Shown: positions 1 through 40,692 of the stretch, one piece after another
How the letters are laid out: each line of letters opens with the position of its first letter
How positions within the stretch are numbered: position 1 is the first letter of the stretch
Origin: a virus
Lineage: Duplodnaviria; Caudoviricetes
Length of the DNA stretch: 40,692 nt
IMG/VR virus record: IMGVR_UViG_3300006040_000004
Span: 1-40,692 of that record
Direction: 5' to 3' (one strand)
Notes under the pieces: model-generated
Seen by the model: the letters and a program-made list of their open reading frames with translations, nothing else
Database searches by the model: none
Told to the model about the DNA's origin: nothing
Program-made: the position numbers and the translations under genes

Positions 1-11
1 GTGGGGGGGGG

Positions 12-83
12 GGTTCCGGTTAAATGCCGTTTTAGGGGCTAACCCCTTGATATCTCTACTAACAACTACTTTTAACCGGAACC
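12..83. repeat. 13-bp perfect inverted repeat GGTTCCGGTTAAA (12-24) / TTTAACCGGAACC (71-83)
   Basis: Read directly; non-coding left end. Confidence 0.8.
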
Positions 84-143
84 TACCCGGAAGCTAAAAA
101 TAGTCCATTCGGTAAAACTGACATTTTAGAGGAGAATTACCAC

Positions 144-536
144 ATGAAACGATACTCAGCTAAGTCCCACGATACTGGCATCACTGTGACCATACGCGCC
201 AATCAGGCCGGGCACGCCGCGCATCTATGCGGCGTCCACTGGTACGCGCCCCACGAGTTACGGGCACGGGACACGCCCGGCGCACTCCGAACCGAACACC
301 ATGGCACGTTCGACCTGATTGACCCGGTGACGGGGGATATGATCGACCGCGTGACAGTAACGCCTTACGAAGCCGCTCAAGGCGTTCAGCGGTCAGCCGG
401 AGTTACCGAACCCGTACGCCCGCGCATGGTCACGCTTGACGAACCCACCGTGACCACCCTGCGCGCCTTGGGTGATGGGAATTTGTCCCTTGGAATCCGA
501 CGCGCGGCCACACTGATCGGCGGAGGGGGTGCATAA
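144..536 (+). CDS. Hypothetical protein, possible C-terminal ribbon-helix-helix DNA-binding domain
   Basis: GAGGAG RBS; C-terminal RMVTLDEPTVTTLRALGDGNLSLGIRRA. Confidence 0.65.
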   Translation: MKRYSAKSHDTGITVTIRANQAGHAAHLCGVHWYAPHELRARDTPGALRTEHHGTFDLIDPVTGDMIDRVTVTPYEAAQGVQRSAGVTEPVRPRMVTLDEPTVTTLRALGDGNLSLGIRRAATLIGGGGA

Positions 537-656
537 GTTTTATTTATGCAGCTCTGGGGAATGATAAAAACGTTTAACTGTACAATCACACGCAATGCGT
601 GGTAGTCTGTATCTCAGGTAGCAGACAGCCACCGACAACAACAGGAGTAAATAACG

Positions 657-773
657 ATGAAATTTACCTACGTACTGGCACTCGTGGTCATGTTATCGGG
701 CTGTTCCGGTATCGTTGAATGCGCCACCGATGCCGATTGCGAAGAGAAAAATCCAACAGTGGAGAAATACTAA
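657..773 (+). CDS. Small lipoprotein (38 aa)
   Basis: Not in ORF track; AGGAG RBS; MKFTYVLALVVMLSG^CSGIVECATDADCEEKNPTVEKY with a lipobox. Confidence 0.65.
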   Translation: MKFTYVLALVVMLSGCSGIVECATDADCEEKNPTVEKY

Positions 774-774
774 C

Positions 775-1026
775 ATGAAATTAACCGCAGGAAACAATTT
801 GAGCCTCATGGCGCGTAACGCAGTGCTGGCCGCGTTCACGTACCGCTTGACCACCGAGAACGGATACCCACGGCGCAACCCATGTAATGCCACCGTGCCC
901 GCCATAACGGACACGCAATGGCTTGCAGAACACGCCTTTTGGATTACGAAGTCGGGCAAGCTGGCGCGTAACCGCCGCCACGCCGAACCCGCATATATGG
1001 CCGATACTGACGAAGGGAGTAAATAA
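775..1026 (+). CDS. Hypothetical early protein
   Basis: GGAG RBS before ATG at 775; coupled to neighbouring genes. Confidence 0.7.
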   Translation: MKLTAGNNLSLMARNAVLAAFTYRLTTENGYPRRNPCNATVPAITDTQWLAEHAFWITKSGKLARNRRHAEPAYMADTDEGSK

Positions 1027-1027
1027 C

Positions 1028-1417
1028 ATGATGACTAAACAAGAAGCACAACACCGGGCACACGTGGAACGCGCCCTGTCTATTTACGGTGTGTCCGACG
1101 ATGCACAAGCGGCGATGCGCCGCATCAGTAACGCCCTGCACCGCTGGCATGAACGGGAGTGTAACGGCGATGTGGAGCGCGATGAGGCCACGGGCGCGCC
1201 CTACGCGGTTACGCCGTCAGGCCGCCGGTATTCCGTGGCGGACTTGGAGACGGGCGCGCTGAAGCGCCTGGCGAAACTGGCCGCGTTGTACCCTGATCTG
1301 ATCTTGTACGTCCAGGGCGACCCACGCGGCGCGGCGTTGTATGTGTTGCGCCGCTCAGACGTGCCGGATGGCGAGAACGTAGACGCGTATTACTCGCGCG
1401 GCGTAGCGATTTACTAA
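1028..1417 (+). CDS. Hypothetical early phage protein (QGDPRGAALY motif)
   Basis: GGGAG RBS before ATG at 1028. Confidence 0.75.
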   Translation: MMTKQEAQHRAHVERALSIYGVSDDAQAAMRRISNALHRWHERECNGDVERDEATGAPYAVTPSGRRYSVADLETGALKRLAKLAALYPDLILYVQGDPRGAALYVLRRSDVPDGENVDAYYSRGVAIY

Positions 1418-1432
1418 CGGGAGTAAATAAAC

Positions 1433-1621
1433 ATGAAAACGAATCTACGCGGCTCACCGCCTACGTTTGATGTCGATAAGTGGCTTGAAAATCTGCTGCT
1501 GGACGAACACCGAGCCGCATACAGTGCGATGACGCCAGACCAAAAGATGTGTGTCCATTTTGCATACAGTAGCGGGTTTTTGACGGGAGTAAATAAACAT
1601 GATTTATACGACATTAAATAA
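1433..1621 (+). CDS. Hypothetical protein
   Basis: GGGAG RBS; 62 aa ORF. Confidence 0.6.
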   Translation: MKTNLRGSPPTFDVDKWLENLLLDEHRAAYSAMTPDQKMCVHFAYSSGFLTGVNKHDLYDIK

Positions 1622-2234
1622 AATACTGGCGTACAGTCCCTGCGGGCAGAGGGTAAGCCGCCCATTGACGGGCTGGCTCAAACTGCTCAGTTACTTGGGC
1701 AAAACCGGCCCGGACGACGACCCGTTGGCGCTGTCCGTCGTGCTGGAGTCTAACGGGTTAGCCGACGCCCTATGGGTTTGCCGCACGGTGCCGGAACACG
1801 CCGACGCCGTGCGGGGGCTGGCACGGAGATACGCCTTAGACGTGATCCACCTATGGGATGCGCCCGACATCGTTAGGCGCTTTCTGGAAACGGGGGATGA
1901 AAGCCTGGCGGCAGAGGCGGCAGGGGCGGCGGCAAGGGCGGCAAGGGCGGCAGAGGCGGCAAGGACGGCATGGGCGGCAGAGGTGGCAGAGGTGGCAGAG
2001 GCGGCAGAGGTGGCAGAGGCGGCATGGGCGGCATGGGCGGCAAGGACGGCAAGGGCGGCAGAGGTGGCAGAGGCGGCAGCAAGAGCGGCAATGGCGGCAG
2101 CATGGGCAGCAAGGGCGGCAAGGACGGCAGCAAGAGCGGCAATGGCGGCAGAGGCGGCAGAGGCAGCATGGGCGGCAGAGGCGGCGAAACAGCGCGTGCG
2201 ATTCATGACCATCTTAGAGGAGAACGGAACATGA
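1599..2234 (+). CDS. Hypothetical phage protein with Ala-rich (AAWAA/AAEAA) low-complexity C-terminal half
   Basis: RBS; N-terminal TTLNKI..SPC..GW.KLL..LGKT..SNGL.DALW, then short degenerate repeats. Confidence 0.8.
   Translation: MIYTTLNKILAYSPCGQRVSRPLTGWLKLLSYLGKTGPDDDPLALSVVLESNGLADALWVCRTVPEHADAVRGLARRYALDVIHLWDAPDIVRRFLETGDESLAAEAAGAAARAARAAEAARTAWAAEVAEVAEAAEVAEAAWAAWAARTARAAEVAEAAARAAMAAAWAARAARTAARAAMAAEAAEAAWAAEAAKQRVRFMTILEENGT
1906..2186 (+). repeat. Degenerate 9-bp coding tandem repeats (GGCGGCAGA / GGCGGCAAG / GGCGGCATG variants)
   Basis: Read directly. Confidence 0.85.
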
Positions 2235-2470
2235 AAATATTTGAGCGAGACTTAAGTAAACCCTTCCCCCATACGGGCACGCGTCCCACACGGATCGACC
2301 GCCGCGCAGCGTACCTACGCCGTAAGCGCATACGTGAGGCACGCGTGCCTGATGCTGGTTTTCTACCTGGTGCAGATGACGCGCCTCGTCCAGCACGCCG
2401 GTATAACCGCCTGTTTCCCGCCGTCGTGGCGGTCGTGGCCGCACTGGTGGCGTGGGGGTTATGGCCGTGA
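2231..2470 (+). CDS. Hypothetical protein with C-terminal transmembrane helix
   Basis: ATGA overlap with the upstream stop; ends LFPAVVAVVAALVAWGLWP. Confidence 0.65.
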   Translation: MKIFERDLSKPFPHTGTRPTRIDRRAAYLRRKRIREARVPDAGFLPGADDAPRPARRYNRLFPAVVAVVAALVAWGLWP

Positions 2471-2570
2471 TCGAACCAACGGACTATATGGGGTTTATAT
2501 CCTACCTACGCGCGCAGATCGCCGCACTGCGCGAGGGGCGGCGGTTTAGTTTTATATCTACACGGAGTGA

Positions 2571-2768
2571 ATGCCAATGATCGCACCAACGAAAGAGGAA
2601 GTTTACGAGGCGCGATACGCCTCACGCCTCACGCAGAAGGCCGCCGCTGCACTGATCGGCGCGACGGAACGCGCGTGGCAAGAATGGGAGGGCGGGCGGC
2701 GTAATATGCCCGCCGCTAAATACAAACTGTTTCTGATATTGATCGCAGACACGAGGGTGGACGACTGA
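2571..2768 (+). CDS. XRE-family helix-turn-helix protein
   Basis: LTQKAAAALIGATERAWQEWEGGRRNMP HTH signature. Confidence 0.85.
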   Translation: MPMIAPTKEEVYEARYASRLTQKAAAALIGATERAWQEWEGGRRNMPAAKYKLFLILIADTRVDD

Positions 2769-2813
2769 CAGGCAGATGATGACCGATGTACCACTAACGC
2801 GGGAGATGCCGCT

Positions 2814-2963
2814 ATGAGACGAACCATGATGGCCGCAGCGGCGCTACTCGCCATATTCGCCCCTACGATGTGCCAAGCGGCGGAAAACGGCGCTGGCGGG
2901 GTCTGGCTCAACCTGGGGGGCGTTTCCCATCACTTCACCGCCGCCAGAGTGAACACGCCTTGA
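2814..2963 (+). pseudogene. Possible truncated secreted/outer-membrane protein gene
   Basis: GGGAG RBS; signal peptide then WLNLGGVSHHF; runs into the convergent primase 3' end and stops after 49 aa. Confidence 0.4.
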
Positions 2964-5281
2964 GCGGCGGAGTACGCCGCCATTGCCGCCGCGCCCGTTA
3001 GCGACCAGGAAAAGTGTCCCTCACGCACGTACAGCGTGGGGCGCTGGCCGTCGGGTTGCACGGGGTTATTGGTGCGCCCGTCTACCAGGCCGGGGTGTTT
3101 CACATACCCTAACCCCTCCAGGAGCGCACCGCGTTGGGCGCGTGGAACACTTCGTCCCGCTTGCATCTCCTTAAGCAGATGATCTAAAAAGTGTGATGAT
3201 GCCCACCCGTCCCGGAATCCTACACGCCCATTGTCCGCCGCGTGCAGTATCTCCTGTTCGATAGATGACCGGCTCAGTTGGATGGCCTCGCGCGTGCTGC
3301 TCGTCGTGGGTGCTTCGTGGCACGCCCCGGCGGGGTCGAACTCAGCGGCGATGGGGTACGAACGCAGGTAATCCGCCACCACCGAATACCCATACTTGGC
3401 GCCGTGCTTCGCGTACTTGTTGCGCCCCTCGAACCAGTCATACAGATCGGGGAAGTACGTCCCGCCCATGCCGTCCCGTATTTTATCAGCCTTAGACTGC
3501 TGTGCAGTGTATAGGATGCAGTAGCGGCGGTTATCGGTGTTGACGGGCACACCGTCCTTGTGGTTCGTACACATGAGGCCATTGGCGCGGTTGTCCCCCA
3601 TGACCTGATTCGCGCCCTTACCCTCGAACTGGATGCGGTCATTTGTGACCATCGCCTTGAACGCTTCCAGGAAGTCCCGACGGTGCGGGACATATATCTC
3701 CTCGATGCCTATAAATATTTTACGATCCAACCAGCTATTGAACTTTGCCCCGTTTTTCGCCATGTCGGCCACGTCCGGAAGGTGCGTATACCTGTGCCCG
3801 ACGGCATGGGACAGGCAGCGAATTACGGCGCTCTTACCGTTGCCCACGGTGCCCTGTAACACTGGCCAATACTGAAATTTACGCCCCGGATTTTGCACGA
3901 GTGAAGCGCAGTAACTCAGCAGGATTTCACGATCGCGGGGATCGGGTAGCATCTTCGTAATCAGGTTTACGAACGGCGCGGGGTCGCCGGAAACACTCAA
4001 TGTGTCCGTGGGAAGGTAGGTGTTAAACAGTATGCGCCCCTCTTCCTGCACCAGTGCGCCTGGTTCCAGTTCTGGACGGAAACACAACGAGTGCGCACGC
4101 GGGAACCGTAGCGCCTGGGACTGCGTAAAACACTCCCACGCCTTGCGGCTGCTGCGGGTGTTCGCGTCGTCCATCGTGTAATTAAATCCGCCGTACCGCA
4201 CGTTAAAGCGCGCTTCGTCCAATGTCGCGCCGTCGGGGGTGAAAATCAGATTACGATCTTCGACATACACGCAGCCTGCGAACACGGCGGCCTGCTGATC
4301 CACGTTTACGAACGTAGAACCCGACACAGGGGAGGGGGTGGCTGCGCCGGTAACGCGGATGCCTACCGATTCGGCGGGGGTGTCCTTACAGAAGGCTTTC
4401 TGCCCTGAACAGGCGAACAACACGGTACGGGTCAGGTAATCGTCCCGATCCCATTTTTCCCGCACCAGGCCAGAGGTGAGCATGATTCGGTGGATTCGTT
4501 CGCAGTCCCCACCCGTCCAGAACGCGAGGTGGCGCGCAAGGGCAGCGTCCGCCCCGCTGGCGTCGTAAGGGCGCTCGGGATCGGGAAACGCCGCACTGAG
4601 AGCGTCCACGTCTGCCGTCCAGAGTTGGTCGAACGAGGCGGTACGCCCGAACGCGCTGGAGGCGCTCTTACTGTTGCGCGCCCGGCGTATTAGGTCGGCG
4701 TCATCGGCGGGGCCGCGCCATTCGGGGTGAGGCGCGTCCGTCCAGGCAGGGAGCGCGCCTTCCGGTGCGTCAGGTACGGGGGCGAAATACTGTGTGACCA
4801 ACGCGGCCAGGGCGGCGGAACAGTCCAGCCCGGCGTCCCCGATGGCTTGATCGGTACGCCCGAACGCCACGAATCGGGAGGCGTGGTAAAACTCCAGGTG
4901 GTGCACGTCGTTCTTGCACTTGTGTGGGGGTATCGTCCCCGTGCCGATGATGTGCAGGCCACGCCCGGACTGCGAGACTTCCACGAACGCGCCAGCGAAC
5001 ATCGCGCACAGAGCCAGCGCGAGGGGCGACCACTTACCGTCCGGCTGGAGGCAGCTATCAATATCCAGGAGCCAGAACGGGTCGTTCTCGGTGAGGGCGA
5101 ACCCAACGAGAGGGCTATGTTCCCGCGCGTTTTCGTAGGTCGTCCAGATGCGTGGGTCTTGCGCGTCGGACACAGCTCCGGTGCCCCAGTCGGTGGGTTT
5201 TTTGTCCATCTTGCCCGCCGAACCAGCGCGGGGGACGAGCTTATAAGTGACGAATTGATGATATGGGAGGAGTGCATTCAT
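2930..5281 (-). CDS. Primase-polymerase / D5-like SF3 helicase fusion
   Basis: LDID and EVSQSGRGLH primase-polymerase motifs; Walker A QGTVGNGKS; TNH motif. Confidence 0.9.
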   Translation of the reverse strand: MNALLPYHQFVTYKLVPRAGSAGKMDKKPTDWGTGAVSDAQDPRIWTTYENAREHSPLVGFALTENDPFWLLDIDSCLQPDGKWSPLALALCAMFAGAFVEVSQSGRGLHIIGTGTIPPHKCKNDVHHLEFYHASRFVAFGRTDQAIGDAGLDCSAALAALVTQYFAPVPDAPEGALPAWTDAPHPEWRGPADDADLIRRARNSKSASSAFGRTASFDQLWTADVDALSAAFPDPERPYDASGADAALARHLAFWTGGDCERIHRIMLTSGLVREKWDRDDYLTRTVLFACSGQKAFCKDTPAESVGIRVTGAATPSPVSGSTFVNVDQQAAVFAGCVYVEDRNLIFTPDGATLDEARFNVRYGGFNYTMDDANTRSSRKAWECFTQSQALRFPRAHSLCFRPELEPGALVQEEGRILFNTYLPTDTLSVSGDPAPFVNLITKMLPDPRDREILLSYCASLVQNPGRKFQYWPVLQGTVGNGKSAVIRCLSHAVGHRYTHLPDVADMAKNGAKFNSWLDRKIFIGIEEIYVPHRRDFLEAFKAMVTNDRIQFEGKGANQVMGDNRANGLMCTNHKDGVPVNTDNRRYCILYTAQQSKADKIRDGMGGTYFPDLYDWFEGRNKYAKHGAKYGYSVVADYLRSYPIAAEFDPAGACHEAPTTSSTREAIQLSRSSIEQEILHAADNGRVGFRDGWASSHFLDHLLKEMQAGRSVPRAQRGALLEGLGYVKHPGLVDGRTNNPVQPDGQRPTLYVREGHFSWSLTGAAAMAAYSAAQGVFTLAAVK

Positions 5282-6228
5282 GTTAGATAGCTCCCGATGA
5301 ACGCTTTGGCCGCTTCGGCATTGATAGCATTGCCGTAACCGCGCAGTCGTCCCACACGGGCGGCAGCCCCATGAGCCAGCGGGAATGTGCCGGGTTCAAC
5401 TGGCCGCCATTTTCCATCGCGGCATCCGAGCCAGTCAGCATCTCGCCAGAAACCGTTAGTCGGGCGGCTTGGGGGTGACATACGAGGTGTTGTGCCCATA
5501 TGGCAAGGCACGTTCCGCTGTTCGGTCGGTCGTACTGGCGCGCGGAGTACGCTTGGGGGTCGCCCGTCCGGCTGTGATTCACGTTGTGGCAGTCGGGCGT
5601 CGGCCAACCTGTTAGCGTCACATGCTCCCGTAGGTTCGAGCAACCGCCTTTCAACTTGTTCCGGGCCAACGCTTCCCCCGTTTTTGGTGGCAACGTGTCC
5701 ATACAGTTCGGTGTCGGCCATCCTGTCCGCAACAAACCAGAGTCGTTGTCGGATGTGCGGCGCGCCGACGCCCGCAGCGCAGAGATCGACCGCCCCTGTG
5801 GCGTAGCCCGCTCCTTCCAGGTCAGCTTGTACAAGGTCGAGCCAACCGAGGCCGTCAGGGCTTGCAACTTGCTCACCAAAGATCGTGTCAGGCTGGCACT
5901 GTGTGATGAGGTGGAAGAATGCAGGCCAGAGGTGCCGCTCGTCAGACATCCCAGCGCCTTTGCCTGCCGCGCTGAAAGGTTGGCAGGGGCAAGAGCCAGT
6001 CCAAACTGGGCGATCGTCAGGCCACCCAGCTTGTCGCAGGGCATAGTCCCATCCTGCGACCCCCGCGAACCAGTGACACCTGAGGAACCCGGCAGCGTCG
6101 CTTGGTAAAACATCTTCGATTGATCGTTCATCTACTTCCCCTCGCATAATGTGACCCGCTTTCATCAACTCTCGAATCCAAGCAGCCGCGAAGGGGTCGC
6201 GCTCATTGTAATAAGCCCACTTTTTCAT
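5278..6228 (-). CDS. DNA (cytosine-5) methyltransferase, main subunit
   Basis: FAGVAG (motif I), GSCPCQPFS (IV), EQV (VI), HIRQRLW (VIII), GYGNAI (X). Confidence 0.9.
   Translation of the reverse strand: MKKWAYYNERDPFAAAWIRELMKAGHIMRGEVDERSIEDVLPSDAAGFLRCHWFAGVAGWDYALRQAGWPDDRPVWTGSCPCQPFSAAGKGAGMSDERHLWPAFFHLITQCQPDTIFGEQVASPDGLGWLDLVQADLEGAGYATGAVDLCAAGVGAPHIRQRLWFVADRMADTELYGHVATKNGGSVGPEQVERRLLEPTGACDANRLADARLPQRESQPDGRPPSVLRAPVRPTEQRNVPCHMGTTPRMSPPSRPTNGFWRDADWLGCRDGKWRPVEPGTFPLAHGAAARVGRLRGYGNAINAEAAKAFIGSYLT
5283..6131 (-). CDS. Overlapping alternate-frame ORF, candidate methyltransferase beta subunit (true start uncertain)
   Basis: 282 open codons nested in the MTase; two GWPTP repeats; motif IX-like LNPAHSRWLMGLP. 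Confidence 0.6.
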   Translation of the reverse strand: MNDQSKMFYQATLPGSSGVTGSRGSQDGTMPCDKLGGLTIAQFGLALAPANLSARQAKALGCLTSGTSGLHSSTSSHSASLTRSLVSKLQALTASVGSTLYKLTWKERATPQGRSISALRASARRTSDNDSGLLRTGWPTPNCMDTLPPKTGEALARNKLKGGCSNLREHVTLTGWPTPDCHNVNHSRTGDPQAYSARQYDRPNSGTCLAIWAQHLVCHPQAARLTVSGEMLTGSDAAMENGGQLNPAHSRWLMGLPPVWDDCAVTAMLSMPKRPKRSSGAI

Positions 6229-6530
6229 GTCCGTAGCGCCCGAATCGCCGCGCCCTTCAAGGCCGGGGATGCGGCCAGTGCCTTACTGTCCTTGGCGGCG
6301 AGTCCTTGCGCGAGTACCACCAGGTCACGCTCGGCGATGGCGGCGCTCATAATCGCACGCTTGAGCTGCGGCATGGTGGCGAAATAATATGACACCAGGG
6401 CCGGGCTGCACCCGTGCGCCGTGGCGAGCGCGTCACGGGTCACGCGGTCGTAGCCGACGGCGCGGGCGATTATCAGCGCGGCGGCGAGGAGTTCCCGCTT
6501 GTGTTCGATAGGGCGTTTACGTGTTCTCAC
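6225..6530 (-). CDS. TetR-like HTH protein
   Basis: LLAAALIIARAVGYDRVTRDALATAHGCSPALVSYYF; GTG start at 6530 after a G-rich RBS. Confidence 0.8.
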   Translation of the reverse strand: MRTRKRPIEHKRELLAAALIIARAVGYDRVTRDALATAHGCSPALVSYYFATMPQLKRAIMSAAIAERDLVVLAQGLAAKDSKALAASPALKGAAIRALRT

Positions 6531-6531
6531 T

Positions 6532-6912
6532 TTAAATCCCCCCAGTACTGAAAATGGCGTAACCACCCATCGAGTTTACCATGTCGGCCCATCGCCGCTG
6601 TCCTTGTTCGTGTTCATCCCCCGCCGACGGTTTCCACCCAGGCCGCTTAACCTCGATGCTCACGAACTGCCCGATTGTCGTCCCTACCATCGCTTGCGTG
6701 ATAAGTACGGGGCGTATGCCGATCAGATCGGCGCTACGGACGTGCGTACCTACGGCGGGGGAGTCGTTACACAACCCCCAGCGGATGAAATTCCCGTTCT
6801 CTAGTTTCCCCGCGCCCCGATTGTTCCTCCACACGCGCCACCCGGCGGCACTCGCCGCCAGGCGCACATCGGTAGTCACTGACGTTTCACTTAATCCCGT
6901 TTTAGTGTTCAT
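6532..6912 (-). CDS. VRR-NUC domain nuclease
   Basis: SET..., SADLIG, IEVKRP, EQGQRRW PD-(D/E)XK motifs. Confidence 0.85.
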   Translation of the reverse strand: MNTKTGLSETSVTTDVRLAASAAGWRVWRNNRGAGKLENGNFIRWGLCNDSPAVGTHVRSADLIGIRPVLITQAMVGTTIGQFVSIEVKRPGWKPSAGDEHEQGQRRWADMVNSMGGYAIFSTGGI

Positions 6913-6938
6913 TTTTTAATCCTGTTTTGGTGTAATCC

Positions 6939-6985
6939 CCGTGTTACGCACCATTTTTGGTGCCTAATACATGTTAGGCACCAAA
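6939..6985 (+). other. attI/dif-like recombination site 1: TTTGGTGCCTAA-TACATG-TTAGGCACCAAA with upstream GTTACGC box
   Basis: 12-bp perfect arms with 6-bp spacer; contains GTTAGGC core (6973-6979); GTTACGC at 6943-6949; caps cassette array 1. Confidence 0.6.
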
Positions 6986-7167
6986 CTAAATCCTGTGCGT
7001 CGTTCTTTCCCGTCTGTGTGAATTGCCTTCAGTAAGTACCTGCGCACCTTCCCGATGCCATCAACCGCGCATACGCCATTTGGTAGAATCTCAATAATTT
7101 CGAGCACCCTGTTCTTTCCCATGCGCGGGTCATTGTCTTTAATCTTGTCGCCAATTTTCAGCTCCAT
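6964..7167 (-). CDS. Cassette hypothetical protein (small, SH3/KOW-like beta protein)
   Basis: GAGGTGA RBS; LKIGDKIKDND; stop lies inside the palindromic site. Confidence 0.7.
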   Translation of the reverse strand: MELKIGDKIKDNDPRMGKNRVLEIIEILPNGVCAVDGIGKVRRYLLKAIHTDGKERRTGFSLVPNMY

Positions 7168-7191
7168 ATCTCACCTCTCTATAGTTAAAAC

Positions 7192-7254
7192 CCCTAACCC
7201 GGCGGTGAAGAGGGATCGCCCAAAAGCGGGCGACCCCTTACCTCTACGTTAGGG
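7192..7254 (+). other. attC site
   Basis: CCCTAAC...GTTAGGG with inner GTGAAGAGGGATCGCCC / GGGCGACCCCTTAC pairing. Confidence 0.85.
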
Positions 7255-7454
7255 CGCAGTTTCTTAGCTTCATCTGCTGCCCATAAAAACCATTGGCTAG
7301 GTGTCATAGCGTAGTATCCATTTGGACCTGTGTCAGAAAGTAATTCACCCAGACATTTGGCTGCAATCTCCCATGTTATTGGGTCACGCCCTAACCCGGC
7401 GGTGAAGAGGGACTGCCCGTCTGCGGGGCTTTTTACGTTCACTGGTTTATTCAT
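7194..7454 (-). CDS. Cassette hypothetical protein, overlapping two attC sites
   Basis: AAGGAG RBS and ATG 7454 lie inside the loop of the 7389-7511 attC; stop inside the 7192-7254 attC. Confidence 0.6.
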   Translation of the reverse strand: MNKPVNVKSPADGQSLFTAGLGRDPITWEIAAKCLGELLSDTGPNGYYAMTPSQWFLWAADEAKKLRPNVEVRGRPLLGDPSSPPG

Positions 7455-7511
7455 GCCCACTCCTTTTTTGTTAGTTCACTAATCGGGCAGCCCCTTACCT
7501 TGACGTTAGGC
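7389..7511 (+). other. attC site with long variable terminal loop
   Basis: CCCTAACCCGGCGGTGAAGAGGGACTGCCC ... GGGCAGCCCCTTACCTTGACGTTAGGC. Confidence 0.8.
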
Positions 7512-7709
7512 ACCACCCGGTGTGGTTTCGTCGATCTCTTTTATTATTGCTTCCATTTGTTCAACAATTTCACGGAATTCAATGATTGAATCAGATGCTT
7601 TTACTCTCACGTCTCCGAAATGTAAAAATATTCCACGCTCGACTATATCACCGTCTGAATCATAGTCATTTACTGAAAAATTAATGTTTTTTGGGTGCGC
7701 CATGTTCAT
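7506..7709 (-). CDS. Cassette hypothetical protein (acidic, 67 aa)
   Basis: Fills the space between two attC sites; stop TAA coincides with the GTTAGGC core. Confidence 0.75.
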   Translation of the reverse strand: MNMAHPKNINFSVNDYDSDGDIVERGIFLHFGDVRVKASDSIIEFREIVEQMEAIIKEIDETTPGGA

Positions 7710-7727
7710 ACCCTCTTTTAAGTTTCA

Positions 7728-7783
7728 GTCTAACGAGTCGTTGGAGCGCGACGGCTTCGCCGCGCCTCAACTATGCGTTAGGC
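7728..7783 (+). other. attC site
   Basis: GTCTAACGAGTCGTTGGAGCGCGACGGCTTCGCCGCGCCTCAACTATGCGTTAGGC. Confidence 0.9.
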
Positions 7784-8038
7784 ACCATTCTCCATGACGT
7801 ATTTTTTAGCATCATCCTTTGATACATCTACGCCATCCCAATCCAAATAAATAGTGTCGGCATTGCATTCGTCGATCATCTGGCAAATTAACTCTTTTTG
7901 CTCTGGCGTGTCGCGCTGCGTCATCGCTCCGGCGGACGCCCCAAGGGCAAAGTAACTTTTGAGAAGATCCCTGCCTTTTTCACTATTGAGATTCCATGCT
8001 TTCAGAGTTCCCCACTTTAGGGTAATATGGTCTTTCAT
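7778..8038 (-). CDS. Cassette hypothetical protein (LKWGTLKAW motif)
   Basis: GAGG RBS; stop coincides with the attC core. Confidence 0.8.
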   Translation of the reverse strand: MKDHITLKWGTLKAWNLNSEKGRDLLKSYFALGASAGAMTQRDTPEQKELICQMIDECNADTIYLDWDGVDVSKDDAKKYVMENGA

Positions 8039-8054
8039 TTCACTACCTCATTAT

Positions 8055-8111
8055 GCCTAACTTTTCGTCCAAGCGGACTGCTCCGCCGCCGCTTAACTCA
8101 CGGCGTTAGGC
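8055..8111 (+). other. attC site
   Basis: GCCTAACTTTTCGTCCAAGCGGACTGCTCCGCCGCCGCTTAACTCACGGCGTTAGGC; same layout as the aadA-type 59-base element top strand. Confidence 0.92.
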
Positions 8112-8117
8112 GTCAAT

Positions 8118-8468
8118 CTACCCATTTTCATTTCGGCATGGTGACGGGTTTTCATCAAACCGTACCGCCTTGATAGTTTTCTCTCCGGTCAGTATCGCCT
8201 TCATAATCCTGTGCCTTCCGTCCATTAATTCACCGTCTTCGTCAAGGATTATCGGCTTTGTTAAGTCGGCTTCATTAACCGCCCGCATATGCATGACCAT
8301 TTCCCGAAGTGTTAACTCTTTATAAGTATAAAAAACGTTCAAGTGGTCAATCGGAATCTCCATTACGGGCATCTCTCGCGCCAGCTCAAATAGTCTTGGA
8401 ACACTCCAAGAAAGCCGACCGAGCATACACATCTGATCTTTTGGGGCGAGCCATTTATCAATCTTCAT
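8118..8468 (-). CDS. Cassette ParB/Srx-like domain protein
   Basis: PIILDEDGELMDGRHRIMKA motif. Confidence 0.8.
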   Translation of the reverse strand: MKIDKWLAPKDQMCMLGRLSWSVPRLFELAREMPVMEIPIDHLNVFYTYKELTLREMVMHMRAVNEADLTKPIILDEDGELMDGRHRIMKAILTGEKTIKAVRFDENPSPCRNENG

Positions 8469-8481
8469 TCCAATACCCTAT

Positions 8482-8559
8482 GTCTAACACTACGTTTAAG
8501 GTTCGTTCGCTCCGCTCACCGGACTGGCTACGCCAGCCGCCTTAACTCAGGCGTTAGCC
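8482..8559 (+). other. attC site
   Basis: GTCTAACACTACGTTTAAGG ... CCTTAACTCAGGCGTTAGCC. Confidence 0.88.
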
Positions 8560-8590
8560 GCCACCAGCATCACCAGTGGCGGCAGGTCAG

Positions 8591-8815
8591 TTAGAAGAAA
8601 GTCGGTTGCGCCACGGCGCGGGTGAGCGCCATCAGGCCGGTCTGAAAATCAGTAGCGCCGATGCTGACCCACCGCTGATCAAGCCCTTCAGTTGAGCGGA
8701 GCTTTGCCACAAGCTCACCCAGCTCGGCTCCTTTAGTCTTGATCTCGTTCATTGCCGCAATCTCGGCTTCGTTCAGTTCGCGATAGCCCTTGATCTGTCT
8801 ATGTTGGTTTTCCAT
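8591..8815 (-). CDS. acb2: Anti-CBASS cyclic-oligonucleotide sponge, Acb2 family
   Basis: MENQHRQIKGYRELNEAEIAAMNEIK...RWVSIGATDFQTGLMALTRAVAQP matches the Acb2 family pattern (NQH..IKGYR.L..EI..MN..K; RW..IG.TD.QTG.MA..RA.AQP), recalled from knowledge. Confidence 0.9.
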   Translation of the reverse strand: MENQHRQIKGYRELNEAEIAAMNEIKTKGAELGELVAKLRSTEGLDQRWVSIGATDFQTGLMALTRAVAQPTFF

Positions 8816-8855
8816 TGCGCATCCTCTGTATTGTACCGCTGCATTATCGGGCGCA

Positions 8856-8890
8856 GCGGCGAAGCCGTCGCGTTGAACGCCGGGTTAGCC
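8856..8890 (-). other. Half attC site in inverted orientation
   Basis: Minus strand reads GGCTAACCCGGCGTTCAACGCGACGGCTTCGCCGC; the partner half is missing. Confidence 0.6.
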
Positions 8891-8899
8891 GCGCTTTAA

Positions 8900-9073
8900 C
8901 TATGTGATATACGCCAAATCATTGCGTGGTATTTTTTCCAAAAAGTCTTCACATTCCCGCATCGTTTCAAATCTGTTTCCGTCGATGTTTATTGACCCAT
9001 CTGAGTTTTGAGTGAGGTCAACGCCCCTGTTTTTGCATGGCTGACGCAAATTAAAGATAAAAATAGAATTCAT
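8900..9073 (-). CDS. Cassette hypothetical protein (57 aa)
   Basis: AAGGAG RBS before ATG 9073. Confidence 0.65.
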   Translation of the reverse strand: MNSIFIFNLRQPCKNRGVDLTQNSDGSINIDGNRFETMRECEDFLEKIPRNDLAYIT

Positions 9074-9089
9074 TGGTATTCTCCTTGCC

Positions 9090-9179
9090 GTATAACCCAA
9101 CATTCAAGCGGGACGCGCTTGAAGCGCCTGATGTTGTCTGGTCGGTCATTTATGCGCGCCCCTTAATTCTGCGTTATAC
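9090..9179 (+). other. attC site
   Basis: GTATAACCCAACATTCAAGCGGGACGCGC ... GCGCGCCCCTTAATTCTGCGTTATAC. Confidence 0.85.
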
Positions 9180-9661
9180 GTCATCAACACTTCGTCCAAG
9201 AGTCTCGGCGCAAGGGCTGTATGCTCGACCGAAACGCAGATGTATCTTTTATCGTCAATCGCTTTACTGTGAAGGTGTCCGTGCAGATTAGCCACGTATC
9301 TAGTTTCAAGTTGAGACGGATGCACCGGGACGTGTGTCAAAATGCACCCACGCAATTCTGCCGCACCAAAAATCTTGCCGAAGTATTGCTGGTAAATTTC
9401 AAGCGGGTAAACATCATGGTTGCCAAGCACCAATCGCTTTATGCCGTTTAGTTGTCCAAGAATAGTATGGTTATCCCGTCCGCCCATGAACACATCGCCC
9501 AAGTGCCAAACCGTGTCTTTTGGCTTTACTGTGGCATTCCACCGCTCAACCAAAACACGATCATGCTCTTCAATCGTGGCGAACGGACGATCCACGGGCT
9601 CAAATTCGATCACTTTTTTGTGGCCGAAATGGGTGTCCGAGATTACAAAAACTCTGTTCAT
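9146..9661 (-). CDS. Cassette calcineurin-like metallophosphoesterase
   Basis: SDTHFGH, LGD, GNHD, THVP, HGHLH motifs; C-terminus encoded by attC. Confidence 0.9.
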   Translation of the reverse strand: MNRVFVISDTHFGHKKVIEFEPVDRPFATIEEHDRVLVERWNATVKPKDTVWHLGDVFMGGRDNHTILGQLNGIKRLVLGNHDVYPLEIYQQYFGKIFGAAELRGCILTHVPVHPSQLETRYVANLHGHLHSKAIDDKRYICVSVEHTALAPRLLDEVLMTYNAELRGAHK

Positions 9662-9678
9662 AAAACTCCAAAAATGAC

Positions 9679-9705
9679 GTATACCCCTTAACTCAGGCGT
9701 TAGCC
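9679..9705 (+). other. Internally deleted attC
   Basis: GTATA joined directly to CCCCTTAACTCAGGCGTTAGCC; the right half matches the 8482-8559 site. Confidence 0.65.
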
Positions 9706-9709
9706 CCCA

Positions 9710-9886
9710 TCATCGCAGCCTGTACTCATAATAAACTTCAGAGCAGTGCACCGTGCTCGTCACGTCTAGAGTGCATGGGCGAATGGATATGATCTTCGTC
9801 GCACGCAACATGTTGACGTAGTGAAAAAGTTCCTCCATTGTGCTCCAATACACTTTCGCATTTCTGTAGCTAATTATTTCTGTCAC
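9710..9886 (-). CDS. Cassette hypothetical protein (58 aa)
   Basis: Not in ORF track; AGGGGG RBS, GTG start, MTEIISYRNAKVYWSTMEELFHYVNMLR... Confidence 0.55.
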   Translation of the reverse strand: MTEIISYRNAKVYWSTMEELFHYVNMLRATKIISIRPCTLDVTSTVHCSEVYYEYRLR

Positions 9887-9902
9887 ATCATCCCCCTATA
9901 GC

Positions 9903-9957
9903 CTCTAACCCAACATTGGAGCCGACCGCTACGCGTCGGCTCAACTATGCGTTATTC
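9903..9957 (+). other. Terminal attC of array 1, overlapping the helicase stop
   Basis: CTCTAACCCAACATTGGAGCCGACCGCTACGCGTCGGCTCAACTATGCGTTATTC. Confidence 0.85.
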
Positions 9958-11527
9958 TCCCCTTTAAAATCTCAGCGTCCGCACGGCCCAACGCCTGCGC
10001 ACTCGCCACATCTATGCCAAATTCGATATAAAACCGCCGTTGCGCGGCGCGTAGGTCGTCACCTTGCGCCCCACCCCAGATCGCCATCGCGCCCCGTAAC
10101 GCCTCTTGCGCTTCGGTCTTCTCCCGGTGGCGCTTCCGTACCGCCCCAATCACTTCAGGCGCCGCGCCGTAGGGTATAACGAGGGGTTTATCTATCTCGC
10201 CCCGTAGCCGTGCCAACGCTTCAGGGGACAGTTCGGCCAGATCGCCGTCCACATGTTCCGGGAGAGTGCGTAGCGCAGGCGTCCAGGCGAACCCACAATA
10301 CGGGCACGCGCTGAGGACTTTGTGGTACACCCCTGTGCACTCCACGCAGATGCGGGTCGGCGTGATCTCTACAGTTGAACGACTGCGGCGTTCTTGACGA
10401 TCCAGCGTCCATACGCGGGGGGAGTCGGGCAGGCCGTGCCGGTGGACGTTCCCCACGTGGTCGATAATAATTCCGCGTGTTTTCCCGTCCATCTTTCGTA
10501 ACGCCCGCCCGACCTGCTGTAGATATAGCGCCAGGCTGCACGTAGGGCGCGCCAGACTCACCACTTCGATCGCGGGTAAGTCGAACCCTTCCCCGAACAG
10601 ATCGACGTTGACCAGTTGTAGCAGCTCTCTCGCCCGGAGACGGCGTAGGATTTCCGCTCGCAGCGGCGCGGGTGTTTTGGCGCTCACGACTTCGGCGGGC
10701 ACTCCTGCCGCACGAAAGGCACTCGCCATTTCCGTGGCGCTCTCCACGTCTACGGTGAAAGTTATCCCGAGTTTCCCCGCCGCGATCCGCAGGTAATGCC
10801 CCACTATGTCGCCTACAATTGTGCGAGATGCGTGGACGGCGGCGGCTACGGCGGGAGGGCTAAAATCGCCACCTGCGCTTAACGGAATGTGAGACGTGTC
10901 AACATCGGAGGGCGGGGCGAATATCCGGTAGGATGACAGCCACCCTTCCTGCATGAGTTCCCGCGTTGTCGGCCCTTCCACCATGATGTCCAGTACCCCG
11001 TCCGCGTGTCGCCCCAAACCACGACCGTCCGCACGACGCGGCGTGGCGGTCACACCGAGACCCCGTGCGTTCGGGAACATGGAGACGGCGTTCCCCCACT
11101 TGTTGCCGCGTTGGAGGTGGTGCGCTTCGTCACACACCCACAGCCGTACCTGGGCGAACCAGGGGAGTTTCGCGTTCATCCTCACCAGCGTGTCCACCCC
11201 CGCCACGGCGCACCGAGCCTGGGGGTCTACAAAGTTACGGCCGGCGTCCCGAAGGTGGGCACGTGTACACTCTCGTGCCAGGTCAGGCGAGCCGATAATC
11301 CGGTGCTTGACCTCGTTTTGCGCGAGCGCCATACTGATCTGCCCCACTAGTTCCTGCCGATGCGCGATCGCTACGGACGCGCCGCGTTCCTCTCGGATGA
11401 GGTCAGAGAAAACTACAGTTTTGCCCCCGCCCGTCGGGATCACGAGCAGCACGTTCTGCGCGCCGTCACTCCACGCCGACAGAACGTCATGCTTCGCGTC
11501 TTGTTGGAAGGGGTACAGCGTTTTCAT
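9941..11527 (-). CDS. SF2 DEAH helicase with C-terminal zinc finger
   Basis: PTGGGKT, DEAHH, TATP, QQVGRALR, CVEC...CPYC. Confidence 0.93.
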   Translation of the reverse strand: MKTLYPFQQDAKHDVLSAWSDGAQNVLLVIPTGGGKTVVFSDLIREERGASVAIAHRQELVGQISMALAQNEVKHRIIGSPDLARECTRAHLRDAGRNFVDPQARCAVAGVDTLVRMNAKLPWFAQVRLWVCDEAHHLQRGNKWGNAVSMFPNARGLGVTATPRRADGRGLGRHADGVLDIMVEGPTTRELMQEGWLSSYRIFAPPSDVDTSHIPLSAGGDFSPPAVAAAVHASRTIVGDIVGHYLRIAAGKLGITFTVDVESATEMASAFRAAGVPAEVVSAKTPAPLRAEILRRLRARELLQLVNVDLFGEGFDLPAIEVVSLARPTCSLALYLQQVGRALRKMDGKTRGIIIDHVGNVHRHGLPDSPRVWTLDRQERRSRSTVEITPTRICVECTGVYHKVLSACPYCGFAWTPALRTLPEHVDGDLAELSPEALARLRGEIDKPLVIPYGAAPEVIGAVRKRHREKTEAQEALRGAMAIWGGAQGDDLRAAQRRFYIEFGIDVASAQALGRADAEILKGRITHS

Positions 11528-11539
11528 ATTTCTACCGCT

Positions 11540-11634
11540 ATTGACTTGTTCGTCAATATCCCACAGACTGCAAGCTCTGTCAAACGAATTATTTTTAACG
11601 ATTCGTACCGAGGGCTATTGACAACTCCGTCAGT
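11540..11634. promoter_or_regulatory. Candidate operators ATTGAC-N6-GTCA(A/G)T
   Basis: ATTGACTTGTTCGTCAAT (11540-11557) and ATTGACAACTCCGTCAGT (11617-11634), each overlapping one promoter. Confidence 0.55.
11555..11583 (-). promoter_or_regulatory. Sigma70-type promoter for the leftward operon
   Basis: TTGACA-17 bp-GATATT on the minus strand. Confidence 0.6.
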
Positions 11635-11646
11635 AACGATTATGGT
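11618..11646 (+). promoter_or_regulatory. Sigma70-type promoter for the rightward operon
   Basis: TTGACA-17 bp-TATGGT. Confidence 0.7.
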
Positions 11647-11681
11647 AGCGGCTCGGATTGACGAACTCTAGGAGACGAACG

Positions 11682-12323
11682 ATGAAGATTGAGATTGACA
11701 CGATGGTGGACAGCCCGGAGTACTTAGCTCTGTTGGCGGGCTTGTTGCGGGGTTTGGCGAAAGCAGGCTTCGCCCCGGTCGCTGACGATGATCCCGACGA
11801 AGACGACGGTGGCACCATACCCTCGTTTACATATGTGCCGCAGGAGATTCCGACCCCTAACCTCGTCCCGACGCCGCCCCTGCCGTCCGTACCGACACGC
11901 GTCGTGCCGAACCGTCCGCCCGTTTCCCTCGATCTCGCGGGGGATGTCGAACTGGATTCCGCTGGCGTGCCGTGGGACGGTCGCATCCACAGTGTGGGTA
12001 AGTCCAAGGTCGCGAACGGTACGTGGAGACTCCGCCGGGGCGTAGACCCCGACGTGGTGAAGTCCGCCGAGGCAGAACACCAATTCGCCCCGGTCGCACC
12101 GCCGCCGCCACCGCCAACCAGCGTGCCTTCTGTACCTGCCGCAGCGGTTATGTCGTTCGGCACACTGATGCAGCGCATTACCGCCCAAACGACAAGTGGC
12201 GAAAGGTCTCCCGGCGAAGTGGCCGCCGCGCTCCGTGAGGCCGGACTCCCCACAATCCCAGTACTGGCGACACGCCCCGACCTGATCGGTCAAGCCGCGC
12301 ACGCTTTGGGGTTCGCGTTATGA
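11682..12323 (+). CDS. Pro-rich phage hypothetical protein
   Basis: AGGAG RBS; DSAGVPWDGRIHS...GTWRLRRGV; lies upstream of the DUF2800-like nuclease. Confidence 0.75.
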   Translation: MKIEIDTMVDSPEYLALLAGLLRGLAKAGFAPVADDDPDEDDGGTIPSFTYVPQEIPTPNLVPTPPLPSVPTRVVPNRPPVSLDLAGDVELDSAGVPWDGRIHSVGKSKVANGTWRLRRGVDPDVVKSAEAEHQFAPVAPPPPPPTSVPSVPAAAVMSFGTLMQRITAQTTSGERSPGEVAAALREAGLPTIPVLATRPDLIGQAAHALGFAL

Positions 12324-13438
12324 TCCAAGAGCATGCAATTCTCGCGCCATCAAGTGCGCATCGGTGGGTGCAGTGCCCTGGGTCGGTCGCCATGGAGGCG
12401 GCGTTCCCGGAGCTTGAAGAGTCCGAATCCGCCAAGGAGGGCACGGCGGCGCATTGGGTGTGCGAACAGACTTTCATCGGGAGTCCCCCGGCGGAGGGTT
12501 CCCTCGCCCCGAACGGTATGGCCGTCACGGGTGAAATGCTCGACGGTGCGGAGGTTTGGTGCGCAACGATGCCGACCCGCCACGCCCCCTTCCCCATCCA
12601 TATCGAGCGGCGCGTTGACTGTCCCCGGATTCATTCGGAGTGTTGGGGCACGCCGGACGCATTTTACTTCGACGAAGACGCAGGGGTTGTTGCGATCCGG
12701 GATTACAAATTCGGGCACCGCCACGTGCCGGTCTACGAGAACCAGCAGCTCATGACCTACGCGGCGGGCATCCTCGATCACCTCCAGATTAACGGGTTCA
12801 CCGAACAATCCACCACGGTTGAGTTCGTCGTTGTGCAACCGCGCGATTTCCACGCGGACGGCCCGGTGCGGACGTGGCGGATCAATGCTTCGGCACTACG
12901 GGGATATTTCAACATCCTGACAGGCAAGGCCATCGAAGCGATGGGGCTGGAGGCACGTCTGGTGCCAAGCCCCGACGCGTGCCGGGACTGCAAGGCGCGC
13001 CACGCCTGCGTTGCCGCGCAGACCGAGGCGGCTGGCGCGCTGGACACAGTGTACGGCCACGTCATGCCGCGCACTCCGTCCCCCGTCGAGATGGGGAAGA
13101 TGCTCCAAAAACTTGACGCGGCGATCGACATGGCGAAAGCCTACCGATCCGGTCTCGAAGAGGAAGCGAAGCAGATCATCCGTCGTGGCGAACGTGTGCC
13201 GGGGTGGAGTCTGCAAGCGGGGCAGGGCAGGGAACGGTGGGCACGCCCCATCGGGGAAGTCATCGCACTGGGCGAAATGATGGGCATCAGTGTGTCCCAA
13301 CCCGGCGCGATTACCCCTAAACAGGCGATTAAAGCAGGTCTTTCGGCGGAGGTCGTCCGGGCGTATTCGGAGACCCCCACTGGAGAAGTAAAACTCGTTC
13401 CTATGGAACGTATCGAGTTCAACCAAGGAGTAAATTAA
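12320..13438 (+). CDS. DUF2800 / Cas4-like PD-(D/E)XK exonuclease
   Basis: HAILAPSSAHRWVQCPGS, EGTAAH, WGTPD, DYKFG, QLMTYA, C..C..C. Confidence 0.88.
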   Translation: MIQEHAILAPSSAHRWVQCPGSVAMEAAFPELEESESAKEGTAAHWVCEQTFIGSPPAEGSLAPNGMAVTGEMLDGAEVWCATMPTRHAPFPIHIERRVDCPRIHSECWGTPDAFYFDEDAGVVAIRDYKFGHRHVPVYENQQLMTYAAGILDHLQINGFTEQSTTVEFVVVQPRDFHADGPVRTWRINASALRGYFNILTGKAIEAMGLEARLVPSPDACRDCKARHACVAAQTEAAGALDTVYGHVMPRTPSPVEMGKMLQKLDAAIDMAKAYRSGLEEEAKQIIRRGERVPGWSLQAGQGRERWARPIGEVIALGEMMGISVSQPGAITPKQAIKAGLSAEVVRAYSETPTGEVKLVPMERIEFNQGVN

Positions 13439-13439
13439 C

Positions 13440-14330
13440 ATGACACAAGTAATATTCCCCGTAGGCAGAATGGTCGGTGGCGACCTGTACACCCTGGAGC
13501 CGGTCGTAGACAAACACGGTGTTCAGAAAATCAACAAAGCCGGACAGCCGTCTTTTTCGTGTTCGGTCGGTGTGGCTATCAAAAAAGGTGCCGAGGCGCA
13601 CTGGGCGGAGACGGCCTGGGGTACGGAGATCCACAGCATTGGAAAGGCAGGATACCCTCAGGAACACGCGTCCCCTTTCTTTGCATGGAAAATCAAGGAC
13701 GGTGATTCCCTCGTGCCCAATAAGAAAGGGCGCGTAGCGAGGGATAACGAGAACTACCGAGGGCACTGGATCGTCTGGTTTAGCCAGAGCTGGTTGCCTG
13801 CTTTGTTCGCGCGGGTGGCTACGGGCAAACTGCGGGAATTGGGGTTGACTGAAAAAGTGCGACTTGGTGACTACCTCCAGGTACAAGGCGACATCAAGGA
13901 TAATCGCCCCAGTGAGTCACCGGGGGTGTACCTGAACCCGTCGGCAGTTCTGTTCGTCGGGGAAGGAGAACGTATCGCTTCTGAGGTGGACGTAAGCGCG
14001 CTTGAATCGGCACCCGCTGCCGCCCTGCCCCCTGGCGCCCGTCCCCTGACGCCTGCCGTGGCTGGATTCGGTGCGCCCGCTGCCGCCCTGCCCCCTGGCG
14101 CCCGTCCCCTGACGCCTGCCGTGGCTGGATTCGGTGCGCCCGCTGCCGTGGCTCCCCCTGTAGTCGTGCCGAACCCTGCGTTCCTCCAGGTGCCACCGCC
14201 CGCCCCACGCCCTCCCGCCGTACCTGCCGCACGGGTTATGACCCCCGCCGCGCAAGGTGCGACTTACGCTCAGATGATCGAAGCTGGGTGGACTGAGGAG
14301 TTGTTGGTACAGCACGGAATGGTGGCATAA
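13440..14330 (+). CDS. Single-stranded DNA-binding protein (DUF2815-like)
   Basis: Position between nuclease and polymerase; WKIKDGD, PGVYLN motifs. Confidence 0.75.
   Translation: MTQVIFPVGRMVGGDLYTLEPVVDKHGVQKINKAGQPSFSCSVGVAIKKGAEAHWAETAWGTEIHSIGKAGYPQEHASPFFAWKIKDGDSLVPNKKGRVARDNENYRGHWIVWFSQSWLPALFARVATGKLRELGLTEKVRLGDYLQVQGDIKDNRPSESPGVYLNPSAVLFVGEGERIASEVDVSALESAPAAALPPGARPLTPAVAGFGAPAAALPPGARPLTPAVAGFGAPAAVAPPVVVPNPAFLQVPPPAPRPPAVPAARVMTPAAQGATYAQMIEAGWTEELLVQHGMVA
14013..14148 (+). repeat. 63-bp perfect tandem duplication in the SSB tail
   Basis: PAAALPPGARPLTPAVAGFGA twice, plus a partial third copy. Confidence 0.9.
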
Positions 14331-14331
14331 C

Positions 14332-16524
14332 GTGACAAACCGAACCGCCTCCATCGACTTCGAGACGTACTCCGAGGCGGGGTACGTCTGGGCCGGGAAA
14401 TGGGGAGCGCTTCCTGGTGCGTCGCAGGGCAAGAAAGGACTCGGGGTGGTGGGAACCTCCGTTTACTCGGAACACCCCAGTACTGAAGTTCTCACCATGT
14501 CCTACGACATTGGAGACGGTTCGCGTAACTGGCAACCGGGGGCACTCCCTCCGGTCGCTCTTTTTGCACACATTCGAGGGGGTGGCATCGTTAAAGCGTG
14601 GAACACCCGCTTCGAATACCTAATTTGGAATAACGTGTGCGTGCCGAAGTACGGCTGGCCGCCGTTACCCTTGAGTCAATTAAGGGACACGATGGCGAAG
14701 TCTCGGGCGCACGCGTTACCCGGCAAGCTGGGCAAGGCCGCAGAAGTCCTCGGTCTTACCGAACAGAAAGACCCAGACGGCGACCGACTGATTAAAAAAT
14801 TCAGTATGCCGCGCAACCCGACAAAGAAAGACCCGCGCACGCGAATACGGCTCATGAGCGAACCCGTCGATGGCCCCCTCATGCTCGCGTACTGTGACCA
14901 GGACGTGCGGGCGGAAGCCGCAGCAGACGTGGCGATCCCCGACCTGTCCGCCGCTGAGACGGAGGTGTGGCTGCTCGACCAAGAGATCAACGAACGGGGC
15001 GTGATGCTCGACATGGACGGCGTGCAGAGCTGCATCGCCGTGATCGAACAGGCGCACGCTCAGTACAACGAGGAACTGCGCGCACTGACGGGCGGTACGG
15101 TGTCTCGTGCCAGCGAACTCCAGAAACTCATCGGCTGGCTGGGAGCGCAGGGCGTACACACTGAGAGTCTCGATGAGGAACATCTGTCCGAGTTGCTGCG
15201 GGCGCCTGAGTTGCTGCCCCCGCAAGCCCGACGCGCCCTTGAGATACGGGAGGCCATCGGTAGCGCCGCCGTGAAGAAGGTATTCGCCATGCGGAACGCG
15301 GTGTCGAAGGACGGACACCTTCGCGATCTCTACCTGTACCACGGCGCGCGCACTGGGCGGGTAACGGGCGCGGGCGCACAGCCGACCAACATGCCCAACA
15401 GTGCGGGGGTCTACGCCACACGGTGCGAGGCGTGCGAACGCCACTACGGGGCGGGGATCAAGGACTGCCCGTGGTGCGGCTGCTCCGGCGACCTGTCCCA
15501 CCAGGTAGAATGGGGTGTGCCCGCCGCGCAGGACGCACTGGAGGTGATCGGCACACAGAACCTTAACGCAGTGGAGCATTTCTACGGCGACGCCATGCAG
15601 GCCGTCTCCGGCTGTCTACGCAGTCTGTTCGTCGCCGCGCCCGGCCACGACCTGATCTGTTCGGACTACTCCAGCATCGAGGCGGTCGTACTCGCCATGC
15701 TGTCCGGGGAACCGTGGCGCATCGACGTGTTCAGGACGCACGGGAAGATTTACGAAATGTCCGCCGCGAAGATCGCAGGCGTTTCGTTCGAGGCCATGCT
15801 TGAACACAAGAAAACAACCGGGCAACACCACCCCCTCCGCAAGCTGGGCAAGGTGGCAGAACTCGCCAGCGGCTACCAGGGGTGGATCGGGTCGTGGGTG
15901 CAGTTCGGTGCGGACGAGTTCTTGCCCGAGGAAGAAATAAAAACGGCGATCCTCGCTTGGCGTGCGGCGAGTCCGGCGATCGTGGAGCTATGGGGCGGGC
16001 AGGAGCGTAACTGGCAACCGGAGCTGTTCGGCGTGGAGGGCGCGTTCATCACCGCCATGCAGTACCCCGGTCGCGTCTTCTTCGTGCGGGGCCTGCGGTT
16101 TCGGATGTGGGGAGACGCGGTATATATCCGACTGCCCTCGGGACGGGAGCTGACGTACCATCGGCCACGTCTAGGGCCGAGTGACCGACGACCTGGCACG
16201 TACGCCATCAGTTTCGAGGGGTGGAACAGTAATCCCAAGAACGGCCCCGTCGGCTGGATAGTCCTGCGGACGTGGGGTGGTCGTCTGGTGGAGAACGTCG
16301 TACAGGCCATCGCACGGGATATTCAGTGGCACGGCCTCCTGGCGTTACGTGCGGCAGGGTATCCTACGGTTCTCCACGTCTACGACGAGAACGTGTGCGA
16401 GGTACCGGAGGGGTTTGGCAGTATCGAAGAGCTCGAGGCGATCATGGGCCGGATGCCCGAGTGGGCGGCGGATTGGCCGATTCGGGCACAGGGTGGATGG
16501 CGCGGTAAGAGGTATCGTAAATGA
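14332..16524 (+). CDS. Family A DNA polymerase with 3'-5' exonuclease
   Basis: IDFET, TGR, SDYSSIEA, RKLGKVAELASGYQG, HVYDE. Confidence 0.93.
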   Translation: MTNRTASIDFETYSEAGYVWAGKWGALPGASQGKKGLGVVGTSVYSEHPSTEVLTMSYDIGDGSRNWQPGALPPVALFAHIRGGGIVKAWNTRFEYLIWNNVCVPKYGWPPLPLSQLRDTMAKSRAHALPGKLGKAAEVLGLTEQKDPDGDRLIKKFSMPRNPTKKDPRTRIRLMSEPVDGPLMLAYCDQDVRAEAAADVAIPDLSAAETEVWLLDQEINERGVMLDMDGVQSCIAVIEQAHAQYNEELRALTGGTVSRASELQKLIGWLGAQGVHTESLDEEHLSELLRAPELLPPQARRALEIREAIGSAAVKKVFAMRNAVSKDGHLRDLYLYHGARTGRVTGAGAQPTNMPNSAGVYATRCEACERHYGAGIKDCPWCGCSGDLSHQVEWGVPAAQDALEVIGTQNLNAVEHFYGDAMQAVSGCLRSLFVAAPGHDLICSDYSSIEAVVLAMLSGEPWRIDVFRTHGKIYEMSAAKIAGVSFEAMLEHKKTTGQHHPLRKLGKVAELASGYQGWIGSWVQFGADEFLPEEEIKTAILAWRAASPAIVELWGGQERNWQPELFGVEGAFITAMQYPGRVFFVRGLRFRMWGDAVYIRLPSGRELTYHRPRLGPSDRRPGTYAISFEGWNSNPKNGPVGWIVLRTWGGRLVENVVQAIARDIQWHGLLALRAAGYPTVLHVYDENVCEVPEGFGSIEELEAIMGRMPEWAADWPIRAQGGWRGKRYRK

Positions 16525-16733
16525 TTAAAAACACAATGGTTCAAATAACGGCGTTATTCCCCGGTAAACACAAGATGTTCCTCGCGGGGTACTTTCACGG
16601 TTCCAACGGGTTCGCCGCGCACCAACTGAACGTCATACGGTCGCCGAGACGCCGCGAGGAACGTGAGGAATACCAGAAGGGGCATTCGGCGGGACGCCGC
16701 GAGGAACGTGAGGCGTACTACGCCGTGTTATAA
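16521..16733 (+). CDS. Hypothetical protein containing a 21-bp internal direct repeat
   Basis: ATGA overlap; GACGCCGCGAGGAACGTGAGG at 16648 and 16693. Confidence 0.6.
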   Translation: MIKNTMVQITALFPGKHKMFLAGYFHGSNGFAAHQLNVIRSPRRREEREEYQKGHSAGRREEREAYYAVL

Positions 16734-16748
16734 GACTTGGAGATAGAT

Positions 16749-17156
16749 ATGAATGCAGTTGTGATTGACGGGGTGCGGTACGTCACCGATCCGATGCACG
16801 CGGACGAGGTGAAGTTTTACTACATGCACGATAACCACACCTTTTCCAGATTGACCGGAGCCACCATTGATGAGGTGCTGGCTTCCGCTGACGCGATGGC
16901 AAAGGAAAGCCGTTGCGGGATGCTTTGCCCGCCGATGCTCTTGGCTGGAGGAAAAGAGGTGCGCCGCCTGAAAGCCGGTGCGCACGCGCCATGCTGCGGC
17001 AGCGACGACAGCAAATGGCTGACCGGGGTAGCAGAGTGGCGGACGGAATGCGAAGCGGACAGCGACGTGCGGCGGCTGGTGTCTTCTAACGCAGAATTGA
17101 GCCGCGACGTAGTCGTCGGCTCGGATATTGGGTTATGCAACGAGGGTAATGAATGA
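16749..17156 (+). CDS. Cassette-like hypothetical protein
   Basis: GGAG RBS; C-terminus SNAELSR... is read through an attC. Confidence 0.75.
   Translation: MNAVVIDGVRYVTDPMHADEVKFYYMHDNHTFSRLTGATIDEVLASADAMAKESRCGMLCPPMLLAGGKEVRRLKAGAHAPCCGSDDSKWLTGVAEWRTECEADSDVRRLVSSNAELSRDVVVGSDIGLCNEGNE
17084..17138 (-). other. attC site (top strand on minus)
   Basis: Minus strand GCATAACCCAATATCCGAGCCGACGACTACGTCGCGGCTCAATTCTGCGTTAGAA. Confidence 0.85.
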
Positions 17157-17365
17157 ATAAGATTCTGGCTTTCCCGGCGAGTACAACACTCACGGTTGGG
17201 CAGGCGCTCGATAGCGCAAACGGGATGCGCGAGCTGCTTACGGACGTGCTGATAGCCGGGTACGACGCTGACGGGGATTTGTATGTTCGATCCTCACGGA
17301 TGGATCGTAAGGACGCTTTGTGGCTGGCAGAGCAGTTGAAAAAGTACGCACTTGATGGTGCCTAA
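17153..17365 (+). CDS. Cassette hypothetical protein (70 aa)
   Basis: GAGG RBS; ends GGTGCCTAA like cassettes 7506-7709 and 7778-8038. Confidence 0.75.
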   Translation: MNKILAFPASTTLTVGQALDSANGMRELLTDVLIAGYDADGDLYVRSSRMDRKDALWLAEQLKKYALDGA

Positions 17366-17398
17366 TACATGTTAGGCACCACTTGGGGTGTAACACGG
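17356..17398. other. attI/dif-like recombination site 2
   Basis: TGGTGCCTAATACATGTTAGGCACCA identical to 6958-6983; outer GTAACACGG mirrors CCGTGTTAC of site 1. Confidence 0.6.
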
Positions 17399-17415
17399 AA
17401 GCAATCGCCGCGATC

Positions 17416-17589
17416 TTAACGGCCAAACCGATCCCGTAGGGCATCTGTGTCCGCCATCAACGTCCGAACCTCATCGTCGGTCACGTCACGGTTCTCCGCC
17501 TGCGCTTTTTGAAGTAACTCGCTTGCGCGCATGGCCGCTTTAAGCAAGGTCGTTAAAAGATCAATCGCCACTAATGCCCCGTTACCCAT
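17416..17589 (-). CDS. Small hypothetical protein at the end of the lysis region (57 aa)
   Basis: Not in ORF track; TGATG overlap with the upstream gene; MGNGALVAIDLLTTLLKAA... Confidence 0.65.
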   Translation of the reverse strand: MGNGALVAIDLLTTLLKAAMRASELLQKAQAENRDVTDDEVRTLMADTDALRDRFGR

Positions 17590-17936
17590 CACTTGCGCTC
17601 CTTTTCAGTAAGTATCAGTCTGGCCGCTTCCAGCGCCGTTAGCGCCGTGGCGATACCGGAATCGAATCGTGCTTTGTCGCCGACGATCAAGGCCGTCCTG
17701 AACACACTGCGGGCAGCGTCAACGCGGTCGAACACAGTGTTGAGCTTGGCCTTGTCCGTAACAGTCAACCGCTTTTCGGTGTCGTATAGGATCGCGGTAC
17801 TCAAGACCTCCTGGTAGCCAATCTCAAAAACGGCGGCTCGTTTGTTAAGCGTGTCTACCGCAGGCATGGACGCGCACGCGGAGAGCACGAGCGCCACGAG
17901 CGCGGCCATAAACCAATTCAATTTAATTTGTCTCAT
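17589..17936 (-). CDS. Lipoprotein (lysis accessory candidate)
   Basis: Signal peptide with LSA^C lipobox. Confidence 0.75.
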   Translation of the reverse strand: MRQIKLNWFMAALVALVLSACASMPAVDTLNKRAAVFEIGYQEVLSTAILYDTEKRLTVTDKAKLNTVFDRVDAARSVFRTALIVGDKARFDSGIATALTALEAARLILTEKERK

Positions 17937-18133
17937 TCGACGGTCTCCTTGAAGGTTTTCTTGGTGCCGTCAAACGGCAATAGGTATTGTAGCGCGGCGC
18001 TAAACAACACGACGCTTGCGGCCACAATGGCCTCTGGTGCGCGGATGGAAGTGGTCTCGCCGATAACCCACCACATCAATGCGGCGAGTGATCCGGCTAA
18101 CGCGCCGACGGTAACGCTTGTTTGATTTCCCAT
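17933..18133 (-). CDS. Putative holin
   Basis: Two hydrophobic segments, charged C-terminus, adjacent to endolysin. Confidence 0.6.
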   Translation of the reverse strand: MGNQTSVTVGALAGSLAALMWWVIGETTSIRAPEAIVAASVVLFSAALQYLLPFDGTKKTFKETVE

Positions 18134-18156
18134 ATTACTCTACTCCTTTGGTTATG

Positions 18157-18507
18157 TTATTTAATCCCATCGTGTTCAAGCGAATAGTGATTCGCGTCCT
18201 TAAACCTTCCACCCCATCGCGCGTCTGGCGCCAGTGACTCCCAGAACTCGCCGAGTTTCGTGTACTCAGTACTTACATCCGTCAAGAACATGCCGTCCTT
18301 GAACAGGTTAATGTCGATGGCGAGACGGTTCTTGTGCGCGGACTTCGGATGTCCGTAGCCGAGTTTAACGCCCACCGCGCCGTGCAGGCGAGGGTCACGG
18401 TACGCGTCACCTATCGTACCCTCCAGTCCGAGCAGTGCCATTTGGCCGATGAGGCGCGCTACCATCCGTAAAAATCTTGATTGTTTCTGTCTCAGTGTTT
18501 CGTTCAT
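18157..18507 (-). CDS. Endolysin, peptidase M15 (L-Ala-D-Glu peptidase-like)
   Basis: SAHKNRLAID, WGGRFKDANHYS. Confidence 0.88.
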   Translation of the reverse strand: MNETLRQKQSRFLRMVARLIGQMALLGLEGTIGDAYRDPRLHGAVGVKLGYGHPKSAHKNRLAIDINLFKDGMFLTDVSTEYTKLGEFWESLAPDARWGGRFKDANHYSLEHDGIK

Positions 18508-18518
18508 ACACTCCATCC

Positions 18519-20054
18519 TCACGCGGTAATGTTGAGTTTTAACGCCGTTGCTCCTGGCCGCTGGATCATGGTAAGTGAACTCCCGCGCCCAGCCAAGGTG
18601 TGACTTGATCCGCCCTCTAGGAAATTATACACCGCTGTCACGGTTACGGCGTTCGCCGTGACTGTATCTGTGCGGTATATTGTAACCTCTTTAGTAAAGC
18701 CAAAATCTATACCCGTGATCGTTACGGGCCCGGCGGTCGCGTCCACGTAGATGATGTTGTCATCCAAGGTCATGGTAGTGTTTGACGTTACGCCACGCGC
18801 CGCTTTAGGTGGCGAAGGGTCGCCGACATTACTCCACTCACTGGACGGTAAACTCGGTAGTGTCGATGAGGCGTTGTTAATAACGCTAGTCCTGACGGCG
18901 GACATAGCAGACCCCCCTGCCAGTATGACTTCCCCGTTCAAATCGCTATCCCGGAAACCGACAACTGAGTTACCCGCCTGCGAAATGTACGCAGCGTGCT
19001 TACCCATAATATCGCCGCCATCGAAAACGATACGGCCTTGCTGATTTTGCAGCACAGAGGCGAGATGGTTGTTAAGCCACACCCCGGATAATTTTACGTT
19101 ACTCGCAAGCCCCGCGCGGACACCAACAGATGCGCCGACTTCTTGCCAAATAGCAGTGCCGTCGTTAACTGTGGCATTGTCCCCAGTAGGCCACGTGGGT
19201 TGCGTCGCGCCCGTTACGCCGCCCTGTAAGCAAATATAAAACCTGCCATTAACTTGCGCCCTTTGTGGAGTACGGTACATGCCCACGGTCACAGTTGACG
19301 AAGCAGCCCAAGGGACATTAATACACGTCCTACGATCCTCTGTGTGCAGACCGTTAAACCGTGTCCCCCAAACTCCTCGGGCATCTCCGATGGACACACA
19401 GAAATCATAGTTATTAAGTATGACATCCTCGAAGCCCGAAATTTCCATCCCCTCCAGGTAAAGTCCGTACTTCTTTGATGCGCCAGAAGGTGGTGAGTTA
19501 ATGGGATTGTTCGCGTGGATGTGAGAAAACTTGGCCCCTGCGGTAGGTGGGTAAGCGCTGTTAGGCGCCAGCCAAGCCAGCGACCTGCCCACCTCGTTAA
19601 ATGCGTATAGCCCGTTTATTTCTGAGGAGTCCGTTTCAAACCGCGAGTGGACTACATCATACAGGCCGCCACCATAGGTGATGTCGCTCAGCTTTACGCG
19701 GGCGTTAACTTGCGTTACTGAGCCGATGTTAATTCCCCTGTGGCCGACCGTATTAAGGCTTGACCCCGTTAGGGTTGCGTTCTTGACTTCTCCGCCGTCA
19801 ATCTGGATCATAGTCCCAGCGAATCCTGCAAGAGCCTTAACCTCGTTCCCGCAAAAATCAATCTCGCCGCGCCAATCTTGGGTGCCCGCAGTAATTGTCG
19901 AGCCGATGTTATAAGTGCCTGGAATTTTAGGTACAATGATTCTATTTTTGCGCAGGGCAATCGCGGAGAGAACGGCAGCGCTAATGGCTGGGGCACCATC
20001 AATGCCACCGCCATTAACAACTATAGAGTCGACATGCTTGTCGCCGACCGCCAC
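18519..20054 (-). CDS. Tailspike/depolymerase-like protein with a carbohydrate-binding-like insert
   Basis: Gly/Asn-rich beta-helix-like composition; WAASS...NGRFYIC..GGVTGATQPTWPT...DGTAIW module. Confidence 0.65.
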   Translation of the reverse strand: MAVGDKHVDSIVVNGGGIDGAPAISAAVLSAIALRKNRIIVPKIPGTYNIGSTITAGTQDWRGEIDFCGNEVKALAGFAGTMIQIDGGEVKNATLTGSSLNTVGHRGINIGSVTQVNARVKLSDITYGGGLYDVVHSRFETDSSEINGLYAFNEVGRSLAWLAPNSAYPPTAGAKFSHIHANNPINSPPSGASKKYGLYLEGMEISGFEDVILNNYDFCVSIGDARGVWGTRFNGLHTEDRRTCINVPWAASSTVTVGMYRTPQRAQVNGRFYICLQGGVTGATQPTWPTGDNATVNDGTAIWQEVGASVGVRAGLASNVKLSGVWLNNHLASVLQNQQGRIVFDGGDIMGKHAAYISQAGNSVVGFRDSDLNGEVILAGGSAMSAVRTSVINNASSTLPSLPSSEWSNVGDPSPPKAARGVTSNTTMTLDDNIIYVDATAGPVTITGIDFGFTKEVTIYRTDTVTANAVTVTAVYNFLEGGSSHTLAGRGSSLTMIQRPGATALKLNITA

Positions 20055-20318
20055 TTACTTAATCCCCCACGTGTCACCAACCTGGCCGACAAATTCCACC
20101 CTACCGATTGTGACGTTGGAGAATAGCACCAGCATAGTTGGGGATACAACATCATAAGGCCACGCGAAAAGCTCAGTATCTGTGGCGACCCGTATTGATC
20201 TCCCCGCCGCCGCGCTATTAAGCGTTATCGAAATTGGGAATGAGAAGTGCAGATTCACATTTTCGACAATAAACGACGTTCCCTTGAGGACTCCGGTTAG
20301 AACAAATGGTGTTGGCAT
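20055..20318 (-). CDS. Hypothetical protein
   Basis: ORF abuts the downstream tailspike-like gene. Confidence 0.6.
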   Translation of the reverse strand: MPTPFVLTGVLKGTSFIVENVNLHFSFPISITLNSAAAGRSIRVATDTELFAWPYDVVSPTMLVLFSNVTIGRVEFVGQVGDTWGIK

Positions 20319-20321
20319 TTA

Positions 20322-20513
20322 CTAAATTCCCCCTTGTTCGGTATCGCCCATGCGCTGCACCGTAAGCCTGAGCAAATCATGCTGCCAGTCTAGCATAAAT
20401 TTTAAATCCTGGTGGCTGCATGAGCTAACCCGATCCTCTATGACGGTTTGAGCATAATCCACTTCCGCCGCGTCAAACCCGTCCGATTTTCTCATGCTGC
20501 ACCTCGTCAACAC
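20322..20513 (-). CDS. Hypothetical protein
   Basis: Overlapping small-ORF cluster; start uncertain. Confidence 0.45.
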   Translation of the reverse strand: MLTRCSMRKSDGFDAAEVDYAQTVIEDRVSSCSHQDLKFMLDWQHDLLRLTVQRMGDTEQGGI

Positions 20514-20655
20514 ACTGGCAAGAAAGCTTATATAGGTCCCCTATGATGACCTGCATCTGTATGCGAGTCTCATGGTTTGCGCCAGTCAGCATGTCAATAA
20601 TGTCCGACACCGCAGCGCTAAAATCTTCAATTTTTGACGGCTTCTGCTTCCCCAT
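20473..20655 (-). CDS. Hypothetical protein
   Basis: Overlapping small-ORF cluster. Confidence 0.5.
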   Translation of the reverse strand: MGKQKPSKIEDFSAAVSDIIDMLTGANHETRIQMQVIIGDLYKLSCQCVDEVQHEKIGRV

Positions 20656-20857
20656 TTTCGGCCTCGTTGAACCGCGTTAGCATTTCAATCCAGTCTATTT
20701 TTGGTATCGTAGCGTGGAAAATAACATCGCTTCCCCTGGATACACAGATGAGCGTGTTGCCTAATTTTGTGAGGCTAATGGATAGCGCGTCATCCTCCGC
20801 CCGGTCATCTGGCCCAATAAATTTAACGTGGTGCAGAATTTTGGACACAATTAGCAA
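20627..20857 (-). CDS. Hypothetical protein
   Basis: Overlapping small-ORF cluster. Confidence 0.5.
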   Translation of the reverse strand: MLIVSKILHHVKFIGPDDRAEDDALSISLTKLGNTLICVSRGSDVIFHATIPKIDWIEMLTRFNEAENGEAEAVKN

Positions 20858-21033
20858 TCCCCGCCGAACCCGCTTAACTCACTTATGAGTTCTTCCGCCT
20901 TATCTATTATATACCCCACCTGAACCCTTGTGTCGTCTGATATATCGAGGCTCTTTGCCCTTTTGATGATGTTGGCAAGGCGCGCTATACAAGCGCACTG
21001 TATTTCAAGTTCCAGGCGGTCAAGCTCGGTCAT
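20851..21033 (-). CDS. Hypothetical protein
   Basis: ATGA overlap with the upstream gene. Confidence 0.55.
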   Translation of the reverse strand: MTELDRLELEIQCACIARLANIIKRAKSLDISDDTRVQVGYIIDKAEELISELSGFGGDC

Positions 21034-21332
21034 TTAAAAATTTCCCGGAGCGCGCTATACCCAGCCAGCGCCACGGCACCGATAACGGCCATGCCGATAA
21101 ACGACTTAAACAGCCACCCGCGAGTCGTTCGATAGAGATTGATTAATTGCTTAAGGTCGGAGTGGTCCTCATTATTAAGCGTCTTATCCTTATATTTCTG
21201 GTGATCTTGATAATGCTGCTCTGGGTCGATCCAAAAATCGTGCTTGCGAGCATGGATTTTCTCTATCAGCACTTCGGCAATGCGGTCTATGTCATCCGGC
21301 GTTATCGCCTGGCGTCGCTCGTGTTCACTCAT
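21030..21332 (-). CDS. Hypothetical membrane-anchored protein
   Basis: AAGGA RBS; C-terminal transmembrane helix. Confidence 0.7.
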   Translation of the reverse strand: MSEHERRQAITPDDIDRIAEVLIEKIHARKHDFWIDPEQHYQDHQKYKDKTLNNEDHSDLKQLINLYRTTRGWLFKSFIGMAVIGAVALAGYSALREIFK

Positions 21333-21360
21333 TGGGCTATCCTTGGTTATGGCCGAAGTA

Positions 21361-23226
21361 TTAGGAGAACGTTATCCCGTCCTTTTCTAAAAAGAGCGTT
21401 GAATCTATGAAAGTTTCGCAGGTTCCGGAGGCGGGTGTCCCCGTGGCAATTCTGAGAGTTAAAGTTTGCGTAGCAGTGTTTGCGCCAGTAACAGTAATAC
21501 CTGGCGGTGAAACCAGTGTGTTAGCAGTTGCCCCGGAGGCCGCGTAGTTGTTCCCCACGGTCTCATTGCTAGACATATAAAAATCCGATACCGCATTGAG
21601 TGTTCTGACCACAATACCAACATAGCGAACTGTTTGGGTCTGGTAGCCTCCCCCGCTCCTGTCAATTTTAGTGATCAGGATTACAAGCCTTGCGGTTGTC
21701 GTTACGTTTGGAACTGTTAAAGAAACTGAATCGACAGCAGCAACAGAGGCAGTTGAAACTACCTTACGCTGTTCGAGCGGCAATCGTGATGCGTAACTTG
21801 CCACAAGGCCCCCAGTCGTGGGGCCGAGTATCTTCACTCCTGCGGGCGTGGCAATTCCAGAATAAGTAAACCCGGATAGATCAACAGGCCCTTCGTTATA
21901 CGTGCAGTATTCAAACGCATTATCTCCCCAACGTTCGCCCGTGTTCACGGAGAAAGCCTGAGTTTGGTCAATAGCGCAATGGCGCACGCGCATCCCATAC
22001 AAGCCGCCGTTGTTGTCGATCTTCAACCCCACCAGTCGATTGAAAGAAAGACCCAGGTTGGGAAGGGATGGGGCGGCTTGATCGCCCCTGATAATCACAT
22101 TCTTTGGTGAGCCTTCCCCGTTCCAAGTGCCCTCCATTGTCAGGTACTTGCTGACGTGAATCAACACATCACAGCCAGCTAGATTCGCCTCTATTACACA
22201 CGGGCCAATTCTGCCATTGGATGTTTGGGTGCTGTAGACACCGACAGCACATACTTCAATTTCATTCCCACCATCAATAAGCCAAGTAGTTACACCTGCA
22301 CCGAACTCAAAACCGATATTGCAGTATTGCACAACATTGTCCCGAGCGACAAAACCAAAGCCGTAGCGTTGGGTGACTGCACCTTGAAAATACCTGAAAC
22401 GGCACTTTGCAACTACGGTTCCAGGAACTGATTCGCGGAAGGACAAACACGTCGTAGTGGTGTTCGTGGTTCCGGCGCTGCCGTTGGTAGTAGTGGTAAA
22501 CCCCTGCGCACCAGCAATGACCACTTGTGCCGTGTGCCCAATAGCGCCGGGGCCAACGAAGTCAATCCCCTCGACTACGCCTGTCATCGCTCTTTTATCT
22601 GATATAGTAGTAAAGTTACCCCAAGTAAACCCAACGCCTGCACCTGTCACGATCACCGAGCTACGGTCTACGCCCTGGCCTATCAAATTAATCTGAGTGC
22701 CGCGCACGAGCTGCCCGTTCGGGAGGTAGCCAGATGCCGGTGTGATGCCCTGCGCGGCTGCCAGAATGTTCCAAAAGTCGATCAGCCCGGCAGTCACTGT
22801 CACACGGCTGTTTACCGTAATCGTGCCACCGGGGTAACTCTGCGACAACAGGTAAGTAGCGGCCCTGATGAATGCTTGAGTCTGATTTGCTTCGGCGACG
22901 ACAATGAAGTCCTCTACAGCTACGGTGTCGCGGCCCCTCGCTTGCAGTGTGCGCGGTACCGCCCCTGCGCCAGAGTGAACAAAGCCCACCAGCGATGCGC
23001 CAGAGGACGCGGCGAGTTGAGTGGCCTGTATTGCCTGAGTCCCAGTTCCAGCAGCAACGGAGAACGCCTGAGAGGCTGACCCCGCGAGTTCGGCTTTCGT
23101 CGCGCTCATCGCGGCGATGGCGTTGAACTCCGCGTCAATTTCCGTCCCTTTACCGGCTTTCGCGGGGTCGCCCAGCAACAGCAAGTCTTTGGCGGCGTAA
23201 TCGACGATTTTTGCATAATTTGGCAT
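21361..23226 (-). CDS. Tailspike / tail fiber protein (beta-helix-like)
   Basis: N-terminal anchor-like MPNYAKIVDYAAKD..KGTEIDAEFNAI; GASLVGF...RTLQAR.RD neck; pectin-lyase-like body. Confidence 0.8.
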   Translation of the reverse strand: MPNYAKIVDYAAKDLLLLGDPAKAGKGTEIDAEFNAIAAMSATKAELAGSASQAFSVAAGTGTQAIQATQLAASSGASLVGFVHSGAGAVPRTLQARGRDTVAVEDFIVVAEANQTQAFIRAATYLLSQSYPGGTITVNSRVTVTAGLIDFWNILAAAQGITPASGYLPNGQLVRGTQINLIGQGVDRSSVIVTGAGVGFTWGNFTTISDKRAMTGVVEGIDFVGPGAIGHTAQVVIAGAQGFTTTTNGSAGTTNTTTTCLSFRESVPGTVVAKCRFRYFQGAVTQRYGFGFVARDNVVQYCNIGFEFGAGVTTWLIDGGNEIEVCAVGVYSTQTSNGRIGPCVIEANLAGCDVLIHVSKYLTMEGTWNGEGSPKNVIIRGDQAAPSLPNLGLSFNRLVGLKIDNNGGLYGMRVRHCAIDQTQAFSVNTGERWGDNAFEYCTYNEGPVDLSGFTYSGIATPAGVKILGPTTGGLVASYASRLPLEQRKVVSTASVAAVDSVSLTVPNVTTTARLVILITKIDRSGGGYQTQTVRYVGIVVRTLNAVSDFYMSSNETVGNNYAASGATANTLVSPPGITVTGANTATQTLTLRIATGTPASGTCETFIDSTLFLEKDGITFS

Positions 23227-23228
23227 GA

Positions 23229-24770
23229 TTAAACCCTTCCGCTTTTGGTGAAAATGTCAAGAGCCTGTACGGCTACTTTTCCCGTGCTGATCTGCGCTTC
23301 CACGCTGACCTGGAACCGTCTCCCGGCCCCCGCCCCATTGGCTATGACCGTGGAAACGTCGATAGCGCTGCCCCACTCGAACGCGCCCCACTCGAACGCG
23401 CCCCATTCTGCCGGTTGCGCAGTGCCGATCGCGGTGACTGTCTGTGAGAACAGGTCGGGGATGAAGTCGTACCCCCACTTTAACACCAAAGCCTGGTTAA
23501 CCGCCCCAATTACCGACATCGCGATCCGTTTCAGGATCGACGTTTGTATCGGGCTATCGAAGTCCAGCCACGGTGTTGCGTACACCATACGGAACGCGGT
23601 CGTGTCATCGACGAACCCCGTGTACTGGCCGACGTACCCCGGTCGCCCGAGATAGAGCTTTCGCCCGGATGTTGCCAGAAACGCTCTTGGGGTAATACCC
23701 TGCCAGGTCGTAACCCGGAGCGCGCCGTCTTCAAGAGGCACCCTCGTGTCGAAGCAATACGTTTCGTTAAACGAAGGCAGCGTCAACAGGTAGAAGGCGT
23801 CCACAGGAAAGTAGATCGACTTGACGTTATCGAGGTTCTGCGTGTTCAAGAGCGTCTGGAGTCCGTTATGCACGTTTTTGCTAATGTTGCCTACGGGCGC
23901 GGACTTCTCCTGTATCGTCCGGGACAACGACCGGACACCTGAAGCAGACAGGAATAGAACGTCCGTGCCGATGTTCTGGACAGAATCGCGCGCGATGCAC
24001 CCGATGTTAGTAACCGCGTCTGACAGCGACATCGTTGAGGGGACGTTGGCGCCGGAATAAACCAGCATTTGTTTTTTGCCGAAGATGATAAGTGCGTTGT
24101 TGTGCGCTGCGAGCGCGACGATCTCATCACCCCCGGACGGCCATACGCCGAGCAGGTTTAGTGAACCGGAAGTCCCCGCCGTCCATACCTGCGGCGTTAT
24201 GATGTCCGACCATTTGAGGGTGTTCTTGTCCGTCGTGGTATCCGCGCACCAGATGCGCCCGTAGGCGCTTATGGCGGTGTTCGCCAGTAGGACGGTGCCT
24301 GTATAGCCCGTTTTTTCCGAAAGCCGCCGGAACGTCGTGGTGGACACGCTGGGGTCATAAATTAGTGGGTCGTACCCGCGCTGGAAGAATATCCCGATGC
24401 CGTTCAGTTGCGTGAACTGCCAGTTCGCCGCCGAGATCGTGGGTGCGACGCCGCCCCCGCCATAAGTCAGCGTTGTCAGCGTTGAGCCAACCAGTTTGAA
24501 CAGGAACGCCCCCCCGGCAGCCAACAGAGTGACCGTCCCGTTGTTCTCGATGAGTTCGCCCAGGCAGGTAATGTTAGACGTGCCAATATCCGCGTTGGCG
24601 GTATGGGACTTCACCCAGCCGTTCCGTGATGCGATACGCCCCGACCTGTCAATCACGCAGTTGTACGCCTTTAGGGCGAACCCCGGCGGCAGTTCACCGG
24701 GCGCGTCCTGGAGATTAACCCCCAAATACCCCGGATTATTTATGGAGAACGTCTGAAGCGACTGGCTCAC
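23229..24770 (-). CDS. Tail tubular protein B / DNA stabilization protein
   Basis: Size, position and beta-propeller-like motifs (LKWSD, NIGCIARDSVQ..G.DVLFLS..GVRSL). Confidence 0.75.
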   Translation of the reverse strand: MSQSLQTFSINNPGYLGVNLQDAPGELPPGFALKAYNCVIDRSGRIASRNGWVKSHTANADIGTSNITCLGELIENNGTVTLLAAGGAFLFKLVGSTLTTLTYGGGGVAPTISAANWQFTQLNGIGIFFQRGYDPLIYDPSVSTTTFRRLSEKTGYTGTVLLANTAISAYGRIWCADTTTDKNTLKWSDIITPQVWTAGTSGSLNLLGVWPSGGDEIVALAAHNNALIIFGKKQMLVYSGANVPSTMSLSDAVTNIGCIARDSVQNIGTDVLFLSASGVRSLSRTIQEKSAPVGNISKNVHNGLQTLLNTQNLDNVKSIYFPVDAFYLLTLPSFNETYCFDTRVPLEDGALRVTTWQGITPRAFLATSGRKLYLGRPGYVGQYTGFVDDTTAFRMVYATPWLDFDSPIQTSILKRIAMSVIGAVNQALVLKWGYDFIPDLFSQTVTAIGTAQPAEWGAFEWGAFEWGSAIDVSTVIANGAGAGRRFQVSVEAQISTGKVAVQALDIFTKSGRV

Positions 24771-25414
24771 ACCGCCACCCAGACGGATGTTTCGATGAAG
24801 CGCGAGGACTCCAGTGCGATCTCGTCAGCCATGAGATTGGTGAACACAGCGTAGGCGTCGCTGGACATCGTTCCGCCGTCTTCGCCACGCTCCGACAGCG
24901 CCCGCGCGTATGCGGCCAGTTCGACAAGATCGCCGCTGACGGTCACTTCGGTCGCGTCCGCGCTTAGGGTCGCTTGCGGTATGTACAGATTGAATTTGAG
25001 CACATACGCCCCGTTGGGTGTCGGGAACAGTTCGACACGGCTATCCCCACCTGTGTTCCCCTTCCAGGCGTAATGGGAGGACAGGCCGTTCTGTACGGTG
25101 GTCAACTGCTGTTGGTCGAGTATCCACTTGATCGGCGCGTTACCCAGCGTGTATTTATTCGTCGTATCGTTTACTGATATTCCCTTCGGCCTCAAGCCCG
25201 ACCCCACCAGCGTGTACGTCGAAACACCCGCCGATGTGGTCAGGGGGAGTGTCTGCGACATCGAGTCCCAGTTCCACGCGTTCTCGACTTTCATCTTGGC
25301 GTCGTTGACGAACTTGCCGATCAGCTTGGAATAAGGAGTCGCGCTGACCGTCGGGACGGACGATTCACGCAGGCGGGCCAGTACCGCATTGACGATTTGT
25401 AGATAGGTAGCCAT
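24767..25414 (-). CDS. Tail tubular protein A / adaptor
   Basis: TYLQIVNAVLARLRE..., AWNW, LFPTP. Confidence 0.75.
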   Translation of the reverse strand: MATYLQIVNAVLARLRESSVPTVSATPYSKLIGKFVNDAKMKVENAWNWDSMSQTLPLTTSAGVSTYTLVGSGLRPKGISVNDTTNKYTLGNAPIKWILDQQQLTTVQNGLSSHYAWKGNTGGDSRVELFPTPNGAYVLKFNLYIPQATLSADATEVTVSGDLVELAAYARALSERGEDGGTMSSDAYAVFTNLMADEIALESSRFIETSVWVAV

Positions 25415-27195
25415 TACTCGGTTTCTTCCTGTTGAGACTGTAGCTTTGCGGCGCCCACGGTTGAGTATGATTGCACGATTGCGTTGAACCGCGTTCTCTG
25501 AGCGGGGGCTACTTTGGAAAGCACTTTACCTAGCTCTTTTGGGTTCAAATACAGTCTTGCCAAATACTCGTCTATCTCCGGCTCGATGTTACGCCCGGCC
25601 ATTTTCAGCACATAGTTAGCCATCATCGCCGGTCTGGAAAGCAGATTAGGGATAGAGACGGTTGTTTCGCCAGCCACATTTACGCCGCCCCTAAGGTCAG
25701 TCTTTTGTAGCGGGTTTTTGGAGGACACGTTCCGCTCAAGGTCTTTTACGAGCGAGCTAACATCGTCCATCTGTTGCGGCGTGAGATAGCTACTGGTGCC
25801 CTTTCTTCCGAAACCAGTCGCCTCCTTCATCAGTTTCTTCTCGTTATCCCACGCCCGAAGGAAGGTGCCGGGTGTTTCGGTGCCCGACGCGTTGAGTAAC
25901 TTGTCTTTGAGCGTGCTACCTATCTGCATAGTGTTGATGGGTTTGCTCATATCCGCAAAAACACGCTGTGCTTGTGCGTAAGAAGGCTCCGCTGCGCCTA
26001 TCTGCTCATCCAGTTTTTCTTTGATCTGACGCAGCACTTTGACATCGAACTCGTTCTTTCCATCGACGGTTTTTTTACCCATCATGTCGCCGATGTTGTC
26101 AGAAAGTGACTTTAAGTTCTGTGGGTTGTTTTCTAACCGCCACCCTTTGTCGGTCTGCACCACAAGCGCGTTCCGTATCTTTCTAAGAGGGCCGGAGATG
26201 GCGTCACGATTCACATTGTCTTTAATGATGTCGTTAATGACGCGGACAACAGGTGCCGACTTAACCGACGCGGTTGACGCTTTCACGGCATCGTACATCG
26301 GTGTGACTGCCGCCGTCCTTGCGGCGACCAGTGCCTTAATCTCATCGTCCGTACCAGCGAACGAAAGTGCTTTTTGGCCAGCCGCCCTCTGATCGGCGAC
26401 ACGCTGCCCGAACTTAGCGGAAATACCCCCCGCCTCTTGGCTCACAAGTTTTTGGTGTGCTTGAATCGGTGATCCAGAAGGGAGGTGCGCTACCGCCTGC
26501 GCCGCCGTTGGCTTGCTCCCTTTGAGGAGTTCATCTGCGTTTTTCAGAGCGAGACTAAGCTCGCCCTTGTTGGCTTCACTAATTATGGTGTTAACATACC
26601 TGTCGGCGATACGTTTTGCGCCGCCCGGAGTGACCAGGTTTGCGACATCACCAACCCGTCTGCCGACGTACTTCCCAGTTGCGATCGCGGCTGGGAGCGC
26701 AACGCCTAAAGCGCCGCCCAGCGCAGCCCCTTCTAACGCGGTGCCGTCTTCGGATAGCCCCCCTATGACGCCACCTGTAACCGCGCCACCGGCGACGTTT
26801 TTCGCCACCGCCCCCGCGCCACGGGCGAACCCTTGCCCCATAACTTTCGCAACGGGCAGTATCTTGGAAGCGCCGCCAGCAACAGCCAGTCCAACGGGGT
26901 CAACCAACGTACCGGCCAACTTATACCCCGTGTCCCCCGACATCTCGCTGGGCCATATTTTCTCGCCCAACTTGTCTTGACCGAACATCCCGCCCAACAG
27001 GTTTGCGCCGCCGCGCATCAGTCCGGTCGCGCCGACAGTGAAGTCCACAACTTTAGCCTTTCCGGGGTTCTCCGCACGCCATGCGCTTACCGCCGCTTTT
27101 CTCTGCCAGTCTTTTGTCGGCGCGGGTTTACGCGACGCAACAACGTCCGCATCAGACCACCCCTGCTCCGCAACGTCAGCATCAGACCAACTCAT
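25414..27195 (-). CDS. Internal virion / ejection protein
   Basis: Gly/Ala-rich hydrophobic N-terminal region, helical body, position in the module. Confidence 0.65.
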   Translation of the reverse strand: MSWSDADVAEQGWSDADVVASRKPAPTKDWQRKAAVSAWRAENPGKAKVVDFTVGATGLMRGGANLLGGMFGQDKLGEKIWPSEMSGDTGYKLAGTLVDPVGLAVAGGASKILPVAKVMGQGFARGAGAVAKNVAGGAVTGGVIGGLSEDGTALEGAALGGALGVALPAAIATGKYVGRRVGDVANLVTPGGAKRIADRYVNTIISEANKGELSLALKNADELLKGSKPTAAQAVAHLPSGSPIQAHQKLVSQEAGGISAKFGQRVADQRAAGQKALSFAGTDDEIKALVAARTAAVTPMYDAVKASTASVKSAPVVRVINDIIKDNVNRDAISGPLRKIRNALVVQTDKGWRLENNPQNLKSLSDNIGDMMGKKTVDGKNEFDVKVLRQIKEKLDEQIGAAEPSYAQAQRVFADMSKPINTMQIGSTLKDKLLNASGTETPGTFLRAWDNEKKLMKEATGFGRKGTSSYLTPQQMDDVSSLVKDLERNVSSKNPLQKTDLRGGVNVAGETTVSIPNLLSRPAMMANYVLKMAGRNIEPEIDEYLARLYLNPKELGKVLSKVAPAQRTRFNAIVQSYSTVGAAKLQSQQEETE

Positions 27196-28457
27196 TTGAA
27201 ACCCCTGGTTCCATCGGAATACTCGACTCCGATCCTTCCGTCTTTGAGTTTGACTTCACGGGTGACTGTTCGACCTGTGGACACGGAGTTTTCTCGTTTT
27301 GGCGCGTACCCCCTGACGTACGTGGCGGCGTAGCCCGCGTTTCTTCGCGCTATCTCTTTCTCCATCTTTACTTTGGCCGAGTTCAGTATTTTTACAAGCG
27401 CACCTTTCTCTACGGTTACGTCGCCAGCACTTATTTTTTGCAGGTACTTCAGTTCTTCATTAGAGTCACTGCCCCCGAACTCTTGTAATCTCGGGACAAC
27501 GACGTTACCGATCGCGGCGAGGTATTCCTCCGTGTTCGCCGCTTTCGTTGTGTCCATCCCAGGCGTCCACTTAACGGCCCCTTTTACTATGTTCGCGTAA
27601 GCCCCGGTATAAATGCCTTTGTCGATGGTCGCTAACGCGCCGTTAATGCTGTCGAGTCCTTCCTGCATTTTTGGTATTAGTGCAATATCTTTACCGGCCC
27701 CCGCGCCGCTCGCTCTTCCAGACGCGACCCCGGCCATAGTGATGGCGTCGAGACTCGCGGGTTTATTTCCTCTCGCTTCAGCAATCGTCCCATACTTGGG
27801 TTGCCCCGTTACTGGGTCAATATACGCGAGGGGTTGCATGCTCTCGCGGCGGCCACCGTTGGAACCTGCGGCATGAACTTCCTTCATCAACTGGGCGATC
27901 TTCAGGTCAGTCGCCTCCGCACGTTTTGACGCGTCGTCACGTTGTTGGATAGACAGCCTACGATCCTCCGAAGCCGCTTCATCTCTTGCTTTAATCTGCT
28001 CCAACTGTTTCAGCTTGAACTCCATCGCTTCTTGTTCGGCAAAGTCCTGCTTCCGCGAGGCCAGGTCTACCCCGGCCTGCGCCCGCTCCGCTTCGGCACG
28101 CTCCCGCACCATCTGTTGCGCGGCCTGCGCAGCGATGTGCGCTTGCTGCGGCATCCCGGCGTCATTGAACCGTTTGGCTATCTCCATCAAGCCTTCTGGT
28201 GTCTGAGTGTCTGCGCCCTGCATGATGGCTTGCTGTTGCTTCGCCTGCACAACGGCGGTCGGTTCGATGCCCATCATGCCCATGCCGCCTCTGACGGCGG
28301 CGCCGCCCATATTGGCGTATGCCTGAGCCTTGAGCTGGCCTGGCGACCCCGCAGCCGAGCTGAACGCCTGTGACGCAATGGCGTTCTGCTGATCCTGTAT
28401 TCTCCGGTACTCATCTTGCGGGCTAGGCCCGAACAAGCTGGAAACTATCTCTGCCAT
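27192..28457 (-). CDS. Internal virion / ejection protein
   Basis: Gln/Ala-rich coiled-coil character, position in the module. Confidence 0.65.
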   Translation of the reverse strand: MAEIVSSLFGPSPQDEYRRIQDQQNAIASQAFSSAAGSPGQLKAQAYANMGGAAVRGGMGMMGIEPTAVVQAKQQQAIMQGADTQTPEGLMEIAKRFNDAGMPQQAHIAAQAAQQMVRERAEAERAQAGVDLASRKQDFAEQEAMEFKLKQLEQIKARDEAASEDRRLSIQQRDDASKRAEATDLKIAQLMKEVHAAGSNGGRRESMQPLAYIDPVTGQPKYGTIAEARGNKPASLDAITMAGVASGRASGAGAGKDIALIPKMQEGLDSINGALATIDKGIYTGAYANIVKGAVKWTPGMDTTKAANTEEYLAAIGNVVVPRLQEFGGSDSNEELKYLQKISAGDVTVEKGALVKILNSAKVKMEKEIARRNAGYAATYVRGYAPKRENSVSTGRTVTREVKLKDGRIGVEYSDGTRGFK

Positions 28458-28480
28458 TGGTTATCCCTCTGCCGTAGGTG

Positions 28481-28552
28481 CTACACCCACCACTACACCC
28501 ACCACTACACCCACCACTACACCCACCACTACACCCACCACTACACCCACCA
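28481..28552. repeat. 12-bp tandem repeat CTACACCCACCA x6
   Basis: Read directly; on the minus strand it is TGGTGGGTGTAG (WWV-stop). Confidence 0.95.
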
Positions 28553-29731
28553 CTGCTGCGGCTGCTGCGGCTGCTGCGGCTGCTGCTGTTGATAGTAATT
28601 CCCCAACATCTGACTTCCGGCGGTCAATACCGTTCCCCACGGGCTGATCTGGTTCACATCCTGCATCGTCCTCGCGGCGCCCTCCATGCCTCGACCGAGC
28701 AACATCCCGGACTGGGCGGACGCCGCCGTGCCTTTCGCGCCGATGTTGATGCCTTGATCCAGCGCGTTCTGCCCGAGACCTTCGATATATGAAGCCCCAC
28801 CGAGAGCCGTGGAATACGGGGTATATGCGTCCCGCTGAACCCCGTACATGCTGCTCAACATGTCACCGCCTGCCCCGACCATACCGCTGCCGAACCGAGC
28901 GTAGTCCATCCCGCCCCGCGTGGCGTCCGCCGCCATACCTAAATCCTGCTGTTGCAACGAGTTGTAGTACGCTGCCATTTCGGGGTTCGCAGCCATCTGC
29001 CCGGCGTTCCCGCCGATAGCCAGGCCGCCTCGACCTTGTGCCTGTAGCTGGGCACGGAGATCGGCTAATTGGTTGGCTCTCGGAGCCGCCAGCAACGCCT
29101 GCTGCTCCTGCATGTACTTGGCGGCCTGCTGCTGTGGCGTGGTGCCCAAGTACCCCTGGCCGAGAGTCATCATCGTTCCTGCGGCCTGCCCCATCGGAGC
29201 GGTGGCGGCCTGGGAATTGGTGAATTGTGATAAGAAGCTGCTCTCCTGTCGTTTTTTTCTTTCAGCAACCGCAGCGTCATAAGCGGCCTGCCCGCCCGGT
29301 AGTCTCGCTGCTACGGCAGGAGTTCCGGGAGTTCCGTAGAACCCAGATGCCCCCACGGCTGCCAAGAGCCCCGAGGACGCCTTTCCCCGCCTCGCGGCTA
29401 CGGCGGGAGTTCCGGGAGTTTCAAAGTAATCTGCGTAATTGGGTGCTGCGCCACCGCCCGCAGCCATCATCAACCCCTCTTGCTGGGAACGAAGATCGGG
29501 GGACAGGTCGTACCTCGCAGAGTTCAGATTACCTTTATCGTCATACCCGAAACGCGACGCGCCAAAGTTGGTGGTCACACCCATGGGACGGAATTTCGCG
29601 GCATCGGCGGCGATTCTTGCCGCCTGTAACTGCGCGTCGGCGCTGGTTTCCGCAGCCCCTTGCGCGGCTTCCCCTTGCAGGTACCCCCCGACCAAAGCCC
29701 CTCCAGCAACAGCAACAGCAACCCAAGCCAT
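28541..29731 (-). CDS. Internal virion / DNA pilot-like protein
   Basis: MAWVAVAVAGGALVGG N-terminus; Gln/Ala/Gly-rich. Confidence 0.7.
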   Translation of the reverse strand: MAWVAVAVAGGALVGGYLQGEAAQGAAETSADAQLQAARIAADAAKFRPMGVTTNFGASRFGYDDKGNLNSARYDLSPDLRSQQEGLMMAAGGGAAPNYADYFETPGTPAVAARRGKASSGLLAAVGASGFYGTPGTPAVAARLPGGQAAYDAAVAERKKRQESSFLSQFTNSQAATAPMGQAAGTMMTLGQGYLGTTPQQQAAKYMQEQQALLAAPRANQLADLRAQLQAQGRGGLAIGGNAGQMAANPEMAAYYNSLQQQDLGMAADATRGGMDYARFGSGMVGAGGDMLSSMYGVQRDAYTPYSTALGGASYIEGLGQNALDQGINIGAKGTAASAQSGMLLGRGMEGAARTMQDVNQISPWGTVLTAGSQMLGNYYQQQQPQQPQQPQQWWV

Positions 29732-29732
29732 A

Positions 29733-30170
29733 TCACGCGCCCCCTAAAAGTAGTTCATTGCAATGAGTCAGGTATTCCTGCTCGTCTTTCGCGATAAACG
29801 TCCGTTCTATCAATTCAACGTCGGTCTCGTTGGTCCCGTGAACCGTAATCCATACGGTGTCTTCGTGGGCGTAGCCAACTCGTTTCGTACCGGGAGGAGA
29901 AACCAGAACCGAAGGTGCGGCCAATCGCCTAACACCACTCTCCGTAAGAACTGAAATCTCACCCTTGGCGATTATGTTGACCTGAGAATACTTGTGAACT
30001 TTTCCAGTCAACAGTGTGTCTTTTGGAATGAATATCTCTCTGGCGTATACGTCTTGTGCAAAATGGTGATGCGTTGGGATGTCTACCTGCGCGTGCTTCA
30101 GAAGCTCGTTCTCAATGATCTGCACCTTGGCGGTCATCGACTCATTGCCTGTCCGAGGTGCGTTACTCAT
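29733..30170 (-). CDS. Cupin-like protein
   Basis: HHHFAQDVYAREIFIPK..LTGKVHKY...PPGTKRVGYAHEDTVWITVH. Confidence 0.75.
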   Translation of the reverse strand: MSNAPRTGNESMTAKVQIIENELLKHAQVDIPTHHHFAQDVYAREIFIPKDTLLTGKVHKYSQVNIIAKGEISVLTESGVRRLAAPSVLVSPPGTKRVGYAHEDTVWITVHGTNETDVELIERTFIAKDEQEYLTHCNELLLGGA

Positions 30171-30478
30171 TTTTGCAACGCTCCAGATTGTTCTAATTTT
30201 TGTAGTGTCTCAGGCGAAACAGGCACAAGATTACCGCCTCGGTCAACACTGCCACGAATCTGACCCTGCTCGTCCCAGACAACAGAGCCATCACCCGAAA
30301 CAAAGAATTTCTTCCCTTCGTACTCTGCAACACCGTTGACTACTGGGCGAGTAATGCCGTGATACGTCAACTCCCCGTTGTACGGCTTTTTACCAGCCGA
30401 CCCGCCTTGAGCCATCATCCCGCCTTGAGGCGCGGGAGAGGGTTCTTGGAACATACCATTCATCATCCCGTCCATCAT
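30167..30478 (-). CDS. Hypothetical protein
   Basis: Coupled ORF in the structural operon. Confidence 0.65.
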   Translation of the reverse strand: MMDGMMNGMFQEPSPAPQGGMMAQGGSAGKKPYNGELTYHGITRPVVNGVAEYEGKKFFVSGDGSVVWDEQGQIRGSVDRGGNLVPVSPETLQKLEQSGALQK

Positions 30479-30660
30479 CGGCGAAGCCCCGCTCTGGGGG
30501 CGGTCTTGGGCGGTGCAGGCCGGACAGGCGCGGCTACGACAGGCGCGGCTACGACAGGCGCGACCTCTTCATAGTGCGCCTCCCTGCGCATCGACACGAT
30601 GTCGTCGGAGTTCTCGAATGACACCGTGTTACCCGATTGCTTGCACCGGAAAGTTACCAC
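30475..30660 (-). CDS. Hypothetical protein
   Basis: Coupled ORF in the structural operon. Confidence 0.65.
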   Translation of the reverse strand: MVTFRCKQSGNTVSFENSDDIVSMRREAHYEEVAPVVAAPVVAAPVRPAPPKTAPRAGLRR

Positions 30661-30977
30661 GATGGGCGGCCAACCATGAACTTGCCGGTAGTAGACGCCA
30701 GGTCAATCGCGCCTGCGGAGTTGTTCAGTAACGTCAAAGTCACGACGTTCGCCGCCGTCACCGCGCCGCCGATAACCGCGTCTACTGTGTCGACCCTGAC
30801 GGAGACGCCGAACACGATGTCGCCAAGCGCCACGCCGGGGACGGTTAAGTCAACACTGGCGAAAGTGCCCGAGCCGGTCGCTGCGGCGGCGAAGTCCAGT
30901 GTCGTCTCGGTGCATAGCCAGAGTTCGGAGAACGCACCCTGGAACTGTTTGCTGCCTCGTTCAATTCTTAAAGCCAT
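30654..30977 (-). CDS. Capsid decoration / minor structural protein
   Basis: AAGGAG RBS; TVPGVALGD..V.AANVVT motif; just downstream of capsid. Confidence 0.65.
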   Translation of the reverse strand: MALRIERGSKQFQGAFSELWLCTETTLDFAAAATGSGTFASVDLTVPGVALGDIVFGVSVRVDTVDAVIGGAVTAANVVTLTLLNNSAGAIDLASTTGKFMVGRPSW

Positions 30978-30989
30978 GATGGTTCTCCT

Positions 30990-31118
30990 TTATTTCTTGG
31001 ATTTCTTGACGACCGCACGCTGCTTGGGGTCGGTCATGTCGGGGTATGTCGCAGCCTTGGCCGACTTCCCGGCGTATGCCGGATTCGGCTTCGGTGGTTT
31101 CGCGTAGTTGTTTTTCAT
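30990..31118 (-). CDS. Small basic hypothetical protein (42 aa)
   Basis: AGGA RBS; MKNNYAKPPKPNPAYAGK... Confidence 0.45.
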   Translation of the reverse strand: MKNNYAKPPKPNPAYAGKSAKAATYPDMTDPKQRAVVKKSKK

Positions 31119-31131
31119 ATCATCCTATCCT

Positions 31132-31163
31132 AAAAATCCCCCGGCGAATTTATCACCGGGGGG
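31132..31163 (-). terminator. Rho-independent terminator after the capsid gene
   Basis: CCCCCGG/CCGGGGG stem followed by a T-tract on the minus strand. Confidence 0.6.
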
Positions 31164-31173
31164 GGGGGCGGGG

Positions 31174-32208
31174 TTACGCAGGCACAATAATCGCAACAGA
31201 GCCATAGTCACGCAATTCAGCAGTGCCGAACAGGCAATCGGCGGTCACAAGATAGCCGAGGTACTCTTGCTTGTACTGCTGTTGGACACGGACACTCTGT
31301 GCCTCCGCCAGTACCATTGCGTCGGGATGAACCAACAGGCAAGCCCGGTACTTGGTATCGGTTGGGGAGGTTGTGTTCCAGTCAACCGTCAGGCCGAAGT
31401 CGTCCACGAAGGAAGCGCCGGTCGGTGCTGCGGAGGTGAATGTGACAGATTGGGTGCCGGTCACGCTGTTGACGTGAATCCAAGGGCACAGACTTGAGGT
31501 ATACACCTCGATGCCGTACAGGTTGCCAATACGCCCGGTGCGGATCGCCGCGCCGTTGCCGACAAACGCCTGTTCGGTGAATCGAGCGATACCGCGCAGC
31601 GTCTTGATGACCGATGGAGGCACGACTAGACCCGCCTCAGACGTATTAACGTCGGCGTCTTCCAGCAACTGCATGGCTTGTCGCAGCCCCGCATCACTCA
31701 ACGCGGAACCGTTACCGTTGGACGCACCTGAGAAGTTGGTCAAGCCGTCGCCGCCGATGACGCCTTTTTCGTACAAGGATGTCGCACCCGTGATGACGCC
31801 GCCTTGCGCCTGAGCGCCCAGTTTGTGCAGTTCTGCATCGACGCGTCGGGCAAGCGCGTACCCCGCGTCCTTGGTGTAGAAGCCGCGCATGCCGTTAAGG
31901 GCGAGCATGCTCGGGACGTCTTCATACATGCGGGACAGTTCGTAGTGCTGATTGATAGCGATCAGGATTTCGCCAGCAGTATCTGCGACCAGCGTGACCT
32001 GAGCGTTCGCCGCTTTCTTGGAGGCGTTGCCGCGTCCAGGGTTGGGGCGGATGATGGTATCGCCCTTGTTTTTGGCGTGGCGCATGACTTCGACGAGGCC
32101 GCGCATTACGGTTTTCGCTTCGTAAGTCGCGATTGCCTCGTCCTGCCACATCTGCGGAATCCATTTATCCGCATTAGTGACTGTAATATGATCTGTACCT
32201 AGTGGCAT
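31174..32208 (-). CDS. Major capsid protein
   Basis: WIPQMW, KGDTI, AGYALARRVD, G.IGNLYGIEVY.S, ADCLFG.AELRD. Confidence 0.9.
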   Translation of the reverse strand: MPLGTDHITVTNADKWIPQMWQDEAIATYEAKTVMRGLVEVMRHAKNKGDTIIRPNPGRGNASKKAANAQVTLVADTAGEILIAINQHYELSRMYEDVPSMLALNGMRGFYTKDAGYALARRVDAELHKLGAQAQGGVITGATSLYEKGVIGGDGLTNFSGASNGNGSALSDAGLRQAMQLLEDADVNTSEAGLVVPPSVIKTLRGIARFTEQAFVGNGAAIRTGRIGNLYGIEVYTSSLCPWIHVNSVTGTQSVTFTSAAPTGASFVDDFGLTVDWNTTSPTDTKYRACLLVHPDAMVLAEAQSVRVQQQYKQEYLGYLVTADCLFGTAELRDYGSVAIIVPA

Positions 32209-32259
32209 GATAATTCTCCTAAAATGAGGTTATCCGACACCAAGTTTGATGCCGGAGGT

Positions 32260-33021
32260 TTAGCGGACACGACCCTCTGCGTATGCGGCCATGATCTCGT
32301 CTTGCATGGACTCATACCGTTTGCGGTCGGTCGTCATCAGTTTCATAATGTCAGTGCGTCGGTAGACTTTCTTTGAGCTTTCCCCGCTGCCCCCGGAAGG
32401 CACACTTGCTGCGTTCATCGCCGTGCTTCGAGCCGATTTCTCGACATCCGAAACCGCCGCCTGACGCACCGAGCGCACCTCCTTATACGTCGAAAACAGC
32501 TCATCTGCCGCTTCTACGTCATAGGCATTGGCGTTCTGGAAAAGCTGCTTCCGTATGTTGCTCTTGCCCACCCAGTCCATGAAACCTTGCTCCTGGAGGA
32601 GTTGAGAGTAATCCGGGTGCAGACTCGCCATTTGTTGCTGCGCCAACGTCTTCCGTGCAGTTTCTGCCTGCGCCGCTACCGACTGGACTGTTGGATTAGC
32701 CTCAATCGCCCGGCGAATAGCTTCTTTCGGGTTCTCAAAAATGTCAATCTCTTCACTGACAACGTGTTCTTGTTCTCGGTGCAACTGCGACTTGATAAGC
32801 TCGTCGGCCAGTTTTCGGACTTCCCCAAGCTCGTTCGCTTGTTTACCCATTTGACTGCGGTAAAAGAGTGCGGACTTTGCAATCTCCGAGATTGTCTTGC
32901 CCTTGAACTCGTCAGGCAGAATATCTTCGATGGCACTCTTAGCTTCGATCTCCGGTGCGGCTGTTCCGACCTCCGGTGCAACTGTGTCTAGCTCGCCTAA
33001 TTCGGCAAAGTCGTCTTGCAT
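32260..33021 (-). CDS. Scaffolding protein
   Basis: Acidic N-terminus; C-terminal EIMAAYAEGRVR; upstream of capsid; AGGAG RBS. Confidence 0.8.
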   Translation of the reverse strand: MQDDFAELGELDTVAPEVGTAAPEIEAKSAIEDILPDEFKGKTISEIAKSALFYRSQMGKQANELGEVRKLADELIKSQLHREQEHVVSEEIDIFENPKEAIRRAIEANPTVQSVAAQAETARKTLAQQQMASLHPDYSQLLQEQGFMDWVGKSNIRKQLFQNANAYDVEAADELFSTYKEVRSVRQAAVSDVEKSARSTAMNAASVPSGGSGESSKKVYRRTDIMKLMTTDRKRYESMQDEIMAAYAEGRVR

Positions 33022-33102
33022 TTTAATTCTCCTGTGCCCAGTCGGGTCTGCATCCCCTAAGTTAGGGACTAGCGCAATAAATAACACATTAAAAGATAAT
33101 AA

Positions 33103-33327
33103 TCAACTTTTTCTCTGCCGGTGCCTCTTTTCCCGAATTGTCGCCCATCGGCCATACGCGGTAGGGAAGTCGGGGTCGGTGCCGTCAAGCCGGATTGTCG
33201 CCACGCTGATCATTTTCTCAGCGTTTGCGCCGCATTTGTAACAGGGGAAATACGCCGTGTCTGCGTCCACAAACCGCTCGGTGATGCACCCGCACCCACA
33301 CTTAAAGTCCCGTAAAATGCGCATCAC
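33103..33327 (-). CDS. FmdB-like zinc ribbon protein
   Basis: DFKCGCG...CYKCG. Confidence 0.75.
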   Translation of the reverse strand: MMRILRDFKCGCGCITERFVDADTAYFPCYKCGANAEKMISVATIRLDGTDPDFPTAYGRWATIREKRHRQRKS

Positions 33328-33569
33328 TCATCCTCCTCCTGCGCTACGACGGCGCGGCTCATGTCTTCCAGCGTGAGTAGCCAGTTCATGATTGACAACT
33401 CGCCGCGCCTGAAGTGGAGCGTCTTTTCGTCGTTGATGGACACAATGTTGTTTGTTGCCGCGTGCATCGCTTTAACGTCTTCGATCAGATCACGCCACCC
33501 ATCAGACGCCATCATATCGAAACGGGCCTCATAGTACTTCTTCAAGTCCTCAGTCATCGTCATCTTCAT
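33324..33569 (-). CDS. Phage hypothetical protein
   Basis: YYEARFDMMASDGWRDL...RGEL; start uncertain. Confidence 0.7.
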   Translation of the reverse strand: MKMTMTEDLKKYYEARFDMMASDGWRDLIEDVKAMHAATNNIVSINDEKTLHFRRGELSIMNWLLTLEDMSRAVVAQEEDE

Positions 33570-35259
33570 CCCCCAATAAGTACGCCACAATCCACACCAG
33601 GTCGTCGTGTACGACCTGTTCAATTCTCTGTGCTTCTTTCTTCTCTTCCACCCACCGGAGCGCTTGCAGTTTTATCTTCTGCGTTTCGATCGCGACCTTG
33701 AGCCTCGCGATTAGCCCTGGGTCGGGGGTGGCGTACATCTCATCCTGGATCAGCGTGACCTTGGACTCGACCTCCTCTCTTCTACCGACGATCTCAGTGT
33801 AGGGGAGTTCAAAATACTCTTTTTTGTACCGTCCGAGCGCCTTCTGGGCTTTGCGGGTTCTCGGAGCGACATATGTCTCCCACCCGCCGCCCTGCCGACC
33901 CGAAGAAATGGACGCACCATAGAATACATCTGGGTCGGTGAATAGGCTAGCTGTGAGCGTCTGTAGGGATGCCGCAGATACCGCGTGGGCGTAAAACGTG
34001 TCAGGATCGGTAAACAGTGCGGGGGTAAGCGTGACTGCCCCTACCGTGACCGTGTGCGCGTAGAACGTGTCCGCGTCCACGAATAGGGACGGCGCGAGCG
34101 TGATGCTCGCCGCGAGGGTCGCTGCGTAGAACGTGTCTGCGTCGGTAAATAACGCCGGGGTGAGCGTGATGCTCGACTGTAACGATGCGGCGTAGAACGT
34201 ATCTGGATCGGTAAATAGATCGGCGGTAAGCGTCTGGAACGCGCCGTCAGCGGACACCACGGCGGCGTAGAACGTGTCGGCGTCTGTAAACAGCGCCGGT
34301 GCAAGCGTGACTCCCCCTGCGGCAACGGTGTGGGCGTAAAACGCATCTGCGTCGGTGAATAGCGCAGGCGCGAGCGCGATGCTCGCCGCAAGCGTCGCCG
34401 CATAGAACGTGTCGGCGTCTGTAAATAGTGATGGAGAGAGCGTTAACGCGCCAGGGGTGACGGTCGCCGCGTAGAATGTGTCAGCGTCGGTGAACAGGTT
34501 GGGAGAGAGTGTTACGTCACTCGCCCCACTAGCCTCCACATATATATTGCGCTCGAGTGGCGGGAAGATTTGCCAGGGGTTTTTTAGTAATTCATATACT
34601 TCAGTCTCTGTCCACGCCCTCCCGGCTAACGCCTGTAATGCGCACGCTGCGGCTGGGTTGCGCGCATTAAGGCTATCTCCAACCTCAACCCTAGATGTTG
34701 CCGTGTACGATATGACCCCCGCCACCGAGGCAGTTACTTTTTCAACAACTCCCGTGGATAAGTTTTTTACATAGAGCTTTTGGCTGCCGCTTTCCGCAGT
34801 GCCGATTATTAAGTACAGCCCTGATGTATAGGATATGCCCGCGGTAGCTAAATTATTAAATGTTGTGGTGTTGTTATGCGTTAAAAATATGTTGTCATTA
34901 CCGGCTGTATTTCTCTTTAGTGCCATGCCAACATATGGAGCGGTATTTGCGGCGTCGTAAGTTGTCCCGCCAATGGACGCCGCAATGGTAGCCGTTCCTA
35001 AGAGTTCACCAAGCCACAAAATTGATGCGGCAGGCGTTTTTTCCTGCGCGGTCGCTGCCCTGTACAGCGACGAGTTATTACTTGCGAATCTCTTTTCGCG
35101 GCCAATGGGTGAAACAATATCTGTAGGCGATGCAATGGCAGTCAGGCCTGCTTGATTGATCGGCGTAAACGCAGAAACAACGCCAAACGGATTACTCCGA
35201 TCAATCGCAACAGGGTATTGCGGTTGTCTATTCCACTGGATGCGGCGCTTAAATGACAT
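33550..35259 (-). CDS. Virion protein with LamG/ConA-like N-terminal domain and internal repeats
   Basis: N-terminal domain ends RAWTETEV.EL..NPWQ; about 9 copies of L.P.LFTD.DTFYA. Confidence 0.65.
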   Translation of the reverse strand: MSFKRRIQWNRQPQYPVAIDRSNPFGVVSAFTPINQAGLTAIASPTDIVSPIGREKRFASNNSSLYRAATAQEKTPAASILWLGELLGTATIAASIGGTTYDAANTAPYVGMALKRNTAGNDNIFLTHNNTTTFNNLATAGISYTSGLYLIIGTAESGSQKLYVKNLSTGVVEKVTASVAGVISYTATSRVEVGDSLNARNPAAACALQALAGRAWTETEVYELLKNPWQIFPPLERNIYVEASGASDVTLSPNLFTDADTFYAATVTPGALTLSPSLFTDADTFYAATLAASIALAPALFTDADAFYAHTVAAGGVTLAPALFTDADTFYAAVVSADGAFQTLTADLFTDPDTFYAASLQSSITLTPALFTDADTFYAATLAASITLAPSLFVDADTFYAHTVTVGAVTLTPALFTDPDTFYAHAVSAASLQTLTASLFTDPDVFYGASISSGRQGGGWETYVAPRTRKAQKALGRYKKEYFELPYTEIVGRREEVESKVTLIQDEMYATPDPGLIARLKVAIETQKIKLQALRWVEEKKEAQRIEQVVHDDLVWIVAYLLGDEDDDD

Positions 35260-35260
35260 T

Positions 35261-35761
35261 TTAGGTCGCGGTGTACTTTATCCCACGCCAACTCCAAATG
35301 GCCGACTGTGCCGCTGCTAAAGCCGCTGCGTGGTTGTGCGCAAGGTACAGGCCGCAGAACGCCGGTACATTTCCGTAAAACTGGCTGGCGACACAAAATG
35401 GCAAAATGGGGTATTTAAGACCGGCAGTGACAGCGGTAGCGGCAGGCGAAGCTACCCATCTCAGCGCCTGCCTCACGGCGTCATGCGTCAACGTCTCAGC
35501 GCTTGCCACGCCATCAAGCGTGTCTATTGGAGTGGTCGCAAGAGATACGTCCGAACCCCACAAATACAACTGGATCTGCTGGCCTATTACTGAGCCGGTG
35601 GTCGCATTACATAAGATGCCGTCACATGAGATTTCGATGTCATCCCATCGCGTGGTTGTGTTGTCGATTTCGTTACTCTCGACGCCAACGAGAAATGTAC
35701 TCGACGTGGCAAGGCTGGACACGTCAAAAGTCAGGGATTGTACCGCGCCGTAGGTGATCAT
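35261..35761 (-). CDS. Hypothetical virion protein
   Basis: Coupled ORF. Confidence 0.65.
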   Translation of the reverse strand: MITYGAVQSLTFDVSSLATSSTFLVGVESNEIDNTTTRWDDIEISCDGILCNATTGSVIGQQIQLYLWGSDVSLATTPIDTLDGVASAETLTHDAVRQALRWVASPAATAVTAGLKYPILPFCVASQFYGNVPAFCGLYLAHNHAAALAAAQSAIWSWRGIKYTAT

Positions 35762-36249
35762 GGCAAATTCCTCGCAATGTATACTTCGTCGTGCGTGATT
35801 CCGCCCTCATAAAGTAGAGTAGCTGGCGCGGCGTCAGTACCTATCGCGCTGGATGCTAATATCTTTTCGATGTATGTGGCTGGACGCTTCCACAAAACTG
35901 CCAATGAGGCGCGCGTTAGAGTGCCACCCGCGCCGCTGAAAATGTCATCGAAGAAAGCGCGATTAGATGCCTGCGAAGGATTGACGCCATCCAATAAGTA
36001 GTGCGCCAAGGCCATCAAGCGGTTTGTGTTGGCGGTGGTGAGGCCCCCCATCTCGGAGGAATTAAACGCTTTCCTGATGGAGCCAATTGGTACCCCAGAC
36101 TTCCAGACGGTGAAAACCGGGACGGCATCCTTTTCTAGGAGCCTCGCAATTGCGTAAACCCCATCTCCAGTGTTCGGGAAAGCGTTAAGCACTGGATCGG
36201 CGTTAATCGCGTTTTTAATTAAAAGACTCTGGGCGAGTGTTAGTGACAT
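35758..36249 (-). CDS. Hypothetical virion protein
   Basis: AAGGAG RBS. Confidence 0.65.
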   Translation of the reverse strand: MSLTLAQSLLIKNAINADPVLNAFPNTGDGVYAIARLLEKDAVPVFTVWKSGVPIGSIRKAFNSSEMGGLTTANTNRLMALAHYLLDGVNPSQASNRAFFDDIFSGAGGTLTRASLAVLWKRPATYIEKILASSAIGTDAAPATLLYEGGITHDEVYIARNLP

Positions 36250-36259
36250 GATGCACTCC

Positions 36260-36676
36260 TTACAGTTTAAGTATTCCAGACGCATTCCACGTAATCGTGA
36301 TGTTCCCGCCGTTCGGTGTTACTGGTAGGTTCGTCACACCGGTATCAATGAACGCGATTAACGGCCAGGTGGTATTCGCCCCGGCGTTCTTCCGGTACAG
36401 CACCAACGCTTCAACGCTGTTGCCCGTCACGGCGGTATAAGTCAGATCGGTTCCGTCGAACACGCCTGTCGCTTGCGTCTTCGTCAGAATTTCCTGATCG
36501 GTGCCCACGATCCCCGATAGGGAAGAGTAGAACTGGTGCGCCTGGCTGAAAGTGTACGCCCCGGTGTCAACGAGCGCACAGAATACGCCCGTCGCGCCTT
36601 CCGCTGAATTGAGCAGGTTGTTAGCCGTGCCCTTCATCAGTTCCTGTTTAAATAAGTCATATATCGCGTTTGCCAT
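36260..36676 (-). CDS. Virion structural protein
   Basis: MANAIYD..., LPVTPNGGNITITW..SGI. Confidence 0.7.
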   Translation of the reverse strand: MANAIYDLFKQELMKGTANNLLNSAEGATGVFCALVDTGAYTFSQAHQFYSSLSGIVGTDQEILTKTQATGVFDGTDLTYTAVTGNSVEALVLYRKNAGANTTWPLIAFIDTGVTNLPVTPNGGNITITWNASGILKL

Positions 36677-36677
36677 T

Positions 36678-38798
36678 TTAGTTTACTCCTGCTTTTGATA
36701 ATCTTACGACGTTACCGTCACGTTCAACAACATATTCCTCGCCTGACGGCGTTACGATCCGCATGGGCGGCTTCGGAGGCTTCACGGGTGGCTCGCTGGC
36801 CTCTGGCGCCGCCACGGGCGATACGCTGGCCTCTGGCGCCGCGCTGGCTCCGTTCTTCTCCATCTGCAACCGGGCAATCGCCTCGTTGCTGTCGATGTCT
36901 TTTTCCTTGAGCATCAGATCGGCTATTCTCGCCCGGCGCTCAAAGTCTCGGCCTTCCTGGTCATCGTCGAGATTCGTACTCAGTGCGGCAACCAGTTTCG
37001 CTTTCGCCAAATCGGGCGCCATCTGCGTGTCGACCACTATTTTCTGCGCTTCGGCTTGGGTTTTCTGCACGTCAGCCTGCTTCTGGGCCATATCCAGCAT
37101 CACGGCCTGTTGCTGCATCTGGTCGGCTTGCGGGTTAGGTTGCGACTGCTGTTTCATCTGTTCCAACATCTGTTCCTTATTGTGCAGCGAGGAGTTCTCG
37201 ATAACGCCCTGCATCAACACGGGGGTCAAGGGGGAGTTCGCGCCCAATGTCTGAATCAGGAACGCCAGTTGCTTCTGCTCATACTCCCGCGCGACGATAC
37301 CCAGGGTCGCGGTCGGTATGAACTTCACATCCAGCGCCGGGTATCGTTCGGGGTCGAACTGCATGTACCGCCACGCCGCCTTGTAGATGAACGGGATCAG
37401 GAACTCTTCCTGAAAGTTCACGAGGGTGCGCTTGTACTTCTTTATCATGGTGGCGGTCGCCATGTCCATGTTCCCGTCCCGTGACACCGCCGACACCTGC
37501 CCGCCCGAATCCATCGTCCCGGTCGCCATCAGCAGCATCCGTTCAAATTCCTTGCTGGTCTCCATCTGCGCGCCGTCATGCACACCAAACTTCATCGGCG
37601 TCAGGATTTCCGCCGCCGGGCCGTTAACCATGATGTTCTTGCCGGGCTGTATCTCGAAGTTGAACCCCCTCGGCACGCGCGCGGCGTCAATCCCCATCAT
37701 GGGCACCATGAGCGCCAGACAGTCGAGGTGGGAGCGGATAGACCCGTCGATAGCGGCCTGCATGTTGAGCGACTTCTCCGCCGTCCCACGTCCCAGCAGG
37801 CGGTTCGGGACGGTATCTGCCTGGTAGCATACCACTGGCCGGTCGGCCATCATGTAGGGTGATTTTTCGGCCTTGAGGATCGCAGCTCCGTTCGCCACGA
37901 TGATAATCGCTTCGACCATCCCTTCGTAGTCTTCGGTGTCGTCCGCGCGGGGGGACTCACGCAGCAGATGTCCTGGGACGAGGCCGTAGTACGTCAACAG
38001 CATCACCTTGTCGTCGCGGTAGTTCGATGTCTCCTGCGTCGCTTCGAGGGAGTCGTCTTTGTAGAGCGTCGAGATTTCGATGTCTCGGTACATCTCTCCG
38101 CTTATGCCTTCCCGGATTTTGTGGATCGAGAGGTACTTCTCGATGGCGACACCCATGCAGTCGTCTATTGAGGTGCCGTTCGGGTCAAAAAGGAAGTTGT
38201 TCGGATTAACGGGGGTGATCTTGATAGACACACGTTCTTTTTCCCCCACGCCGTATGCCGCCATCTGGCCCGCCACGGGGAACTGCATCGGGGTGTACTG
38301 CTTCTGTGTCGAGACGGTGATCTCGCCAATGCCCGTCCCGTATATCTCGGCCAGTAGTGAAATGCTCTCGATGGACTTACGGATTTTATCTTGGGCGAAG
38401 TCTTCTTTCAGTTGATTTTTTAGCTTTTCAACGTCGAGTTTCGTCCCGGTGGCGTCTTGGAGATCATCCGCTATGTCAAAATACTCGCCCTGGCCGAAGA
38501 TCGCCTCCATGATCTCCGCATGGCGCGTCTCTATGGCCTGCTGGGTCGCGGGGGAGACGATTTTCGAGCGTTCCGACCCCCTGGTCTTATCTGAACCATC
38601 CCATTTCCCCCGGAAGTTACGTTCGTACTTACGCCAGTCGTCGGCATAGTTCTGGTCACGGTAGTCGCGCCATCGGTCAGTGTGGTCGACAACGAACTTA
38701 AGCAGGTCGCGGTCGTTTTCGGTCGGCTCGTAGTATTTCTTCGCATCGGGCGCCAGAATGTCGATGATCTCCGCGTCTGTTTCGTCATGAACAATCAT
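36678..38798 (-). CDS. Portal protein
   Basis: Follows TerL; YGTGI, NFLFDPN, GRG.AEK motifs; Gln-rich C-terminal coiled coil. Confidence 0.9.
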   Translation of the reverse strand: MIVHDETDAEIIDILAPDAKKYYEPTENDRDLLKFVVDHTDRWRDYRDQNYADDWRKYERNFRGKWDGSDKTRGSERSKIVSPATQQAIETRHAEIMEAIFGQGEYFDIADDLQDATGTKLDVEKLKNQLKEDFAQDKIRKSIESISLLAEIYGTGIGEITVSTQKQYTPMQFPVAGQMAAYGVGEKERVSIKITPVNPNNFLFDPNGTSIDDCMGVAIEKYLSIHKIREGISGEMYRDIEISTLYKDDSLEATQETSNYRDDKVMLLTYYGLVPGHLLRESPRADDTEDYEGMVEAIIIVANGAAILKAEKSPYMMADRPVVCYQADTVPNRLLGRGTAEKSLNMQAAIDGSIRSHLDCLALMVPMMGIDAARVPRGFNFEIQPGKNIMVNGPAAEILTPMKFGVHDGAQMETSKEFERMLLMATGTMDSGGQVSAVSRDGNMDMATATMIKKYKRTLVNFQEEFLIPFIYKAAWRYMQFDPERYPALDVKFIPTATLGIVAREYEQKQLAFLIQTLGANSPLTPVLMQGVIENSSLHNKEQMLEQMKQQSQPNPQADQMQQQAVMLDMAQKQADVQKTQAEAQKIVVDTQMAPDLAKAKLVAALSTNLDDDQEGRDFERRARIADLMLKEKDIDSNEAIARLQMEKNGASAAPEASVSPVAAPEASEPPVKPPKPPMRIVTPSGEEYVVERDGNVVRLSKAGVN

Positions 38799-38809
38799 CG
38801 CCTGCTCCT

Positions 38810-40093
38810 CTAAATGCCGCTCATCTCATCCATCGGTTCCCACGCCCCTTGAGGGGTATCGGAGAACCGATGGTAACTCGTCTTCTGTAGGTGCGAGATC
38901 ATACTCATCGCGTCCAACAAATCGTCGTGGACGCGCTTTGAGGGGAACGCGATCATTTCGCGCCGCAGCTCATCCCAGTTTTCATCCGGGTTAAACGCTA
39001 TCCTACCGTGTTCCAGTAGTCCTTGCAACGCATATACGATCCGATCCTCTTTCGAGGAATTGCCGATGGGGATGGCGTTTATGTGCGCGTACACTCCATT
39101 CTTCCGCATGAGGTCTTCAAGATACGGGAGGAGTGCCCGCATCAACGGCCCCCGTTCGATCCCGATGGACACGGGTTTGTGTGACCGTATCGCCATCAGT
39201 ACGCGGACTGCGGCCTCTCGCACGTCCCATCGACCGTAATCTATCTTCTGAACCCACCACGTACCGTCATCATAGACCCGCACGACGCAGATTGCAAAGT
39301 AATCAAGGTGACTCTTCTTCGTCCCCGCCTCGACCGCCGTGTACCCCGCCGGGTCAATCGCGATGTACGTCGAGTACTCCCGTCCTGGAGGAGCGGGGCG
39401 GGTCTTGAACCACTCCAGCCGCAGCAGATTCGACCCGGCGGTATCCCACGACGCCATGAACTCGCGCTGGAACTGGGCGTAACTCAGCGTTCTCTTCGCC
39501 GTCTCGATCTCGTCACGGTCGATGTACGGGTTATCGTATGTCGTCAGGTGCCACGACCGCCACCCCGGCAGGTGGGTGTCACTGTCTGGCCGCCCGAGGT
39601 CATCGAGCGCCCGGAACTCTTCCGCTTCAGGATGCGGCGTCCCTATGAACAGCGCGCCCCCCTTCATGTCGGCCAGCGAGGGGCTGACGATGCTCTCCCA
39701 CGTCCCCCGCTTGATGTCCTTCATCTCGTCAAGCACAGCGTAGAATAATTTCTTGCCGCGCAGCCGGTCGGGTTTGTCCGCCCCCCGAATTTGCAGCTTA
39801 ACTCCGTTCTTCAACGTGATGTCGCCGTCGTTGACGTGCGCGGACGCCATCAAGGGCCTCGCCAGGTCAGTGACCAAATCCCACATCAGGTCATACGCCA
39901 TTCCCTGGGTGGGTGCGATGTATATTACCCTCGCGTCGGTCGAGGGGCACTCCATCCCTTTCGTTATCAGCTTAATGGCGGATAACCGCGTTTTACCGCA
40001 ACGTCTCCCCGCCACGATGACCTTAAACCGTACGTCTGCCTGGTACACCTCCCGCTGCCACGGCGTCAGGTCGTATGTGACCCCCGTGTTCAC
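38810..40093 (-). CDS. terL: Terminase large subunit
   Basis: AGRRCGKT, LRG, VLDE, FIGTP, AIDPAG, HDDLLDA. Confidence 0.95.
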   Translation of the reverse strand: MNTGVTYDLTPWQREVYQADVRFKVIVAGRRCGKTRLSAIKLITKGMECPSTDARVIYIAPTQGMAYDLMWDLVTDLARPLMASAHVNDGDITLKNGVKLQIRGADKPDRLRGKKLFYAVLDEMKDIKRGTWESIVSPSLADMKGGALFIGTPHPEAEEFRALDDLGRPDSDTHLPGWRSWHLTTYDNPYIDRDEIETAKRTLSYAQFQREFMASWDTAGSNLLRLEWFKTRPAPPGREYSTYIAIDPAGYTAVEAGTKKSHLDYFAICVVRVYDDGTWWVQKIDYGRWDVREAAVRVLMAIRSHKPVSIGIERGPLMRALLPYLEDLMRKNGVYAHINAIPIGNSSKEDRIVYALQGLLEHGRIAFNPDENWDELRREMIAFPSKRVHDDLLDAMSMISHLQKTSYHRFSDTPQGAWEPMDEMSGI

Positions 40094-40536
40094 GTATGTC
40101 CCAGCACAGGACGTTCTAGTTCGGGGTGTGTCGAGCCGATCACTATGGTGAAACTTACCCCGCCCTCAAATCCCTTCTGCTTCACGTCGCCGTAAGTCCC
40201 CGCGTCCCACTTTCCCGCCACCTTCAACAAGTGCTCCGCCTTGAACTTCGATCCCTCTGGCTTCTCCGCTTCGTCCAGGCTGTCATGCACAAGGGTATCG
40301 GCGCGAGCGCGTAGGCCGCTACGGTACGCCGACATCCGGGAGGGTTCAGCGTCCAGCCACTCGAACAGCACCACGTAGCTCACACCGAGCGTTTCGGCGA
40401 TCTTCCGCAGCCCGCCACGGTTGGCGCTCATCTCAAGCACCAAGTCAAGCACAGTGTCTTCCCCGCTCAGGTCGATGAGGGTGGTTAGAACTTTTCGGCT
40501 GAGTGCCGTACCGTGAACGGAGGTGGTGGGGAGCAT
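40090..40536 (-). CDS. terS: Terminase small subunit
   Basis: HTH LRKIAETLGVSYVVLFEWL; directly upstream of terL. Confidence 0.75.
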   Translation of the reverse strand: MLPTTSVHGTALSRKVLTTLIDLSGEDTVLDLVLEMSANRGGLRKIAETLGVSYVVLFEWLDAEPSRMSAYRSGLRARADTLVHDSLDEAEKPEGSKFKAEHLLKVAGKWDAGTYGDVKQKGFEGGVSFTIVIGSTHPELERPVLGHT

Positions 40537-40542
40537 GACACA

Positions 40543-40571
40543 ACAATACACGTTTGGTAGGGGTATGGCAA
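40543..40571 (-). promoter_or_regulatory. Sigma70-type promoter for the packaging/structural operon
   Basis: TTGCCA-17 bp-TATTGT on the minus strand. Confidence 0.55.
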
Positions 40572-40692
40572 GAGGGGGTTTTTTTTTCACTTTTTTTCCA
40601 CAGCGCTCCACGCTCCACGATTTTTCACTTTTTTCGTATGGAGGGGTGTACCCCCAAATAACCGCCGATCGCTCCATACCTTCCCCCCCCCC

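Follow-up and report, generated by a model that had tools for sequence, protein, structure and literature searches.

An inverted gene-cassette array with attI-like head sites in a phage genome, likely reshuffled by host integron integrase

Clusters of attC sites without an integrase are known from virulent or uncharacterised phages, namely TJE1, PH101, P12002L and MW202573, and five of six phage attC sites were recombined with attI1 by IntI1, according to the accessible part of that study (Qi et al., 2023; PMC9892861). Chromosomal integrons have in turn been described as stores of anti-phage cassettes in two preprints, of which excerpts were available (10.1101/2024.07.02.601686; 10.1101/2024.07.02.601719). 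Here we analysed a stretch of 40,692 nucleotides (the window), the Caudoviricetes record IMGVR_UViG_3300006040_000004. The original prediction placed an integron-like array on this genome and held that such arrays are normally bacterial; the array proved real, but integrase-less attC clusters of lytic phages had already been published, as the same part of PMC9892861 documents. The antisense polarity of the genes, the attI-like head sites and a cassette of the Acb2 family had been overlooked at that stage.

Architecture of the array and its attC sites

A nine-cassette array lies between the helicase and VRR-NUC genes; its nine short genes are divided into cassettes by attC sites, seven of them complete and two damaged. 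It is flanked downstream by a core endonuclease gene (6532..6912, minus strand; VRR-NUC type according to the original prediction; phrog_93 endonuclease, E 9e-14) and upstream by a core SF2 helicase gene (9941..11527, minus strand; phrog_16, PF04851, PF00271); in 7 of 79 other helicase loci the endonuclease and the helicase are separated by no more than about 12 bp. The expected number of short ORFs, about nine, was confirmed as nine, with ribosome-binding-like sequences, while their being richer in AT applies to eight of the cassette bodies (37-48% GC, genome 56.9%) and not to the Acb2 body (57%). A sigma-70-like promoter candidate at 11555..11583 (minus strand; consensus match 10/12) faces the helicase and the array, a divergent sigma-70-like candidate lies at 11618-11646 (plus strand), and no promoter was called on the plus strand upstream of the head site. 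With at least two nearby attC sites and no integron integrase, the window corresponds to a CALIN. A complete integron has intI adjoining attI and a Pc upstream of attI reading genes on the attC top strand; in the window no intI adjoins the site and nine of nine genes are on the bottom strand.

All seven hairpins named in the original prediction (55-123 bp) were present at their predicted starts, each with its top strand on the plus strand: 7192-7254, 7389-7511 (123 bp, with a long loop containing a translation start), 7728-7783, 8055-8111, 8482-8559, 9090-9179 and the last site, 9903-9957, which overlaps the final helicase codons and whose R' pairs poorly with its own R''. Judging from sequence, this R' is likely the right half of the original insertion target. 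In each of the seven, a spacer of 5 nt separates R'' (NNYTAAC) from L'' (8 nt, one base of which is unpaired) and a spacer of 5-7 nt separates L' (7 nt) from R' (GTTANNN); the L boxes pair at 6-7 of 7 positions once the fourth base of L'' is removed. This layout (AAC/GTT cores, 5-nt and 5-7-nt spacers) was found at seven of the nine array sites and at 17084-17138. The bottom strand was lower in folding energy at all eight complete sites (7/7 in the array), and the R-box-paired fold was the minimum at six of the eight and within 0.8 kcal/mol at the other two. Box layout, extrahelical base and bottom-strand fold thus agree with the attC/59-base-element architecture proposed at the outset. The two partial sites, predicted at 8856 and 9679, are both damaged attC sites, but the first (8856..8912, no strand assigned) is a composite of a reverse-polarity left half (8856-8890, start approximate) and a normal right half (8894-8912) with a G-A-T core, and the second (9679..9705, plus strand) looks internally deleted, its right 20 bp being identical to those of attC 8482.

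The attC caller, which was designed after inspection of the window sites and also calls both attC sites of a class 1 integron, reported seven sites in 6956-9957 against at most one in each of 300 Markov-simulated sequences. An Rfam scan of the window gave no matches. An attC model (R1) was built from eight window sequences, its own sites included; a further candidate at 1159-1214 was one of these eight, so that its R1 score is circular, and it was discarded as it lies inside a plus-strand ORF (1028-1417) and fails the caller.

Inverted polarity and cassette genes

The most unusual property of the array is the antisense orientation of each gene relative to its attC, together with phage-type cargo: all nine ORFs are located on the attC bottom strand. 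Using the same caller, 87 of 153 viral segments were antisense, 21 sense and 45 unclear, against 16, 242 and 39, respectively, of 297 bacterial control segments; counted by locus, antisense segments predominated in 46 of 61 viral loci and sense segments in 75 of 86 bacterial ones. PHROG matches were found for 16 of 73 antisense ORFs versus 1 of 72 sense ORFs. In form, the minus strand of the window corresponds to the bottom strand given for aadA7 in the PMC9892861 supplement, and polarity flips with transcription direction both within this genome and in G001-G003. Phage MW202573 is also inverted according to the caller (three sites in its first 6 kb), a feature of which the accessible text of PMC9892861, figures and annotation file aside, makes no mention; our literature search found no paper describing inverted phage cassette arrays. 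Recombination of the attC top strand inserts the whole cassette backwards (PMC4792948, in the portion available); it flips gene and attC together and was rejected as the cause of the inversion, though it might be the source of the reversed fragment 8856-8890. A link to a single direction of replication was considered as well, but on each arm polarity goes with transcription, although replication running both ways out of the divergent region would confound this observation.

All cassette genes are on the minus strand. The gene of cassette 1 (6964..7167, 67 aa) has its stop codon in the L-like box of the head site and is without PHROG, Pfam or PADLOC match. No family matches were obtained for cassette 2 (7194..7454, 86 aa), whose RBS and ATG are inside the loop of attC 7389 and whose C-terminus reads through attC 7192. 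The gene of cassette 3 (7506..7709, 67 aa) stops inside R' of attC 7389 and has four other homologues (58-82%). Cassette 4 (7778..8038, 86 aa) represents a conserved family with 395 homologues, of which the closest viral one (83%, L506) is likewise found in an inverted attC array; its best ESM Atlas score, 0.88, is a lead only. Cassette 5 (8118..8468, 116 aa) encodes a ParB-like phage protein (phrog_17560, E 2e-14), with a 69% DNA match to an MW202423 gene annotated as parB-like. By its matches, cassette 6 (8591..8815, 74 aa) is a member of the Acb2/Tad1 sponge family, predicted to be an anti-CBASS nucleotide sponge (PF24729, 65 bits against a cut-off of 27; PDB 8H2J and 8IXZ, E ~1e-15); adjacent inverted attC sites were called at 3 of 79 Acb2 relatives, most of which lie outside cassettes. 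Cassette 7 (8900..9073, 57 aa) has no PHROG match, cassette 8 (9146..9661, 171 aa) encodes a phage metallophosphoesterase (phrog_547, E 6e-51; PF00149) whose last 11 codons run into attC 9090, and cassette 9 (9710..9886) encodes 58 aa. PADLOC matched none of 12 proteins. As far as family assignments indicate, the recognisable cargo is of phage and not bacterial type.

Head sites, integrase source and cassette exchange

The head of the array carries a site (6942..6979, plus strand) that resembles attI in its geometry and upstream box. It comprises an upstream box (6942-6953), an L-like box (6962-6968) and a 4-nt spacer, with a palindrome at 6960-6984 and a predicted crossover between G6973 and T6974. 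The geometry CTA[A/C/T]T-N4-GTT is shared with sites beside intI in four bacterial loci, and the upstream box agrees with that of plasmid attI1 at 11 of 12 bases (offset -31 vs -33), the sole 11/12 match in the window. A second mini-array at 16.7-17.4 kb contains an attC (17084..17138, top strand on the minus strand) that is read through by ORF 16749-17156 (plus strand), followed by ORF 17153-17365 (plus strand), and is again inverted relative to the genes. The second attI-like site (17357..17398, minus strand) has the same 25-bp core and a similar upstream box, with the central 6 bp flipped, so its R box reads ATT and not GTT. Given this ATT and the damage to two of the nine array sites, parts of the system may be inactive. 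At viral array heads the attI-like motif was on the top strand in 13 of 82 cases and on the bottom strand in one, while 69 of the 82 were without it. The phage-borne cassette platform of the original prediction holds up, with an attI-like head site in addition.

The array also lacks an integrase of its own, as had been claimed: in the record, which is rated 100% complete, a six-frame PF00589 search revealed no tyrosine recombinase, and no integrase was present among the 52 ORFs scanned. Tyrosine recombinases were absent from G001-G010 as well. Of 48 viral records, one had an IntI match above the cut-off, and this is a provirus whose cassettes are in normal orientation; some tyrosine recombinase was present in 6 of 49 other viral records and none in 43, and 9 of 11 near-complete viral records had none. 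A prophage of Rhodanobacter caeni JCM 16242 has the same layout, with three inverted cassettes and a head site resembling the host attI, and the strain encodes IntI elsewhere; it is thus a cultured strain combining host IntI and an inverted array. In G059 Terminase_6N is absent, but PHROG terminase, portal and capsid matches confirm the prophage.

Concerning the constancy of the locus, L001 and L457 are 100% identical to the window over 14.5 and 10.4 kb, possibly being from the same samples, and in two of four runs a single contig covers the whole array and shows no difference, again possibly from the same samples as the window. As far as testable, these agreements speak against a chimeric assembly, a concern raised with the original prediction. 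The array of this phage was identical in every assembly seen, and the contigs of the four runs, which show presence only, contained no joint or skipped cassette. The suggested comparison with relatives for other cassette content came to nothing, as no close relative with different cassettes was present among 80 viral helicase loci or among the best 25 of 47 metagenome VRR-NUC loci, and none closer than 67% helicase identity was found. A first DNA pattern gave six matches besides the twin of the window, none with an attC array by the caller. The helicase is at best 54% identical to those of Shewanella and enterobacterial phages and the capsid 28% to those of cyanopodoviruses; no host assignment was reached from these cultured-phage matches.

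Support for cassette exchange came from other phages. In 80 of 113 viral cassettes R'' perfectly complements the R' with which that cassette begins, compared with 19 of 113 for the R' of its own site (78 wins, 12 losses, p 5e-13); the bacterial counts (n = 273) were 223 and 93, and the window (n = 5) gave one win and one loss. One 340-bp cassette recurs in five viral neighbourhoods that otherwise have nothing in common, its copies being 85-99.7% identical up to the TAA/C crossover, and L373 and L375 have an Acb2 cassette in common with homology likewise ending at the crossover. L125 and L143, which are 99.3-99.9% identical, split 3 bp after the head-site R box and differ in their first cassettes; identity returns somewhat before the second attC, which makes this a less than perfect swap. 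In both L102 and L114, a shared cassette borders on sequence that is not attC, indicating that secondary-site insertion also occurs. No cassettes were common to the 297 bacterial segments and the viral loci. Serial acquisition, as originally proposed, is thus supported in other phages and not provable inside this single array.

Origin of the array and comparison with known systems

We consider it likely that this is an integron-type phage array with an attI-like head and antisense genes, built and reshuffled by host IntI in trans. With all genes backwards and no integrase encoded, the phage likely borrows the host enzyme to trade accessory genes, the predicted anti-immunity protein of cassette 6 among them; from sequence comparison we infer that the inverted cassettes form a pool specific to phages, which host IntI shuffles. 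During infection, host IntI would join the folded bottom strand of a circular cassette to the attI-like site at G6973/T6974. Insertion at the head would stack cassettes with the newest beside the VRR-NUC gene and the oldest beside the helicase, cassette 1 presumably being the newest position and cassette 9 the oldest. The platform would point against the phage operon, whose predicted promoter is upstream of the helicase, and expression would for this reason be confined to cassettes whose genes are on the bottom strand of attC. That unrelated phages keep the same convention suggests one common pool of inverted cassettes, which may hold accessory genes such as Acb2, DNA methyltransferases and Mom-like enzymes. 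Ordinary host cassettes at the phage site would be in antisense orientation relative to phage transcription, as would phage cassettes in a host attI relative to Pc. A more tentative extension, which we regard as possible though rather doubtful, is that phages of unrelated lineages run a mirror-image integron system with a host-like attI, a hijacked IntI and a phage-only counter-defence pool, in which inversion would be maintained as a firewall: host defence cassettes would stay unexpressed in the phage, as would phage cassettes in the integron of the host.

That host IntI inserts the cassettes first at ordinary attG sites and later into one another's attC, with a head palindrome that is a collapsed attC or a chance target, is in our view unlikely. 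Insertion at attG requires only GWT, without strand bias, in the accessible part of Loot et al. (10.1101/2022.09.11.507474), it may account for the array heads without motif (69/82), and the head site has the look of an R''-R' fusion, with a flipped core in the second copy. However, the 4-nt head spacing is that of sites beside bacterial intI and not that of attC, with its 5-7 nt, 11/12 bases of the upstream box agree with attI1 at a similar offset, the head motif is strand-biased 13 to 1, and near-identical phages differ right at the head site. It is also improbable that another recombinase moves the cassettes, either host XerC/D on a dif-like core or the Xer-like enzyme of a co-infecting phage. 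Dif-type sites are palindromes with a 6-bp centre, as is the head core, and a tyrosine recombinase was present in those 6 of 49 viral records; against this, 43 of 49 records and 9 of the 11 near-complete ones have none, the boundaries fall at the IntI crossover, and the window sites retain the extrahelical-base layout read by IntI and resemble bacterial integron-array attC at up to about 90% identity.

That the array is an inert block, taken over in a single event from a chromosomal integron of a bacterium, is very improbable. Such captures are known in Vibrio and Shewanella prophages (PMC9892861, accessible part), and here two sites show decay, with no variation among the assemblies seen of this phage, but bacterial arrays are mostly sense (242/297 segments), the identifiable cargo is phage-type and the same genome has a second mini-array of opposite polarity. 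Finally, several genes start or end inside attC sites and some sites share 15-24 bp identity, as would be the case for RNA elements (terminator, processing or translation signals) with genes moving by homologous recombination between hairpins. This we find scarcely credible, since homology of shared cassettes stops at the IntI crossover base and not within the hairpin, core complementarity follows cassette units, and no terminator-like site was called at any attC.

If phages use the host enzyme through their own attI-like sites, as in the preferred reading of host IntI acting in trans, the integron would be a two-sided arms-race device and integron exchange a site-specific source of phage mosaicism. 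Because most of the cargo is unannotated, inverted cassettes would flag new anti-defence genes for mining. They also constrain models of cassette genesis, in which a gene must be placeable on either attC strand and may start or end inside the hairpin.

Compared with known systems, the window is like the phage CALINs in the accessible part of PMC9892861 in having attC sites between short genes and no intI; it differs in its attI-like head, present twice, and in its nine sites versus 2-4 (Table S1 therein), and all its genes are antisense, whereas the cassettes of TJE1, which was among the phages assayed there, are normally oriented. The Acb2 proteins (8H2J, 8IXZ, PF24729) align closely with the cassette 6 protein in their N- and C-terminal halves, but the latter is about 19 residues shorter in the middle and is carried as an inverted cassette. 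Insertion at attG (10.1101/2022.09.11.507474, in the part available) likewise involves IntI acting in trans on integron-less DNA; its targets are short GWT sites in either orientation, while the window site, which is found repeatedly at array heads, has an L-like box and an upstream box similar to that of attI1. With the sedentary chromosomal integrons of Lysobacterales (Xanthomonadales) and related Proteobacteria the window shares the attC consensus, the head-site geometry and, presumably, growth at the attI end, while complementarity at cassette boundaries is a feature in common with the other viral arrays. Unlike them, it has no intI and no Pc upstream of attI, its attC sites are heterogeneous, and its genes, of phage type, are on the bottom strand and predicted to be read from the far end.

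Array anatomy and phage setting

The record that carries the array has a completeness rating of 100% as a whole virus of 40,692 bases, and its PHROG matches are those of a tailed phage (primase, methyltransferase, endonuclease, helicase, exonuclease, SSB, family A polymerase, capsid, portal and terminase). The runs matching the window are labeled sediment metagenome. Our analysis confirmed the seven complete attC-like sites proposed between the VRR-NUC endonuclease and helicase genes (7192, 7389, 7728, 8055, 8482, 9090 and 9903), with box, spacer and unpaired-base layout all as in attC, as well as the nine genes between sites. The two partial sites claimed near 8856 and 9679 are also present as damaged junctions, namely a reversed half-site fused to a normal right half (8856-8912) and an apparent internally deleted attC (9679-9705). 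Our attC pattern caller, which was devised after the window sites were known but also recovers both attC of a fetched class 1 integron, detected seven attC in the array region and at most one in each of 300 simulated sequences. The array is 100% identical in two further contigs and is spanned by one contig in two of four runs, in both cases from samples possibly common with the window.

Model R1, built from eight attC-like sequences of the window, had no match at E <=1 at 79 other helicase loci (51-67% identity to the window helicase), and in seven of these loci the gap between helicase and endonuclease is about 12 bp or less, compared with about 3,030 bp in the window. The array is thus an insertion between two core genes. 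At its far end, the R' of the final attC overlaps the last helicase codons and is poorly paired with its R'', a pattern to be expected if this was the original insertion target. An attC 90% similar to window 9904-9954, but followed by different sequence beyond the GTTA core, lies on a separate contig of 271 bases in run X3; apparently the sample holds another element with an attC of this type.

Several other features of the phage were recorded. Two overlapping ORFs in different frames (5278-6228 and 5283-6131, - strand) each match DNA methyltransferase PHROGs, an arrangement resembling that of split C5 methyltransferases, in which an internal subunit is read in an alternative frame. Within the SSB gene, a 63-bp unit is repeated in tandem almost perfectly (14010-14148), and contigs break there in three runs; the phrog_18326 gene (1599-2234, + strand) has a long low-complexity alanine-rich repeat. 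The motif GGAGTAAATAA precedes several early + strand genes (540-1600) and is a candidate translation or recombination signal. Two divergent sigma-70-like promoter candidates are predicted at 11555-11646.

Gene polarity against attC

Bottom-strand recombination orients an integron gene along the direction of Pc, as described in 10.1101/2022.09.11.507474. In the window array the attC top strand is the + strand, a call based on the unpaired L'' base and on the aadA7 bottom strand as printed in the supplement of PMC9892861, and all nine genes lie on the - strand. Two stop codons fall inside R', three genes run into a site, and the start of the cassette 2 gene sits within an attC loop.

The generality of this polarity was scanned with the same caller in viral contigs and in bacterial genomes, the latter represented by 170 stretches drawn from 4 of 64 parts with one of the patterns applied to the viral contigs. 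Genes were antisense in 87, sense in 21 and unclear in 45 of 153 viral segments (window cassettes excluded), and in 16, 242 and 39, respectively, of 297 bacterial ones. By locus, 46 of 61 viral arrays were mostly antisense and seven mostly sense, with some loci sharing a contig. Among 74 viral segments chosen at random, PHROG matches were found for 16 of 73 ORFs in antisense and 1 of 72 in sense orientation. Those with a named function comprised six DNA methyltransferases, two Mom-like enzymes and one HNH nuclease. The lone sense match belongs to a provirus record that includes intI. Six other array-bearing phages have at most two detectable genes in common with the window, and three of the six change polarity from one divergent arm to the other, as the window does at 17084-17138. 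Separately, an otherwise normal Lysobacter chromosomal array (L250) contains a single antisense ORF with a ribosome-binding site (2783-3031), for which PHROG and Pfam searches returned no match; it may represent a cassette of phage type that a host has taken up.

Head sites and cassettes as moving units

The head site (6942-6979, + strand) carries an L-like box four bases ahead of GTT, a geometry that recurs upstream of intI in four of the bacterial loci where both intI and an array were detected. Its upstream box agrees at 11 of 12 bases with attI1 from a plasmid (offsets -31 and -33, respectively), the sole such match in the window; in attI1 this box bears the name DR1. The attI-like motif was present at 13 of 82 viral array heads on the top strand vs. 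1 of 82 on the bottom strand, two of the 13 being one phage, and the R box is exactly complementary to the R'' that follows it in 10 of these 13. Loci L125 and L143, which are 99.3-99.9% identical elsewhere, split just past the head site and differ in their first cassettes. L143 shares a contig with L129; this is a different phage, whose two inverted arrays both have a related attI-like site at the head. A second mini-array in the window (16521-17398), downstream of the polymerase gene, has one complete attC at 17084-17138 with polarity flipped relative to the main array, and a possible attC remnant near 16720-16740. It is headed by a second attI-like site, a 25-bp copy of the core (17357-17381) with the central six bases flipped. 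Recombination of attI x attI can cut both boxes, according to PMC4792948, and might be the source of this flipped core.

If an array was built by IntI, the R'' of each site should pair with the R' opening its own cassette. Across viral segments of <=700 bp, with six loci with sense-oriented arrays omitted, this pairing was perfect in 80 of 113 segments, whereas R'' and R' of one site paired perfectly in 19 of 113 (78 wins and 12 losses for the cassette pairing, p 5e-13). The corresponding figures for bacterial arrays were 223 vs. 93 of 273, and the window by itself (n = 5) is too small to inform. Cassettes are also shared precisely among other phages. A 340-bp cassette was found at 85-99.7% identity in five viral neighborhoods that are otherwise unrelated, with homology ending at the crossover, and an Acb2 cassette is 99% identical in L373 and L375 with different neighbors on both sides, its protein being 91% identical to the window Acb2. 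By the caller, only 3 of 79 Acb2 relatives adjoin an inverted attC, so the family is not confined to cassettes. No cassette common to the bacterial and viral sets was found. By eye, four cassette 4 homologues (P0004, P0010, P0013, and P0014) have short N-terminal extensions resembling attC bottom-strand read-through.

Recombinase source and relation to known phage CALINs

The phage had been described as lacking an integrase, and this held in a six-frame search, in which a tyrosine recombinase was absent from the window while the control search was positive in 14 of 14 genomes. IntI above the curated cut-off occurred in one of 48 viral records, and a tyrosine recombinase of any kind in none of 10 records of one set and 6 of 49 of another, many records being fragmentary. 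The simplest putative source is host IntI acting in trans, and we consider a host-IntI model of the array probable. Circular cassettes would be inserted by IntI at the head site. Since transcription would enter from the helicase side, inverted cassettes would be the sole expressed class, and the convention may be self-reinforcing from phage to phage. Speculatively, inversion would leave host and phage cassette pools silent toward each other. Recombination is favored when the bottom strand lies on the lagging-strand template (PMC5371416), and inversion would also place it there if replication runs along transcription. A cultured test system is offered by Rhodanobacter caeni JCM 16242, where a prophage (L515 3390-4342; G059 contig 4; L204) with integrase, repressor, terminase, portal and capsid genes carries three inverted cassettes beside its integrase, one encoding a crAss001_48-family protein. 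Its head site has a 12-base core stretch in common with the host attI, and the host intI and normal array lie on a different contig.

Seventeen phage CALINs have been reported, with IntI1 activity at five of six phage sites (PMC9892861). Among the phages of that study, TJE1 has normally oriented cassettes, unlike the inverted genes of the window, while in MW202573 (2069-2703) our caller places attC antisense to the annotated genes, as in the window. Neither inverted phage cassettes nor intI-less phage attI platforms were found in the titles and abstract openings of the literature searched, in which subscription journals were thinly covered. The array is a genuine CALIN and not a complete integron; what is new relative to known CALINs is the combination of inverted genes, an attI-like platform and phage-type cargo trafficked between phages.

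Follow-up and report, generated by a model that had tools for sequence, protein, structure and literature searches.

Why do the genes of an integron-like array in a phage lie on the strand opposite to that of the recombination sites between them? The window, a 40.7-kb stretch of DNA, is a complete phage, and its record is rated 100% complete. The phage falls under the CALIN definition (at least two attC sites and no adjoining intI), and no match to the integron integrase profile TIGR02249 was found in the whole 40,692-nt record. Array 1 contains seven intact attC sites between 7192 and 9957 with their top strand on +, and all nine of its ORFs are on -. Array 2 has one attC (17084-17138) with its top strand on -, and its ORFs are on +. 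The classical sense arrangement, with the ORF on the attC top strand, is absent, as every ORF lies on the bottom strand. The locus is probably best described as two integron-type arrays with genes on the attC bottom strand and attI-type ends, built and reshuffled by an IntI borrowed from the host or from a co-infecting phage. The units of array 1 are as follows.

6964..7167 (-): cassette 1 ORF, 67 aa, from a gene caller with RBS; crosses the R box, stop in the attI L box
7192..7254 (top strand +): attC by anatomy; 82% matches in bacterial genomes; model E 2.2 only
7194..7454 (-): cassette 2 ORF, 86 aa; RBS and start within the long attC; crosses attC 7192-7254
7389..7511 (top strand +): long attC, 123 nt, by anatomy and folding; missed by the covariance model
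7506..7703 (-): cassette 3 ORF, 65-67 aa, from a gene caller; TAA stop within the R' box
7728..7783 (top strand +): attC by anatomy; model E 3e-5
7778..8038 (-): cassette 4 ORF, 86 aa; TAA stop within the R' box
8055..8111 (top strand +): aadB-like attC, by homology; model E 3e-8
8118..8468 (-): cassette 5 ORF, 116 aa, phrog_17560; ParB-like by one phage annotation
8482..8559 (top strand +): attC by anatomy; model E 2e-5
8591..8815 (-): cassette 6 ORF, 74 aa, Acb2/Tad1-family anti-defence protein (probable); Pfam PF24729, E 7e-18
8831..8890 (strand ambiguous): degenerate attC, R'' lost; weak model match on -, E 1.7
8900..9073 (-): cassette 7 ORF, 57-67 aa, from a gene caller
9090..9179 (top strand +): attC by anatomy; model E 2e-3
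9146..9661 (-): cassette 8 ORF, 171-aa metallophosphoesterase, phrog_547, PF00149; stop within the attC loop
9675..9705 (+), site 9658-9705: collapsed attC, a shortened R'' fused to an L'-spacer-R' right half
9710..9838 (-): cassette 9 ORF, 42-58 aa, from a gene caller
9903..9957 (top strand +): last array-1 attC, model E 9e-5; provides the helicase stop codon at 9941-9943

The sequence-only reading had placed the intact attC sites of both arrays opposite to their ORFs, and had proposed the covariance model and folding of both strands as checks. The eight intact sites have the anatomy of attC, with R''/R' cores, L''/L' boxes, extrahelical bases and strand asymmetry. The 5-nt spacer and the extra L'' base are on the + side in the seven array-1 sites and on the - side in 17084-17138. 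Strands were called by homology with the attC of aadB and by a covariance model trained on 27 attCs from bacterial sense cassettes. Positions 8055-8116 (+) match the aadB attC at 82%, in a reference that has aadB on + and intI1 on -. Six of the eight intact sites are significant with the model: five in array 1 scored on + (E 3e-8 to 2e-3), and 17084-17138 scored on - (E 2e-4). Two sites scored on both strands, + being the higher (30.7 vs 16.6 and 28.8 vs 12.3 bits); the match at 7192-7254 (+) was weak, with E 2.2 only, and attC 7389-7511 was not detected. All sites scored significantly fall on the strand opposite the ORFs, and in folding the called bottom strand was more stable at all eight intact sites, by 0.9-3.0 kcal/mol. 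Both assignments are thus confirmed, for array 1 by box asymmetry, aadB attC homology and the covariance model, and for array 2 by box asymmetry and the model. The longest ORF is on - in 9/9 array-1 units, the margin in the first being only 67 vs 65 aa, the shorter being a competing ORF on +. An Rfam search gave no match.

Two sites with an attI-like core bound the arrays.

6924..6983 (+): entry site of attI type for array 1, with a near-palindromic core at 6958-6983 and a crossover predicted at G6973|T6974
17356..17394 (-): second attI-like site; its 26-nt core repeats 6958-6983 exactly and in direct orientation

The core at 6958-6983 matches bacterial sites 140-160 nt from a divergent intI (L277, L562). 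Its CTA at -9 to -7 precedes only 54 of 7301 background GTTA, and the same core register is seen in 13/69 cassette starts with no detected attC ahead. Judged by sequence, the 6958 site is of attI type. The second site is atypical; repetition of the core in direct orientation makes the crossover G an A on -. An attI-type core lies at the far end of each operon, in agreement with the earlier proposal that the cassette genes run toward the attI-type end. Boxes upstream of the first site share the attI1 DR1/DR2 7-mer at 19-nt spacing, a resemblance only, and such boxes are not clearly common to other loci of the same attI type. A terminator role for the 26-nt palindromes found no terminator-like call at either, and a Xer/dif-like site was abandoned after the attI match. 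A scan for the exact palindrome arms gave three other loci, none with attC.

Both arrays are continuous with phage operons, which run outward in opposite directions from a shared central region.

9941..11527 (-): DNA helicase, first gene of the leftward operon, phrog_16
11555..11646 (no strand): divergent promoter-like pair, predicted driver of both arrays; consensus match only
11682..16524 (+): rightward operon of an ORF, exonuclease, SSB and DNA polymerase, by family matches
16749..17156 (+): 135-aa ORF crossing the array-2 attC, from a gene caller
17084..17138 (top strand -): array-2 attC by anatomy; model E 2e-4
17153..17365 (+): array-2 cassette ORF, 70 aa, phrog_11040; TAA stop within the second attI-like core

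The sequence-only reading had put divergent promoters at 11555-11646. Sigma-70-like sites are present at both positions, 11555-11583 (-) and 11618-11646 (+), and are the best two among seven matches (10 of 12); the number of matches is near chance (mean 4.9), so the pair are candidates only. A crude scan of 6400-6970, upstream of attI, gave no sigma-70-like match for a Pc. In close relatives (L012-L016, L018 and L019), the helicase directly abuts the nuclease at the position of array 1. Among 79 other helicase loci, searched as a source of array variants, there was no attC array and only two weak detector matches.

Movement of such cassettes is visible in other phages. One cassette, with 85-99.7% identity between copies, recurs in five viral contexts and ends at G|TT there, and two further shared cassettes have G|TT ends in different phages; cassettes there have G|TT bounds and complementary cores, and their own attC travels with them. 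The array-2 gene family occurs in two contexts that break at AA|C, and in both L673 and L674 an antisense cassette ends, with a 69% homolog of the 70-aa ORF, at an attI-like site. Where the upstream flank is shared, the attC body is kept in 4/6 cassette families and replaced in 2/6; where only the downstream flank is shared, it differs in 3/3 pairs. L378 is an exception, in which the attC downstream of the gene is closer to that of the window than is the upstream attC. Because shared cassettes end exactly at G|TT, phage cassettes appear to be mobile as normal integrase cassettes. Top-strand ('mirror') recombination as a rule was ruled out by the cassette ends, with these exceptions noted. Some phage cassettes lie at G|TT with no preceding attC or attI (L092, L122).

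The arrays of this phage may instead be immobile remnants of former integrase cassettes that now act as a plain operon, which is an unlikely reading, although it agrees with the borrowed-integrase explanation on origin. Such a state would fit the lack of intI, the two decayed sites, the ORFs with a start or stop inside an attC site or running through one, and the contigs of 4 of 10 listed runs, which gave no joint or variant. Against it, the attI core and 7/9 sites of array 1 are preserved intact, cassettes in near-identical form travel between other phages, the majority of them without intI, and rare variants are lost from contigs. No near-identical copy of the window's cassettes was seen elsewhere. 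Against reshuffling in this phage, L001 and a metagenome contig show 100% identity.

In other phages a true integron integrase is encoded late in the same operon, with the reversed cassettes upstream (21/27 loci). All eight phage intI genes tested, picked from 80 loci, pass TIGR02249 and have phage genes around them. Covariance-model matches at phage intI loci are 35 antisense, 8 sense and 4 uncalled, and intI-bearing L607 and L106 have in common a 95% identical cassette end. Of 37 larger attC-bearing viral records, just one encodes a full IntI. In the phages that keep it, intI lies just past attI, on the operon coding strand.

The sequence-only reading had also proposed a phage-adapted class of antisense cassettes, and counts per record and per site support one. 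With one attC pattern and counting by record, 96 of 111 viral records are antisense and 11 sense, vs 8 antisense and 96 sense of 114 bacterial records; a Fisher test per locus gave p 2e-30. Among 123 viral sites the gene upstream of R'' is antisense in 93 cases and sense in 13, vs 17 and 256 among 329 bacterial sites. The bacterial control was drawn from 3 of 64 collection parts and has a high share of Xanthomonadales. When gene calls were set aside and open frames of at least 50 codons ending at the R'' stop were compared with those ending at the reverse R' stop, the result leaned the same way but was weaker: 37 vs 56 of 109 viral and 149 vs 73 of 296 bacterial. Reversed polarity is thus the rule across viral records, beyond this single phage, with exceptions. 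The published phage TJE1 array is sense, only some of the 11 sense viral records are evident bacterial integrons, and one array (L102) holds cassettes of both polarities.

In the proposed mechanism, the integrase would recombine the bottom strand as usual, each unit would consist of G|TT, a reversed gene and an attC, and new units would enter at attI. The polarity most likely follows from platform layout, intI lying past attI on the operon coding strand, as in any integron; because of this layout, the phage promoter would read the array backwards and only bottom-strand genes would be expressed. Under selection, the array would then come to contain accessory genes of the ordinary phage kind, including many anti-defence genes. 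In this phage attI would have been retained, and intI either lost or never present. A one-way filter is predicted: sense cassettes from the host, which are often anti-phage, would go unexpressed in the phage, and the geometry would leave phage cassettes silent from Pc. It is likely that phages keep a cassette gene pool of their own, exchanged with the borrowed integron enzyme.

That strand exposure sets the polarity is improbable. Replication or transcription would bare the coding strand, so that sites with their bottom strand on it recombine best and accumulate. Both arrays do diverge from a single central region, and bottom strands show more folding and recombination when they lie on the lagging-strand template (PMC5371416). 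The intI-attI layout accounts for the polarity without it; strand exposure leaves the attI position unexplained and would depend on the origin and fork direction of this phage.

The cargo consists of phage genes, Acb2 in this phage and methyltransferases in others. Members of the Acb2/Tad1 family bind immune signalling nucleotides. The cassette 6 product scores 65.1 bits with this profile vs a curated cut-off of 27 and matches p26 structures 8h2j and 8ixz (E 1e-15 and 5e-15), and by these matches is likely an anti-defence protein. Acb2 has an attC just upstream at 3/79 other loci. The cassette 5 (ParB-like) family has 75 viral homologs, the cassette 4 ORF an 83% identical homolog in the antisense array L140, and the cassette 9 ORF a 51% homolog in L021. 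For cassettes 1, 3 and 7 there is no support from homologs; the cassette 1 ORF has no viral relative and no homolog outside this phage, and the cassette 3 ORF no family match. More widely, 36 of 100 phage antisense-cassette proteins match PHROGs, 21 of them DNA-modification or anti-restriction genes, vs 11 of 100 bacterial cassette proteins, with no methyltransferase.

The earlier suggestion that host integrons act as a reservoir, storing reversed cassettes silently until phages pick them up, is very improbable. The attC and attI sequences are of host type, 12 of the 23 antisense calls in bacteria are at loci that do not resemble prophages, and the L102 array mixes polarities. Against this, a search of 401 genomes from the sampled order, and of plasmids, gave no whole cassette, although samples are small; Acb2-like and ParB-like homologs in bacterial genomes have no adjoining attC; the only bacterial loci matched by 143 phage antisense-cassette proteins are prophages; none of seven tested non-prophage antisense ORFs matches a phage family; and cargo homologs are mostly plain phage genes without attC. 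The unpublished genome G593 was counted in the bacterial-genome tallies, was excluded from follow-up and supports no claim. That the hairpins are RNA processing or stability signals or chance folds is hardly credible: they do lie between genes of one operon, on the better-folding strand, but one is 82% identical to the aadB attC, the detector gave 3 matches in shuffled vs 12 in real DNA (10 of the 12 from this phage), cassettes exchange at G|TT, and phage attCs recombine with IntI1 (PMC9892861).

CALINs and integrons in phage genomes were described by Qi et al. 2023 (PMC9892861), where 5/6 phage attCs recombined with attI1. Those CALINs are likewise attC clusters without intI and carry cassette-borne methyltransferases; TJE1 is sense, whereas here the genes run antisense, one attI-type site persists and about 100 viral records show the pattern. 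The words 'antisense', 'opposite' and 'reverse' do not occur in its main text, and a literature search whose coverage excluded most subscription papers found no paper on antisense polarity of phage cassettes. Classical integrons, mobile class 1 and sedentary chromosomal, share the attC anatomy, strand asymmetry, G|TT crossover and attI core register, and also the IntI family of related phages, with intI on the bottom strand beside attI. They differ in that here genes are on the bottom strand and are read from a phage promoter far off, in the direction of attI, intI is missing, the attC is ahead of its gene and the cargo consists of phage genes. In inverted cassettes from top-strand recombination (Nivina et al. 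2016, PMC5027507) the gene also faces against the array, but the inversion flips gene and attC together; here the intact attCs keep the array polarity and only the gene is reversed. In integron theory (PMC5027507), strand selectivity exists so that cassette genes sit sense behind Pc. Cassettes at bare G|TT (L092, L122) resemble attG insertions (Loot et al., bioRxiv 10.1101/2022.09.11.507474); since attG insertion in E. coli showed no strand bias in that preprint, it alone could not yield uniform antisense polarity. Integron anti-phage defence cassettes (bioRxiv 10.1101/2024.07.02.601686) also serve phage-host conflict, and the present arrays are their mirror image, phage-side, with anti-defence and DNA-modification cargo.

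More tentatively, there may be a widespread mirror-image phage integron system: attI-headed arrays that phage promoters read backwards, an integrase that some phages supply and most borrow, ordinary phage genes packaged as new cassettes, and a polarity firewall that silences captured host defence cassettes and expresses anti-defence ones. If so, viruses would maintain a second pool of cassettes, in which the formation of cassettes should be tractable to observe. A phage-wide class with the same sites and reversed genes would surprise integron specialists, and tools that assume sense cassettes would misread such arrays. ORFs antisense to attC offer a sequence rule for mining phage anti-defence genes. 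The class also bears on cassette origin, because the same gene families exist as plain phage genes and as cassettes.

A box-and-fold scan of the window revealed seven intact attC sites with top-strand anatomy on the + strand (7192–9957) and one with top-strand anatomy on the − strand (17084–17138). Three lines of evidence fix this strand assignment: aadB homology, a covariance model and fold stability. The attC of aadB, a gene that lies on +, is 82% identical to window 8055–8116 (+). The covariance model, built from 27 bacterial attC sites downstream of sense genes, placed five array 1 sites on + and the array 2 site on −, all at E 2e-3 or better; 7192–7254 scored weakly and 7389–7511 was missed. 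The inferred bottom strand formed the more stable fold in 8/8 intact sites, the same direction as reported for attC sites in PMC5027507. Two further sites are decayed:

8831–8890, strand ambiguous, decayed attC
9675–9705, decayed attC

All nine array 1 ORFs were called on − and both array 2 ORFs on + by a self-trained gene caller, which was wrong for two short ORFs when checked on the annotated loci L081 and L082. Homolog or family support was found for five array 1 ORFs and the last array 2 ORF; the ORFs of cassettes 1, 2, 3 and 7 depend on the gene caller. The sequence-only reading, that the ORFs of both arrays run antisense to their attC sites, is borne out, and the covariance model, set as the refutation check, did not refute it. 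An identical 10-nt start follows four crossover points (window 6973, 7505, 7777 and 17371), perhaps because they were targeted preferentially or share one source. A short contig from sequencing run X3 carries an attC 90% similar to window 9904–9954 and diverges right past the crossover box.

The same top-strand pattern was scanned in viral (48 parts) and bacterial (3/64 parts) collections, yielding 127 and 158 loci, respectively, and, with duplicates removed, 123 viral and 329 bacterial attC sites. Viral sites had an antisense gene upstream of R'' in 93 cases (13 sense, 11 uncalled, 6 cut off), bacterial sites in 17 (256 sense, 49 uncalled, 7 cut off). When both flanks were scored per record, 96 of 111 viral records were antisense, 11 sense and 4 tied; for the 114 bacterial records the counts were 8, 96 and 10. 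A test independent of the gene caller showed the same lean, less sharply. The bacterial antisense arrays L229, L268 and L272 are prophages, judged by their neighbour genes. Among the viral sense cases, some (L089 and L120) proved to be bacterial integrons carrying intI, which does not account for every one. The published array of phage TJE1 (L532, 244–1519), a CALIN with a methyltransferase cassette, is a true sense case, its three sites reading top on +, the strand of its genes. Antisense polarity is real and widespread, and is a variant of the integron, not new recombination chemistry. A literature search found no paper on antisense phage cassettes; the figures, Table S2 and Dryad annotation file of PMC9892861 may show polarity for other phages.

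All-against-all BLAST identified cassettes common to unrelated phages. One was observed in five contexts at 85–99.7% identity, the similarity beginning at G|TT, spanning the reversed gene with its preceding attC and ending at the next G|TT, and two further shared cassettes agree with these ends. The top-strand upstream flank is shared by 16 pairs in 6 families, of which 4 retain the attC body and 2 have a different one in its place; where only the downstream flank is shared (3 pairs), the attC bodies differ in 3/3. The shared ends and flank comparison indicate that what moves is a normal integrase cassette whose gene has been reversed, with exceptions in which attC bodies are older or swapped. 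At 64/136 cassette starts the stop codon of the gene is the TAA within the crossover box. Since helicase and nuclease genes adjoin directly at the position of array 1 in relatives of the window phage, this 3-kb array is an insertion.

The 26-nt near-palindrome at 6958 (site 1) matches bacterial sites lying 135–160 nt from a divergent intI, the best match of its core being a Trichlorobacter genome site (L277). The register they share, with CTA occupying −9 to −7 relative to G|TTA, was found at 13/69 cassette starts with no detected attC before them (12 viral, 1 prophage), against a background of 54/7301 GTTA. A metagenome scan for the core returned 30 loci, 2 of them the window phage; at three, one apparently L277 DNA, a divergent intI lay 142, 158 or 737 nt away. 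Many of the 30 then carry sense ORFs. This order, in some cases with attC, was seen at L533, L535, L538, L541, L542, L550, L551, L553 and L554, and the available flanking DNA of these nine gave no intI match. At L546 and L549, probably further phage-type arrays, opposite-strand genes follow the core.

The core of site 2 (17356) is identical to that at 6958 in direct orientation, though array 2 faces the opposite way; on −, its upstream box resembles the one at site 1, but A replaces the crossover G. Because in two other loci (L673 and L674) homologs of the array 2 gene close antisense cassettes next to attI-like sites, site 2 is read as a putative attI whose core has been flipped or altered. 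The identical cores (6958–6983 and 17356–17381) bracket 10.4 kb of replication genes as a direct repeat, and recombination between them would excise this block. On one phage contig (L098), two identical attI-like sites of at least 75 nt each, at 1890 and 3052 (−), lie 1162 nt apart and resemble the attI-flanked cassettes of PMC12901181.

In viral contigs, 80 IntI-like loci were retained from a profile scan. All eight hand-picked loci passed TIGR02249 and lie amid phage genes, with a separate phage integrase adjoining in six. At these loci intI stands downstream of a gene run on its own strand, and the attCs upstream show the usual polarity with respect to intI. Covariance hits (E up to 0.5) at phage intI loci were 35 antisense, 8 sense and 4 uncalled; 21 of the 27 loci with hits were antisense, and 53 other loci had no hit. 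Among 37 larger viral records with attC, one full and one internally deleted IntI were found; the near-complete ones among these records had a full IntI in 0/19. In L141, a viral locus, a 144-aa ORF (2825–3256, −) just past an antisense cassette and ahead of xis and int matches IntI at its N-terminal and C-terminal portions only, and is an internally deleted phage integron integrase. In the complete window (40,692 bp, completeness rating 100%) the integron-integrase model had no match and integrase was absent from the 56 proteins scanned; the nuclease gene occupies the position of the expected intI. The layout of phage intI and its scarcity in attC records support a phage integron that is read backwards from the promoter of an operon and usually draws its enzyme from elsewhere.

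We consider it probable, overall, that these are phage-held reversed cassette arrays with attI-type ends, served by an integrase in trans and owing their polarity to platform layout. The attC anatomy, the polarity, the attI-type core, G|TT exchange in other phages and phage intI genes of matching layout are observed directly. In the window phage, the integrase would come from outside, the cassettes would be expressed from candidate promoters at 11555–11646, and platform layout would have caused the reversal. A firewall effect may also operate, with host sense cassettes silent in the phage and phage cassettes silent from Pc.

One alternative is a frozen relic, in which former cassettes are now a plain operon. 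A second alternative derives polarity from strand exposure by replication (PMC5371416). A third holds that the reversed cassettes come from a host reservoir. The earlier suggestion that host integrons supply phage genes gained no support from the genomes searched: array 1 DNA matched 26 of 401 genomes of one order, every match <70 nt; Acb2 homologs occur in 8/401 genomes of the order, with no attC beside them in the seven bacterial genomes checked; ParB-like homologs occur in 4/401 genomes of the phylum, attC in none; and window proteins matched none of the 158 bacterial attC loci. A sense cassette (L102:3557–4058; 125-aa ORF, no assigned function) within an antisense phage array indicates that phage and host pools can mix. 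The last alternative is that the hairpins are RNA signals.

The window cassettes carry a protein of the Acb2/Tad1 family, whose members act as sponges for immune signals, together with a metallophosphoesterase and a ParB-like protein. PHROGs were matched by 36 of 100 phage proteins scanned (from 143 antisense-cassette proteins, after setting aside two copies of one cassette), among them 14 methyltransferases, 4 Mom-like, 2 PAPS-reductase-like and 1 Lar-like, and by 11 of 100 bacterial cassette proteins (from 286), methyltransferases 0. The covariance model placed attC beside the gene in 3/74 other ParB-like phage loci (one weak) and 3/79 other Acb2 phage loci, all antisense; these counts are lower bounds because the model favours one attC type. 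Most homologs of the window cargo that other phages carry have no attC.

The source runs listed for the window are sediment metagenomes. On its left the window encodes primase, methyltransferase, nuclease, helicase, exonuclease, SSB and DNA polymerase, and on its right lysis, tail, head, portal and terminase genes. A metagenome contig of 41,418 bp (L534 and L543) is 100% identical across both arrays and 726 bp longer. A leader repeat ending in the start codon precedes several early genes and SSB (641–667, 1403–1443, 1569–1609 and 13410–13443). Coding repeats comprise 9-nt units in a 211-aa ORF (1889–2194), a 63-nt duplication in SSB (14010–14135), 12-nt units (28469–28564) and seven 66–75-nt units in a 569-aa structural-region protein (33920–34512).

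What the first reader, a model, noticed from the sequence alone, without database searches (positions are those of the whole stretch)
8553..8890. Anti-CBASS Acb2 homolog inside the cassette array
The 74-aa ORF matches the Acb2 cyclic-nucleotide sponge family in both conserved halves. It lies between two GTTAGCCGC cores (8553 and 8884). Integron cassettes are known to carry anti-phage defences; here the cargo is counter-defence, on the phage side. Inference: the array works as a shufflable anti-defence locus.
Basis: partly seen in the sequence, partly recalled or inferred. Interest (0 to 1): 0.88.

Follow-up and report, generated by a model that had tools for sequence, protein, structure and literature searches.

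The report
Backwards anti-CBASS integron cassette in phage
This phage carries a gene for Acb2, a protein predicted to soak up bacterial alarm molecules, as an integron-type gene cassette that faces backwards and recurs as an exact unit between different neighbours in other phage contigs, so phages likely trade this counter-defence gene using their hosts' integron recombinase, although this copy's own recombination site is damaged by a likely small inversion.

Summary
Acb2 is confirmed. ORF 8591-8815(-) matches Pfam PF24729 and solved Acb2, and keeps the four residues reported as essential for ligand binding; binding itself is untested. It lies in a nine-gene array with seven intact attC sites, in a 40.7-kb phage with no integrase.

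(1) The sites read on the + strand and all nine genes on the - strand, so the cassettes are reversed. The same holds for 81 of 123 cassettes in other viral contigs (10 sense, 32 unclear), against 5 of 68 in bacterial arrays. (2) The motif at 8884 is most likely the cassette's own R'' box, flipped by a 37-bp inversion that ties acb2 to its neighbour.

Mobility is shown comparatively: two acb2 cassette types recur at 99% identity between different neighbours, with identity ending at or within about 10 bases of the crossover points. Most acb2 genes are not cassettes, and only 1 of 9 cargo genes is recognisably anti-defence. Phage attC clusters are published; I did not find reversed polarity or Acb2 cassettes in print. 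This scan had noted both before on other DNA.

The parts
8591..8815 (-). acb2 gene, 74 aa, short form of the anti-CBASS sponge; Y11, K26, R48, T55, I52 correspond to PaMx33 Y11, K26, R67, T74, I71
8554..8906 (+). acb2 cassette unit in attC polarity (353 bp), from the crossover G8553|T8554 to G8906; the gene is on the opposite strand
   Evidence: sequence; homology to intact cassettes
8856..8892 (.).
   Evidence: same state in contigs of the covering runs, no joint listed
8894..8912 (+). right arm (L', spacer, R' with a G|AT crossover) of acb2's own attC, left in place
   Evidence: 10 of 12 letters match the R'' end of the next cassette
7192..7254 (+). intact attC
7389..7511 (+). intact long attC (not in the training set, 32 bits)
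7728..7783 (+). intact attC; same terminal stem as acb2's own site
8055..8111 (+). intact attC
9090..9179 (+). intact attC; next usable site beyond acb2's damaged one
9679..9705 (+). collapsed attC: right arm kept, L'' and terminal stem missing
   Evidence: sequence; not found by the model
9903..9957 (+). last attC; overlaps the final codons and stop of the helicase gene, the inferred insertion point of the array
   Evidence: relatives align to residue 525-527 of 528 in most rows
6956..6985 (.). perfect 12-bp hairpin made of two core-like boxes at the far end of the array
6964..8468 (-). five further cassette genes (67, 86, 67, 86, 116 aa); no Pfam match; the 116-aa protein has a weak ParB-like lead
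8900..9886 (-). three further cassette genes (57 aa, 171-aa metallophosphoesterase, 58 aa)
11555..11583 (-). sigma-70-like promoter match (10 of 12, with TG) upstream of the helicase; predicted to drive helicase, array and endonuclease genes
   Evidence: consensus match only
17084..17138 (-). attC of a second, small array after the DNA polymerase gene; flanking genes are on +, again antisense

Best explanation
The phage carries an acb2 gene as an integron-type cassette in a nine-gene attC array with no integrase, with every gene on the strand opposite to its attC site; the cassette was likely inserted by a host integron integrase acting in trans, and the protein is predicted to sequester CBASS cyclic di- and trinucleotides during infection. 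Steps: (1) shown: Acb2 family membership, attC anatomy, reversed polarity, no tyrosine recombinase, and the same cassettes between different neighbours in other contigs. (2) Inferred: host IntI inserted circular cassettes at a GTT at the 3' end of the helicase gene and then at resident attC sites. (3) Inferred: the genes are read from the phage's own helicase-operon promoter and each brings its own ribosome-binding site. (4) Inferred: a 37-bp inversion between 5-bp inverted repeats broke acb2's own attC, so acb2 could now leave only together with the 57-aa neighbour, using the sites at 8482 and 9090. (5) Inferred from conserved residues: hexameric sponge for cGAMP-type and probably cA3-type signals.
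For: Protein: Pfam 65 bits, PDB sequence hits, AlphaFold model pLDDT 88.9 whose top Foldseek matches are Acb2 (probability 1.00, E 1.3e-3) and then T4 Vs.4; residues named in PMC10312549 conserved. Sites: box pairing with 7 of 14 pairs changed on both sides. The same model finds arrays in bacterial genomes; each of the 5 genomes tested has an integron integrase on the same contig within about 4 kb of model hits. Polarity: viral 81 antisense, 10 sense, 32 unclear of 123; bacterial 5, 57, 6 of 68. Mobility: 373-bp unit 99% identical in a Mu-like contig (L006) and a contig with a repressor-type gene (L004); 362-378-bp unit 99% identical in L360, L364 and L369, with no other BLAST match between those loci. 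Inversion: read the other way, the segment gives 41 of 51 identities to attC 7728 across the breakpoint (score 59 against 38 and 41 as it stands), restores a 9-nt match between cassette ends, and improves the leader alignment to all 5 other acb2 cassettes tested. No recombinase.
Against: No recombination, expression or binding assay exists. The host is unknown, so an IntI donor is not shown. No close relative with an empty or reordered array was found: 0 attC in 79 helicase-relative loci at 51-67% identity. Most acb2 genes are not cassettes: 5 of the 79 other best viral loci have an attC beside acb2 (two of the five sites were in the training set and one is weak, E 0.2), and 0 of 52 genome loci have one within 250 nt. 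The lowest-energy folds of sites 8055 and 8482 and of the re-oriented acb2 site do not pair the R and L boxes as in a canonical attC (the 8482 site was folded one base short). The orientation caller is a crude ORF-length and RBS rule, the cassettes are not independent, and the viral and bacterial sets were collected in different ways.
Confidence: 0.8

Rival explanations
1. The array is a frozen relic: cassettes were gained once, and the sites now decay and serve at most as spacers or RNA hairpins, so nothing shuffles in this phage any more.
For: Three of ten junctions are damaged or collapsed; no integrase; several gene ends or starts lie inside sites; no joint or variant in the contigs of four runs (three may be the source of this DNA). 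The attG preprint notes that inserted cassettes can be domesticated by loss of attC.
Against: Seven sites keep full box anatomy; 99% identical acb2 cassettes in different contexts point to recent movement in the wider population. Contigs drop rare variants. This reading is compatible with the best explanation as to origin.
Confidence: 0.3
2. The array is a dedicated anti-defence island in which most cassettes counter host immunity.
For: acb2 here; among 113 non-sense viral cassette ORFs scanned, 9 DNA methyltransferases, 2 Mom proteins and 1 Acb2; PMC9892861 proposes the same role for methyltransferase cassettes.
Against: 1 of 9 genes here has a counter-defence match; about 90 of the 113 ORFs have no Pfam match at all. 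NCBIfam gave nothing over a cut-off and PADLOC nothing (PADLOC holds defence, not counter-defence, models).
Confidence: 0.35
3. acb2 is an ordinary phage gene that entered the array by illegitimate or homologous recombination, and the site at 8884 is an unrelated right arm left by a deletion.
For: Most acb2 homologues lie outside cassettes; 8870-8892 can also be read as L'-spacer-R'; in L018 an attC abuts what looks like a resident acb2, since L010 has the same downstream DNA without it.
Against: The window's DNA aligns with intact acb2 cassettes from the G|TT boundary through the leader; a second right arm follows at 8894-8912 and matches the next cassette's end; the inversion reading explains the identical 9-mers and the identity across the breakpoint.
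Confidence: 0.08
4. The sites are recombined by a recombinase other than host IntI, for example an integrase of a co-infecting phage.
For: Unchecked notes of this scan mention phages with their own integron integrase beside reversed arrays.
Against: No integron-integrase match in 10 viral records tested, nine of them other acb2-cassette or attC-adjacent carriers and one a second contig of this phage; only 2 of the 10 are at least 90% complete. Sites of the same type sit beside chromosomal integrases.
Confidence: 0.2

Closest known systems
Acb2 of Pseudomonas phage PaMx33 (PDB 8H2J, 8H2X, 8IXZ), with JBD67 Acb2 and T4 Vs.4 (PMC10312549: passages and one section read)
   Same: Sequence and fold; Y11, K26, R67, T74 and I71 equivalents present.
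   Different: 74 aa against a 93-residue PDB chain, lacking about 19 residues of the helical turn, including the region of the E64 kink said to enlarge the cA3 pocket; A70 is serine; packaged as a cassette.
CALINs in phage genomes (Qi et al. 2023, PMC9892861: parts 1-4 of 7 read, i.e. methods, results and conclusion; supplements not read)
   Same: attC cluster without integrase in a phage; cargo proposed to counter host defence (methyltransferases there).
   Different: No Acb2 cargo or systematic reversed polarity is described in the text read. In their example TJE1, my model's two weak hits lie on the same strand as the genes. Their supplementary annotation could show reversed cases that I did not see.
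Canonical integron cassettes and attC sites (Nivina et al. 2016, PMC5027507: passages read)
   Same: R'' box, 5-nt spacer, 8-nt L'' box with one unpaired base, variable terminal stem, L', spacer, R'; crossover at G|TT; complementary cassette ends.
   Different: Genes lie antisense to the sites; no intI; no attI recognised; expression would come from a phage promoter at the far end of the array.
attG insertions of cassettes outside integrons (bioRxiv 10.1101/2022.09.11.507474: passages read)
   Same: Junctions at G|TT (helicase end here; L006) or G|AT (L004), fitting the reported GWT consensus.
   Different: The target is phage DNA and the cargo is phage-type; an empty allele was not found.
Anti-phage defence cassettes of chromosomal and mobile integrons (bioRxiv 10.1101/2024.07.02.601686 and 10.1101/2024.07.02.601719: search listings and abstract openings only)
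   Same: Cassettes used in phage-host conflict.
   Different: Counter-defence on the phage side, in reversed polarity.

Membership tests
Acb2 sponge family | Profile match over the curated cut-off | tested here: met
   PF24729, 65.1 bits against 27; the profile also covers Tad1
Acb2 sponge family | Closer to Acb2 than to Tad1 or Vs.4 | tested here: met
   The only PDB sequence hits at E up to 1 are the two Acb2 sequences; Foldseek ranks Acb2 1-6, Vs.4 7-9
Acb2 sponge family | Dinucleotide-pocket residues Y11 and K26 | tested here: met
   Y11 and K26 present, invariant in 32 aligned sequences
Acb2 sponge family | Trinucleotide pocket (R67, T74, A70, I71 and helix geometry) | tested here: inconclusive
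   R48, T55 and I52 present, S51 for A70; the kink region is deleted; residues alone did not give cA3 binding in T4 Acb2
Acb2 sponge family | Hexamer that binds cyclic oligonucleotides and blocks CBASS | not testable with these tools
   Needs binding and plating assays; no complex prediction was available
Integron attC site | R'', L'', L', R' boxes with spacers and an extra base in L'' | tested here: met
   7 sites in the array
Integron attC site | Bottom strand folds into the recombinogenic hairpin | tested here: inconclusive
   Canonical lowest-energy fold for 5 of 7 sites, z -1.2 to -4.6 against base shuffles; 8055 and 8482 fold otherwise
Integron attC site | Recombined by IntI | not testable with these tools
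   Indirect only: junctions at GWT; same site type beside IntI genes
Integron gene cassette (acb2 unit) | Complementary cassette ends (R' start against R'' end) | tested here: met
   9 nt once the segment is read the other way; 8-13 nt in the intact single-gene acb2 cassettes elsewhere
Integron gene cassette (acb2 unit) | Intact own attC | tested here: not met
   No model hit at 8850-8912; met in L004, L006, L357, L358, L360, L364, L369
Canonical integron cassette | Gene on the same strand as its attC | tested here: not met
   9 of 9 genes antisense
Complete integron | intI gene and attI site | tested here: not met
   No PF00589 match in the record, estimated 100% complete; attI was not searched with a model
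CALIN | Two or more attC sites in a cluster, no integrase | tested here: met

The most novel reading that the evidence does not exclude
Phages keep their own pool of reverse-polarity integron cassettes, run it on host integrases, and use it to trade counter-defence genes across unrelated phage types. acb2 was packaged into this pool at least twice from ordinary phage genes, and the short hairpins at both ends of the acb2 cassettes are relics of empty cassettes that record how new cassettes are made. Reversed polarity would keep host defence cassettes silent in phage arrays and phage cassettes silent in host integrons.
Probability: 0.35. Interest if true: 0.9.

Novelty: new variant of a known kind. 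Interest (0 to 1): 0.72.

Why it matters
Integrons are seen as bacterial tools, lately as stores of anti-phage defences. A known counter-defence gene moving as an exact cassette between phage contigs, in reversed polarity, would mean the same recombination system supplies both sides of the conflict. Reversed phage arrays would then be a place to mine unknown anti-defence genes. Because acb2 exists both as a plain phage gene and as a cassette, with close relatives in each state, it also offers a handle on the open question of how cassettes arise.

Tried and rejected
Reading the sites on the gene strand: rejected, since the extra base lies in the L'' box on the + strand and the model hits only that strand. 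Reading 8884 as a normal core: rejected in favour of the inversion. Assembly artefact at the inversion: contigs of the covering runs show the same state and no joint, but three of the four may be the source of this DNA and contigs drop rare variants. Array as a family-wide trait: 0 hits in 79 helicase-relative loci. acb2 cassettes in bacterial integrons: not found in those searched. 0 of 52 loci have a site within 250 nt; L199 has one weak site 312 nt away and L211 an array 3 kb away. PF24729 hit 10 of 401 genomes (the tally includes one unpublished genome, G220) and 0 of the 9 loci scanned had an attC. The L006 cassette as DNA found only partial matches in 22 of 401 genomes (G220 is among them). 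L018 was not counted as a complete cassette. The cassette-start motif is not specific to acb2: 6 of its 12 viral matches have no acb2. The boundary rows for 7167orf, 8105 and 9173 were out of register and are not used. Function of the other cargo: nothing beyond a phosphoesterase and a weak ParB-like lead. Phosphoesterase relatives: 1 of 4 other loci has a clear attC, antisense. The terminal palindrome occurs only in this phage among viral contigs. The careful tree did not finish; the quick tree is weakly resolved. No oligomer prediction was available. Literature searches that showed no report of Acb2 cassettes or reversed phage arrays: (open-access library only).

Full report
Setting. The window is a whole virus record of 40,692 bases, one contig, estimated 100% complete. 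It encodes terminase, portal, major head protein, family A DNA polymerase, helicase, primase and a cytosine methyltransferase. Its polymerase is at most 52% identical to those of cultured phages. No tyrosine recombinase is found (PF00589, which rings in 14 of 14 control genomes). The three runs that hold nearly all of the array are sediment metagenomes and may be the source of this DNA. The host is unknown.

The protein. ORF 8591-8815 (-) encodes 74 residues and has a ribosome-binding-like GAGG upstream. It scores 65.1 bits on PF24729. Its only PDB sequence matches at E up to 1 are two Acb2 sequences, aligned in both halves with a gap of about 19 residues. The AlphaFold model (pLDDT 88.9, two long helices) finds Acb2 first (probability 1.00, E 1.3e-3, short of the 0.001 line) and T4 Vs.4 next. 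PMC10312549 (passages and section 9 read) names Y11 and K26 for dinucleotides and R67, T74, A70 and I71 for trinucleotides. By the alignment these are Y11, K26, R48, T55, S51 and I52 here. Dinucleotide binding is therefore well predicted. Trinucleotide binding is less sure: the paper ties it to a helix kink at E64, which falls in the deleted stretch, and adding the arginine did not give T4 Acb2 cA3 binding. The family is large (3,718 proteins at E up to 0.001).

The array. Nine genes on the - strand lie between the helicase and an endonuclease gene (6964-9886). A covariance model built from seven window sites plus two sites from related loci finds seven intact attC sites in the array, all on the + strand, and one at 17084-17138 on the - strand among + strand genes; nothing else scores at E up to 1. 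Each has an R'' box, a 5-nt spacer, an 8-nt L'' box with one unpaired base, then L', spacer and R'. Seven of 14 box pairs show changes on both sides (the structure was drawn from these sequences, so this leans in its favour). Since the unpaired base marks the polarity (PMC5027507, passages), every gene is antisense to its site. The last site overlaps the final helicase codons, which suggests that the first cassette went into a GTT at the end of that gene (inference). A consensus promoter upstream of the helicase could drive the whole run of genes (pattern match only). None of 79 loci of helicase relatives has an attC, so the array belongs to this lineage, not to the phage family.

The two motifs. 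8553 is the R' core of the intact site 8482-8559. The region around 8884 is not detected by the model. A 37-bp segment, 8856-8892, is bounded by 5-bp inverted repeats. Read in the other orientation it supplies an R'' box, spacer, L'' box and terminal stem that join the right arm at 8894-8912. Evidence: 41 of 51 identities to site 7728, running across the breakpoint (score 59, against 38 and 41 for the present state); a 9-nt match to the cassette start; and better leader alignment to 5 of 5 other acb2 cassettes. The right arm matches the end of the next cassette at 10 of 12 letters. Against it: the re-oriented site's lowest-energy fold pairs only its terminal stem. So the repeated 9-mer is the cassette's own end turned round. 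This supports cassette origin and implies the site no longer works. acb2 could still leave with the 57-aa neighbour through the sites at 8482 and 9090 (inference).

acb2 cassettes elsewhere. Among the 80 best of 217 viral acb2 loci, one is this phage, and 5 of the other 79 have an attC next to the gene (L006 and L018 match by construction, L044 is weak). Targeted patterns found more. Of 31 metagenome matches, 19 hold acb2, and 4 of those are cassettes (this phage, the L006 phage, L174, L184). Of 18 viral matches, one is this phage, 2 have no acb2, and 7 of the remaining 15 are complete cassettes. Type A (91-92% identical in protein to the window's): a 373-bp unit 99% identical in L006, among Mu-like genes, and in L004, near a repressor-type gene; a 92% version is in L174. 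In L006 it stands alone, inserted at a G|TT in the stop codon of the upstream gene; in L004 the outer junction is G|AT. Both fit the GWT consensus reported for insertions outside integrons (bioRxiv 10.1101/2022.09.11.507474, passages). Type B (46-47% identical): a 362-378-bp unit 99% identical in L360, L364 and L369, with different neighbours and no other BLAST match between those loci; L357 and L358 carry a variant. L184 (97% identical protein) and L046 are two-gene cassettes. All are antisense. L174 and L184 are metagenome contigs not shown to be phage. On a weakly resolved quick tree of 137 Acb2 rows, cassette-borne copies need at least 2 changes forced by well-supported branches (5 on the tree as drawn), so one origin is unlikely. 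No integron integrase was found in 10 viral records, only 2 of them at least 90% complete. acb2 beside attC was not found in the bacterial genomes searched.

Is reversed polarity general? A pattern from this phage's right arms matched 73 viral stretches; 71 were scanned, leaving out two from this phage. Cassettes between successive sites were called by ORF length plus ribosome-binding site, with identical ones counted once: 83 antisense, 21 sense and 34 unclear of 138. One contig supplies 11 of the sense calls; I set it aside after seeing this, leaving 81, 10 and 32 of 123. A ribosome-binding site plus ATG lies at the antisense end only in 76 and at the sense end only in 1. Bacterial arrays found with the same model (34 loci, one opposite-strand duplicate hit dropped) gave 57 sense, 5 antisense and 6 unclear of 68 (Fisher p about 1e-20 or lower either way, but the rows are not independent and the two sets were collected differently). 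Five of five bacterial genomes tested have an integron integrase on the same contig within about 4 kb of model hits, so the model sees true integron sites. Of 113 non-sense viral cassette ORFs, 9 are DNA methyltransferases, 2 Mom proteins and 1 Acb2; about 90 have no Pfam match.

How it likely works. A host integrase inserts circular cassettes into phage DNA during infection, at GWT sites or resident attC sites (inferred). Cassettes whose gene faces the phage promoter are expressed and kept. In this pool that means antisense to attC, with the gene's own ribosome-binding site just inside the site (polarity shown; the reason is inferred). Acb2 then binds CBASS signals and blocks the effector (inferred from the family). 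Decay of sites, as at 8856-8892 and 9679-9705, fixes useful genes in place (inferred).

What is known. Phage attC clusters without integrase, their recombination by IntI1 and methyltransferase cargo are published (PMC9892861, parts 1-4 of 7; supplements not read). A survey of anti-defence genes lists integrons among their locations, but the passages read do not place Acb2 there (PMC11370490; supplements not read). Six searches showed no report of Acb2 cassettes or of reversed phage arrays; the library lacks most subscription journals. Unchecked notes of this scan report both features in other phages; I had recorded the antisense reading before consulting them, and they are not counted as evidence.

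Verdict. Observation confirmed, interpretation partly supported. A new variant of a known kind: a phage CALIN with reversed cassettes and a characterised counter-defence cargo that has evidently moved between phage contigs. Interest 0.72: surprising to integron and phage specialists and directly testable, but held back by one identifiable anti-defence gene in nine, a damaged site on this copy, and no experiment.

Noticed in passing
window 6956-6985 and 17356-17381: The same palindrome, two core-like boxes around a 6-nt loop, closes the gene-distal end of both arrays, where an attI-like entry point would lie in attC polarity. An exact 22-nt search found it only in this phage.
   Followed up: partly
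window 16521-17365: Second small array after the DNA polymerase gene: genes on +, one intact attC on - (17084-17138) and a possible collapsed site near 16725.
   Followed up: partly
window 8553-8580 and 8832-8860; L006, L282, L360 equivalents: Short hairpins at both ends of acb2 cassettes resemble empty cassettes; the stem at the gene's 3' end differs by paired changes between the window and L006, in step with the cassette ends.
   Followed up: partly
window 5278-6228 and 5283-6131: Two long overlapping ORFs on the same strand in different frames, both matching DNA methyltransferase families: a two-subunit cytosine methyltransferase with one subunit nested in the other.
   Followed up: no
window 8118-8468: 116-aa cassette protein with a weak ParB-N-like lead (16% of members of one atlas cluster).
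   Followed up: partly
window 1691-2212: Low-complexity repeat region of short GC-rich units; the reading strand of 1-2900 was not worked out.
   Followed up: no
L174:2358-2712: A fragment that looks like the end of an IS110-family transposase (recalled motif, no tool match) cuts into the acb2 cassette's attC, as attC-targeting insertion sequences are recalled to do.
   Followed up: no
L018:676-992 and L010: An attC abuts acb2 in L018, while the close relative L010 has the same downstream DNA and no attC: a possible early stage of capture, or an array inserted beside a resident gene.
   Followed up: partly
L303-L306, L308: One viral record holds a long array with mostly sense cassettes, like a bacterial integron; not checked for an integrase.
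   Followed up: no
L323 (same contig as L211): A bacterial genome bin has an antisense array about 3 kb from an acb2 gene, possibly a prophage or misbinned phage.
   Followed up: no
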